A program made the translations under genes and the position numbers. From Eledone cirrhosa (Eukaryota): a DNA stretch of 64,000 nt. Below the pieces are notes generated by a model. That model made no database searches, had not been told where the DNA came from, and worked only from the letters and a program-made list of their open reading frames with translations. Shown in pieces: positions 1-64,000 of the stretch. Numbering within the stretch: the stretch's first letter is position 1; each line of letters opens with the position of its first letter. The stretch covers positions 160,208,001 through 160,272,000 of the forward strand of contig OZ024742.1 of the NCBI GenBank assembly GCA_964016885.1, read 5' to 3'.

Positions 1-109
1 TGTAGTTAAATCAATAGCTAACCAAATACACAAACACAATGATTCTTCATTAGGAGATTGATTCAAGGGGGCATGGAGAATCAATTAAGATACAAACATT
101 GTAAACATG

Positions 110-370
110 GATGTTGATGACTGTGATGATGACAATGATAGTGATGTTGATGAGAACGACATACGATGATTATAATGATGATGATGATGATGATGATGAT
201 GTTGATGATGATGATGTTAATGATAACGATGACGGCGGCGGCGGCCGCGACGACGACAACTGATGATGAAGATGATGATGATGATAACAACGACGACGGC
301 GGCGATGATGATGATAACAACGACGACGACGATGATGATGATGATGATGATGATGATTATAATAATAATT
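110..370. repeat. (GAT)n/(GAC)n trinucleotide microsatellite
   Basis: Runs of gatgatgat and gacgacgac; the poly-M/D/I ORFs here are artefacts of the repeat. Confidence 0.95.
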
Positions 371-737
371 TATTCATTTTAAGGTCAGCAATTTGGGGAG
401 AGGATAGTGTCTATTAAATTGATTCTAGTACTTAATCTGTACTATATTTTATCAACCTCGGAAGGGCGAAAGGCCATGTTGACCTCAGCGGGATTTGAAT
501 TCAGAACGCAGTGAACCGAAACAAATAATTGTTTCTACATTTGGCACAAGGCCAGCAATTTGGGGAGAGAGGAAAGTCGATTAAATCGACACCAGTGCAT
601 TACTGGTACTTTATTTTATCGACCCCGTAGGATGAAAGGCAAAGCTAACCTCGGTGGGATTTGAACTCAGAAGGTAAAAGGCCGTAACTCTATGCTATAA
701 AGCATGGTGTCCGACACTCTACCGACACTGCCCATCC
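366..737 (-). mobile_element. Two adjacent copies of a tRNA-derived SINE (family A)
   Basis: Reverse complement of the family consensus: GGCAGTxTCGGTAGAG (A box), GAGTTCAAATCC (B box), GCCTTTCATCCT..GGGGTCGATAAAATAAAGTACCAG central domain, GCTGGCCTTGTGCC..TAGAAACAATTATT tail; second copy 526-737 is near full length. Confidence 0.85.
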
Positions 738-930
738 ATATGATGATGATGATGATGATGATGATGGTGATTGTGATGGTGTGATGATGAGGAGGATGGT
801 TTAAATGAAGTGACAAGTCTTTTGGAAATTAAATATTGTTTTTTAGTGTATATTTGTAAACTATGTAATATAATTTTAAAGAGAAAAAGTCTCTTTAAAA
901 AAAATTTGAATTGAAATACAACATATCAAA

Positions 931-1210
931 AATAATTGTTTCTACTTTCGGCACAAGGCCAGCAATTAACCAGTGCATTACTGGTACTTTATTTTATCGA
1001 CCCCGTAAGGATGAAAGGCAAAGTTAACCTCGGTGGGATTCGAACTCAGACGTAGAGGGCCACAACTCTATGCTACAAAATATGGCGTCCGACCCTCTAC
1101 CGATACTGCCAATCCAAAAAAATATTGTTTCTACTTTTGGCACAAGGCCAGCAATTACCTCAGTGTATTACTGGTACTTTATTTTATCGACCCCGTAAGG
1201 ATGAAAGACA
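931..1210 (-). mobile_element. SINE family A: one full copy (931-1116) and one truncated copy (1121-1210)
   Basis: Same motifs as the 526-737 copy. Confidence 0.85.
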
Positions 1211-1249
1211 AAAATGAAGTGAGATTATGTAGTTAATTAAGTGTCGTTA

Positions 1250-1432
1250 TTTGTTGTTTTTAATGTTGTTGTCGGCATTGTTGTTATTGTTGTTGTCGTT
1301 GTCGTTGTTGTTGTCGGTATTGTTATTAGTGTTGTTGTCGTCATCGTGGTTGTTATTGTTATCAATGTTATCGTCATGGTCGTTATTGTCGTGGTTGTTC
1401 TTGTTGTTGTTGTTACTGCTTGTTGTTTTTGT
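1250..1432. repeat. (GTT)n/(GTC)n degenerate microsatellite
   Basis: Direct inspection. Confidence 0.9.
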
Positions 1433-2037
1433 TGAAGGCAGGAATAGGCAATTCATTCATTGGACCAAATTCAATTTATTGTCCTTTTCTACGAACACCA
1501 TGCGATCATGTCACATTAAAAATAAATCTAAAAACAAAGAAATATCTTTTCTGGACTTGCTCCACTAACGTCACTCACGATTCGCTCGTCTGTAAACAAA
1601 TGTATAATCCAATATAAATAAATAAAATTAAATTAAAACAAATAAATAAATAGTCAACATGTTTACAGAGTCAAAAAAGAAAAAAATATGGGAGTGTCTA
1701 CTTCCACCTTCTTCAACAAGGAAGATAGAGATTTACATATAGTTAGCTATAGCTTGGCAAAAAATGGGAGGTGGTAATTGGATAATAATAGGAGTGTAAC
1801 TCAACAAACATTGCCTTCGTGTAGCCGTCTGGGAGAGGCGTAGCCTAAGCTATGATAAGGCAGTGTATTTTTTTAAGCTTAGACATACTTGTATAAAATA
1901 CGTACATACTAAGAGATTTATTATCAGTAGCACTAACATTCTAAGATAAATGTGATATGATAATAGTGATATGATCACAGCTTAATACAATCATAGGAAG
2001 ACTTATGTATATTATACATAAGTATATCGAATAAACG

Positions 2038-2115
2038 GTTTCATGTGAGAGAGATTTTTCACTGGACAGTATTAAAACAGATTTGAAAAATCAAAGTTCT
2101 CACGCCGCACAAACC
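2038..2115 (+). pseudogene. Possible hAT transposase C-terminal remnant
   Basis: Translates VSCERDFSLDSIKTDLKNQ, resembling the hAT dimerisation-domain motif (S/C)ERxFS..IKT..RN; short match only. Confidence 0.3.
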
Positions 2116-2379
2116 TCTCACATAAAACAGTACAGTATAATGTAAAAAGAAGATATTTCTTTAAATAACCCTGATTGGGTCATTCTTTAAAGAGAAATGT
2201 CAATATTGCATGGTTTGTATTTGCTGAATTCTCACCAATAACATATATAGTGTGTCAGTGCATATATATATATATATATACATGAATGGATTTTAATTTT
2301 CATATATAAATATATTCAATTTCTTCTCTCTCCCTCACTCAACCTCTCTCTCCCTCACCCAACATTCTCGCTCTCTCTC

Positions 2380-3032
<653 letters not shown>

Positions 3033-3454
3033 AACAAATATAAATTAGCGAGAATCGTATTTCGGCTTTGGAATTAGCGAAAAACAACTTCTGCGATGTG
3101 TGGCAAGCGCTCAATAATTCTGACGAACCAGAGCTACAACATACGTTAAAGGCCAAACACACTGAGACGATGGTTAAACTGTCATCCGCACAGTCATAGA
3201 AACGACCAAGTAATTCGGGTCAAACAAATAAAAAAATATGTGATTGAAAAATTTACCCGGACCCCTGGAAGGTTGGTAAAATCCAGCATTTGGGTTTCTG
3301 CGACTCCTAAATCAAGTACTGTCCGCTTAGACAAATAATGTTAGGCTTCTGGTAAGATGATTGAACAAGGAAGTCACTTTCTCAACAGGTTTTAGTTCAA
3401 GTGCCAGGCGAAAGAATGACCGTTACCGATACCCACGTGGGGCTCGACAAGGGA

Positions 3455-3493
<39 letters not shown>

Positions 3494-3660
3494 AAGCAAA
3501 TTATAAACGTAAACATGTAAGTATGTATTTGAAACGGTGCGCGAGTTTGAAATTAGAAATTAGAAAATATAAGCTTTCACCGTATTTTAGACTAAAGAAA
3601 TGTCTAGCCTGATAGTGGGGTTTATAACCCTCGGAGAAATGGAAAAAGATGAGTGTTGCC

Positions 3661-3702
<42 letters not shown>

Positions 3703-3710
<8 letters not shown>

Positions 3711-4386
3711 AAGTGAGTCCTTCATCAGTGACCCTCCAACCGTCCTCGGCATTTCATCGCTTTAAGGGCCATATGCCTCAGGTTGGTGCGAACAACGGCT
3801 AAAAAAAGTCGTTGGGACACGTAAATAAAGGGGGACGCTAGAGTAACAACAAAAGGGTTATAGCAACGGAGAGTGAGTAGAAATAGACAAGTCCCAGATC
3901 TCTATGAATATAAACTCTGTGAAATCGTGAACAAGAGACGAAAGACCATCGAACCTGGTAGAAATGTGAGCAAGGAAAGAATTTCGCCCAAGTTCGACGG
4001 GGGGGGGGGGGGGAAGAGAGAGAGAGAGAAAGAAAACTGGTCTACGAATTCGGTAAACGCAAGTTTTGTGAAGTCGCAGACGAAAGAGAGAGAGAGAAAA
4101 AAAATTCCATACCAGCTCGGTCAAGACTGCGCGAGAAAAGAATTACACACAGGTCAAACTTGAAGGAGGAGGAGGAAAGAGGAGGAGGAGAGGTAGTGAC
4201 AGAGAATGAGTGAGTGAAAGTTGAGGAGAGGGTAACAGAGAGGAGACTGCTAGAAGTGGTAGAGATACAAGGAACGAAACGGACAGGCAGCATGGAAAAG
4301 TATATGTGTAAATATGATGATAATAATGGAGCTGCGGCGTTGCAAATGGGATACATATGAAAAAGTGAGTCCTTCATCAGTGACCC

Positions 4387-4391
<5 letters not shown>
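3703..4391 (-). mobile_element. Retrozyme-like monomer (652-bp period plus 37-bp terminal direct repeat), diverged homolog of the 495-bp array unit
   Basis: ATATGAAAAAGTGAGTCCTTCATCAGTGACCCTCCAA at 3703-3739 and 4355-4391; (TA)n on both sides; minus strand aligns with the array unit over ~105 nt and also shares ACTTTCACTCACTCA. Confidence 0.75.
3717..3818 (-). ncRNA. Candidate non-circularly permuted hammerhead ribozyme (GC-rich variant)
   Basis: Minus strand: GTCC-CAACGAC..GCCGTTG-T-TCGC-ACCAACCTGA-GGCA-TA^-TGGCCCT-TAAA-GCGA-T-GAAA-TGCC-12nt-AGGGTCA-CTGATGA-A-GGAC. Confidence 0.7.
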
Positions 4392-4475
<84 letters not shown>

Positions 4476-4489
4476 TATTTTTTTTAAAT

Positions 4490-5460
4490 TAAAATAACAG
4501 ATTAAAGTTTAAGCAAAGAATTGCTGCTTTTTACTTATTCTTAACTCTGAAGCCGAGAATCATTCGGTTTCCTAGTTAGAATTTTAGTCTACGACCTCAG
4601 TTATACAATTTACGTGGTTTTGTCTTTGCGTGCAACAATGGTTCTCCCCGCTCCACATATGACGTACTAGCAGATGTACCCGGCGTTGCTCGGGAAATGA
4701 ATGACAGCCTGTTTGTCCGTATAAAGAGAACCAAAGGTTGAGCAAAGAATTTAAATGTAATTGTAAAAAAAAGTTTAACAAAATGGGTGTACAGTGACAT
4801 GATTGAGTGAAATAAACGGCAACATAAAAACAATTCATGGGGTAGCTTAAATTAATTGACGTGAATGATTTCAGGTCCGGCCTTGCTGTAGTAGGTATGA
4901 GTAAGGGGATAAAGATGGAATAGACGCAACGTATCTCCTTCAGTAGACTAAACCCTATGCGTAAGATGGCGCTGCCACTACCACGTTGACCATCCACTGG
5001 ACATAGAAATATCATTCCTTGAAGCAAATCGGCCTAGTACTTCAAAAGTTAAAAGGAGCCTAGTATTTGTACACAGACAGACAGACACACACACAGACCG
5101 ACTTGCTTTTATATATATAGATTATCTTCGTTTTTTCCGTTCATTGCCAGAGAACGTCTCTATGAACCACCTAATAGAATATTAGTCTACGACTTCTTTT
5201 ATACCATAAGCGTGGTTTTGTCTTTGCGTGTAATTGTTTTTCACCGCTCCAAATAATGACGTATTATATTCGTTTTTTCCCGTTCTTTGCCAGGGAACGT
5301 TTCTACGAACCAAAGTATCGTCTTCCTGTCTTCCTCCGCTTCCAACGTTTTTTGAAATATTCACTTCTGCGTTTACAGATTGACTTTGTTAGTTTCAGAA
5401 GATCCCGTTAAGGGTGAAAGCAGCGATTCTTTGCTTAAACTTTAATCTGTTATTTTAATA
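4490..5460. repeat. Element with ~40-bp terminal inverted repeats and an internal diverged tandem duplication; hosts a Helitron
   Basis: ATTAAAATAACAGATTAAAGTTTAAGCAAAGAATTGCTGCTTT (~4490-4530) vs its reverse complement at ~5418-5459; direct repeat ~4572-4666 vs ~5171-5265; right end recurs at ~7107-7160. Confidence 0.6.
4667..5121 (-). mobile_element. Non-autonomous Helitron
   Basis: Minus strand starts TC(TATATATATAAAA) and ends CCCGAGCAACGCCGGG hairpin, 8 nt, CTAG; inserted between A and T with no target duplication; joined flanks gacgta|ttatcttcgtttttt match the uninterrupted paralog gacgtattatattcgtttttt at ~5258. Confidence 0.9.
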
Positions 5461-5548
5461 AATATTTGCTCTACGGTTCTTATATATTTGATATATATTT
5501 ATCCTCATCGAGCTCTCTTTGGATTTTAGTCTTCAAATTTATTATTAT

Positions 5549-5592
<44 letters not shown>

Positions 5593-5812
5593 GCGCGCGT
5601 GTGTGTGTATGTGTGTGTATATTTAAATATATATGTACCAAACTGTCTATGGTAGGCTCGATGACGCTGTTAGAACACCATGCAATACATATATATATAT
5701 ATCGATTTTTATCCTAGTCAATCAAACTTCTGAAACGATCGTAAAACAATGAACTAATTAAGCCCTAAACTTCGTCTTTTGTTTTCATTGTATGTATATG
5801 TAACCAAATATA

Positions 5813-5852
<40 letters not shown>

Positions 5853-5854
<2 letters not shown>

Positions 5855-6200
5855 GGTCGTTACATCGACGACTGTATCGGAGCCACGACCCTCACCCGAG
5901 AACCGACTCCTTTCTCTCCTTCTTCTGCTCCTTCCACCCCTCTCTCCTCTTCACCACCTCTATCTCCAGCACCCACGTCCACTTCTTAGACATCTCCGTC
6001 GCCATCGACCCCTCCCACCACTCCCTTGTCACCTCCACCTTCTTCAAACGCACCGACTCCCACTCCTATCTCGATATCACCGGATCCTCAGGATCCGGCG
6101 CCTCTGCAGCCGAGATGGTGACTTTGAGTCCAGGCCCTTTCCCTAGTCAGCCATTTCATCCGCAGAGGTTCCATTCTACCCCTAAATTAAATTTCTACTA
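5853..6200 (+). pseudogene. Penelope-like element RT C-terminal fragment
   Basis: FHPSLLFTTSISSTHVHFLDISV...TFFKRTDSHSYL matches the PLE RT pattern FT..FLD...KPT.S..YL; followed by a hammerhead-bearing terminal repeat. Confidence 0.75.
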
Positions 6201-6315
6201 GTACTATTCTATCAACTTGACCTCTTACTACTTTTCTATTGGTCAATTCAAAACCTGTTCCCAAACAAACCTCTTATATTAAATCTTTGTTGTTTTTTTT
6301 TTCAATAAACAAATC

Positions 6316-6451
6316 TCATCATTTCTGAAGACAGCATATATATGTAAAGGTATGTATATTGCCTCTGATAGTTTGTAATATTTTTACATAGATCTATATG
6401 ATATACATACCAACACACATATATATCCTAGAAACGATCGTAAAATGATGA
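6316..6451 (+). ncRNA. Type I hammerhead ribozyme, minimal stem III, long stem II
   Basis: TCATCATTT-CTGAAGA-(AGcATATATATGT...ACATATATATcCT)-A-GAAA-CGATCG-TA-AAATGATGA; 9-bp stem I, palindromic stem III; 10.1-11.1 pair is a C-A mismatch. Confidence 0.75.
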
Positions 6452-6515
6452 ATTTTTTAATATAAGGAACTTGTTCTTTGTTTTTATTTCATTGTTTTCA
6501 TTTATTTCATTAATT

Positions 6516-6547
<32 letters not shown>

Positions 6548-6548
6548 C

Positions 6549-6579
<31 letters not shown>

Positions 6580-6590
6580 CATATATATAT

Positions 6591-6911
6591 GGTGGCCTGC
6601 CAACTCGTTTTCGAGTACGGCCACTACTTTATATCCATGTAGGAGAACGCCGACCGATGCGCTAAACAAGTGTGACTTTTTAGTCCAGCCAGCGACTTGA
6701 AAACTCTGGTACAAACACTACACTTGTGACAGTTATTGACACATAGTGCTGGGCCCTTGGTACCATGTGATGACAAGTGCAGAGAGATCTCCAGATATAA
6801 AGCAATGCCTGTGCCGTGAAGCTTTTATAGTGAGCAAAGGCACTGCACAAAGCCAGTCCCACTCTCTTAACCAAGATGATATCTACCAAAAAGAAGAACA
6901 AGTCAACATCA
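6591..6911 (-). mobile_element. 5'-truncated copy of the non-autonomous element at 40087-40690
   Basis: Close reverse-complement match to 40374-40689; flanked by (TA)n. Confidence 0.8.
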
Positions 6912-7153
6912 TACATATATATACATGCATATATATATATATATATGTATGTATATATTATGTTAATTTAATATATATATATATATATATATATAATATT
7001 TAAATATATACTGTATATAATATACATATATAATGAATTTGTATAATATATATACATCTATATATCTAAGTTTATATATACTTTTTTCATCGATATATAT
7101 ATAAGGGCCCGTTAAGGGTGAAAGCAGCGATTCTTTGCTTGAACTTTAATCCG

Positions 7154-7232
<79 letters not shown>

Positions 7233-7236
<4 letters not shown>

Positions 7237-7390
7237 AACGAGTAGGACCCCGACGGCTGAGCTCAAGCCGTTTCGACGGCTAATTCTCGACGTCGGGGTC
7301 CTACTCGTTCCTATTACCCACTCTACTACACTAAGTATTGAGTACTTTGGTGCGTTATGGTCCACCTGGTTCCTTACCATATTTCCTTCG

Positions 7391-7392
<2 letters not shown>
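7233..7392. mobile_element. Short fold-back element (family B) in (TA)n
   Basis: TAGGAACGAGTAGGACCCCGACG...CGTCGGGGTCCTACTCGTTCCTA palindrome plus unique tail; homologs at 54158-54354 and 55657-55790. Confidence 0.8.
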
Positions 7393-7474
<82 letters not shown>

Positions 7475-7584
7475 CTTTCTGCGCTCACTTGTAAACAAAC
7501 TATTTACATATATTAATTCATCCACTCTTCTACTTCGTTTCACAATATATCCTTAATTACATTACTATTTTTATATTTTTTTAA

Positions 7585-7740
7585 ATAATACATATCAACA
7601 ATTTCTTTCCATATTATTAAACCCTTCAATATTCAAGCCTTAACTTAATATTATTCTTAATACATATTAACAATTTCTTTTCATCGCACATATTATTAAA
7701 CCCTTCAATATACAAACCTTAATTTAACATTATTCTTAAA
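7585..7740. repeat. Short AT-rich tandem duplication (~72-80 bp, 2 copies)
   Basis: TAATACATATxAACAATTTCTTT...CATATTATTAAACCCTTCAATAT...TTATTCTTAA occurs twice. Confidence 0.8.
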
Positions 7741-8043
7741 TGTTTCTCTTCGTTAATTTTCAAATTCTTTTAATTTATATATTATCTTCCAACGTTTTTT
7801 TAACCTCTCTCTGTAAAACAATATATTTTTCTCAGTTATAAAAGCTATCTCTCTCTCTCTATCACCCATCTCTCCTCCTTCCCTATTATACTCCGCCCCC
7901 TCCATTATTTACTCTCATCTCCTCCTCTTTTTCACCACCCCCTCAATTTTTTTCTCAATATCACACATCAATCTAAAACTACTTTTCATATGTTGATTTA
8001 AAACTGCACTATTCACAAGTGTTTTTTATATCATGTCTTCCTA

Positions 8044-8110
8044 TTTTATCTGACGAAAACGCAAATGTCATCGCATGATGATATTTGTTTTTGAAATGCG
8101 CATAATAAAA
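8044..8110 (+). ncRNA. Type I hammerhead ribozyme with intact core
   Basis: TTTTAT-CTGACGA-AAAcgCAAATGTCATC-GCAT-GATGATATTTGttTTT-GAAA-TGCGCA-TA^-ATAAAA; predicted cleavage after 8104. Confidence 0.85.
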
Positions 8111-8153
8111 TTCATGGAACTCTTTTAACCATCATTTGATCTTATATATATAT

Positions 8154-11100
8154 ATATATTTTAATACATATATTTACCACTGCGATTCTGTGTTTTTTTC
8201 TCTCTCTCTTACTGTTCCCCCATTCTCTCTGTTTCTCCCCCTCTGTCATGTCCGTTAACTCTTCGTCACACTTTCACTCACTCACTGTTTTTCTCTCTCT
8301 TCTCTTCATTTCATCCTGCACACCACGAACGCTATTTTTCTCTCTCTGCTCATAGCCTTCGCTCGTGTAGGATCTATTCTCTAAGCGCTCATATATTCAC
8401 CTAGCTTATGCTAAACAGAATAATTTTTGAAGCTTGTTTCTTTCCCCCGGTTAGCTTTACTCTGTTGTTCTCCTGTCTCACTCGCTTTACGCGTTTTAAT
8501 TGTCCTAATAACTTATTTTGGTTATTATTGCACCGACGTGAGATATATGATTTTTAATGCAATGAAATATCTATGATCTTCGGCAAATCACTGATGAGGG
8601 ACTTATTTTATTACATGTTATCCATGTCCTACCTGCAGTATTTTTCTCTATATTTTAATACATATATTTACCACTGCGATTCTGTGTTTTTTTTCTCTCT
8701 CTCTTACTGTTCCCCCATTCTCTCTGTTTCTCCCCCTCTGTCATGTCCGTTAACTCTTCGTCACACTTTCACTCACTCACTGTTTTTCTCTCTCTTCTCT
8801 TCATTTCATCCTGCACACCACGAACGCTATTTTTCTCTCTCTGCTCATAGCCTTCGCTCGTGTAGGATCTATTCTCTAAGCGCTCATATATTCACCTAGC
8901 TTATGCTAAACAGAATAATTTTTGAAGCTTGTTTCTTTCCCCCGGTTAGCTTTACTCTGTTGTTCTCCTGTCTCACTCGCTTTACGCGTTTTAATTGTCC
9001 TAATAACTTATTTTGGTTATTATTGCACCGACGTGAGATATATGATTTTTAATGCAATGAAATATCTATGATCTTCGGCAAATCACTGATGAGGGACTTA
9101 TTTTATTACATGTTATCCATGTGCTACCTGCAGTATTTTTCTCTATATTTTAATACATATATTTACCACTGCGATTCTGTGTTTTTTTTCTCTCTCTCTT
9201 ACTGTTCCCCCATTCTCTCTGTTTCTCCCCCTCTGTCATGTCCGTTAACTCTTCGTCACACTTTCACTCACTCACTGTTTTTCTCTCTCTTCTCTTCATT
9301 TCATCCTGCACACCACGAACGCTATTTTTCTCTCTCTGCTCATAGCCTTCGCTCGTGTAGGATCTATTCTCTAAGCGCTCATATATTCACCTAGCTTATG
9401 CTAAACAGAATAATTTTTGAAGCTTGTTTCTTTCCCCCGGTTAGCTTTACTCTGTTGTTCTCCTGTCTCACTCGCTTTACGCGTTTTAATTGTCCTAATA
9501 ACTTATTTTGGTTATTATTGCACCGACGTGAGATATATGATTTTTAATGCAATGAAATATCTATGATCTTCGGCAAATCACTGATGAGGGACTTATTTTA
9601 TTACATGTTATCCATGTGCTACCTGCAGTATTTTTCTCTATATTTTAATACATATATTTACCACTGCGATTCTGTTTTTTTTTCTCTCTCTCTTACTGTT
9701 CCCCCATTCTCTCTGTTTCTCCCCCTCTGTCATGTCCGTTAACTCTTCCTCACACTTTCACTCACTCACTGTTTTTCTCTCTCTTCTCTTCATTTCATCC
9801 TGCACACCACGAACGCTATTTTTCTCTCTCTGCTCATAGCCTTCGCTCGTGTAGGATCTATTCTCTAAGCGCTCATATATTCACCTAGCTTATGCTAAAC
9901 AGAATAATTTTTGAAGCTTGTTTCTTTCCCCCGGTTAGCTTTACTCTGTTGTTCTCCTGTCTCACTCGCTTTACGCGTTTTAATTGTCCTAATAACTTAT
10001 TTTGGTTATTATTGCACCGACGTGAGATATATGATTTTTAATGCAATGAAATATCTATGATCTTCGGCAAATCACTGATGAGGGACTTATTTTATTACAT
10101 GTTATCCATGTGCTACCTGCAGTATTTTTCTCTATATTTTAATACATATATTTACTACTGCGATTCTGTGTTTTCCTCTCTCTCTCTTACTGTTCCCCCA
10201 TTCTCTCTGTTTCTCCCTCTCTGTCATGTCCGTTAACTCTTCCTCACACTTTCACTCACTCACTGTTTTTCTCTCTCTTCTCTTCATTTCATCCTGCACA
10301 CCACGAACGCTATTTTTCTCTCTCTGCTCATAGACTTCGCTCGTGTAGGATCTATTCTCTAAGCGCTCATATATTCACCTAGCTTATGCTAAACAGAATA
10401 ATTTTTGAAGCTTGTTTCTTTCCCCCGGTTAGCTTTACTCTGTTGTTCTCCTGTCTCACTCGCTTTACGCGTTTTAATTGTCCTAATAACTTATTTTGGT
10501 TATTATTGCACCGACGTGAGATATATGATTTTTAATGCAATGAAATATCTATGATCTTCGGCAAATCACTGATGAGGGACTTATTTTATTACATGTTATC
10601 CATGTCCTACCTGCAGTATTTTTCTCTATATTTTAATACATATATTTACCACTGCGATTCTGTGTTTTTTCCTCTCTCTCTTACTGTTCCCCCATTCTCT
10701 CTGTTTCTCCCCCTCTGTCATGTCCGTTAACTCTTCCTCACACTTTCACTCACTCACTGTTTTTCTCTCTCTTCTCTTCATTTCATCCTGCACACCACGA
10801 ACGCTATTTTTCTCTCTCTGCTCATAGCCTTCGCTCGTGTAGGATCTATTCTCTAAGCGCCCATATATTCACCTAGCTTATGCTAAACAGAATAATTTTT
10901 GAAGCTTGTTTCTTTCCCCCGGTTAGCTTAACTCTGTTGTTCTCCTGTCTCACTCGCTTTACGCGTTTTAATTGTCCTAATAACTTATTTTGGTTATTAT
11001 TGCACCGACGTGAGATATATGATTTTTAATGCAATGAAATATCTATGATCTTCGGCAAATCACTGATGAGGGACTTATTTTATTACATGTTATCCATGTG

Positions 11101-14100
11101 CTACCTGCAGTATTTTTCTCTATATTTTAATACATATATTTACCACTGCGATTCTGAGCTTTTTTCTCTCTCTCTTACTGTTCCCCCATTCTCTCTGTTT
11201 CTCCCCCTCTGTCATGTCCGTTAACTCTTCCTCACACTTTCACTCACTCACTGTTTTTCTCTCTCTTCTCTTCATTTCATCCTGCACACCACGAACGCTA
11301 TTTTTCTCTCTCTGCTCATAGCCTTCGCTCGTGTAGGATCTATTCTCTAAGCGCTCATATATTAACCTAGCTTATGCTAAACAGAATAATTTCTGAAGCT
11401 TGTTTCTTTCCGCCGGTTAGCTTTACTCTGTTGTTCTCCTGTCTCACTCGCTTTACGCGTTTTAATTGTCCTAATAACTTATTTTGGTTATTATTGCACC
11501 GACGTGAGATATATGATTTTTAATGCAATGAAATATCTATGATCTTCGGCAAATCACTGACGAGGGACTTATTTTATTACATGTTATCCATGTGCTACCT
11601 GCAGTATTTTTCTCTATAATTTAATACATATATTTACCACTGCGATTCTGTGTTTTTTCTCTCTCTCTTACTGTTCCCCCATTCTCTCTGTTTCTCCCCC
11701 TCTGTCATGTCCGTTAACTCTTCCTCACACTTTCACTCACTCACTGTTTTTCTCTCTCTTCTCTTCATTTCATCCTGCACACCACGAACGCTATTTTTCT
11801 CTCTCTGCTCATAGCCTTCGCTCGTGTAGGATCTATTCTCTAATGCGCTTATATATTCACCTAGCTTATGCTAAACAGAATAATTTCTGAAGCTTGTTTC
11901 TTTCCGCCGGTTAGCTTTACTCTGTTGTTCTCCTGTCTCACTCGCTTTACGCGTTTTAATTGTCCTAATAACTTATTTTGGTTATTATTGCACCGACGTG
12001 AGATATATGATTTTTAATGCAATGAAATATCTATGATCTTCGGCAAATCACTGACGAGGGACTTATTTTATTACATGTTATCCATGTGCTACCTGCAGTA
12101 TTTTTCTCTATAATTTAATACATATATTTACCACTGCGATTCTGTGTTTTTTCTCTCTCTCTTACTGTTCCCCCATTCTCTCTGTTTCTCCCCCTCTGTC
12201 ATGTCCGTTAACTCTTCCTCACACTTTCACTCACTCACTGTTTTTCTCTCTCTTCTCTTCATTTCATCCTGCACACCACGAACGCTATTTTTCTCTCTCT
12301 GCTCATAGCCTTCGCTCGTGTAGGATCTATTCTCTAAGCGCTCATATATTCACCTAGCTTATGCTAAACAGAATAATTTTTGAAGCTTGTTTCTTTCCGC
12401 CGGTTAGCTTTACTCTGTTGTTCTCCTGTCTCACTCGCTTTACGCGTTTTAATTGTCCTAATAACTTATTTTGGTTATTATTGCACCGACGTGAGATATA
12501 TGATTTTTAATGCAATGAAATATCTATGATCTTCGGCAAATCACTGACGAGGGACTTATTTTATTACATGTTATCCATGTGCTACCTGCAGTATTTTTCT
12601 CTATATTTTAATACATATATTTACCACTGCGATTCTGTGTTTTTTTCTCTCTCTCTTACTGTTCCCCCATTCTCTCTGTTTCTCCCTCTCTGTCATGTCC
12701 GTTAACTCTTCCTCTCACTTTCACTCACTCACTGTTTTTCTCTCTCTTCTCTTCATTTCATCCTGCACACCACGAACGCTATTTTTCTCTCTCTCTGCTC
12801 ATAGCCTTCGCTCGTGTAGGATCTATTCTCTAAGCGCTCATATATTCACCTAGCTTATGCTAAACAGAATAATTTTTGAAGCTTGTTTCTTTCCCCCGGT
12901 TTGCTTTACTCTGTTGTTCTCCTGTCTCACTCGCTTTACGCGTTTTAATTGTCCTAATAACTTATTTTGGTTATTATTGCACCGACGTGAGATATATGAT
13001 TTTTAATGCAATGAAATATCTATGATCTTCGGCAAATCACTGATGAGGGACTTATTTTATTACATGTTATCCATGTGCTACCTGCAGTATTTTTCTCTAT
13101 ATTTTAATACATATATTTACCACTGCGATTCTGTGTTTTTTTTCTCTCTCTCTTACTGTTCCCTCATTCTCTCTGTTTCTCCCCCTCTGTCATGTCCGTT
13201 AACTCTTCCTCACACTTTCACTCACTCACTGTTTTTCTCTCTCTTCTCTTCATTTCATCCTGCACACCACGAACGCTATTTTTCTCTCTCTGCTCATAGC
13301 CTTCGCTCGTGTAGGATCTATTCTCTAAGCGCTCATATATTCACCTAGCTTATGCTAAACAATAATTTTTGAAGCTTGTTTCTTTCCCCCGGTTAGCTTT
13401 ACTCTGTTGTTCTCCTGTCTCACTCGCTTTACGCGTTTTAATTGTCCTAATAACTTATTTTGGTTATTATTGCACCGACGTGAGATATATGATTTTTAAT
13501 GCAATGAAATATCTATGATCTTCGGCAAATCACTGATGAGGGACTTATTTTATTACATGTTATCCATGTGCTACCTGCAGTATTTTTCTCTATATTTTAA
13601 TACATATATTTACCACTGCGATTCTGTGTTTTTTTTCTCTCTCTCTTACTGTTCCCCCATTCTCTCTGTTTCTCCCCCTCTGTCATGTCCGTTAACTCTT
13701 CGTCACACTTTCACTCACTCACTGTTTTTCTCTCTCTTCTCTTCATTTCATCCTGCACACCACGAACGCTATTTTTCTCTCTCTGCTCATAGCCTTCGCT
13801 CGTGTAGGATCTATTCTCTAAGCGCTCATATATTCACCTAGCTTATGCTAAACAGAATAATTTTTGAAGCTTGTTTCTTTCCCCCGGTTAGCTTTACTCT
13901 GTTGTTCTCCTGTCTCACTCGCTTTACGCGTTTTAATTGTCCTAATAACTTATTTTGGTTATTATTGCACCGACGTGAGATATATGATTTTTAATGCAAT
14001 GAAATATCTATGATCTTCGGCAAATCACTGATGAGGGACTTATTTTATTACATGTTATCCATGTGCTACCTGCAGTATTTTTCTCTATATTTTAATACAT

Positions 14101-17100
14101 ATATTTACCACTGCGATTCTGTGTTTTTTTCTCTCTCTCTTACTGTTCCCCCATTCTCTCTGTTTCTCCCTCTCTGTCATGTCCGTTAACTCTTCCTCAC
14201 ACTTTCACTCACTCACTGTTTTTCTCTCTCTTCTCTTCATTTCGTCCTGCACACCACGAACGCTATTTTTCTCTCTCTCTGCTCATAGCCTTCGCTCGTG
14301 TAGGATCTATTCTCTAAGCGCTCATATATTCACCTAGCTTATGCTAAACAGAATAATTTTTGAAGCTTGTTTCTTTCCCCCGGTTAGCTTTACTCTGTTG
14401 TTCTCCTGTCTCACTCGCTTTACGTGTCTTAATTGTCCTAATAACTCATTTTGGTTATTATTGCACCGACGTGAGATATATGATTTTTAATGCAATGAAA
14501 TATCTATGATCTTCGGCAAATCACTGATGAGGGACTTATTTTATTACATGTTATCCATGTGCTACCTGCAGTATTTTTCTCTATATTTTAATACATATAT
14601 TTACCACTGCGATTCTGTGTTTTTTTCTCTCTCTCTTACTGTTCCCCCATTCTCTCTGTTTCTCCCCCTCTGTCATGTCCGTTAACTCTTCCTCACACTT
14701 TCACTCACTCACTGTTTTTCTCTCTCTTCTCTTCATTTCATCCTGCACACCACGAACGCTATTTTTCTCTCTCTGCTCATAGCCTTCGCTCGTGTAGGAT
14801 CTATTCTCTAAGCGCTCATATATTCACCTAGCTTATGCTAAACAGAATAATTTTTGAAGCTTGTTTCTTTCCCCCGGTTAGCTTTACTCTGTTGTTCTCC
14901 TGTCTCACTCGCTTTACGCGTTTTAATTGTCCTAATAACTTATTTTGGTTATTATTGCACCGACGTGAGATATATGATTTTTAATGCAATGAAATATCTA
15001 TGATCTTCGGCAAATCACTGATGAGGGACTTATTTTATTACATGTTATCCATGTGCTACCTGCAGTATTTTTCTCTATATTTTAATACATATATTTACCA
15101 CTGCGATTCTGTGTTTTTTTCTCTCTCTCTTACTGTTCCCCCATTCTCTCTGTTTCTCCCCCTCTGTCATGTCCGTTAACTCTTCCTCACACTTTCACTC
15201 ACTCACTGTTTTTCTCTCTCTTCTCTTCATTTCATCCTGCACACCACGAACGCTATTTTTCTCTCTCTGCTCATAGCCTTCGCTCGTGTAGGATCTATTC
15301 TCTAAGCGCTCATATATTCACCTAGCTTATGCTAAACAGAATAATTTTTGAAGCTTGTTTCTTTCCCCCGGTTAGCTTTACTCTGTTGTTCTCCTGTCTC
15401 ACTCGCTTTACGCGTTTTAATTGTCCTAATAACTTATTTTGGTTATTATTGGACCGACGTGAGATATATGATTTTTAATGCAATGAAATATCTATGATCT
15501 TCGGCAAATCACTGATGAGGGACTTATTTTATTACATGTTATCCATGTGCTACCTGCAGTATTTTTCTCTATATTTTAATACATATATTTACCACTGCGA
15601 TTCTGTGTTTTTTTTCTCTCTCTCTTACTGTTCCCCCATTCTCTCTGTTTCTCCCCCTCTGTCATGTCCGTTAACTCTTCCTCACACTTTCACTCACTCA
15701 CTGTTTTTCTCTCTCTTCTCTTCATTTCATCCTGCACACCACGAACGCTATTTTTCTCTCTCTGCTCATAGCCTTCGCTCGTGTAGGATCTATTCTCTAA
15801 GCGCTCATATATTCACCTAGCTTATGCTAAACAGAATAATTTTTGAAGCTTGTTTCTTTCCCCCGGTTAGCTTTACTCTGTTGTTCTCCTGTCTCACTCG
15901 CTTTACGCGTTTTAATTGTCCTAATAACTTATTTTGGTTATTATTGCACCGACGTGAGATATATGATTTTTAATGCAATGAAATATCTATGATCTTCGGC
16001 AAATCACTGATGAGGGACTTATTTTATTACATGTTATCCATGTCCTACCTGCAGTATTTTTCTCTATATTTTAATACATATATTTACCACTGCGATTCTG
16101 TGTTTTTTTTCTCTCTCTCTTACTGTTCCCCCATTCTCTCTGTTTCTCCCCCTCTGTCATGTCCGTTAACTCTTCCTCACACTTTCACTCACTCACTGTT
16201 TTTCTCTCTCTTCTCTTCATTTCATCCTGCACACCACGAACGCTATTTTTCTCTCTCTGCTCATAGCCTTCGCTCGTGTAGGATCTATTCTCTAAGCGCT
16301 CATATATTCACCTAGCTTATGCTAAACAGAATAATTTTTGAAGCTTGTTTCTTTCCCCCGGTTAGCTTTACTCTGTTGTTCTCCTGTCTCACTCGCTTTA
16401 CGCGTTTTAATTGTCCTAATAACTTATTTTGGTTATTATTGCACCGACGTGAGATATATGATTTTTAATGCAATGAAATATCTATGATCTTCGGCAAATC
16501 ACTGATGAGGGACTTATTTTATTACATGTTATCCATGTGCTACCTGCAGTATTTTTCTCTATATTTTAATACATATATTTACCACTGCGATTCTGTGTTT
16601 TTTTTTCTCTCTCTCTTACTGTTCCCCCATTCTCTCTGTTTCTCCCCCTCTGTCATGTCCGTTAACTCTTCCTCACACTTTCACTCACTCACTGTTTTTC
16701 TCTCTCTTCTCTTCATTTCGTCCTGCACACCACGAACGCTATTTTTCTCTCTCTCTGCTCATAGCCTTCGCTCGTGTAGGATCTATTCTCTAAGCGCTCA
16801 TATATTCACCTAGCTTATGCTAAACAGAATAATTTTTGAAGCTTGTTTCTTTCCCCCGGTTAGCTTTACTCTGTTGTTCTCCTGTCTCACTCGCTTTACG
16901 TGTCTTAATTGTCCTAATAACTCATTTTGGTTATTATTGCACCGACGTGAGATATATGATTTTTAATGCAATGAAATATCTATGATCTTCGGCAAATCAC
17001 TGATGAGGGACTTATTTTATTACATGTTATCCATGTGCTACCTGCAGTATTTTTCTCTATATTTTAATACATATATTTACCACTGCGATTCTGTGTTTTT

Positions 17101-20100
17101 TTCTCTCTCTCTTACTGTTCCCCCATTCTCTCTGTTTCTCCCCCTCTGTCATGTCCGTTAACTCTTCCTCACACTTTCACTCACTCACTGTTTTTCTCTC
17201 TCTTCTCTTCATTTCATCCTGCACACCACGAACGCTATTTTTCTCTCTCTGCTCATAGCCTTCGCTCGTGTAGGATCTATTCTCTAAGCGCTCATATATT
17301 CACCTAGCTTATGCTAAACAGAATAATTTTTGAAGCTTGTTTCTTTCCCCCGGTTAGCTTTACTCTGTTGTTCTCCTGTCTCACTCGCTTTACGCGTTTT
17401 AATTGTCCTAATAACTTATTTTGGTTATTATTGCACCGACGTGAGATATATGATTTTTAATGCAATGAAATATCTATGATCTTCGGCAAATCACTGATGA
17501 GGGACTTATTTTATTACATGTTATCCATGTGCTACCTGCAGTATTTTTCTCTATATTTTAATACATATATTTACCACTGCGATTCTGTGTTTTTTTCTCT
17601 CTCTCTTACTGTTCCCCCATTCTCTCTGTTTCTCCCCCTCTGTCATGTCCGTTAACTCTTCCTCACACTTTCACTCACTCACTGTTTTTCTCTCTCTTCT
17701 CTTCATTTCATCCTGCACACCACGAACGCTATTTTTCTCTCTCTGCTCATAGCCTTCGCTCGTGTAGGATCTATTCTCTAAGCGCTCATATATTCACCTA
17801 GCTTATGCTAAACAGAATAATTTTTGAAGCTTGTTTCTTTCCCCCGGTTAGCTTTACTCTGTTGTTCTCCTGTCTCACTCGCTTTACGCGTTTTAATTGT
17901 CCTAATAACTTATTTTGGTTATTATTGGACCGACGTGAGATATATGATTTTTAATGCAATGAAATATCTATGATCTTCGGCAAATCACTGATGAGGGACT
18001 TATTTTATTACATGTTATCCATGTGCTACCTGCAGTATTTTTCTCTATATTTTAATACATATATTTACCACTGCGATTCTGTGTTTTTTTTCTCTCTCTC
18101 TTACTGTTCCCCCATTCTCTCTGTTTCTCCCCCTCTGTCATGTCCGTTAACTCTTCCTCACACTTTCACTCACTCACTGTTTTTCTCTCTCTTCTCTTCA
18201 TTTCATCCTGCACACCACGAACGCTATTTTTCTCTCTCTGCTCATAGCCTTCGCTCGTGTAGGATCTATTCTCTAAGCGCTCATATATTCACCTAGCTTA
18301 TGCTAAACAGAATAATTTTTGAAGCTTGTTTCTTTCCCCCGGTTAGCTTTACTCTGTTGTTCTCCTGTCTCACTCGCTTTACGCGTTTTAATTGTCCTAA
18401 TAACTTATTTTGGTTATTATTGCACCGACGTGAGATATATGATTTTTAATGCAATGAAATATCTATGATCTTCGGCAAATCACTGATGAGGGACTTATTT
18501 TATTACATGTTATCCATGTCCTACCTGCAGTATTTTTCTCTATATTTTAATACATATATTTACCACTGCGATTCTGTGTTTTTTTTCTCTCTCTCTTACT
18601 GTTCCCCCATTCTCTCTGTTTCTCCCCCTCTGTCATGTCCGTTAACTCTTCCTCACACTTTCACTCACTCACTGTTTTTCTCTCTCTTCTCTTCATTTCA
18701 TCCTGCACACCACGAACGCTATTTTTCTCTCTCTGCTCATAGCCTTCGCTCGTGTAGGATCTATTCTCTAAGCGCTCATATATTCACCTAGCTTATGCTA
18801 AACAGAATAATTTTTGAAGCTTGTTTCTTTCCCCCGGTTAGCTTTACTCTGTTGTTCTCCTGTCTCACTCGCTTTACGCGTTTTAATTGTCCTAATAACT
18901 TATTTTGGTTATTATTGCACCGACGTGAGATATATGATTTTTAATGCAATGAAATATCTATGATCTTCGGCAAATCACTGATGAGGGACTTATTTTATTA
19001 CATGTTATCCATGTGCTACCTGCAGTATTTTTCTCTATATTTTAATACATATATTTACCACTGCGATTCTGTGTTTTTTTTTCTCTCTCTCTTACTGTTC
19101 CCCCATTCTCTCTGTTTCTCCCCCTCTGTCATGTCCGTTAACTCTTCCTCACACTTTCACTCACTCACTGTTTTTCTCTCTCTTCTCTTCATTTCATCCT
19201 GCACACCACGAACGCTATTTTTCTCTCTCTGCTCATAGCCTTCGCTCGTGTAGGATCTATTCTCTAAGCGCTCATATATTCACCTAGCTTATGCTAAACA
19301 GAATAATTTTTGAAGCTTGTTTCTTTCCCCCGGTTAGCTTTACTCTGTTGTTCTCCTGTCTCACTCGCTTTACGCGTTTTAATTGTCCTAATAACTTATT
19401 TTGGTTATTATTGCACCGACGTGAGATATATGATTTTTAATGCAATGAAATATCTATGATCTTCGGCAAATCACTGATGAGGGACTTATTTTATTACATG
19501 TTATCCATGTGCTACCTGCAGTATTTTTCTCTATATTTTAATACATATATTTACCACTGCGATTCTGTGTTTTTTTCTCTCTCTCTTACTGTTCCCCCAT
19601 TCTCTCTGTTTCTCCCCCTCTGTCATGTCCGTTAACTCTTCCTCACACTTTCACTCACTCACTGTTTTTCTCTCTCTTCTCTTCATTTCGTCCTGCACAC
19701 CACGAACGCTATTTTTCTCTCTGTCTGCTCATAGCCTTCGCTCGTGTAGGATCTATTCTCTAAGCGCTCATATATTCACCTAGCTTATGCTAAACAGAAT
19801 AATTTTTGAAGCTTGTTTCTTTCCCCCGGTTAGCTTTACTCTGTTGTTCTCCTGTCTCACTCGCTTTACGCGTTTTAATTGTCCTAATAACTTATTTTGG
19901 TTATTATTGCACCGACGTGAGATATATGATTTTTAATGCAATGAAATATCTATGATCTTCGGCAAATCACTGATGAGGGACTTATTTTATTACATGTTAT
20001 CCATGTGCTACCTGCAGTATTTTTCTCTATATTTTAATACATATATTTACCACTGCGATTCTGTGTTTTTTTTCTCTCTCTCTTACTGTTCCCCCATTCT

Positions 20101-23100
20101 CTCTGTTTCTCCCCCTCTGTCATGTCCGTTAACTCTTCCTCACACTTTCACTCACTCACTGTTTTTCTCTCTCTTCTCTTCATTTCATCCTGCACACCAC
20201 GAACGCTATTTTTCTCTCTCTGCTCATAGCCTTCGCTCGTGTAGGATCTATTCTCTAAGCGCTCATATATTCACCTAGCTTATGCTAAACAGAATAATTT
20301 TTGAAGCTTGTTTCTTTCCCCCGGTTAGCTTTACTCTGTTGTTCTCCTGTCTCACTCGCTTTACGCGTTTTAATTGTCCTAATAACTTATTTTGGTTATT
20401 ATTGCACCGACGTGAGATATATGATTTTTAATGCAATGAAATATCTATGATCTTCGGCAAATCACTGATGAGGGACTTATTTTATTACATGTTATCCATG
20501 TCCTACCTGCAGTATTTTTCTCTATATTTTAATACATATATTTACCACTGCGATTCTGTGTTTTTTTTCTCTCTCTCTTACTGTTCCCCCATTCTCTCTG
20601 TTTCTCCCCCTCTGTCATGTCCGTTAACTCTTCCTCACACTTTCACTCACTCACTGTTTTTCTCTCTCTTCTCTTCATTTCATCCTGCACACCACGAACG
20701 CTATTTTTCTCTCTCTGCTCATAGACTTCGCTCGTGTAGGATCTATTCTCTAAGCGCTCATATATTCACCTAGCTTATGCTAAACAGAATAATTTTTGTA
20801 GCTTGTTTCTTTCCCCCGGTTAGCTTTACTCTGTTGTTCTCCTGTCTCACTCGCTTTACGCGTTTTAATTGTCCTAATAACTTATTTTGGTTATTATTGC
20901 ACCGACGTGAGATATATGATTTTTAATGCAATGAAATATCTATGATCTTCGGCAAATCACTGATGAGGGACTTATTTTATTACATGTTATCCATGTGCTA
21001 CCTGCAGTATTTTTCTCTATAATTTAATACATATATTTACCACTGCGATTCTGTGTTTTTTCTCTCTCTCTTACTGTTCCCCCATTCTCTCTGTTTCTCC
21101 CCCTCTGTCATGTCCGTTAACTCTTCCTCACACTTTCACTCACTCACTGTTTTTCTCTCTCTTCTCTTCATTTCATCCTGCACGCCACGAACGCTATTTT
21201 TCTCTCTCTGCTCATAGCCTTCGCTCGTGTAGGATCTATTCTCTAAGCGCTCATATATTCACCTAGCTTATGCTAAACAGAATAATTTTTGAAGCTTGTT
21301 TCTTTCCCCCGGTTAGCTTTACTCTGTTGTTCTCCTGTCTCACTCGCTTTACGCGTTTTAATTGTCCTAATAACTTATTTTGGTTATTATTGCACCGACG
21401 TGAGATATATGATTTTTAATGCAATGAAATATCTATGATCTTCGGCAAATCACTGATGAGGGACTTATTTTATTACATGTTATCCATGTGCTACCTGCAG
21501 TATTTTTCTCTATATTTTAATACATATATTTACCACTGCGATTCTGTGTTTTTTTTCTCTCTCTCTTACTGTTCCCCCATTCTCTCTGTTTCTCCCCCTC
21601 TGTCATGTCCGTTAACTCTTCCTCACACTTTCACTCACTCACTGTTTTTCTCTCTCTTCTCTTCATTTCATCCTGCACACCACGAACGCTATTTTTCTCT
21701 CTCTGCTCATAGCCTTCGCTCGTGTAGGATCTATTCTCTAAGCGCTCATATATTCACCTAGCTTATGCTAAACACAATAATTTTTGAAGCTTGTTTCTTT
21801 CCCCCGGTTAGCTTTACTCTGTTGTTCTCCTGTCTCACTCGCTTTACGCGTTTTAATTGTCCTAATAACTTATTTTGGTTATTATTGCACCGACGTGAGA
21901 TATATGATTTTTAATGCAATGAAATATCTATGATCTTCGGCAAATCACTGATGAGGGACTTATTTTATTACATGTTATCCATGTGCTACCTGCAGTATTT
22001 TTCTCTATATTATAATACATATATTTACCACTGCGATTCTGTGTTTTTTTTCTCTCTCTCTTACTGTTCCCCCATTCTCTCTGTTTCTCCCCCTCTGTCA
22101 TGTCCGTTAACTCTTCCTCACACTTTCACTCACTCACTGTTTTACTCTCTCTTCTCTTCATTTCATCCTGCACACCACGAACGCTATTTTTCTCTCTCTG
22201 CTCATAGCCTTCGCTCGTGTAGGATCTATTCTCTAAGCGCTCATATATTCACCTAGCTTATGCTAAACAGAATAATTTTTGAAGCTTGTTTCTTTCCCCC
22301 GGTTAGCTTTACTCTGTTGTTCTCCTGTCTCACTCGCTTTACGCGTTTTAATTGTCCTAATAACTTATTTTGGTTATTATTGCACCGACGTGAGATATAT
22401 GATTTTTAATGCAATGAAATATCTATGATCTTCGGCAAATCACTGATGAGGGACTTATTTTATTACATGTTATCCATGTCCTACCTGCAGTATTTTTCTC
22501 TATATTTTAATACATATATTTACCACTGCGATTCTGTGTTTTTTTTCTCTCTCTCTTACTGTTCCCCCATTCTCTCTGTTTCTCCCCCTCTGTCATGTCC
22601 GTTAACTCTTCCTCACACTTTCACTCACTCACTGTTTTTCTCTCTCTTCTCTTCATTTCATCCTGCACACCACGAACGCTATTTTTCTCTCTCTGCTCAT
22701 AGCCTTCGCTCGTGTAGGATCTATTCTCTAAGCGCTCATATATTCACCTAGCTTATGCTAAACAGAATAATTTTTGAAGCTTGTTTCTTTCCCCCGGTTA
22801 GCTTTACTCTGTTGTTCTCCTGTCTCACTCGCTTTACGCGTTTTAATTGTCCTAATAACTTATTTTGGTTATTATTGCACCGACGTGAGATATATGATTT
22901 TTAATGCAATGAAATATCTATGATCTTCGGCAAATCACTGATGAGGGACTTATTTTATTACATGTTATCCATGTCCTACCTGCAGTATTTTTCTCTATAT
23001 TTTAATACATATATTTACCACTGCGATTCTGTGTTTTTTTTCTCTCTCTCTTACTGTTCCCCCATTCTCTCTGTTTCTCCCCCTCTGTCATGTCCGTTAA

Positions 23101-26100
23101 CTCTTCCTCACACTTTCACTCACTCACTGTTTTTCTCTCTCTTCTCTTCATTTCATCCTGCACACCACGAACGCTATTTTTCTCTCTCTGCTCATAGACT
23201 TCGCTCGTGTAGGATCTATTCTCTAAGCGCTCATATATTCACCTAGCTTATGCTAAACAGAATAATTTTTGAAGCTTGTTTCTTTCCCCCGGTTAGCTTT
23301 ACTCTGTTGTTCTCCTGTCTCACTCGCTTTACGCGTTTTAATTGTCCTAATAACTTATTTTGGTTATTATTGCACCGACGTGAGATATATGATTTTTAAT
23401 GCAGTGAAATATCTATGATCTTCGGCAAATCACTGATGAGGGACTTATTTTATTACATGTTATCCATGTGCTACCTGCAGTATTTTTCTCTATATTTTAA
23501 TACATATATTTACCACTGCGATTCTGTGTTTTTTTTCTCTCTCTCTTACTGTTCCCCCATTCTCTCTGTTTCTCCCCCTCTGTCATGTCCGTTAACTCTT
23601 CCTCACACTTTCACTCACTCACTGTTTTTCTCTCTCTTCTCTTCATTTCATCCTGCACACCACGAACGCTATTTTTCTCTCTCTGCTCATAGCCTTCGCT
23701 CGTGTAGGATCTATTCTCTAAGCGCTCATATATTCACCTAGCTTATGCTAAACAGAATAATTTTTGAAGCTTGTTTCTTTCCCCCGGTTAGCTTTACTCT
23801 GTTGTTCTCCTGTCTCACTCGCTTTACGCGTTTTAATTGTCCTAATAACTTATTTTGGTTATTATTGCACCGACGTGAGATATATGATTTTTAATGCAAT
23901 GAAATATTTATGATCTTCGGCAAATCACTGATGAGGGACTTATTTTATTACATGTTATCCATGTGCTACCTGCAGTATTTTTCTCTATATTTTAATACAT
24001 ATATTTACCACTGCGATTCTGTGTTTTTTTTCTCTCTCTCTTACTGTTCCCCCATTCTCTCTGTTTCTCCCCCTCTGTCATGTCCGTTAACTCTTCCTCA
24101 CACTTTCACTCACTCACTGTTTTTCTCTCTCTTCTCTTCATTTCATCCTGCACACCACGAACGCTATTTTTCTCTCTCTGCTCATAGCCTTCGCTCGTGT
24201 AGGATCTATTCTCTAAGCGCTCATATATTCACCTAGCTTATGCTAAACAGAATAATTTTTGAAGCTTGTTTCTTTCCCCCGGTTAGCTTTACTCTGTTGT
24301 TCTCCTGTCTCACTCGCTTTACGCGTTTTAATTGTCCTAATAACTTATTTTGGTTATTATTGCACCGACGTGAGATATATGATTTTTAATGCAATGAAAT
24401 ATCTATGATCTTCGGCAAATCACTGATGAGGGACTTATTTTATTACATGTTATCCATGTGCTACCTGCAGTATTTTTCTCTATATTTTAATACATATATT
24501 TACCACTGCGATTCTGTGTTTTTTTTCTCTCTCTCTTACTGTTCCCCCATTCTCTCTGTTTCTCCCCCTCTGCCATGTCCGTTAACTCTTCCTCACACTT
24601 TCACTCACTCACTGTTTTTCTCTCTCTTCTCTTCATTTCATCCTGCACACCACGAACGCTATTTTTCTCTCTCTGCTCATAGACTTCGCTCGTGTAGGAT
24701 CTATTCTCTAAGCGCTCATATATTCACCTAGCTTATGCTAAACAGAATAATTTTTGAAGCTTGTTTCTTTCCCCCGGTTAGCTTTACTCTGTTGTTCTCC
24801 TGTCTCACTCGCTTTACGCGTTTTAATTGTCCTAATAACTTATTTTGGTTATTATTGCACCGACGTGAGATATATGATTTTTAATGCAATGAAATATCTA
24901 TGATCTTCGGCAAATCACTGATGAGGGACTTATTTTATTACATGTTATCCATGTGCTACCTGCAGTATTTTTCTCTATAATTTAATACATATATTTACCA
25001 CTGCGATTCTGTGTTTTTTCTCTCTCTCTTACTGTTCCCCCATTCTCTCTGTTTCTCCCCCTCTGTCATGTCCGTTAACTCTTCCTCACACTTTCACTCA
25101 CTCACTGTTTTTCTCTCTCTTCTCTTCATTTCATCCTGCACGCCACGAACGCTATTTTTCTCTCTCTGCTCATAGCCTTCGCTCGTGTAGGATCTATTCT
25201 CTAAGCGCTCATATATTCACCTAGCTTATGCTAAACAGAATAATTTTTGAAGCTTGTTTCTTTCCCCCGGTTAGCTTTACTCTGTTGTTCTCCTGTCTCA
25301 CTCGCTTTACGCGTTTTAATTGTCCTAATAACTTATTTTGGTTATTATTGCACCGACGTGAGATATATGATTTTTAATGCAATGAAATATCTATGATCTT
25401 CGGCAAATCACTGATGAGGGACTTATTTTATTACATGTTATCCATGTGCTACCTGCAGTATTTTTCTCTATATTTTAATACATATATTTACCACTGCGAT
25501 TCTGTGTTTTTTTTCTCTCTCTCTTACTGTTCCCCCATTCTCTCTGTTTCTCCCCCTCTGTCATGTCCGTTAACTCTTCCTCACACTTTCACTCACTCAC
25601 TGTTTTTCTCTCTCTTCTCTTCATTTCATCCTGCACACCACGAACGCTATTTTTCTCTCTCTGCTCATAGCCTTCGCTCGTGTAGGATCTATTCTCTAAG
25701 CGCTCATATATTCACCTAGCTTATGCTAAACACAATAATTTTTGAAGCTTGTTTCTTTCCCCCGGTTAGCTTTACTCTGTTGTTCTCCTGTCTCACTCGC
25801 TTTACGCGTTTTAATTGTCCTAATAACTTATTTTGGTTATTATTGCACCGACGTGAGATATATGATTTTTAATGCAATGAAATATCTATGATCTTCGGCA
25901 AATCACTGATGAGGGACTTATTTTATTACATGTTATCCATGTGCTACCTGCAGTATTTTTCTCTATATTATAATACATATATTTACCACTGCGATTCTGT
26001 GTTTTTTTTCTCTCTCTCTTACTGTTCCCCCATTCTCTCTGTTTCTCCCCCTCTGTCATGTCCGTTAACTCTTCCTCACACTTTCACTCACTCACTGTTT

Positions 26101-29100
26101 TACTCTCTCTTCTCTTCATTTCATCCTGCACACCACGAACGCTATTTTTCTCTCTCTGCTCATAGCCTTCGCTCGTGTAGGATCTATTCTCTAAGCGCTC
26201 ATATATTCACCTAGCTTATGCTAAACAGAATAATTTTTGAAGCTTGTTTCTTTCCCCCGGTTAGCTTTACTCTGTTGTTCTCCTGTCTCACTCGCTTTAC
26301 GCGTTTTAATTGTCCTAATAACTTATTTTGGTTATTATTGCACCGACGTGAGATATATGATTTTTAATGCAATGAAATATCTATGATCTTCGGCAAATCA
26401 CTGATGAGGGACTTATTTTATTACATGTTATCCATGTCCTACCTGCAGTATTTTTCTCTATATTTTAATACATATATTTACCACTGCGATTCTGTGTTTT
26501 TTTTCTCTCTCTCTTACTGTTCCCCCATTCTCTCTGTTTCTCCCCCTCTGTCATGTCCGTTAACTCTTCCTCACACTTTCACTCACTCACTGTTTTTCTC
26601 TCTCTTCTCTTCATTTCATCCTGCACACCACGAACGCTATTTTTCTCTCTCTGCTCATAGCCTTCGCTCGTGTAGGATCTATTCTCTAAGCGCTCATATA
26701 TTCACCTAGCTTATGCTAAACAGAATAATTTTTAAAGCTTGTTTCTTTCCCCCGGTTAGCTTTACTCTGTTGTTCTCCTGTCTCACTCGCTTTACGCGTT
26801 TTAATTGTCCTAATAACTTATTTTGGTTATTATTGCACCGACGTGAGATATATGATTTTTAATGCAATGAAATATCTATGATCTTCGGCAAATCACTGAT
26901 GAGGGACTTATTTTATTACATGTTATCCATGTCCTACCTGCAGTATTTTTCTCTATATTTTAATACATATATTTACCACTGCGATTCTGTGTTTTTTTTC
27001 TCTCTCTCTTACTGTTCCCCCATTCTCTCTGTTTCTCCCCCTCTGTCATGTCCGTTAACTCTTCCTCACACTTTCACTCACTCACTGTTTTTCTCTCTCT
27101 TCTCTTCATTTCATCCTGCACACCACGAACGCTATTTTTCTCTCTCTGCTCATAGACTTCGCTCGTGTAGGATCTATTCTCTAAGCGCTCATATATTCAC
27201 CTAGCTTATGCTAAACAGAATAATTTTTGAAGCTTGTTTCTTTCCCCCGGTTAGCTTTACTCTGTTGTTCTCCTGTCTCACTCGCTTTACGCGTTTTAAT
27301 TGTCCTAATAACTTATTTTGGTTATTATTGCACCGACGTGAGATATATGATTTTTAATGCAATGAAATATCTATGATCTTCGGCAAATCACTGATGAGGG
27401 ACTTATTTTATTACATGTTATCCATGTGCTACCTGCAGTATTTTCTCTATATTTTAATACATATATTTACCACTGCGATTCTGTGTTTTTTTTCTCTCTC
27501 TCTTACTGTTCCCCCATTCTCTCTGTTTCTCCCCCTCTGTCATGTCCGTTAACTCTTCCTCACACTTTCACTCACTCACTGTTTTTCTCTCTCTTCTCTT
27601 CATTTCATCCTGCACACCACGAACGCTATTTTTCTCTCTCTGCTCATAGCCTTCGCTCGTGTAGGATCTATTCTCTAAGCGCTCATATATTCACCTAGCT
27701 TATGCTAAACAGAATAATTTTTGAAGCTTGTTTCTTTCCCCCGGTTAGCTTTACTCTGTTGTTCTCCTGTCTCACTCGCTTTACGCGTTTTAATTGTCCT
27801 AATAACTTATTTTGGTTATTATTGCACCGACGTGAGATATATGATTTTTAATGCAATGAAATATCTATGATCTTCGGCAAATCACTGATGAGGGACTTAT
27901 TTTATTACATGTTATCCATGTGCTACCTGCAGTATTTTTCTCTATATTTTAATACATATATTTACCACTGCGATTCTGTGTTTTTTTTCTCTCTCTCTTA
28001 CTGTTCCCCCATTCTCTCTGTTTCTCCCCCTCTGTCATGTCCGTTAACTCTTCCTCACACTTTCACTCACTCACTGTTTTTCTCTCTCTTCTCTTCATTT
28101 CATCCTGCACACCACGAACGCTATTTTTCTCTCTCTGCTCATAGCCTTCGCTCGTGTAGGATCTATTCTCTAAGCGCTCATATATTCACCTAGCTTATGC
28201 TAAACAGAATAATTTTTGAAGCTTGTTTCTTTCCCCCGGTTAGCTTTACTCTGTTGTTCTCCTGTCTCACTCGCTTTACGCGTTTTAATTGTCCTAATAA
28301 CTTATTTTGGTTATTATTGAACGACGTGAGATATATGATTTTTAATGCAATGAAATATCTATGATCTTCGGCAAATCACTGATGAGGGACTTATTTTATT
28401 ACATGTTATCCATGTCCTACCTGCAGTATTTTTCTCTATATTTTAATACATATATTTACCACTGCGATTCTGTGTTTTTTTTCTCTCTCTCTTACTGTTC
28501 CCCCATTCTCTCTGTTTCTCCCCCTCTGCCATGTCCGTTAACTCTTCCTCACACTTTCACTCACTCACTGTTTTTCTCTCTCTTCTCTTCATTTCATCCT
28601 GCACACCACGAACGCTATTTTTCTCTCTCTGCTCATAGACTTCGCTCGTGTAGGATCTATTCTCTAAGCGCTCATATATTCACCTAGCTTATGCTAAACA
28701 GAATAATTTTTGAAGCTTGTTTCTTTCCCCCGGTTAGCTTTACTCTGTTGTTCTCCTGTCTCACTCGCTTTACGCGTTTTAATTGTCCTAATAACTTATT
28801 TTGGTTATTATTGCACCGACGTGAGATATATGATTTTTAATGCAATGAAATATCTATGATCTTCGGCAAATCACTGATGAGGGACTTATTTTATTACATG
28901 TTATCCATGTGCTACCTGCAGTATTTTTCTCTATAATTTAATACATATATTTACCACTGCGATTCTGTGTTTTTTCTCTCTCTCTTACTGTTCCCCCATT
29001 CTCTCTGTTTCTCCCCCTCTGTCATGTCCGTTAACTCTTCCTCACACTTTCACTCACTCACTGTTTTTCTCTCTCTTCTCTTCATTTCATCCTGCACGCC

Positions 29101-32100
29101 ACGAACGCTATTTTTCTCTCTCTGCTCATAGCCTTCGCTCGTGTAGGATCTATTCTCTAAGCGCTCATATATTCACCTAGCTTATGCTAAACAGAATAAT
29201 TTTTGAAGCTTGTTTCTTTCCCCCGGTTAGCTTTACTCTGTTGTTCTCCTGTCTCACTCGCTTTACGCGTTTTAATTGTCCTAATAACTTATTTTGGTTA
29301 TTATTGCACCGACGTGAGATATATGATTTTTAATGCAATGAAATATCTATGATCTTCGGCAAATCACTGATGAGGGACTTATTTTATTACATGTTATCCA
29401 TGTCCTACCTGCAGTATTTTTCTCTATATTTTAATACATATATTTACCACTGCGATTCTGTGTTTTTTTTCTCTCTCTCTTACTGTTCCCCCATTCTCTC
29501 TGTTTCTCCCCCTCTGTCATGTCCGTTAACTCTTCCTCACACTTTCACTCACTCACTGTTTTTCTCTCTCTTCTCTTCATTTCATCCTGCACACCATGAA
29601 CGCTATTTTTCTCTCTCTGCTCATAGCCTTCGCTCGTGTAGGATCTATTCTCTAAGCGCTCATATATTCACCTAGCTTATGCTAAACACAATAATTTTTG
29701 AAGCTTGTTTCTTTCCCCGGTTAGCTTTACTCTGTTGTTCTCCTGTCTCACTCGCTTTACGCGTTTTAATTGTCCTAATAACTTATTTTGGTTATTATTG
29801 CACCGACGTGAGATATATGATTTTTAATGCAATGAAATATCTATGATCTTCGGCAAATCACTGATGAGGGACTTATTTTATTACATGTTATCCATGTGCT
29901 ACCTGCAGTATTTTTCTCTATATTATAATACATATATTTACCACTGCGATTCTGTGTTTTTTTTCTCTCTCTCTTACTGTTCCCCCATTCTCTCTGTTTC
30001 TCCCCCTCTGTCATGTCCGTTAACTCTTCCTCACACTTTCACTCACTCACTGTTTTACTCTCTCTTCTCTTCATTTCATCCTGCACACCACGAACGCTAT
30101 TTTTCTCTCTCTGCTCATAGCCTTCGCTCGTGTAGGATCTATTCTCTAAGCGCTCATATATTCACCTAGCTTATGCTAAACAGAATAATTTTTGAAGCTT
30201 GTTTCTTTCCCCCGGTTAGCTTTACTCTGTTGTTCTCCTGTCTCACTCGCTTTACGCGTTTTAATTGTCCTAATAACTTATTTTGGTTATTATTGCACCG
30301 ACGTGAGATATATGATTTTTAATGCAATGAAATATCTATGATCTTCGGCAAATCACTGATGAGGGACTTATTTTATTACATGTTATCCATGTGCTACCTG
30401 CAGTATTTTTCTCTATATTTTAATACATATATTTACCACTGCGATTCTGTGTTTTTTTTCTCTCTCTCTTACTGTTCCCCCATTCTCTCTGTTTCTCCCC
30501 CTCTGTCATGTCAGTTAACTCTTCCTCACACTTTCACTCACTCACTGTTTTTCTCTCTCTTCTCTTCATTTCATCCTGCACACCACGAACGCTATTTTTC
30601 TCTCTCTGCTCATAGCCTTCGCTCGTGTAGGATCTATTCTCTAAGCGCTCATATATTCACCTAGCTTATGCTAAACAGAATAATTTTTGAAGCTTGTTTC
30701 TTTCCCCCGGTTAGCTTTACTCTGTTGTTCTCCTGTCTCACTCGCTTTACGCGTATTAATTGTCCTAATAACTTATTTTGGTTATTATTGCACCGACGTG
30801 AGATATATGATTTTTAATGCAATGAAATATCTATGATCTTCGGCAAATCACTGATGAGGGACTTATTTTATTACATGTTATCCATGTCCTACCTGCAGTA
30901 TTTTTCTCTATATTTTAATACATATATTTACCACTGCGATTCTGTGTTTTTTTTCTCTCTCTCTTACTGTTCCCCCATTCTCTCTGTTTCTCCCCCTCTG
31001 TCATGTCCGTTAACTCTTCCTCACACTTTCACTCACTCACTGTTTTTCTCTCTCTTCTCTTCATTTCATCCTGCACACCACGAACGCTATTTTTCTCTCT
31101 CTGCTCATAGACTTCGCTCGTGTAGGATCTATTCTCTAAGCGCTCATATATTCACCTAGCTTATGCTAAACAGAATAATTTTTGAAGCTTGTTTCTTTCC
31201 CCCGGTTAGCTTTACTCTGTTGTTCTCCTGTCTCACTCGCTTTACGCGTTTTAATTGTCCTAATAACTTATTTTGGTTATTATTGCACCGACGTGAGATA
31301 TATGATTTTTAATGCAATGAAATATCTATGATCTTCGGCAAATCACTGATGAGGGACTTATTTTATTACATGTTATCCATGTGCTACCTGCAGTATTTTT
31401 CTCTATAATTTAATACATATATTTACCACTGCGATTCTGTGTTTTTTCTCTCTCTCTTACTGTTCCCCCATTCTCTCTGTTTCTCCCCCTCTGTCATGTC
31501 CGTTAACTCTTCCTCACACTTTCACTCACTCACTGTTTTTCTCTCTCTTCTCTTCATTTCATCCTGCACACCACGAACGCTATTTCTCTCTCTCTGCTCA
31601 TAGCCTTCGCTCGTGTAGGATCTATTCTCTAAGCGCTCATATATTCACCTAGCTTATGCTAAACAGAATAATTTTTGAAGCTTGTTTCTTTCCCCCGGTT
31701 AGCTTTACTCTGTTGTTCTCCTGTCTCACTCGCTTTACGCGTTTTAATTGTCCTAATAACTTATTTTGGTTATTATTGCACCGACGTGAGATATAAGATT
31801 TTTAATGCAATGAAATATCTATGATCTTCGGCAAATCACTGATGAGGGACTTATTTTATTACATGTTATCCATGTCCTACCTGCAGTATTTTTCTCTATA
31901 TTTTAATACATATATTTACCACTGCGATTCTGTGTTTTTTTTCTCTCTCTCTTACTGTTCCCCCATTCTCTCTGTTTCTCCCCCTCTGTCATGTCCGTTA
32001 ACTCTTCCTCACACTTTCACTCACTCACTGTTTTTCTCTCTCTTCTCTTCATTTCATCCTGCACACCACGAACGCTATTTTTCTCTCTCTGCTCATAGCC

Positions 32101-35100
32101 TTCGCTCGTGTAGGATCTATTCTCTAAGCGCTCATATATTCACCTAGCTTATGCTAAACAGAATAATTTTTGAAGCTTGTTTCTTTCCCCCGGTTAGCTT
32201 TACTCTGTTGTTCTCCTGTCTCACTCGCTTTACGCGTTTTAATTGTCCTAATAACTTATTTTGGTTATTATTGCACCGACGTGAGATATATGATTTTTAA
32301 TGCAATGAAATATCTATGATCTTCGGCAAATCACTGATGAGGGACTTATTTTATTACATGTTATCCATGTGCTACCTGCAGTATTTTTCTCTATATTTTA
32401 ATACATATATTTACCACTGCGATTCTGTGTTTTTTTTCTCTCTCTCTTACTGTTCCCCCATTCTCTCTGTTTCTCCCCCTCTGTCATGTCCGTTAACTCT
32501 TCCTCACACTTTCACTCACTCACTGTTTTTCTCTCTCTTTTCTTCATTTCATCCTGCACACCACGAACGCTATTTTTCTCTCTCTGCTCATAGCCTTCGC
32601 TCGTGTAGGATCTATTCTCTAAGCGCTCATATATTCACCTAGCTTATGCTAAACAGAATAATTTTTGAAGCTTGTTTCTTTCCCCCGGTTAGCTTTACTC
32701 TGTTGTGCTCCTGTCTCCCTCGCTTTACGCGTTTTAATTGTCCTAATAACTTATTTTGGTTATTATTGCACCGACGTGAGATATATGATTTTTAATGCAA
32801 TGAAATATCTATGATCTTCGGCAAATCACTGATGAGGGACTTATTTTATTACATGTTATCCATGTCCTACCTGCAGTATTTTTCTCTATATTTTAATACA
32901 TATATTTACCACTGTGATTCTGTGTTTTTTTTCTCTCTCTCTTACTGTTCCCCCATTCTCTCTGTTTCTCCCCCTCTGTCATGTCCGTTAACTCTTCCTC
33001 ACACTTTCACTCACTCACTGTTTTTCTCTCTCTTCTCTTCATTTCATCCTGCACACCACGAACGCTATTTTTCTCTCTCTGCTCATAGACTTCGCTCGTG
33101 TAGGATCTATTCTCTAAGCGCTCATATATTCACCTAGCTTATGCTAAACAGAATAATTTTTGAAGCTTGTTTCTTTCCCCCGGTTAGCTTTACTCTGTTG
33201 TTCTCCTGTCTCACTCGCTTTACGCGTTTTAATTGTCCTAATAACTTATTTTGGTTATTATTGCACCGACGTGAGATATATGATTTTTAATGCAATGAAA
33301 TATCTATGATCTTCGGCAAATCACTGATGAGGGACTTATTTTATTACATGTTATCCATGTGCTACCTGCAGTATTTTTCTCTATAATTTAATACATATAT
33401 TTACCACTGCGATTCTGTGTTTTTTCTCTCTCTCTTACTGTTCCCCCATTCTCTCTGTTTCTCCCCCTCTGTCATGTCCGTTAACTCTTCCTCACACTTT
33501 CACTCACTCACTGTTTTTCTCTCTCTTCTCTTCATTTCATCCTGCACACCACGAACGCTATTTTTCTCTCTCTGCTCATAGCCTTCGCTCGTGTAGGATC
33601 TATTCTCTAAGCGCTCATATATTCACCTAGCTTATGCTAAACAGAATAATTTTTGAAGCTTGTTTCTTTCCCCCGGTTAGCTTTACTCTGTTGTGCTCCT
33701 GTCTCACTCGCTTTACGCGTTTTAATTGTCCTAATAACTTATTTTGGTTATTATTGCACCGACGTGAGATATATGATTTTTAATGCAATGAAATATCTAT
33801 GATCTTCGGCAAATCACTGATGAGGGACTTATTTTATTACATGTTATCCATGTCCTACCTGCAGTATTTTTCTCTATATTTTAATACATATATTTACCAC
33901 TGCGATTCTGTGTTTTTTTTCTCTCTCTCTTACTGTTCCCCCATTCTCTCTGTTTCTCCCCCTCTGTCATGTCCGTTAACTCTTCCTCACACTTTCACTC
34001 ACTCACTGTTTTTCTCTCTCTTCTCTTCATTTCATCCTGCACACCACGAACGCTATTTTTCTCTCTCTGCTCATAGACTTCGCTCGTGTAGGATCTATTC
34101 TCTAAGCGCTCATATATTCACCTAGCTTATGCTAAACAGAATAATTTTTGAAGCTTGTTTCTTTCCCCCGGTTAGCTTTACTCTGTTGTTCTCCTGTCTC
34201 ACTCGCTTTACGCGTTTTAATTGTCCTAATAACTTATTTTGGTTATTATTGCACCGACGTGAGATATATGATTTTTAATGCAATGAAATATCTATGATCT
34301 TCGGCAAATCACTGATGAGGGACTTATTTTATTACATGTTATCCATGTGCTACCTGCAGTATTTTTCTCTATAATTTAATACATATATTTACCACTGCGA
34401 TTCTGTGTTTTTTCTCTCTCTCTTACTGTTCCCCCATTCTCTCTGTTTCTCCCCCTCTGTCATGTCCGTTAACTCTTCCTCACACTTTCACTCACTCACT
34501 GTTTTTCTCTCTCTTCTCTTCATTTCATCCTGCACACCACGAACGCTATTTCTCTCTCTCTGCTCATAGCCTTCGCTCGTGTAGGATCTATTCTCTAAGC
34601 GCTCATATATTCACCTAGCTTATGCTAAACAGAATAATTTTTGAAGCTTGTTTCTTTCCCCCGGTTAGCTTTACTCTGTTGTTCTCCTGTCTCACTCGCT
34701 TTACGCGTTTTAATTGTCCTAATAACTTATTTTGGTTATTATTGCACCGACGTGAGATATAAGATTTTTAATGCAATGAAATATCTATGATCTTCGGCAA
34801 ATCACTGATGAGGGACTTATTTTATTACATGTTATCCATGTCCTACCTGCAGTATTTTTCTCTATATTTTAATACATATATTTACCACTGCGATTCTGTG
34901 TTTTTTTTCTCTCTCTCTTACTGTTCCCCCATTCTCTCTGTTTCTCCCCCTCTGTCATGACCGTTAACTCTTCCTCACACTTTCACTCACTCACTGTTTT
35001 TCTCTCTCTTCTCTTCATTTCATCCTGCACACCACGAACGCTATTTTTCTCTCTCTGCTCATAGCCTTCGCTCGTGTAGGATCTATTCTCTAAGCGCTCA

Positions 35101-38100
35101 TATATTCACCTAGCTTATGCTAAACAGAATAATTTTTGAAGCTTGTTTCTTTCCCCCGGTTAGCTTTACTCTGTTGTTCTCCTGTCTCACTCGCTTTACG
35201 CGTTTTAATTGTCCTAATAACTTATTTTGGTTATTATTGCACCGACGTGAGATATATGATTTTTAATGCAATGAAATATCTATGATCTTCGGCAAATCAC
35301 TGATGAGGGACTTATTTTATTACATGTTATCCATGTGCTACCTGCAGTATTTTTCTCTATATTTTAATACATATATTTACCACTGCGATTCTGTGTTTTT
35401 TTTCTCTCTCTCTTACTGTTCCCCCATTCTCTCTGTTTCTCCCCCTCTGTCATGTCCGTTAACTCTTCCTCACACTTTCACTCACTCACTGTTTTTCTCT
35501 CTCTTCTCTTTATTTCATCCTGCACACCACGAACGCTATTTTTCTCTCTCTGCTCATAGCCTTCGCTCGTGTAGGATCTATTCTCTAAGCGCTCATATAT
35601 TCACCTAGCTTATGCTAAACAGAATAATTTTTGAAGCTTGTTTCTTTCCCCCGGTTAGCTTTACTCTGTTGTTCTCCTGTCTCACTCGCTTTACGCGTTT
35701 TAATTGTCCTAATAACTTACTTTGGTTATTATTGCACCGACGTGAGATATATGATTTTTAATGCAATGAAATATCTATGATCTTCGGCAAATCACTGATG
35801 AGGGACTTATTTTATTACATGTTATCCATGTCCTACCTGCAGTATTTTTCTCTATATTTTAATACATATATTTACCACTGCGATTCTGTGTTTTTTTTCT
35901 CTCTCTCTTACTGTTCCCCCATTCTCTCTGTTTCTCCCCCTCTGTCATGTCCGTTAACTCTTCCTCACATTTTCACTCACTCACTGTTTTTCTCTCTCTT
36001 CTCTTCATTTCATCCTGCACACCACGAACGCTATTTTTCTCTCTCTGCTCATAGACTTCGCTCGTGTAGGATCTATTCTCTAAGCGCTCATATATTCACC
36101 TAGCTTATGCTAAACAGAATAATTTTTGAAGCTTGTTTCTTTCCCCCGGTTAGCTTTACTCTGTTGTTCTCCTGTCTCACTCGCTTTACGCGTTTTAATT
36201 GTCCTAATAACTTATTTTGGTTATTATTGCACCGACGTGAGATATATGATTTTTAATGCAATGAAATATCTATGATCTTCGGCAAATCACTGATGAGGGA
36301 CTTATTTTATTACATGTTATCCATGTGCTACCTGCAGTATTTTTCTCTATAATTTAATACATATATTTACCACTGCGATTCTGTGTTTTTTCTCTCTCTC
36401 TTACTGTTCCCCCATTCTCTCTGTTTCTCCCCCTCTGTCATGTCCGTTAACTCTTCCTCACACTTTCACTCACTCACTGTTTTTCTCTCTCTTCTCTTCA
36501 TTTCATCCTGCACACCACGAACGCTATTTCTCTCTCTCTGCTCATAGCCTTCGCTCGTGTAGGATCTATTCTCTAAGCGCTCATATATTCACCTAGCTTA
36601 TACTAAACAGAATAATTTTTGAAGCTTGTTTCTTTCCCCCGGTTAGCTTTACTCTGTTGTTCTCCTGTCTCACTCGCTTTACGCGTTTTAATTGTCCTAA
36701 TAACTTATTTTGGTTATTATTGCACCGACGTGAGATATAAGATTTTTAATGCAATGAAATATCTATGATCTTCGGCAAATCACTGATGAGGGACTTATTT
36801 TATTACATGTTATCCATGTCCTACCTGCAGTATTTTTCTCTATATTTTAATACATATATTTACCACTGCGATTCTGTGTTTTTTTTCTCTCTCTCTTACT
36901 GTTCCCCCATTCTCTCTGTTTCTCCCCCTCTGTCATGTCCGTTAACTCTTCCTCACACTTTCACTCACTCACTGTTTTTCTCTCTCTTCTCTTCATTTCA
37001 TCCTGCACACCACGAACGCTATTTTTCTCTCTCTGCTCATAGCCTTCGCTCGTGTAGGATCTATTCTCTAAGCGCTCATATATTCACCTAGCTTATGCTA
37101 AACAGAATAATTTTTGAAGCTTGTTTCTTTCCCCCGGTTAGCTTTACTCTGTTGTTCTCCTGTCTCACTCGCTTTACGCGTTTTAATTGTCCTAATAACT
37201 TATTTTGGTTATTATTGCACCGACGTGAGATATATGATTTTTAATGCAATGAAATATCTATGATCTTCGGCAAATCACTGATGAGGGACTTATTTTATTA
37301 CATGTTATCCATGTGCTACCTGCAGTATTTTTCTCTATATTTTAATACATATATTTACCACTGCGATTCTGTGTTTTTTTTCTCTCTCTCTTACTGTTCC
37401 CCCATTCTCTCTGTTTCTCCCCCTCTGTCATGTCCGTTAACTCTTCCTCACACTTTCACTCACTCACTGTTTTTCTCTCTCTTCTCTTCATTTCATCCTG
37501 CACACCACGAACGCTATTTTTCTCTCTCTGCTCATAGACTTCGCTCGTGTAGGATCTATTCTCTAAGCGCTCATATATTCACCTAGCTTATGCTAAACAG
37601 AATAATTTTTGAAGCTTGTTTCTTTCCCCCGGTTAGCTTTACTCTGTTGTTCTCCTGTCTCACTCGCTTTACGCGTTTTAATTGTCCTAATAACTTATTT
37701 TGGTTATTATTGCACCGACGTGAGATATATGATTTTTAATGCAATGAAATATCTATGATCTTCGGCAAATCACTGATGAGGGACTTATTTTATTACATGT
37801 TATCCATGTGCTACCTGCAGTATTTTTCTCTATAATTTAATACATATATTTACCACTGCGATTCTGTGTTTTTTCTCTCTCTCTTACTGTTCCCCCATTC
37901 TCTCTGTTTCTCCCCCTCTGTCATGTCCGTTAACTCTTCCTCACACTTTCACTCACTCACTGTTTTTCTCTCTCTTCTCTTCATTTCATCCTGCACACCA
38001 CGAACGCTATTTCTCTCTCTCTGCTCATAGCCTTCGCTCGTGTAGGATCTATTCTCTAAGCGCTCATATATTCACCTAGCTTATGCTAAACAGAATAATT

Positions 38101-39312
38101 TTTGAAGCTTGTTTCTTTCCCCCGGTTAGCTTTACTCTGTTGTTCTCCTGTCTCACTCGCTTTACGCGTTTTAATTGTCCTAATAACTTATTTTGGTTAT
38201 TATTGCACCGACGTGAGATATATGATTTTTAATGCAATGAAATATCTATGATCTTCGGCAAATCACTGATGAGGGACTTATTTTATTACATGTTATCCAT
38301 GTCCTACCTGCAGTATTTTTCTCTATATTTTAATACATATATTTACCACTGCGATTCTGTGTTTTTTTTCTCTCTCTCTTACTGTTCCCCCATTCTCTCT
38401 GTTTCTCCCCCTCTGTCATGTCCGTTAACTCTTCCTCACACTTTCACTCACTCACTGTTTTTCTCTCTCTTCTCTTCATTTCATCCTGCACACCACGAAC
38501 GCTATTTTTCTCTCTCTGCTCATAGACTTCGCTCGTGTAGGATCTATTCTCTAAGCGCTCATATATTCACCTAGCTTATGCTAAACAGAATAATTTTTGA
38601 AGCTTGTTTCTTTCCCCCGGTTAGCTTTACTCTGTTGTTCTCCTGTCTCACTCGCTTTACGCGTTTTAATTGTCCTAATAACTTATTTTGGTTATTATTG
38701 CACCGACGTGAGATATATGATTTTTAATGCAATGAAATATCTATGATCTTCGGCAAATCACTGATGAGGGACTTATTTTATTACATGTTATCCATGTGCT
38801 ACCTGCAGTATTTTTCTCTATAATTTAATACATATATTTACCACTGCGATTCTGTGTTTTTTCTCTCTCTCTTACTGTTCCCCCATTCTCTCTGTTTCTC
38901 CCCCTCTGTCATGTCCGTTAACTCTTCCTCACACTTTCACTCACTCACTGTTTTTCTCTCTCTTCTCTTCATTTCATCCTGCACACCACGAACGCTATTT
39001 TTCTCTCTCTGCTCATAGCCTTCGCTCGTGTAGGATCTATTCTCTAAGCGCTCATATATTCACCTAGCTTATGCTAAACAGAATAATTTTTGAAGCTTGT
39101 TTCTTTCCCCCGGTTAGCTTTACTCTGTTGTTCTCCTGTCTCACTCGCTTTACGCGTTTTAATTGTCCTAATAACTTATTTTGGTTATTATTGCACCGAC
39201 GTGAGATATATGATTTTTAATGCAATGAAATATCTATGATCTTCGGCAAATCACTGATGAGGGACTTATTTTATTACATGTTATCCATGTGCTACCTGCA
39301 GTATTTTTCTCT
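8154..39312 (+). repeat. Tandem array of 63 x ~495-bp units (493-498 bp), satellite or retrozyme-like array
   Basis: Landmark CTATGATCTTCGGCAAATCACTGATGAGGGAC recurs from 8571 to 39234 every ~494.6 bp; units differ by a few SNPs and T-run/CT-run length; (TA)n on both sides. Confidence 0.98.
8502..8602 (+). ncRNA. Candidate non-circularly permuted hammerhead ribozyme (first of 63 copies)
   Basis: GTCC-TAATAAC..GTTATTA-TTGCA-CCGACGTG-AGATA-TA^-TGATTT-TTAA-TGCAA-T-GAAA-TATCT-12nt-AAATCA-CTGATGA-G-GGAC; helices covary with 3717-3818(-). Confidence 0.7.
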
Positions 39313-39321
39313 CCCTCTCTC

Positions 39322-39563
<242 letters not shown>

Positions 39564-39851
39564 ACTTGGGGAGGGTCATATTTGTGTATAATAATATTGC
39601 CAGAATTGATAACAGAACACACTCACTGTTTGGTTGGTTTTCGCTTCTGTGTCTTTTAAATCGGTTAATTTAATTTATTCGGTCCTCAATATTACCATTG
39701 ACTGACCAACAGTAAAAAATACAAATACAATATAGACACAAATATAGACCCCAAATATACAAGCTGAGCTGTTGATGAATACCACGATTTCAAACTGCTA
39801 ATCTTGAGTGAAACATTGATGTAAATAATAAAATTACAATCACCTGTTATA

Positions 39852-39898
39852 TGCCTTGAAAAGTCCCACCATATGGTCGGACGAAACGGCTGTCGGCA
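39852..39898 (+). ncRNA. Degenerate type I hammerhead
   Basis: TGCC-TTGAAAA(two changes from CTGANGA)-GTCCcACCA-TA-TGGTcGGAC-GAAA-CGGCTG-TC-GGCA; stems retained, core mutated. Confidence 0.6.
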
Positions 39899-39942
39899 AT
39901 AAACTTGTTATAATGTCATAATAGTTCCTTTGTTCTTTTTCA

Positions 39943-40027
<85 letters not shown>

Positions 40028-40086
40028 GTATATATATGTATATATATGTATATATATGTATGTATATATATATGTGTGTATATATG

Positions 40087-40690
40087 TCAGGTGACCAGTT
40101 GGTGCTACTGGTAACATGTATCCCAGTCCAACCTGTCTCATGGTCGGGTCGTTGGCGACTAAACTGGCAACCCCACCAAGGTTTCTTGGTGAGGAGGGTG
40201 ACTTTGGACATCCTGCAGGACTAAAAACAAAACCTGTCAAAGGGCAAAGGAGCTCTTAAGAGTCAATGGCCATCCAAAATCACCGGGAGAGATGACCCCT
40301 TAGCCTTTGTCAAGGCAGAATTCTAGGAGAAGGAAAACTCTGATATAACACCTGCAACCCTGATGGTATCCAATGATGTTGATTTGTTCTTCTTTTTGGT
40401 AAATATCATCTTGGTTAAGAGAGTGGGACTGGCTTTGTGCAGTGCCTTTGCTCACTATAAAAGCTTCACTGCACAGGCATTGCTTTATATCTGGAGATCT
40501 CTCTGCACTTGTCATCATATGGTACCATGGGCCCAGCACTATGTGTCAATAATTGTCACAAGTGTAGTGTTTGTACCAGAGTTTTCAAGTCGCTGGCTGG
40601 ACTAAAAATTCACACTCGTTCAGCGCATCGGTAGGGGTTCTCCTACATATAAAGTAGTGGCCGTACTCGAAAACGAGTTGGCAGCCACCA
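40087..40690 (+). mobile_element. Non-autonomous retroposon, possibly RTE-derived
   Basis: TAGGAGAAGGAAAACTCTGA at 40324-40343 resembles RTE-clade 5' UTRs (recalled, not searched); second copy at 6591-6911 shares the 3' end; inserted in (TA)n. Confidence 0.55.
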
Positions 40691-40732
40691 TATGTGTATA
40701 TATACATGTATATATATGTATGTATGTATATA

Positions 40733-40764
<32 letters not shown>

Positions 40765-40785
40765 AATATATGTATGTATATATAC

Positions 40786-40888
<103 letters not shown>

Positions 40889-41007
40889 TATATTTAAATA
40901 TATACTATTTATATATATGTTTATATACATATGTATATATATATATTTATTTTACGTATATATTATATACTTTTATTTATTTACCATATATTTAAATATA
41001 TATATAT

Positions 41008-41992
41008 ATAAGTATGTACACGTACATACATATATGTATACAGACGTACAGTAGTATGTATATATATATACATACATGCACACATATATATATGTACGTA
41101 TGGATTCACCGAACATTTATTATAATGCTCGGTGTGTTTGTAAACAAACATCCCGTATTAAGCCGTAGTGTCCAGCAACCATCGTTGCTCGTTTGTTCAA
41201 CAGACAAAGGAACGCTGTACTAGTTTCAAGCTTATTAGCTATTATCAGTAACGTATACCTTCTTGCCAGATTGTTGAACGTATATACTTACCTTATGCAC
41301 ATTAACGGCTGAGTAGCCCACTTTGCATATCGAGTGGGTTAATCGGCCTGGTGCACCGAAAACGATAAATGGAAAAAATGAAACGAAATTTCACTTCCCA
41401 CTCTTAGTACGGCTGTTACTTAAATATAAGTATGTACATATGCATGTATGTATATATATATATACATACTACTGTACGTCTGTATACATATATGTATGTA
41501 CGTGTACATACTTATATTTAAGTAGCAGCTGTACTAAGAGTGGAAAGTAAAATTTCGTTTCATTTTTTCCATTTATCGTTTTCGGTGCACCCGCCGATTA
41601 ACCCACTCGATATGCAAATTGGGCTACTCAGCCGTTAATATGCATAAGGTAATTATATACGTTCAACAATCTGGCAAGAAGGTATACGTTGCTGACGATA
41701 GCTAATAAGCTTGAAACTAGTACAGCGTTCCTTTGTCACTGTTGAACAAGCGAGCAACGATGGTTGCTGGACACTACGGCTTAATACGGGATGTTTGTTT
41801 ACAAACACACCGAGCATTATAATAAATGTTCGGTGAATCCATACGTACATATATATATATGTGCATGTATGTATATATATATACATACTACTGTACGTCT
41901 GTATACATATATGTATGTACGTGTACATACTTATATTTAAGTAGCAGCTGTACTAAGAGTGGGAAGTGAAATTTCGTTTCATTTTTTCCATT

Positions 41993-41994
<2 letters not shown>
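41008..41994. mobile_element. Retrozyme-like element: ~1.3 tandem units (~420-bp period, + strand) preceded by an inverted copy
   Basis: Direct repeat ~41441-41575 vs ~41862-41994; 41008-41440 is the reverse complement of the unit; one hammerhead per unit. Confidence 0.8.
41686..41728 (+). ncRNA. Minimal type I hammerhead ribozyme
   Basis: ACGTTG-CTGACGA-T-AGCT-AATA-AGCT-T-GAAA-CTAG-TA^-CAGCGT; inverted copy at 41212-41254(-) has core mutated to CTGATAA. Confidence 0.8.
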
Positions 41995-42057
<63 letters not shown>

Positions 42058-42082
42058 GTATGTGTGTATGTAGGTATATATG

Positions 42083-42116
<34 letters not shown>

Positions 42117-42134
42117 CAGATAGATGGATAGATA

Positions 42135-45100
42135 GAAAGATATGTTTCTTTATTAGCCACAGGGGCACAAAAGAAGGGGACAAATACAAAGTGGAAAGTT
42201 TACATACAATAAAAACGTGTAAAATATTATCACAAATGCAATTTAAAAATTAGTCGATTTTCCCCAATAGGGGGAGACATTACATATGGGTAACACATAC
42301 CCCCGAAAAAAAATGTGCAACCCTCATCTCCAGGAGTACGAAGAGTTTGTACTCCTTTCCTCTACTCCTCTTTTTCCTCAAACTACAGGCTGATATAGAG
42401 AGAAGGCCCATTCACTCGGGCCATCCTCGCCCATTTCACCCACCTTTCATAAAACTTGCTGGGGTACAGCACCTCTCTCTCCATCCTGATTCTTCTTCCA
42501 ATGTGGTATTTGAAAAAAAAAATCAGTTGTTGGCCGGAGAGAAAGGTGTCTGACCTCAGCCCATTCAACCTTGTCCACCATTCAACCTCTTTCAACATAG
42601 CTATCACACAAAGGAAAACCGCCTCTGCTTCGTTTTTGAATCGGGGTGGCGGTTTGACCATGACAATGGAATCGGTGGTCAACCGGATTGGTCCCACCCG
42701 CGACAGTAGTCATTCTACATAGCCCCACAGGTCGGTGATGCCCGGGAAGTGTATGAATACGTGCGCGACGGTTTCTTCGTCTCGCACGCACCTCGGACAG
42801 ATCTTTTTTGCAGGGTCTCTGCCCGGGCGTCCATGTCTGTAGAGCTTGTCTCGAACTGATAGAGCTCCTCGGTAGCACTGCCAGGCCAGAGACTTTTGGA
42901 AGTTGTCCATCGGTCCCGGGCGGAAGGTCCTACCGAACAGACTGGCCAGTTCGTCTTACTCTACGCCTAGAATTTCACCGAGCGCGTCGTCGCACTTGCT
43001 GCGGATCAACACTCTATAGAATGACGAAGTGGAGTCTCCACTGATCGCCGGGTCCGCCTGCCAGAGGGCCGTGAGCGCCTGAGCACATTCGATGTGCCAG
43101 TCGCCAATTTTCCTTGGTCTTTGCTTGACCCAGGACTGCAGCTCGGTCAGCGAGACGAGTCGTGGGAATGCTCGCCTCACGAACGGGGTCCACACCGGTT
43201 GTCTGGTGAGGAATACGTAGAGATGCTGAAGCCTGAGCGCGTGTTTGCGCATCGTCAGCCACGGCATCCCCAACCCTCCGTTGGAAGGGTATTGGCAGCA
43301 GATAGATCTTCTCACCAAAGGAGCCCGACTCTTCCAAAGGAATTGGAAGAGCGCGCACTCCATTTTGGTGAGCGTTTTGGCTGGACAAGGCATGACGGTC
43401 AAGTAGTAGTAGATGGCGGACGCTATAAAAGTGTTCGCCACCTCCGCTCGACCTTTCAAGGATAGTTTGCACTCGGCCCACTTCTGGGTGAGTGCAAACA
43501 CCTTGGCCGTCACCTCGTTCCAGTTCTTCTCCACCTGGAGGTCCAGACCAAACCAGACCCCGAGCAGCTTTACCGGTCCTTCCGTCCAGCGTCCGACGAC
43601 ACCATCGAAAGGCATCGATTTGTCTCTCCACGATCCGAGTTGCAAACCGATGGACTTATCCCGGTTCAGCTTCGTTCCTGTTAACCTTTCGTATTCCTTC
43701 AGTAAGGTGCCGACTTCGTCGATTTGCGAGGCGCTCGACACCAATACTGTTTCATCGTCGGCGTAGGCCGACGCCGCTTTCCGCAGTCCCGGTTCCAGAG
43801 GGTTGCCCTGCAATAGCTCCAACTTCCGCAGTAGTGGCTCGAGAGTCAGTACGTACAGAAGGGAGGAGAGAGGGCATCCCTGTCGAATGGATCGCGTGAT
43901 ATGGAACGGCTCCGAGAGGTAGCCGTGTTCACCTTGACCCTTGAGCAGATGTTACTGTTGTGCATTGCAGCAATCCAACCCCTGAACACGGGTCCGTAGC
44001 TTGCCGCCTCGAGCACCGCATCCAGGTAACGATGGTCAACCCTATCGAAAGCCTTAGACTGATCCAAGTTGATCAGGGCCCACCGAAGCCGGGTTTACAC
44101 CCTACCCTCTCTATGATGTATCGCATGAGGTGGAGGTTGTCGTGTATGGACCTGGTCGGGATTGCGCATGTCTGCCCTTCTCCCACCAGGTTCTCGACGA
44201 CAAGCGCCAGCTTCTTTGCCAACACCTTGGCCAAAATCTATAACTCTGTGTTTAGCAGAGTTATGGGCCGGAAGTTGTCTATGTCATCCCCCTTATTCTC
44301 GTCCTTCCTGACTAGTGTGACTACGCCCCCGGTCACAGAACTGGGAATTCTCTCGTTCTGTTGCCAGTTGCAGTAGACCGCTTCCAGGAGACCGGAGAAT
44401 AAGTCCGGCATTGCTACGTAAAATTTGTAGGGTAGACCATGGAGACCTGGAAATTTGCGTTTGCCGCATTGGCTCAGTGCGTCCGGCCGAAATCGGCTTT
44501 TCGCAGAACTTTGCCTCGCTGTCCGAACAGTTGAGCAAAGTACCGCTGAAAGGCCGCACACATCTGCTTCGGCTCACGTATCACGCGTCCGTTTTGGTCC
44601 TTCAAATTCCGAATCGTGGACTTGTTGCCACTTTTTGCCTCCATCACTCGGTCCCAGCTAACAGCTTTGGCTCCCTCGTTTCCCAGAGCACGTATTTTGC
44701 TTTTGACAATGCAGCACTCGTACTTTGCGTCGAAGAACTGGTCCAAGGCCGTTCTCTTTGCTAGCACGCTGGCAACATTGCCACTTCTAATTGCCTCTTC
44801 TACTTTATCTACCAGTTCCTTCTCGGTTCTATTTCTATCTAATGCTAATTCTTTACTAAAAACTAACGAGTCTAATATAACTGCCCTCTTGATAGAGTAC
44901 CACCATCTGTTGTTGACAATGGCCCCTGCAATTTCTGGTTAACTAAAGTGCTAATCCGTCTACTGTAGGATTTGCATGTCGGAAACGACAAGTTCAACTT
45001 CCAGTAGCCGGGTCCTTGTCTATGGGTTCTACCATGCAGGTCACTAGTTTGTAATCTGAATAGGCAACCATGAACATTTGTGGACAGCTTAACATGTCCC

Positions 45101-46624
45101 TATCCCTATTTCTAACTAGAACCCTATCTAGGTACGATCTAGATGTTCCGCTGTTATTAGTCCACGTCCACAGTGGCACAGTCGGAAAATCTAGTCGATA
45201 TCTATCGGCCAGGTCAAATCAGCCGATTAACTGTTTGAGGCTGTTACACCCCCACCCCTTTATCGGGACATGCTCCCACATAGTCCCAACGTGCATCTAG
45301 GATTCCGTTCCAGTCCCCCACTAAAAGCAAGGAGCGGGACGTTCCCAGAAAAGTCTCTAGACATTTGAAGAAGTCTGGCCGCGGTGTCCCGGATGGGGCA
45401 TATGTGGCCACCAGCCTGAAGGCCCAACCTTCACTACTGTCAACGTCTAGGACCACCAGTCGACCCTCCGGGTACAGATGTACCGTCTGTGTTACGAGGC
45501 CCAGGTGTTACCGCAGCAAAATGGCAACCCCGCCCCACCCCCCGGCCGACAGAATGATGCGTAGATCTCAAAGTCATCGAAGATGGGGGCCAGTTGTCGC
45601 TCGCTGTGGATCCTGGACTCGCAATTGGCTACTACATCCATACTGGGCGACCTGAGGTCGTTTAAGAATTTGCCCTGTTTCCAGGGCATCCCCAGGCCGC
45701 GTACATTCACACATCCAACTCTTATATTGGCCATGTTGGTTCTAAAAAGTTAAAAGAAGAGAAGAAAACACTCACCTCTTCGTCTCCCGGGGATCAGGCC
45801 GCACGGTTTCCATGGGGGTGTTAGAGTGGCTGTCTGGGTGAGTGATGGTTTCTGGCGGGGTGGGGACGGGGATGTTTGGTGGGGTGGGGGTGTCTGGGGT
45901 GAGGGTGGGGAAACCTTTTAAAAGGTCGCGGTTAATGGGTTTAACACAAGGATTACCTACGTCCTTAGGAAAGTTTTCCTTTAAAGACTTATAGGTGTCC
46001 GTAGGGACCCTAATCATCTTTAAATTAGGTTTGTCTACACAGTTCGAAAAAGTTTTCCCTTCGGTTTTCAACGAAGGGTCGTTGGAGATGACCTCCATTG
46101 AAGTTTTGTTTTTACTGTTTATGTATGTGTAATGTTCTTGTTGTGTTGCGGTGGTTTTTGTCTGTTGTTCTTGTGGGAGCTTTCGTTTTGTTGTAGGTGT
46201 TTGTGTTTGGAGTGATGTCGTGGTTTTGTTTTCGGGACGGGGGGGTTTTGTTTGTAATGTTTGTGTTGTTTGTGTTGGTGGTTGTATGTTTGTAGTGATG
46301 TTTGTTGTTTTTTTGTTCTTGAGGTGTCTTTTCTTCTTTCTTTTCGAACGGAGAGGCTCTCCCTCATCATCACTTGGTGATGATGTGGGGACCTCGTCCG
46401 TTGTGGTGTCTGTGTTATTTGGAAGGGGTATGTTTTGGGGAGCTGTTTTGTTTGTGGGTGTTTTTGCAGTGGTTTTAGGTGGAGTGGGGTTGGGTGGGAC
46501 TGTGATTGCAGGTTGGTTTGTTGTTCTTGTTTTGGTTGTGTTTGCGTGTTGTTGTTGTTGTTGTGGTGGTGGTGGTGGTTGTGTTGTTGTTTTGGGTGTT
46601 GGCAGTAGTGTCTCTTTTTTTTTG
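42135..46624 (-). mobile_element. Tx1/L1-clade LINE, 5'-truncated and frameshifted (ORF1 remnant, ORF2, 3' UTR)
   Basis: APE motifs, RT motifs and C-terminal zinc motif on the minus strand; 3' end AATAAAGAAA followed by (TATC)n. Confidence 0.92.
42383..45734 (-). pseudogene. LINE ORF2 (AP endonuclease, reverse transcriptase, zinc-binding tail), disrupted
   Basis: MANIRVGCVNVRGL, VATYAPS, VGDWN, SYLDRVLV, NFRPITLLNTE, DQSKAFDRVDH, AYADD, KLLGVWF, GGLGMP, CPRC..DEETVAH split across frames. Confidence 0.92.
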
Positions 46625-46647
46625 TAGATAGATAATTAGATAGATAG

Positions 46648-47609
46648 ATTTCTTTATTTGCCACAGGGGCACAAAAGATGGGGACAAATACAAATACAAA
46701 GTGGGGAGTTTACATACAACCGTATAAAAACAGAACTAATAAATAAATAACAAATAACAATTGAAATCCCCAATAGAGGGGAGGCGTTACACATTGGTTG
46801 TACACACCGCCGAAAAAATGTACAACCCTCATCTCCAGGAGCACGAAGAGCGAGCGCTCCTTTCCTCTCTTCCTCTTTTTCCTCAACCTACAGGTTTATA
46901 TAGAGAGAAGGCCCAACCACTCGGGCCATTCTTGCCACATTCACCCACCTTTTATAAAATTTACTGGGTGCAGCACCTCTCTCTCCACTCTGATTCTTCT
47001 TCTAAAGTGATATTTGAAGAAGCGAACCAGTTGTTGGCCGGAGAGAAAGGTGTCTGACCTCAGCCCTTTCAGTCTCGTCCACCATATAACCTCTTTCACC
47101 ATAGCCATTACACAGAGGAAAACCGCCTCTCCTTCATTTTTGAAGGAGGGTGGCTGTTTGATCGTAATAATGGACTCGGTGGTCAACCGGATTTGTCCCA
47201 CCCGCGACAGTAGCCGTTCTGCGTAGCTCCACAGGTCGGTAACGTCCGGGCAGTATTCGAATGCGTGCGCGACGATTTCCTCGTCTCGCACGCATCTCGG
47301 ACAGATCTTTTTAGAGGGATCCCTGTCCGGGCGTCCGTGTCTGTAGAGCTTGTCTCGAACGGGTAGAGCTCCTCGGTAGCACTGCCAGGCCAGAGACTTT
47401 TGGAAGTTGTCCATCGGTCCCGGGCGGAATGTCCTACCGAAGAGACTGGCCAGTTCGTTTTCCTCTACGCCTAGAGTTTCCCCGAGAGTGTCGTCGCACT
47501 TGCTGCGAACCAACTCTCTATATAATGACGAGGTGGACTCTCCACTGATCGCCGGGTCCGCTTGCCAGAGGACTGTGAGCGCCTGAGCACATTCGATGTG
47601 CCAGTCAGA
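46648..47609 (-). mobile_element. Second, 5'-truncated copy of the Tx1/L1-clade LINE
   Basis: Homologous to ~42135-43105; flanked by TAGATAGATA(A/G)TTAGATAGATAG at 46625-46647 and 47610-47632 (23-bp target-site duplication, 1 mismatch). Confidence 0.92.
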
Positions 47610-48270
47610 TAGATAGATAGTTAGATAGATAGTGCTCATGGAGACGGGAAAAATGGGACAGAGGCGCGGCGTTTGATTCATCGAAGGCGCTCTGTCCATT
47701 TCCTCCGTCTCCATACTCGATGTACTCCACTTCACTCGATGTTCTCAATTATTATTTACAGTGATAAACAACCCTTATTGTCATTGATGTGGTACGTGGA
47801 CATGTTAAATTACATATATACCTTTTATTACACTATTTTTATTATAACGTATTGCCATTTTTAAAAATGTAAATATAGGTCAAGAATCCTTTATCTGAAA
47901 TTTCAATATGTGAGATTCTCTAATATCTGAAATATTTTATCTTCCTCATAACTTATGTAGATATATTTTTCGGTGCTGTATTTTTATAAATTTGCCAGCA
48001 GTGATCAAGTTTCATTTGGTACATATACAGTAAATACAAATATATAATTAAGTAAATAAGTAATTTTTAAAAATATGTGAGATCTAAATTTCATCATGTA
48101 AAAATCGATGTGAGTGTCACACGACTACCATTATTAAGAGTGGCTGAGGTATATTCTGTTACTATCCTTAAAATACCGAAAACTCGAATTTCCTTTGATA
48201 TCTGTGATATCCTTGAACTTTGACGCTTAGAAAGGATGACTGAAGATCGGACATTTTTTTATACAAAATT

Positions 48271-49609
48271 TCCTGGCACCTCTCCCAGGTCCTCAAGCCT
48301 CTACTCTCCACCTTTCCCGGGCATATCAGTAGCTCCGACGAAGTTATACGTAGACTACACCAACTCCAGCTAGAACAACTTAAACTAAATAGATACGCCT
48401 TTAGCCTCGACGTTGTCTCCCTCTACACTACAGTCCCCGCTCATCCAGCTGTCTATTTATTGACGGACTGCGTGGTCGCAGAGAACATCCACTGCTACGG
48501 CCTCCATCCGACGGACACACACCAGCTTTTGTCCTTCACAGTAGACAACACGTACTTCACCTTCCACCACCACACATACAGACAGACAACAGGATTACCC
48601 ATGGGATCCAGCCTATCGGGCCTGCTGGCCATCACCTATATGAACCAGCTAGAATGCCGAGCCCTCAACACCTGTCATTCCCATACCTTCTTCACCCGAT
48701 ATATAGATGATATACTCATCCTTACATCATCCCGTGAGGAGGCAGATAAAATATACTCAACATTCTCCAGCATGGACGCCAGTATAAAGTTCAGCATGGA
48801 ACACCCCGACGACCGCGGATCCCTATCCCTACTGGACTTCCAACTCAGGGTAACAGAGGAAGGCAACATCCACACCTGCTTCTATAAAAAAAGCCGCCAG
48901 CAGGGACCTGTTCGTACATTTCAGATCGGCCCTCCCAGCCGGTGCTAAGTTCGGATACATAAGGAACGAACTAACACGTATCCGGAACAAATGCACCGAC
49001 GCTAGAGACCGAGACAAACACACCACACATTTCCTGGAAGTACCCAAACTGAACGGATACATGACATCCACCACAAACCGTGCCAGAAAGAACAGAGGAC
49101 ACCACACCCGAGGCACTAACACTTGCTTCCTGAATCTCCCACACTTCAGTGGCGAAACAACAACAGCGATCCGCAGAGCTATCAGACGAGAGGGACTAGA
49201 TATCCAACTGGCCCACTCAGGTCCTTCTTTACGCGGACAGCTAACCAAAAGACACTCCACCAGACATGACAACTGCTGCAGGCTAGCCAACTGCCCCATC
49301 AACGACACAGATCTATGCCACCAGGCTTACGTCGTATACAGACTAGAGTGTGACAAATATAGCAACTTCTACGTAGGTAACACCCCCATACCACTCCACA
49401 TAAGAATAAAAGAACACCTCAATACTAACGCTTCCTCATTTAAGAAACACCTAGTGAAATGCAAAAACGCCGACAAAACCATAACAGTTAGGATAGAAAC
49501 TAAGGAAAGAAACCTCGGCAATCTTAGAATTAAGGAAGCACTAATTATAGACAAAACACAACCACCATTCAATAATAGACTAGAACTCAACACCCAATGT
49601 ATAACTTGA
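48271..49609 (+). pseudogene. Penelope-like element ORF (RT plus GIY-YIG endonuclease), 5'-truncated, frameshifted
   Basis: FSLDVVSLYTTVP, YRQTTGLPMGSSLSGLLA, RYIDDIL, LSLLDF, then VVYRLEC..FYVGNT..LHIRIKEH..LRIKEALII..N (GIY-YIG). Confidence 0.92.
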
Positions 49610-49683
49610 TAGAACTTCTAGCCCCATATTTACCCCCCCCCCACATAAACACGCACACACACACATACGCACACACACACACG

Positions 49684-49721
<38 letters not shown>

Positions 49722-50036
49722 TACACCTCCACTTATTCTCTCTCACACACACACATACACACAGAAAGACCAGTTCTAACACGAGATAACATCTATCCCC
49801 CACATTTACGTATAGACATATCTTCTCACACTCACACACTCACATACTTACACCTTCATGCATTCTCCCACACACTTAAACAGGCAAGTACAAAAAAAAA
49901 CCTTTTAAAGGGAGACTACTCGTTATCCACCTAACCTTAACTCTTTGACATTAGAGATAGAACAGATACTCTATACCATTTCCTGTCAGCATGACTTGGC
50001 AAGCTATTTAGAACACTGGTTTAACCGTTTTATTTC

Positions 50037-50071
50037 CCTCCGAAGAAGAGATATTATCTCGAAAATTAAGG
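50037..50071 (+). ncRNA. Degenerate hammerhead in the 3' terminal repeat of the Penelope-like element
   Basis: CCT-CCGAAGA-A-GAGAT-ATT-ATCTC-GAAA-AT-TA-AGG; U4 changed to C and stem III shortened. Confidence 0.45.
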
Positions 50072-50235
50072 ACATTTAAATAAATCTAAGGTAAAAGACT
50101 AATTGTCAACAATATCTTTTGCATTTGCATTCTTTATTCTATGTCCATACCTGCATTTTTTTGGCTTTATTGTACATATACAAACGTTTATACCTCATTA
50201 CACAATGCTTCAAGTGAACTATAACCTCCTCAATA

Positions 50236-50322
<87 letters not shown>

Positions 50323-50419
50323 ATATATATATATATATATTTATGTATATATATATATATATATATATTTGTATATATATATATATACATATATATATAT
50401 GTATGTATATATATATATG

Positions 50420-50462
<43 letters not shown>

Positions 50463-50620
50463 ATATATATATATATGTATGTATGTATATATATATATAT
50501 ATATATGTATGTAGATATATATATATATATATACGTATGTATATATATATATATGTATGTATATATATATATATGTATGTATATATATATATGTATGCAT
50601 GTATATATATATATATATAT

Positions 50621-51192
50621 ATAATAACTAGAAATTGATTAACATATAAATAAACATGAATAATCACAGGAGATAATTTTTACAAGTGTGTAAGCACACA
50701 TAGCTAGGTAGGTAACTAAATAAAGTTGACCAGAACTTCAAAAATAGATACCTTATAATATGATCAATCTTCCCTGTATATATTCCATTAAAGAAATGAA
50801 TGGATTCGACTGCTGTTTCTAGTTGTCGATAACCCTATTCACGCCACTGGGACGAAGCTAGTATGATGTGTGTATTTCTACTAAATATAGCACGTGTTAC
50901 AGGCCAGTCGCTGATTTGAACTTGAAGTGTAAACATGGATCGCTGGAACTTCTTCCTTGTTGAAAATCCAAATCTCCACTTCCGTGGTTTACCATCCGAT
51001 TAATTGGTGAAATATATTTCTTTAATGGAATATATACAGGGAAGATTAATCATATTATAAGGTATCTATTTTTGAAGTTCTGGTTAACTTTATTTAGTTA
51101 CCTACCTAGCTATGTGTGTTTACACACTTGTAAAAATTATCTCCTGTGATTATTCATGTTTATTTATATGTTAATCAATTTCTAGTTATTAT
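50621..51192. repeat. Long inverted repeat (177-bp arms, 50621-50797 and 51016-51192)
   Basis: Arms are near-perfect reverse complements; spacer has GAAA-CAGCAG-TC-GAATCC on the minus strand (~50805-50821). Confidence 0.9.
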
Positions 51193-51315
51193 AAAATGCT
51201 CGGACCTACTCGTTAGAATCATAGAGCTTATTTTGCGGGTGATATGGCGCATGTCTTTCTGGCATGACACCCATAATTTTGATTTAGATTAAATTCATTT
51301 GATTTATCTTAATTT

Positions 51316-51392
<77 letters not shown>

Positions 51393-51463
51393 ATGTATAT
51401 ATATATGTATATATATATATATATGTATGTATATATATATATATATGTATATATATATGTATG

Positions 51464-51495
<32 letters not shown>

Positions 51496-51658
51496 AGTAT
51501 GTATATATATATATATGTATGTATTTATATGTATGTATAGATATATATATATATGTATATATGTATGTATGTATATATATATATGTATGTATATATATAT
51601 ATATATATACATACATATATATATACATATATATATATATATACATACATATATATAT

Positions 51659-51702
<44 letters not shown>

Positions 51703-51758
51703 CGTTTCTGAATTTGATTAGCAAGATTCTTTATCTGAAATCGTGTGTTGAAACCGAT

Positions 51759-52442
51759 ATTGTTATACTTTGGGAGGGTCATGTTGCCAAAAAGAAACAC
51801 ACGCACCAGTTGCTTTCACTTCAATTTATTATATATTTATAGATTTAAAAATTTATAAATTTCTGGCTGGTTGGTTGGTTCCACAACCAGATAGTTGTTT
51901 ATATATAGCCATAGTTCTGTCGTCACACACTCTGTGACCTCTTCAGAAAAGACGCAATGTTTAGACAAATTACAGAGGCAATAAACATAAAAGAATTACA
52001 ACCAAAATTAAATAGAAAATATGAGTGGAACAGCAACATCACAACTTACAATTAAGGACAAAATGAAAACACACACACACATAGAACAAACAACCAACCA
52101 GTAACATGTAAATAAACAAATAGATAAATGAACATAAACACACACGGACACCCGGATGTGGCGCATGCGCAGACTGAGCACACAACACACACACAGAAAC
52201 AAAATGGCGTAGGACAGAACAAAGGAGAGGCGCAGAAACAAAGAAAGGAATCCCCAGTCACTGAAGAGGTCACAGTGTGTGACGAAAGAACTATGACTAT
52301 ATATAAACAACTATCTGGTTGTGGGACCAACCAATCAGAAATTTATAAATTTATAAATTTATAAATATATAATAAATTGAAGTGAAAGCAACTGGTGCGT
52401 GTGTTTCTTATTGGCAACATGACCCTCCCAAAGTATAACAAT
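51759..52442. repeat. Long inverted repeat (51759-51946 and 52261-52442), Penelope terminal-repeat-like
   Basis: Arms are reverse complements; right arm begins at a hammerhead CTGAAGA. Confidence 0.9.
52256..52298 (+). ncRNA. Minimal type I hammerhead ribozyme
   Basis: AGTCA-CTGAAGA-G-GTCACA-GTG-TGTGAC-GAAA-GAAC-TA^-TGACT. Confidence 0.75.
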
Positions 52443-52455
52443 AAATATATATATG

Positions 52456-52486
<31 letters not shown>

Positions 52487-52501
52487 ATATATATGTATAT
52501 A

Positions 52502-52600
<99 letters not shown>

Positions 52601-52605
52601 GTATG

Positions 52606-53411
<806 letters not shown>

Positions 53412-53743
53412 TTGTTATATACATCTATATATTACTAAATGTCTGTGATTGCTTGCTTGCTTGTCTGTAACGTAATACAGCCAAAAGGGCGCATAATGGG
53501 AAAATACTTTGAAAGGAAGTTGCCCATAAAATGGGAATACAAATGGAATAAAACAAGTTTCGCGTAAATCGGACCATGGGAGCTCGAAATATGGGGTTTT
53601 TCCGGGTACCTTCATAAACAAAGAGAGAGAAAGAGAGAGAGGGGAAGAGATAGTGGTTGTGAGAGAGTAGATTGAAAGAGAGACATAGAGAGAGGGAGAG
53701 AAGTCAGAGAAGGATAATGGAAGTGTGCTGGTGGCGGTGTTGT

Positions 53744-53840
<97 letters not shown>

Positions 53841-54157
53841 ATATATATATGTGTGTGTGTGTCTATGACTAGTGCATATAGATCACAGACACCCACCATA
53901 TACACAAACACACATACACACACATTTGTACACACATACACATTTATATATACACATACACACACGTATATATATGGGCCTTCTAGCTTCATTTCACATT
54001 ATATACATGTCTGTGTATATTTCAATTATTCAAAAATTATTTTTAAGTGAACATGATTTTAAAAAAAATATTTTGAAGTGAATGTGAAGATCCGGGTGGT
54101 CTAGTATATATAAATAAATATATATATGTTAGTTACTAATTCTCTCTCTATATATAT

Positions 54158-54492
<335 letters not shown>

Positions 54493-54722
54493 AGTTACTA
54501 ATTCAATATATATATATATGTATATGTTAGTTACTAACTCTATATATATATATATATATATATTGAATTAGTAATTAACATATTTTTTTACTATAATAAA
54601 TAGTTCGCTAGTAGCAGCATATAAACCCCTAGAACGAAAAAGTGGCCATCAACATCCTTATCGCACATATAAAGGGTGAGGGTTGTTTTCCATTCTTGCT
54701 GACGCTCTGTTATTATTAAATC

Positions 54723-55078
54723 ATTGGCAGTATCGGTAGACGGTCGGACGCCATGCTTTGACGCATAGAGTTTCGGCCCTTGCCATTCTGAGTTAAAATT
54801 CCGCCAAGGTTAACTTTGCCTTTCATCCTTACGGGGTTGATAAAATAAAGTACCAGTAACGTACTGGGTAATTGCTGGCCTTGTACCAAAAGTAGAAACA
54901 ATTATTAAATCATTTTCAATCGGGCAGTGGATTGGCAGTATCGGTAGAGAGTCGGTCTGAGTTCAAATCCCGTCGACGTTGACTTTGCCATTCATCCTTA
55001 CTGGGTCGATAAAATAAAGTACCAGTCATGTACTGAGTAATTGCTGGCCTTGTGCCAAATGTAGAAACAATTATTAAA
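54723..55078 (+). mobile_element. Two tandem SINE family A copies
   Basis: ATTGGCAGTATCGGTAGA...GCCTTTCATCCTTAC...TAGAAACAATTATTAAATCATTTTC twice. Confidence 0.88.
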
Positions 55079-55166
55079 TCATTTTCTGTAGTAAAAAGAT
55101 ACGTCGAAGGTACTAATTCAATCTAATTTTTAAATTCCACCTGCCGTCTTGTAATCACGTGATTCT

Positions 55167-55223
<57 letters not shown>

Positions 55224-55573
55224 GTGTGTGTGTGTATGTGTCTGTCTGTCTGTCTGTGTATGTCTGTCTGTGTGTACGTGAGTATTTTATAGACACACGC
55301 ACACTCATATATTTGTGAAAAATGTATAAGTTGTCTTAGTTACATCAGATAAAGGGCTAGATTTACCTACGAATTTCTCGGTGTATTTTCTCAATCAACT
55401 CAATGAATATTCTGTTTGCCGAACAGACCAGATTCATTGAAGAGAACAGTCGCAAGAATTCAGCAGATACGTGACGAGGCGGCAAGTGCTGTTGTAACCG
55501 ATACATCCCATGCATTTACAGATAATGCTGGAATGCACTTATTTTCATGTTTTCACAACTTTATCCTCTATAC

Positions 55574-55655
<82 letters not shown>

Positions 55656-55656
55656 T

Positions 55657-55790
55657 ACAAAGAGGGTGTGGTAAGATACCAGGTGGACCATAACGCACCT
55701 GAGTACTCAATACTTAGGGTAGTATAGTGGGTAATAGGAAAAGAGTCAGGACTCCGACGGCTGAGCTCCGGCCGTTTCGACAGCTAGATT
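55657..55790. mobile_element. Family B element, single arm, next to the mariner
   Basis: Homologous to 54158-54290. Confidence 0.75.
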
Positions 55791-55796
55791 CATATA

Positions 55797-56689
55797 CGAG
55801 GTGTGTCAGAAAAGTTCAAGGACTGATGTCTCAAAAATTTATTTCAAACCCAAACTTCACACTAAGAGTTTTCTCCTTCAAAGTAATCCCCCTGGAGTCT
55901 AATGCACTTTGCCATCCTTTTCTTCCACGCTTACATGCACTCCTGGTAGGATTCTTCCGGGATCCTCCGCAGTTCCGTCGTCACGGCCTTTTTGATGTCG
56001 TCCATATCTTCAAAACGGGTCCCCTCCGGATCGTACTCGAAGATCCATGACTCATCACCGGTGATGACTGTCCTAGCAAGTCTGGTTCGGTTTCAAGACG
56101 CTCGAGGATGTCCTGGCACACTTGCATGCGTCGACCCTTCTGGTCATCGTTCAGCAGTTTTGGCACCATTTTTGCGCAGACTTTCTGCATGTCCAAATCT
56201 TCAGTGAGAATCTTCCAGACGCTGTCCCGATTCATGCCCAGCTCATTTGCCATCAGTCGAACAGTCAGCCGACGATCGCTACGCATCATCTGCCTGACGC
56301 GCTCAACATTAACCTCAGTCCTGGTTATTGAGGGCCTTCCGCTCTTGGGGTCATCTTCCACGTCCTCGCGTCCTTTTTAAACCTCTTGCACCACTCAAAA
56401 ACACGTGAGCATGACATCGTCTCATCTCCATACACTTGCTGCAGCAATCCCAGTGCTTCTGACGGAGTTTTCAAGTTTGTTCGTTGCTCTGTGCTCATTG
56501 CTTGACGACCTGAAACAGAGGATATGTATATAAAATTATGAAGAAAAAAGTTTGAACGCTGTAGAGAGCTAAGATTACAGTTACATATTCCAGGGGGATT
56601 ACTTTGAAGGAGAAAACTCTCAGTGTGAAGTTTGGGTTTGAAATAAATCTTTTGTGACATCAGTCCTGGAACTTTTCTGACACACCTCG
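55797..56689 (-). mobile_element. Mariner-family DNA transposon, internally deleted
   Basis: CGAGGTGTGTCAGAAAAGTTC.AGGACTGATGTC termini, TA on both sides; EDDPKSGRP..DRRLTVR..KVCAKMVPKLL HTH region, frameshifted TGDESW, then a jump to the C-terminal ...GDYFEG. Confidence 0.93.
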
Positions 56690-56711
56690 TATATATATAC
56701 GTGCACCCCCG

Positions 56712-56778
<67 letters not shown>

Positions 56779-57789
56779 TTAAATATATATAATGAAAATT
56801 CCACCGCACTACCAGGATGCGCATGTCTGTTATGGAGTTGTGCCACATTACCTTTTGTAAGTTCATTGCAGTTTCATATGTACCCACCTTTTCACATTTT
56901 ACTAGATGCAAGCGGTTTGTAATAATCTTACCGTTAGTGGGACTTCAGTGAGACTGAGGAATTAAAGATGGGAAGCAAAAACAGAATAGATATACTCATT
57001 TTTCAATACATTTTCTGTAATTTATGTAATTGAAAGAAACCTTAGTAGAATGTTCTATTCTCTTTTCTCTCTTCCTCATAAAATATTTACAAAACGATAT
57101 ATTTCTTTTTCTGTATCCATTCTTCATAATTTAAATTTTTAATTCAATTTTAGATTTTTGTTTTGCTCTCCAGATTCACGGACAGCCTTGTTTCATGATG
57201 TTTGATGTCTTCATTGGTTGATGTGTTTCAGAGAATAAACGCCCCAAGTTCAAAGACAAAAGAGTCAACATGTTGGTAGAAATCCCATCAATCAGTCTCC
57301 CACAGTCACCATCTACACTGCCACCAGTACCAACATCACTACCTACCACCATCATCATCACCTCAGCAACAAAACCAACTACAAAATTATAACAAATAGA
57401 TCACAACCCGAAAAATAACCACAAAAGCATCAAAAGAAACGACAAAAACAATAAAAATAACAGCGACAGTCAAATACATAAGAATATTTCTTCATCACCT
57501 TCACTTTCGTAAATAGAAACAAGTTGATGTATGGGGAAAAGCGCACAAAAATAGAATCAAATGAGGAGAGTGAAACGCACGTCAGTACACACTCAAGACA
57601 TCAACTGGGATTTAAACAAATAGTTCTGTTGAACACAGAGTTTATGATTTGAGTCAAGATGTTAGCAAAGAGGTTGCTGCTTATAATCGGTCATATGCTT
57701 CACGACAACAACGTCTAGTGCAATACATCATAGAGAAATTGGGTCATAAACCTAGTTTCTCTGATACTGTGATCAATTTAGATCAATCA

Positions 57790-57960
57790 ACAGCTTACAA
57801 TAAAGGTTTTATTCACCTACCCAACACCATTCGACGAATGATAGATAATGTTAATAGACAAATCTCGAGTCTGTTCTCAAACAAGGATATTTTCGACAGA
57901 GTTGTTCCGTACTATAAGAATGCGCTGAATAGAAGCGGTTTCAACTACAAAGTAATGACA
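57790..57960 (+). pseudogene. Penelope-like element fragment (region downstream of RT)
   Basis: HLPNTIRRMIDNVNRQISSLFSNKDIFDRVVPYYKNALNRSGF resembles the PLE pattern HPP.I...I..RIS.LSS...IF....P.Y..AL..SGY. Confidence 0.55.
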
Positions 57961-58434
57961 AAGGATATGAACAAGGGAAAAGTTATCAATAATTTCCGAC
58001 ATGCAACTCTACTGATATGGGTCAATGTAATAGCAAAGACATTAGTACTTTAGAAAGTCTAGATCTGTGCGATCACAGGCTACGTTTCTCAAAACAGGCG
58101 CTTTAGAAATTGATATGTTTCATTGGATTAGGCAAAAGCATCTTTGTGCATAAACTAATTGAACATCTATCCAAAGTATTGTTTTCTTTTTATTTTCGGG
58201 AATTTTCTTTGATTTATTTTTTTTATTACCCATTTTGTTTTTATTTCCATTTGTTTACACCTTTACATGTAAACCCAGACTGTATCGTCATGTACCCGTC
58301 TTGAACTTTATGTGAATATTGTGGTTAACAAATTGATAATCATCATTATTATATTTACTAGCAGAAATCCGCGGTTTTCTACTAGCATATGTAGTGTGCA
58401 TATTGGTATTATACGCAAATATATATGCATATCA

Positions 58435-58812
58435 CCTTGATCACCTTGACCGACCAGTCTGTCGGGCGCCATTCGGCACCGCTGGTCACAGCACGTGCTG
58501 GTTTAGCCATATGAAGACGCCATCCCACTGGCTGGGCGGGCAGGCCGTAAGTCTAAAGTCTGTCTTAAACCAGAAGGCTCATTTGGCCGGTGCTTATCCC
58601 GGTTTCATGGCGTGAAGCGACTGAGAGTACAAGACTCCCCCCTGGACAGGACGTCAGTCCATGACAGGGTTAAACCTCCAGCTATTGCTGGTACTCATTT
58701 TCAACTGAGTAAACTGGAACAACGTGAAATAAAGTGTCTTGCTCAAGGAAATTGAACTCACAACCTTTCGATTGCAAGCCTACTGCTCTAACCACTAAGC
58801 TATGCGCCTTCA
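58435..58812 (-). mobile_element. tRNA-derived CORE-type SINE (family C)
   Basis: Minus strand: GGCGCATAGCTTAGTGGTTAGAGC (A box), GAGTTCAATT (B box), TCCTTGAGCAAGACACTT..CTCAGTTGAAAATGAGTACC (CORE-like), GGACTGACGTCCTGTCCAGGGGGG. Confidence 0.75.
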
Positions 58813-58859
58813 TGTATACAGATATATGTAAATTGAAAAGTAAATTGACAATATCTTCT

Positions 58860-59335
58860 TCACCGACTTATTTCTGAGAGGGTCGTGAGAGCAGAGTCCG
58901 TCTCAAACACTCCTTCCAGCGAGTCTGTCAATAGCAAGCATCTCTAACTGATCCAGTTGGATCCCAAAGCGTGACCAGCCAAGCTCATGGATGTTATCCA
59001 ACTATCTTGCTCAGAGTCTACCTCTGGGTCTCTTGCCGGTTGGTTTTGCCTGTAAAATATGTCCAGCGATTCTTTACTGAGACATTCTAACCACATGCTC
59101 ATAATATCGGAGTTGTGATCTCTCAATTCGGAGAAGTAGCGGCTCTACCAGGAGTGACTCTCTGGTCTCTGAGTTATGCACTTTATCGAGTAACGTTACT
59201 CCAAAGACCCTTCGGAGGAATCCCATTTCTGACACTTTTATTTTCAATTTATTCTTTTGATCATTACTCAAGATTCATGATCCTCGGTAAGAGTTGACAG
59301 GAATACCAGGAAGACAGCGAGTTTGGCTTTTACAC
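58860..59335 (-). pseudogene. RTE-clade LINE 3' fragment
   Basis: KIKVSEMGFLRRVFGVTLLDKVHNSETRESLLVEPLLLRIERSQLRYYEHVVRM is the typical RTE/Expander C-terminal pattern. Confidence 0.85.
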
Positions 59336-59937
59336 CTACCATATTAAATGAGTTTGAAAAAAAAGAGTTAATAAATAAATAAAGAGTTAATAAATAAATA
59401 AAACGTTATACTTGTTTTAGCCTCCCATTTCCAATTCCACTTAACGCTGCTATCATGATTATGTGAGTGTGTGTGTAAATGTATGTGTTAATGTATGTAT
59501 GTTTATGTGAAAGCATGTGTGAATGTATGTGTATTTGTGTGAATTATGTCCGTGAGGGTGTATTTTTATAAGTTTGTGTTTGCGCGATTATAGTTATATA
59601 CTCATAAATATAGATGTATGTATTTGCACACTCATACGCGTCAGCGTGTAGAAAATCATAATCTCTCTATCTCTCTTATCACACACTCTCTCTTTCTATA
59701 TATATGGTAGTTGAAGTGGTGGTGGTGGCGACGATATAGCGGAAGTCAATTTTAAATTATTTATTTTTACGAAATTATTTGTTTACGAAATTTAGTAGAT
59801 AAATTATGTAATATTCATTCATTATCTATTCGAAGTAATCCAACTTATTTTACTAGCTAGATTAAAAGAAATAAACCGTACCCAGTCCCGCAAACCTTCC
59901 TTTATTATAGTTTAGATTATTATTACTGAGGACGGTA

Positions 59938-60160
59938 GGGCGGTGGATTGGCAGTATCGGTAGAGCGTCGGACGCCATGTTCGGCGGTATAGAGTTACGG
60001 ACCTTTACGATCAGAGTTCAAATCTCGCCGAAGTGAGCTTTGCCTTTCATCCTTACGGGGTCGATAAAATAAAGTACAAGTAATGCACTGGAGTCGATTT
60101 AATCGACTTTCCCCTCCCCCAAATTGCTGGCCTTGTGCCTGAAGTAGAAACAATTATTAT
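59938..60160 (+). mobile_element. SINE family A, full length
   Basis: A box, B box, central domain and (ATT)n tail present. Confidence 0.9.
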
Positions 60161-60464
60161 TGTCTATTGGTTTGTGCAGACGTATTGAAATCGTTGTTTT
60201 GTTAAAATAATTTGTTACAAAGGAGATATAAGAGATCAGTCTTCGCTTTCAAGAAGGGAGACCCATAATATTTCAGGCTTTGGCCCAAACATTTGAACTT
60301 TACAATTTGAATTTACGCCCACATTTTTTTTATACTGGTGACATCCCACCTCCAGCCAGAGCAGGAAAACATTAATGTCACGTGACAGTGACTCGGATTG
60401 GTGTCACCATCTGCACCATCCCAGCACTGTCACTAACTCCATTAATAGACATCTTCAACAAGGT

Positions 60465-60850
60465 CACTGTCACCACCACCAACACCAACAACACCACCAA
60501 CAACAACAGTAGCAGCAGAACCCACAGCAACGACACCAAAATCAGCAGCAGCAACAACAACAGCAACGACAACAGCAACAAGAACAACAACTTAAAACGC
60601 TAATAATATAATTCCCGAATTTAACAACGACGGCACCACCACAAAACTAGAAACTAATAAAATGAACGAAACAAAAATCAACACTAGTTCAAACATTAAC
60701 ACCACCATTGCTGCCGCCACTACCATCACCACCTGCTCCACAACAACAACAAAAAGCACCGACGCATATATGAATATGAACAACAACAACAAGAACAACA
60801 ACAGCAGCAGCAGCAGCAGCAGCAGCACCACCACCACCAATAAAATAAAT
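60465..60850. repeat. (CAA)/(CAG)/(CAC) low-complexity tract
   Basis: Direct inspection. Confidence 0.8.
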
Positions 60851-61044
60851 ACAAACCTATCAACCGCGTATACCGACTCCCACTATAACATAGAAGGATC
60901 GCTTGAAATCAGCCGTTTCCTTCGCGAAGATGAATTAAGGGAGGCAAAGCAGATGCTGAAGTGGAAGGGTGACAGAGTCAGTCTCGCACTTCCACCTGAA
61001 AACGCCAGTGTGGACCTTGACCGGTCGTATAGGGTCAGCTAGAT

Positions 61045-61261
61045 TAGGCATGTCAAACTGAGGATCCCCAGAGGGCCACATGGGTCACAAACGTTTTGTC
61101 TGAGGGCCACACAGAACTAATTGCGCGCATTACAACTATTTTTATTTTATTTTATATTACGAAGGTAAAACATGCTCGCGCTGTAAAAACCTTTGTGCGG
61201 GCCGCAGGTGTACTTGTAAAGGGCCTCATGCGGCCCGCGGGCCACATGTTCGACATGCCTG
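61045..61261. mobile_element. hAT (Charlie-like) MITE
   Basis: TAGGCATGTCAAAC ... GTTCGACATGCCTG termini, subterminal GCGGCCCGCGGGCC; degenerate 8-bp flanks AGCTAGAT / ATCCAAAT. Confidence 0.7.
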
Positions 61262-61289
61262 ATCCAAATCGTATATAGATAGGTTTTTC

Positions 61290-62518
61290 ATTAGATTAGC
61301 GGATAGGGATAGCATAGGGCATAGGGTGTTCACAATTCCAAACGGTCGCCTATTTAGACCACAAGTTCGTGATCTGCAAGGTAGACCTAAATAGAACACG
61401 TAGACAGGGACCCGGTTATTGGAAGCTGAACGCGTCGGAACGACGCGAACACCTGCAGGGACCAGATTAGCACTTTAGTTAAGCAAAGGTTGATAGGGAC
61501 GGGTGGTGGGGTGCTCTCAAAGGGGCGAGTAGAGTAGAATCGATAAAATTTAGTAAAGAAGTAGCAATAGGAAAAATAGAAAGGAGGGGAGTTAGTAGCT
61601 AAAGTAGATAAGGCGGTTAGGAGTGACATTGAACAAACACGCTAGCTGCGAGAATAGCACATTTCCTCAATGTAAAACACGAAGATTGCATTGCCTGAGC
61701 TAAGGTGCATACTCTAAGAAACGTGCGAAGGAAAGCTATTCGATGGGCCTGAGAGTTGGAGACGCAGCGTGGGAATAAAACTATAATTCGGTTTTTGACG
61801 TAGCGGGACAGGACGGAGCTAGACGGGCGCGAGCTGGTCGATTGCAAGCAGATGTGTGCGGCTTTTCGTCAACACTTTGCACGACTGTTCAGGCAGAACA
61901 GGGCGTCGGAGACAGTGGTGAACTTTAATTCCTACCTCGATGGCCTGCCGCGACTCTCGGTGAATGATGTGGAGTGTTGCGAAAAGCCGATAACAGCAAC
62001 CGAGATTCGGAAAGCCCTTCCCGACTGTACTAGGCACACTACGCCCGGTTTGGATGATCTTCCCTATGAGATTTACGTAGACATGCCAGATATGTTCCCC
62101 AATCTCCTCGAAGCCGTCGACTGCAACTGACAGTAGAACGGGAGAATTCCCAGTTCTGTGAGCCGGGACAACGTAAGGCTGATGATGAGGAAAGACGGGA
62201 ACAAGAGAGATGTTTCAGATAACTTAAGGCCTATAACTCTGCTAAATACAGAGTTTAAGATTTTGGCCAATTTACAAGCAGCGAGGTTGGTACTTGTCGT
62301 CAAGAACCTAGTGTGCATTTCCGACCAGGTTCATACACGATAACCTCAATCTCATGCGATATATGTCTTCGGTGGAGCTCAGAGCAATTTTGATCAAACA
62401 AAAGCTTTCAATAGGGTCAACCATCGATACCTGGACGTTATCCTCAAGCAGCTGTCTTAGGTACCGTCTTCAGAGAATGAATCACTGCACTACACAATAT
62501 CTGCTCGGTGGTCGAAGT
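61290..62518 (+). mobile_element. Older degraded Tx1/L1-clade ORF2 fragment
   Basis: GPGYWKLN, MCAAFRQHFARLF, TPGLDDLPYE, NLRPITLLNTEFKILA; homologous to ~43930-45130(-). Confidence 0.85.
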
Positions 62519-62539
62519 AAATTGTTACTTAATTTATTG

Positions 62540-62755
62540 GTTTCTTATATAGGCACAAGGCCAGTGATTTTGGGGGAGGGGAAAGTCGATTAAATCGACC
62601 CAGTGCGTGACTGGTACTTTATTTTATCGACCCTGTGAGTATGAAAGGCAAAGTTAACCTCGGCGGGATTTGAACTCAGATCGTAAAGGTCCGTAACTCT
62701 ATGCTGCAAAGCATGGCGTCCGACCCGCTACCGATACTGCCAATCCACCGCCCTC
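62540..62755 (-). mobile_element. SINE family A with 21-bp target-site duplication
   Basis: AAATTGTTACTTAATTTATTG at 62519-62539 and 62756-62776. Confidence 0.92.
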
Positions 62756-62873
62756 AAATTGTTACTTAATTTATTGTTATATCTTTTTTATTCGATTTTA
62801 TTATAAAGTCTCTTATACAGACCTCCATATGTCGACCCTTGTGATAAAAAAAAATAATAATTATTATTATTAC

Positions 62874-63771
62874 GGGGTGGTGGATTGGCATAGTTAGAGC
62901 ATCGTACAAATGCTTAGCTTCTGTTGAGCTCTTTACGTTCTGGCTTCAAATTATGCCGAGATTAGCTTTACTTGTCATCCTTACGGGGTCGTTAAAATAA
63001 AGTACCAGTAATGCACTAGGTCGATTTAAGCGACATTCCCCTCCCCCCAAATTATGGGCCTTATGTCTAAATCAGAAATTATAATATCATTATTTGCACT
63101 GTCAGGGCGATGGATTGGCAGTATTAGTAGAGAGTCGGACAATATGTTTTGCGTTATATAGTTATATCCCTTTACGTTCTGAGTTCAAATCCCGCAGAAG
63201 TTAACTTTGTCATTCATCCTTACGGGGTCAATAAAATAAAGTACCAGTAATTCACTGGGATCGATTTAATCAACTTTTCCTTCGCTCCAATTGTCGATCT
63301 TGTGCCTAAATCAGAAACCGTTATTATTTACATGATCGATTGACAGTATCGGTAGAGCGCCGGACAAAATATTTTGCAGCATTTAAGTAAGACTTTTTAT
63401 GTTCTGAGTTCAAATCTGGTTTAGTTGAACTTTGCCTAGGTAGATAAAATAAAGTACCAGTTAAGTGCTGGGGTCAATCTAATCGATTTTCCTTCCACAC
63501 CGCCAAAATATTGCCGGCCTTGTGCTAAAATTAGAAATCATTATTATTTGGGTGTTGAGTTGGTCAAATCGACAGAGTCGAACCAAATGATTCGTGGCAT
63601 TTAGCTACTGCGCTTTACGCTTTGATTTCAAATCCCACCGAAGTCAACTTTGCCTTTCATCCTTCTGGGGTAGATTAAATAAAATACCTGTGGTGTACTG
63701 GGATTGGTATAATTGATTTTCCTGTCCCATCGTATTGCTGGCTTTGTGCTTAAAGTAGAAATCATCATTAT
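62874..63771 (+). mobile_element. Four head-to-tail diverged SINE family A copies
   Basis: Starts near 62874, 63105, 63335 and 63550; each has GTTCAAAT-like B box, ATAAAGTACCAG-like motif and TAGAAA..(ATT)n tail. Confidence 0.85.
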
Positions 63772-64000
63772 TAGAAACAGTTAAATACTAATGATAAATG
63801 GTGACAAACTCTTCTGGTTTCATCAAACATCGCGTTTGTCAGTCATCTAGATACTTCAATCCAGAGCAGCACAGTCCATTCAGGTCAACACTCAGCTGAT
63901 GTTAAATGCCAAGTTTATCAGCAAAGCAGTGATGGTGTTTGTGTAAACAAGTTGACAAATGTTCAAACTATCACCACTTGTCAAGGAAAACGAGTCAAAT

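Follow-up and report, generated by a model that had tools for sequence, protein, structure and literature searches.

A dispersed non-coding repeat of Eledone cirrhosa with a permuted hammerhead motif and Penelope-like insertion ends

The insertion, the neighbouring array and the repeat family

The DNA under study is a window of 64,000 nt of the Eledone cirrhosa genome (assembly GCA_964016885.1, contig OZ024742.1, positions 160,208,001 to 160,272,000 of the forward strand), and coordinates below count from its first letter. It contains a short insertion of a hammerhead-bearing repeat and a long tandem array of a sister subfamily.

3703..4391, minus strand (ribozyme sense): retrozyme-like dispersed insertion, 1.05 units of a 652-nt non-coding repeat, from repeat and border analysis
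3703..3739, minus strand: 3' copy of the terminal redundancy; its end, at about 3707, is reverse-transcription start site 1 (pyrimidine tract plus CATAT)
3717..3818, minus strand: complete S-G-C hammerhead motif with a four-way junction, from structure comparison
4301..4310, minus strand: reverse-transcription start site 2 (ACATATA), about 50 nt past site 1 and read through in this copy
4355..4391, minus strand: 5' copy of the redundancy, a truncated ribozyme with stem I', CUGAUGA (4374-4380) and the 3' strand of Pa only
3665..3706, no strand: (TA)n target on the element's 3' side
4392..4478, no strand: (TA)n target on the element's 5' side, which would mask any target-site duplication
8155..39312, plus strand: array of 63 units of the 495-bp sister subfamily, 59 of which fit the six-helix descriptor, grown by block duplication

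The insertion is 689 nt long. A preliminary description of this DNA had proposed a 652-nt unit with a 37-nt terminal redundancy, and the border is indeed exact over 37 nt at an offset of 652, although some 5 of these nt could equally belong to the adjoining TA runs. Also as described there, (TA)n flanks the insertion on both sides, with the run on the 5' side measured as 4391-4478, and a target-site duplication is masked. In the minus-strand sense the insertion begins 32 nt past the predicted cut, within the ribozyme, and ends 64 nt past the next predicted cut, about 10 nt beyond the last helix. The earlier placement of both ends within the ribozyme region is therefore right for the 5' end and wrong for the 3' end. 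The copy contains one complete ribozyme and one 5'-truncated ribozyme. The truncated one (4355..4391) cannot supply a second cut site, and because only one whole ribozyme is present, no circle can be excised by the insertion's own two cuts. No terminal inverted repeats were found at its ends. The only sizeable open reading frame in the repeat, of 111 aa, is of low complexity and shifts frame between copies.

The window holds several other repeats. A reverse transcriptase fragment of a second Penelope-like element (PLE) family, P0001, lies at 5852-6170 and is 81% identical to locus L145; full copies of that family carry a canonical minimal hammerhead. A 400-bp dispersed repeat occurs once on each side of the array, at 6513-6912 and 40373-40767, in opposite orientations and at 93% identity. 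An AT-rich palindromic element, partly duplicated, occupies 41100-41990 with TA runs on either side. A SINE-like short repeat of many copies is found at 439-1212, 54723-55075, 59937-60162 and 62539-63702, and is also inserted in relics of Naiad elements.

The insertion and the array lie in opposite orientations, as had been noted, and their best match is 116 nt at 68% on the other strand. Global alignment of the 652 and 495 units shows a conserved ribozyme followed by about 130 conserved nt, and elsewhere just pyrimidine-rich patches. With 40 of 2,183 candidates scored, a DNA search of the 3.0-Gb genome gave at least 84 matches to the insertion, the best of them 93-98% identical to it; a search with the 495 unit gave at least 99 (39 of 1,153 candidates scored). 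Among the matches listed, family copies are up to 98-100% alike. A pattern for the motif matched the whole genome 13,663 times, against 0 for its control, and two further patterns matched 362 times (1 in the control) and 2,148 times (0 in the control); the genome holds at least 13,663 motif copies. The best-matching unit lengths are mostly 488-756 nt. The proposal that at least two subfamilies, of 495 and 652 nt, share the rearranged ribozyme stands, these being two of many. Contigs from three sequencing runs of unknown kind contain variants of the family and say nothing on its expression. Viral contigs gave 0 matches to the motif pattern.

Variants in the 63-unit array are shared with periods of 8, 5 and 6/4/3 units, showing that it expanded by block duplication at the DNA level. 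A single long rolling-circle product was considered as its origin and rejected, as higher-order repeats are present. Two other loci show related rearrangements. At about 2050-2880 of locus L033 (C3, 343.19 Mb) an array of the 495 family directly abuts a unit of another subfamily, a junction that suggests template switching between family RNAs. At about 360-2825 of locus L211 a 129-bp internal piece of a related unit has been amplified into a tandem of about 15 copies.

The permuted hammerhead motif

The complete motif of the insertion is read on the minus strand as follows.

3815-3818 with 3717-3720, minus strand: helix Pa
3793-3814, minus strand: hairpin Pb
3788-3791 with 3757-3760, minus strand: helix Pd
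3781-3786 with 3736-3741, minus strand: helix Pc
3774-3777 with 3748-3751, minus strand: stem III
3765-3771 with 3729-3735, minus strand: stem I
3752-3755 and 3722-3728, minus strand: GAAA and CUGAUGA
3771..3773, minus strand: U16.1 (3773) and A17 (3772), an AUA triplet with predicted self-cleavage at 3772/3771, by analogy to the hammerhead core
3742..3780, minus strand: kink-turn-like joint between stem III and Pc, with GA at 3778-3779 and a 3-nt bulge followed by GA at 3743-3744

All strands of a hammerhead core are present, in the order cleavage site, GAAA, CUGANGA, which is the non-circular order S-G-C. Stems I and III directly adjoin the core (CUGANGA, GAAA and UH), as they do in hammerheads. 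In place of a single-helix stem II, which would pair the strand after A9 with the strand before G12, the motif has a junction of Pa, Pb and Pd. The strand following CUGANGA pairs with the 5'-most strand to form Pa, the strand preceding GAAA pairs with a second upstream strand to form Pd, and Pb lies between them. The sixth helix, Pc, joins the far sides of stems I and II, and five of its six pairs change on both sides. Of 182 distinct cores, 132 and 169 retain the two GA dinucleotides of the joint between stem III and Pc, and the joint presumably fits the kink-turn consensus.

Among 25 representatives, 94.3% of 825 cells pair. Both sides change in 19 of the 33 pairs, compared with 12.2 in shuffles and 4-6 in slid controls, the 25 alignment rows being related copies for which the shuffle control overstates support. 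Pa was fixed by the search pattern in this set, and it varies in step in two further subfamilies. All six helices are found in 103 of 142 distinct cores and also in 59 array units. Of 182 cores, 171 have A or C at H17; position N7 is variable. The invariance of CUGANGA and GAAA is by construction, as the search patterns demanded both, and those with 13,663 and 362 matches demanded GGAC as well; the stems were not demanded. On the stem II side, the core is flanked by a non-canonical pair, R-U in 19 of the 25 rows and unpaired in the other 6. The minimum-energy fold of the window ribozyme places CUGAUGA in a competing hairpin, in a program that cannot draw pseudoknots. Rfam reports no hammerhead here, with 0 matches at the gathering threshold and none among 20 weak matches. 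Taken together, the comparative data support a six-helix fold through covariation, and by analogy to the hammerhead core self-cleavage is predicted after H17 (AUA or AUC). A classic type III hammerhead formed across neighbouring units would also be compatible with the covariation; Naiad untranslated regions that hold a single ribozyme argue for the local fold.

The order of strands is known from type-SGC hammerheads, whose cleavage has been validated for HRIMA-1 and variants (Eckert et al. 2023, PMC10085705). The present motif resembles them in its S-G-C order, in the short linker that leads from stem I into the strand preceding GAAA, and in an additional helix, here Pc, that connects stems I and II at their far sides. 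In the available part of that report stem II is described as one helix, whereas here it is a four-way junction, and in an animal retroelement. Block C here lacks a strand for one side of a continuous stem II, and we regard the motif as an SGC-like junction variant, of a sort that the supplementary alignments of PMC10085705 may also hold. According to the same part of the report, no such RNA had turned up in the genome of any known organism, one GCS candidate excepted. In the literature listings and abstract openings that we covered, and in the available part of PMC13725137, we found no report of permuted hammerheads in Naiads or in animal genomes.

It seems improbable to us that the fold exists without cutting, kept as an element for binding of a PLE protein or for stability in which the hammerhead core is a vestige. 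Such a reading would account for the 120 of 127 insertions that read through the predicted cut, and it would suit a motif in which a junction replaces stem II and the core-flanking pair is a mismatch in two subfamilies. Against it, subfamilies and Naiads with no other sequence in common all retain every core nucleotide and obey the NUH rule, the variation at N7 is like that of working hammerheads, and S-G-C hammerheads from metatranscriptomes do cut (PMC10085705).

Insertion ends and the RNA template

Ends were mapped for 143 segments at 140 loci obtained with the motif patterns. The loci all lie on contig C1 and were used in the order of the listing; nine 3' ends and two 5' ends were left out as cut by the locus edge. 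Almost all 3' ends, 128 of 134, lie at two fixed sites, 29 at 62-76 nt and 99 at 98-132 nt past the predicted cut, and 121 of the 128 run into TA. Both sites consist of a pyrimidine tract followed by a CATAT-like sequence, and they are 40-50 nt apart. The 141 usable 5' ends are spread across all ten deciles of the unit (15, 14, 14, 12, 8, 16, 21, 8, 19 and 14). The 127 complete segments have a median length of 0.91 unit: 77 are shorter than one unit, 50 reach one, 11 reach 1.5 and 3 reach two. Inversions are seen at 16 of 57 non-TA 5' junctions, several of them counted from both arms. A 23-nt stretch at the predicted cut holds 13 of the 5' ends and the 100 nt that follow hold 25 (uncorrected p=0.017, inversion pairs being counted twice). 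In a first sample 17 of 28 5' ends had gathered at the cut; in the larger one this strong excess became mild, and it is no proof of cleavage.

With 3' ends at two sites, 5' ends spread and 5' inversions, the end pattern of the family is that of a PLE: the 3' ends are fixed with an optional tail, copies are truncated and sometimes inverted at the 5' end, and the target is a microsatellite. Two adjacent internal start sites bounding a tail of 30-40 bp are a PLE signature (PMC11167929). Poseidon, a PLE of Anolis, resembles this family in its AT-rich targets and in having a tail set by two neighbouring internal start sites (Frangieh et al. 2024, PMC11167929). Its start sites have no homology to the cut DNA, whereas those of this family have CATAT-like ends able to pair with a (TA)n primer. 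The preliminary description of a dispersed, retrozyme-like and PLE-linked family is supported.

The same data change how the terminal redundancy is to be read. It had been taken as the signature of a circle, to be recognised by variable permutation points with short redundancy; instead the 3' ends are fixed in 128 of 134 cases at two sites, only the 5' end varies, and the median copy is 0.91 unit. The 37-nt redundancy is a chance stopping point of reverse transcription. Neither do the copies look as the preliminary description had pictured its own refutation, with both ends fixed, LTR or TIR features, or no other copies: the 3' ends are fixed, and yet the 5' ends vary and other copies exist. 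Priming at random points on a circle, giving permuted copies of slightly more than one unit, would suit the insertion at 3703-4391 and the 24 other segments of 1.0-1.15 units among the 127. With 3' ends at two sites and 77 of the 127 insertions below one unit, we consider it very improbable. Less probable still is a spread at the DNA level, by extrachromosomal DNA circles or a DNA transposon and with no RNA step. Block duplication did enlarge the 63-unit array, but such a route is at odds with ends that are polar, copies truncated or inverted at the 5' end, the targeting of (TA)n and the covariation of RNA helices, as it is with element ends that lack terminal inverted repeats.

At least one predicted cut site is read through in 120 of the 127 complete segments. 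Because most copies read through it, the template is a head-to-tail RNA, either circular or a tandem transcript left uncut. Units of the same insertion have a common haplotype in the 23 multi-unit segments. Locus-private variants occur in all units of 6 of the 23, and no clearly recurring position-specific variants were seen in these segments. The shared private variants lean towards repeated copying of one unit, but the same result would come from a source array that has been homogenised. Known animal retrozymes yield abundant circles (PMC7229834). In the one PLE reconstituted in vitro, from Anolis, the enzyme worked mainly on uncleaved RNA and did not need the hammerhead (PMC11167929), which favours an uncut linear template. 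Given the rest of our reading, a re-ligated circle has slightly better than even chances as template, and an uncut multimer somewhat less than even.

As a complete explanation, the same family and PLE enzyme working from an uncut linear transcript of a tandem array, with circles absent or a by-product, is rather unlikely, if the most serious alternative. Apart from the Anolis result, published type-SGC ribozymes are slow (0.007-0.19 per minute; PMC10085705), homogeneous arrays such as the 63-mer exist as a source of RNA, and only 3 of 127 insertions reach two units. The private variants present in all units of 6 of 23 segments, to which a homogenised array would nevertheless also fit, and the lack of clearly recurring position-specific variants point the other way.

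Naiad elements, the helper enzyme and the place of the family

Naiads are PLEs that target (TA)n, and in the available part of their description they have no canonical hammerheads, with a half core in only eight cases (PMC8557442). They share with the present family the (TA)n target, 5' inversions and an optional tail (Craig et al. 2021, PMC8557442), and several carry a six-helix motif in the 3' UTR as here, some of them flagged HHR_half_core (PMC8557442). They encode an endonuclease and a reverse transcriptase, whereas the present element is non-coding; BLAST comparison of it with a set of Naiad loci gave no similarity.

We searched metagenomes for homologues of a Naiad relic from this genome and took 80 of 113 confirmed loci, 48 of which had at least 250 nt of 3' sequence. 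The six-helix motif is present in 7 of the 80, always on the coding strand; it lies 89-443 nt past the stop codon in six and upstream of the open reading frame in one. The other strand and ten shuffles gave 0 matches. Stem II pairs numbered 0 in five Naiad loci. In six motif-bearing loci the reading frame has, by eye, an endonuclease-like region at the N-terminus. Among the 48 loci with sufficient 3' sequence, 43 had no match to the first descriptor, and a revised version found one more; many Naiads may thus use something other than the six-helix motif. In 53 Naiad relic loci of this genome the descriptor gave 2 weak, AT-rich false matches. A metagenome scan with a decayed Naiad fragment confirmed 0 of 124 stretches.

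The 3' ends of 53 published Naiad consensus sequences (File S5, PMC8557442), about 350 nt each, were read by eye. The S-G-C order is seen in 9 of them (Bfor, Chem-3, Amil, Aacu, Anas, Movir-2, Obim, Ovul and Esco), with not every helix visible in each, and those of Naiad_Obim and Naiad_Ovul show the six-helix fold with the same kink-turn-like joint. A C-S-G order is seen in 6 nematode Naiads (Naiad-1, -2 and -3_Nbra, Hcon, Hpol and Asuum), where the hammerheads have a continuous stem II and a long extra helix. The remaining 38 show neither order. Several of the oyster, hemichordate and related Naiads share another 3' UTR motif, GGCGGGTG ... GCACCTG, which to the eye looks pseudoknotted and HDV-like. 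BLAST of the repeat units against Naiad 3' regions found no similarity apart from nested insertions, and a ribozyme pattern specific to octopus Naiads had 0 matches in this genome. The ribozyme fold was likely inherited from the 3' UTRs of Naiad elements.

The Naiads of this genome look decayed. At least 69 matches came from 106 candidates, most at no more than 83% identity and many with stops, and the longest open frame among the relics is 233 aa. Reverse-transcriptase patterns for Naiads matched this genome 7 times against 1 in the control, and once against 2 in the controls. An intact ribozyme was found in 0 of 22 relics, and an alignment of 12 relic 3' regions held no parseable one. Searches of the same genome for an autonomous Naiad with sequence homology to the repeat found decayed relics only, although an intact Naiad may be present.

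Because the Naiads found here look decayed, the helper is probably another PLE. The present helper is likely a young, intact, (TA)n-targeting PLE with a C-terminal endonuclease, and the L275/L276 family is a candidate. It has a C-terminal GIY-YIG domain and a canonical type I hammerhead, and, by eye against PMC8557442, a Neptune-type cysteine linker. At least 150 matches were found, most at 94-97%, with open frames of 960-982 aa; the family targets (TA)n and has two 3' ends, separated by 60 nt. The repeat units have no BLAST similarity to it, and 0 of 57 non-TA junctions are chimeric with it. Pfam was uninformative for the PLE proteins. The window has a 5'-truncated and 5'-inverted copy of the candidate helper at 51685-52443, 93-95% identical to L276. 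By eye, a related PLE-like 3' end starts at about 39565 and adjoins the TA run of the array. PLE reading frames next to family copies at L016, L018 and L092 were considered as parents and rejected as nested insertions, with TA runs in between.

Retrozymes have been published as non-autonomous PLE derivatives with type I hammerheads (PMC7229834; bioRxiv 10.64898/2026.07.22.740005). The family resembles the non-LTR retrozymes of metazoans (Cervera and de la Pena 2020, PMC7229834; Li, Clavereau and Pollet, bioRxiv 10.64898/2026.07.22.740005), which are likewise non-coding, low-GC hammerhead repeats in monomers to long arrays and proposed PLE derivatives. It has a non-coding tandem unit, one hammerhead per unit, and dispersed copies as well as arrays. 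It differs in that theirs are type I hammerheads in units of mostly 150-450 bp, while it has an S-G-C order with a four-way junction, units of about 490-760 bp and no Rfam hammerhead match. Circles have been demonstrated for those elements and are proposed for this family.

The explanation we favour, with some confidence, is that 3703-4391 is a 5'-truncated copy of a non-coding repeat with two fixed end sites, placed in (TA)n by a PLE reverse transcriptase from a head-to-tail RNA, a circle being likelier than an uncut transcript, and bearing a predicted self-cleaving permuted hammerhead of Naiad origin. Tandem copies would be transcribed. The S-G-C ribozyme, in the six-helix fold that covariation supports, would cut after AUA or AUC. 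Pa, Pd, Pc and stem III would bridge the two cut halves and may favour their re-joining into unit-length circles. A putative PLE protein would nick (TA)n and start cDNA at either internal pyrimidine-CATAT site, the sites themselves being observed. As the end distribution shows, synthesis crosses the unit joint and ends at no fixed place, in this copy after 37 nt of a second round. Some insertions would then grow into satellites by block duplication of DNA, as the 63-mer did.

More broadly, Naiads and their non-coding offspring may use active, non-circularly permuted hammerheads, the first of this kind in animal genomes, with four-way-junction S-G-C forms in marine invertebrates and C-S-G forms in nematodes; here RNA circles would have outlived their Naiad parent and reached more than 10,000 copies through the enzyme of another PLE clade. 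We hold this wider proposal at slightly under even chances. The pattern of mobility is known; the wiring of the ribozyme and the tie to Naiads appear new, and comparative structure supports them well.

If the motif cuts, it would explain why the very abundant Naiads seemed to be without hammerheads, and standard ribozyme searches would be missing whole retrozyme families with more than 10,000 copies per genome. A textbook ribozyme would gain a new wiring, with a four-way junction in place of stem II. In the end statistics, internal priming at two sites is seen cleanly in vivo, and the family is possibly a case of a non-autonomous element changing helpers between PLE clades.
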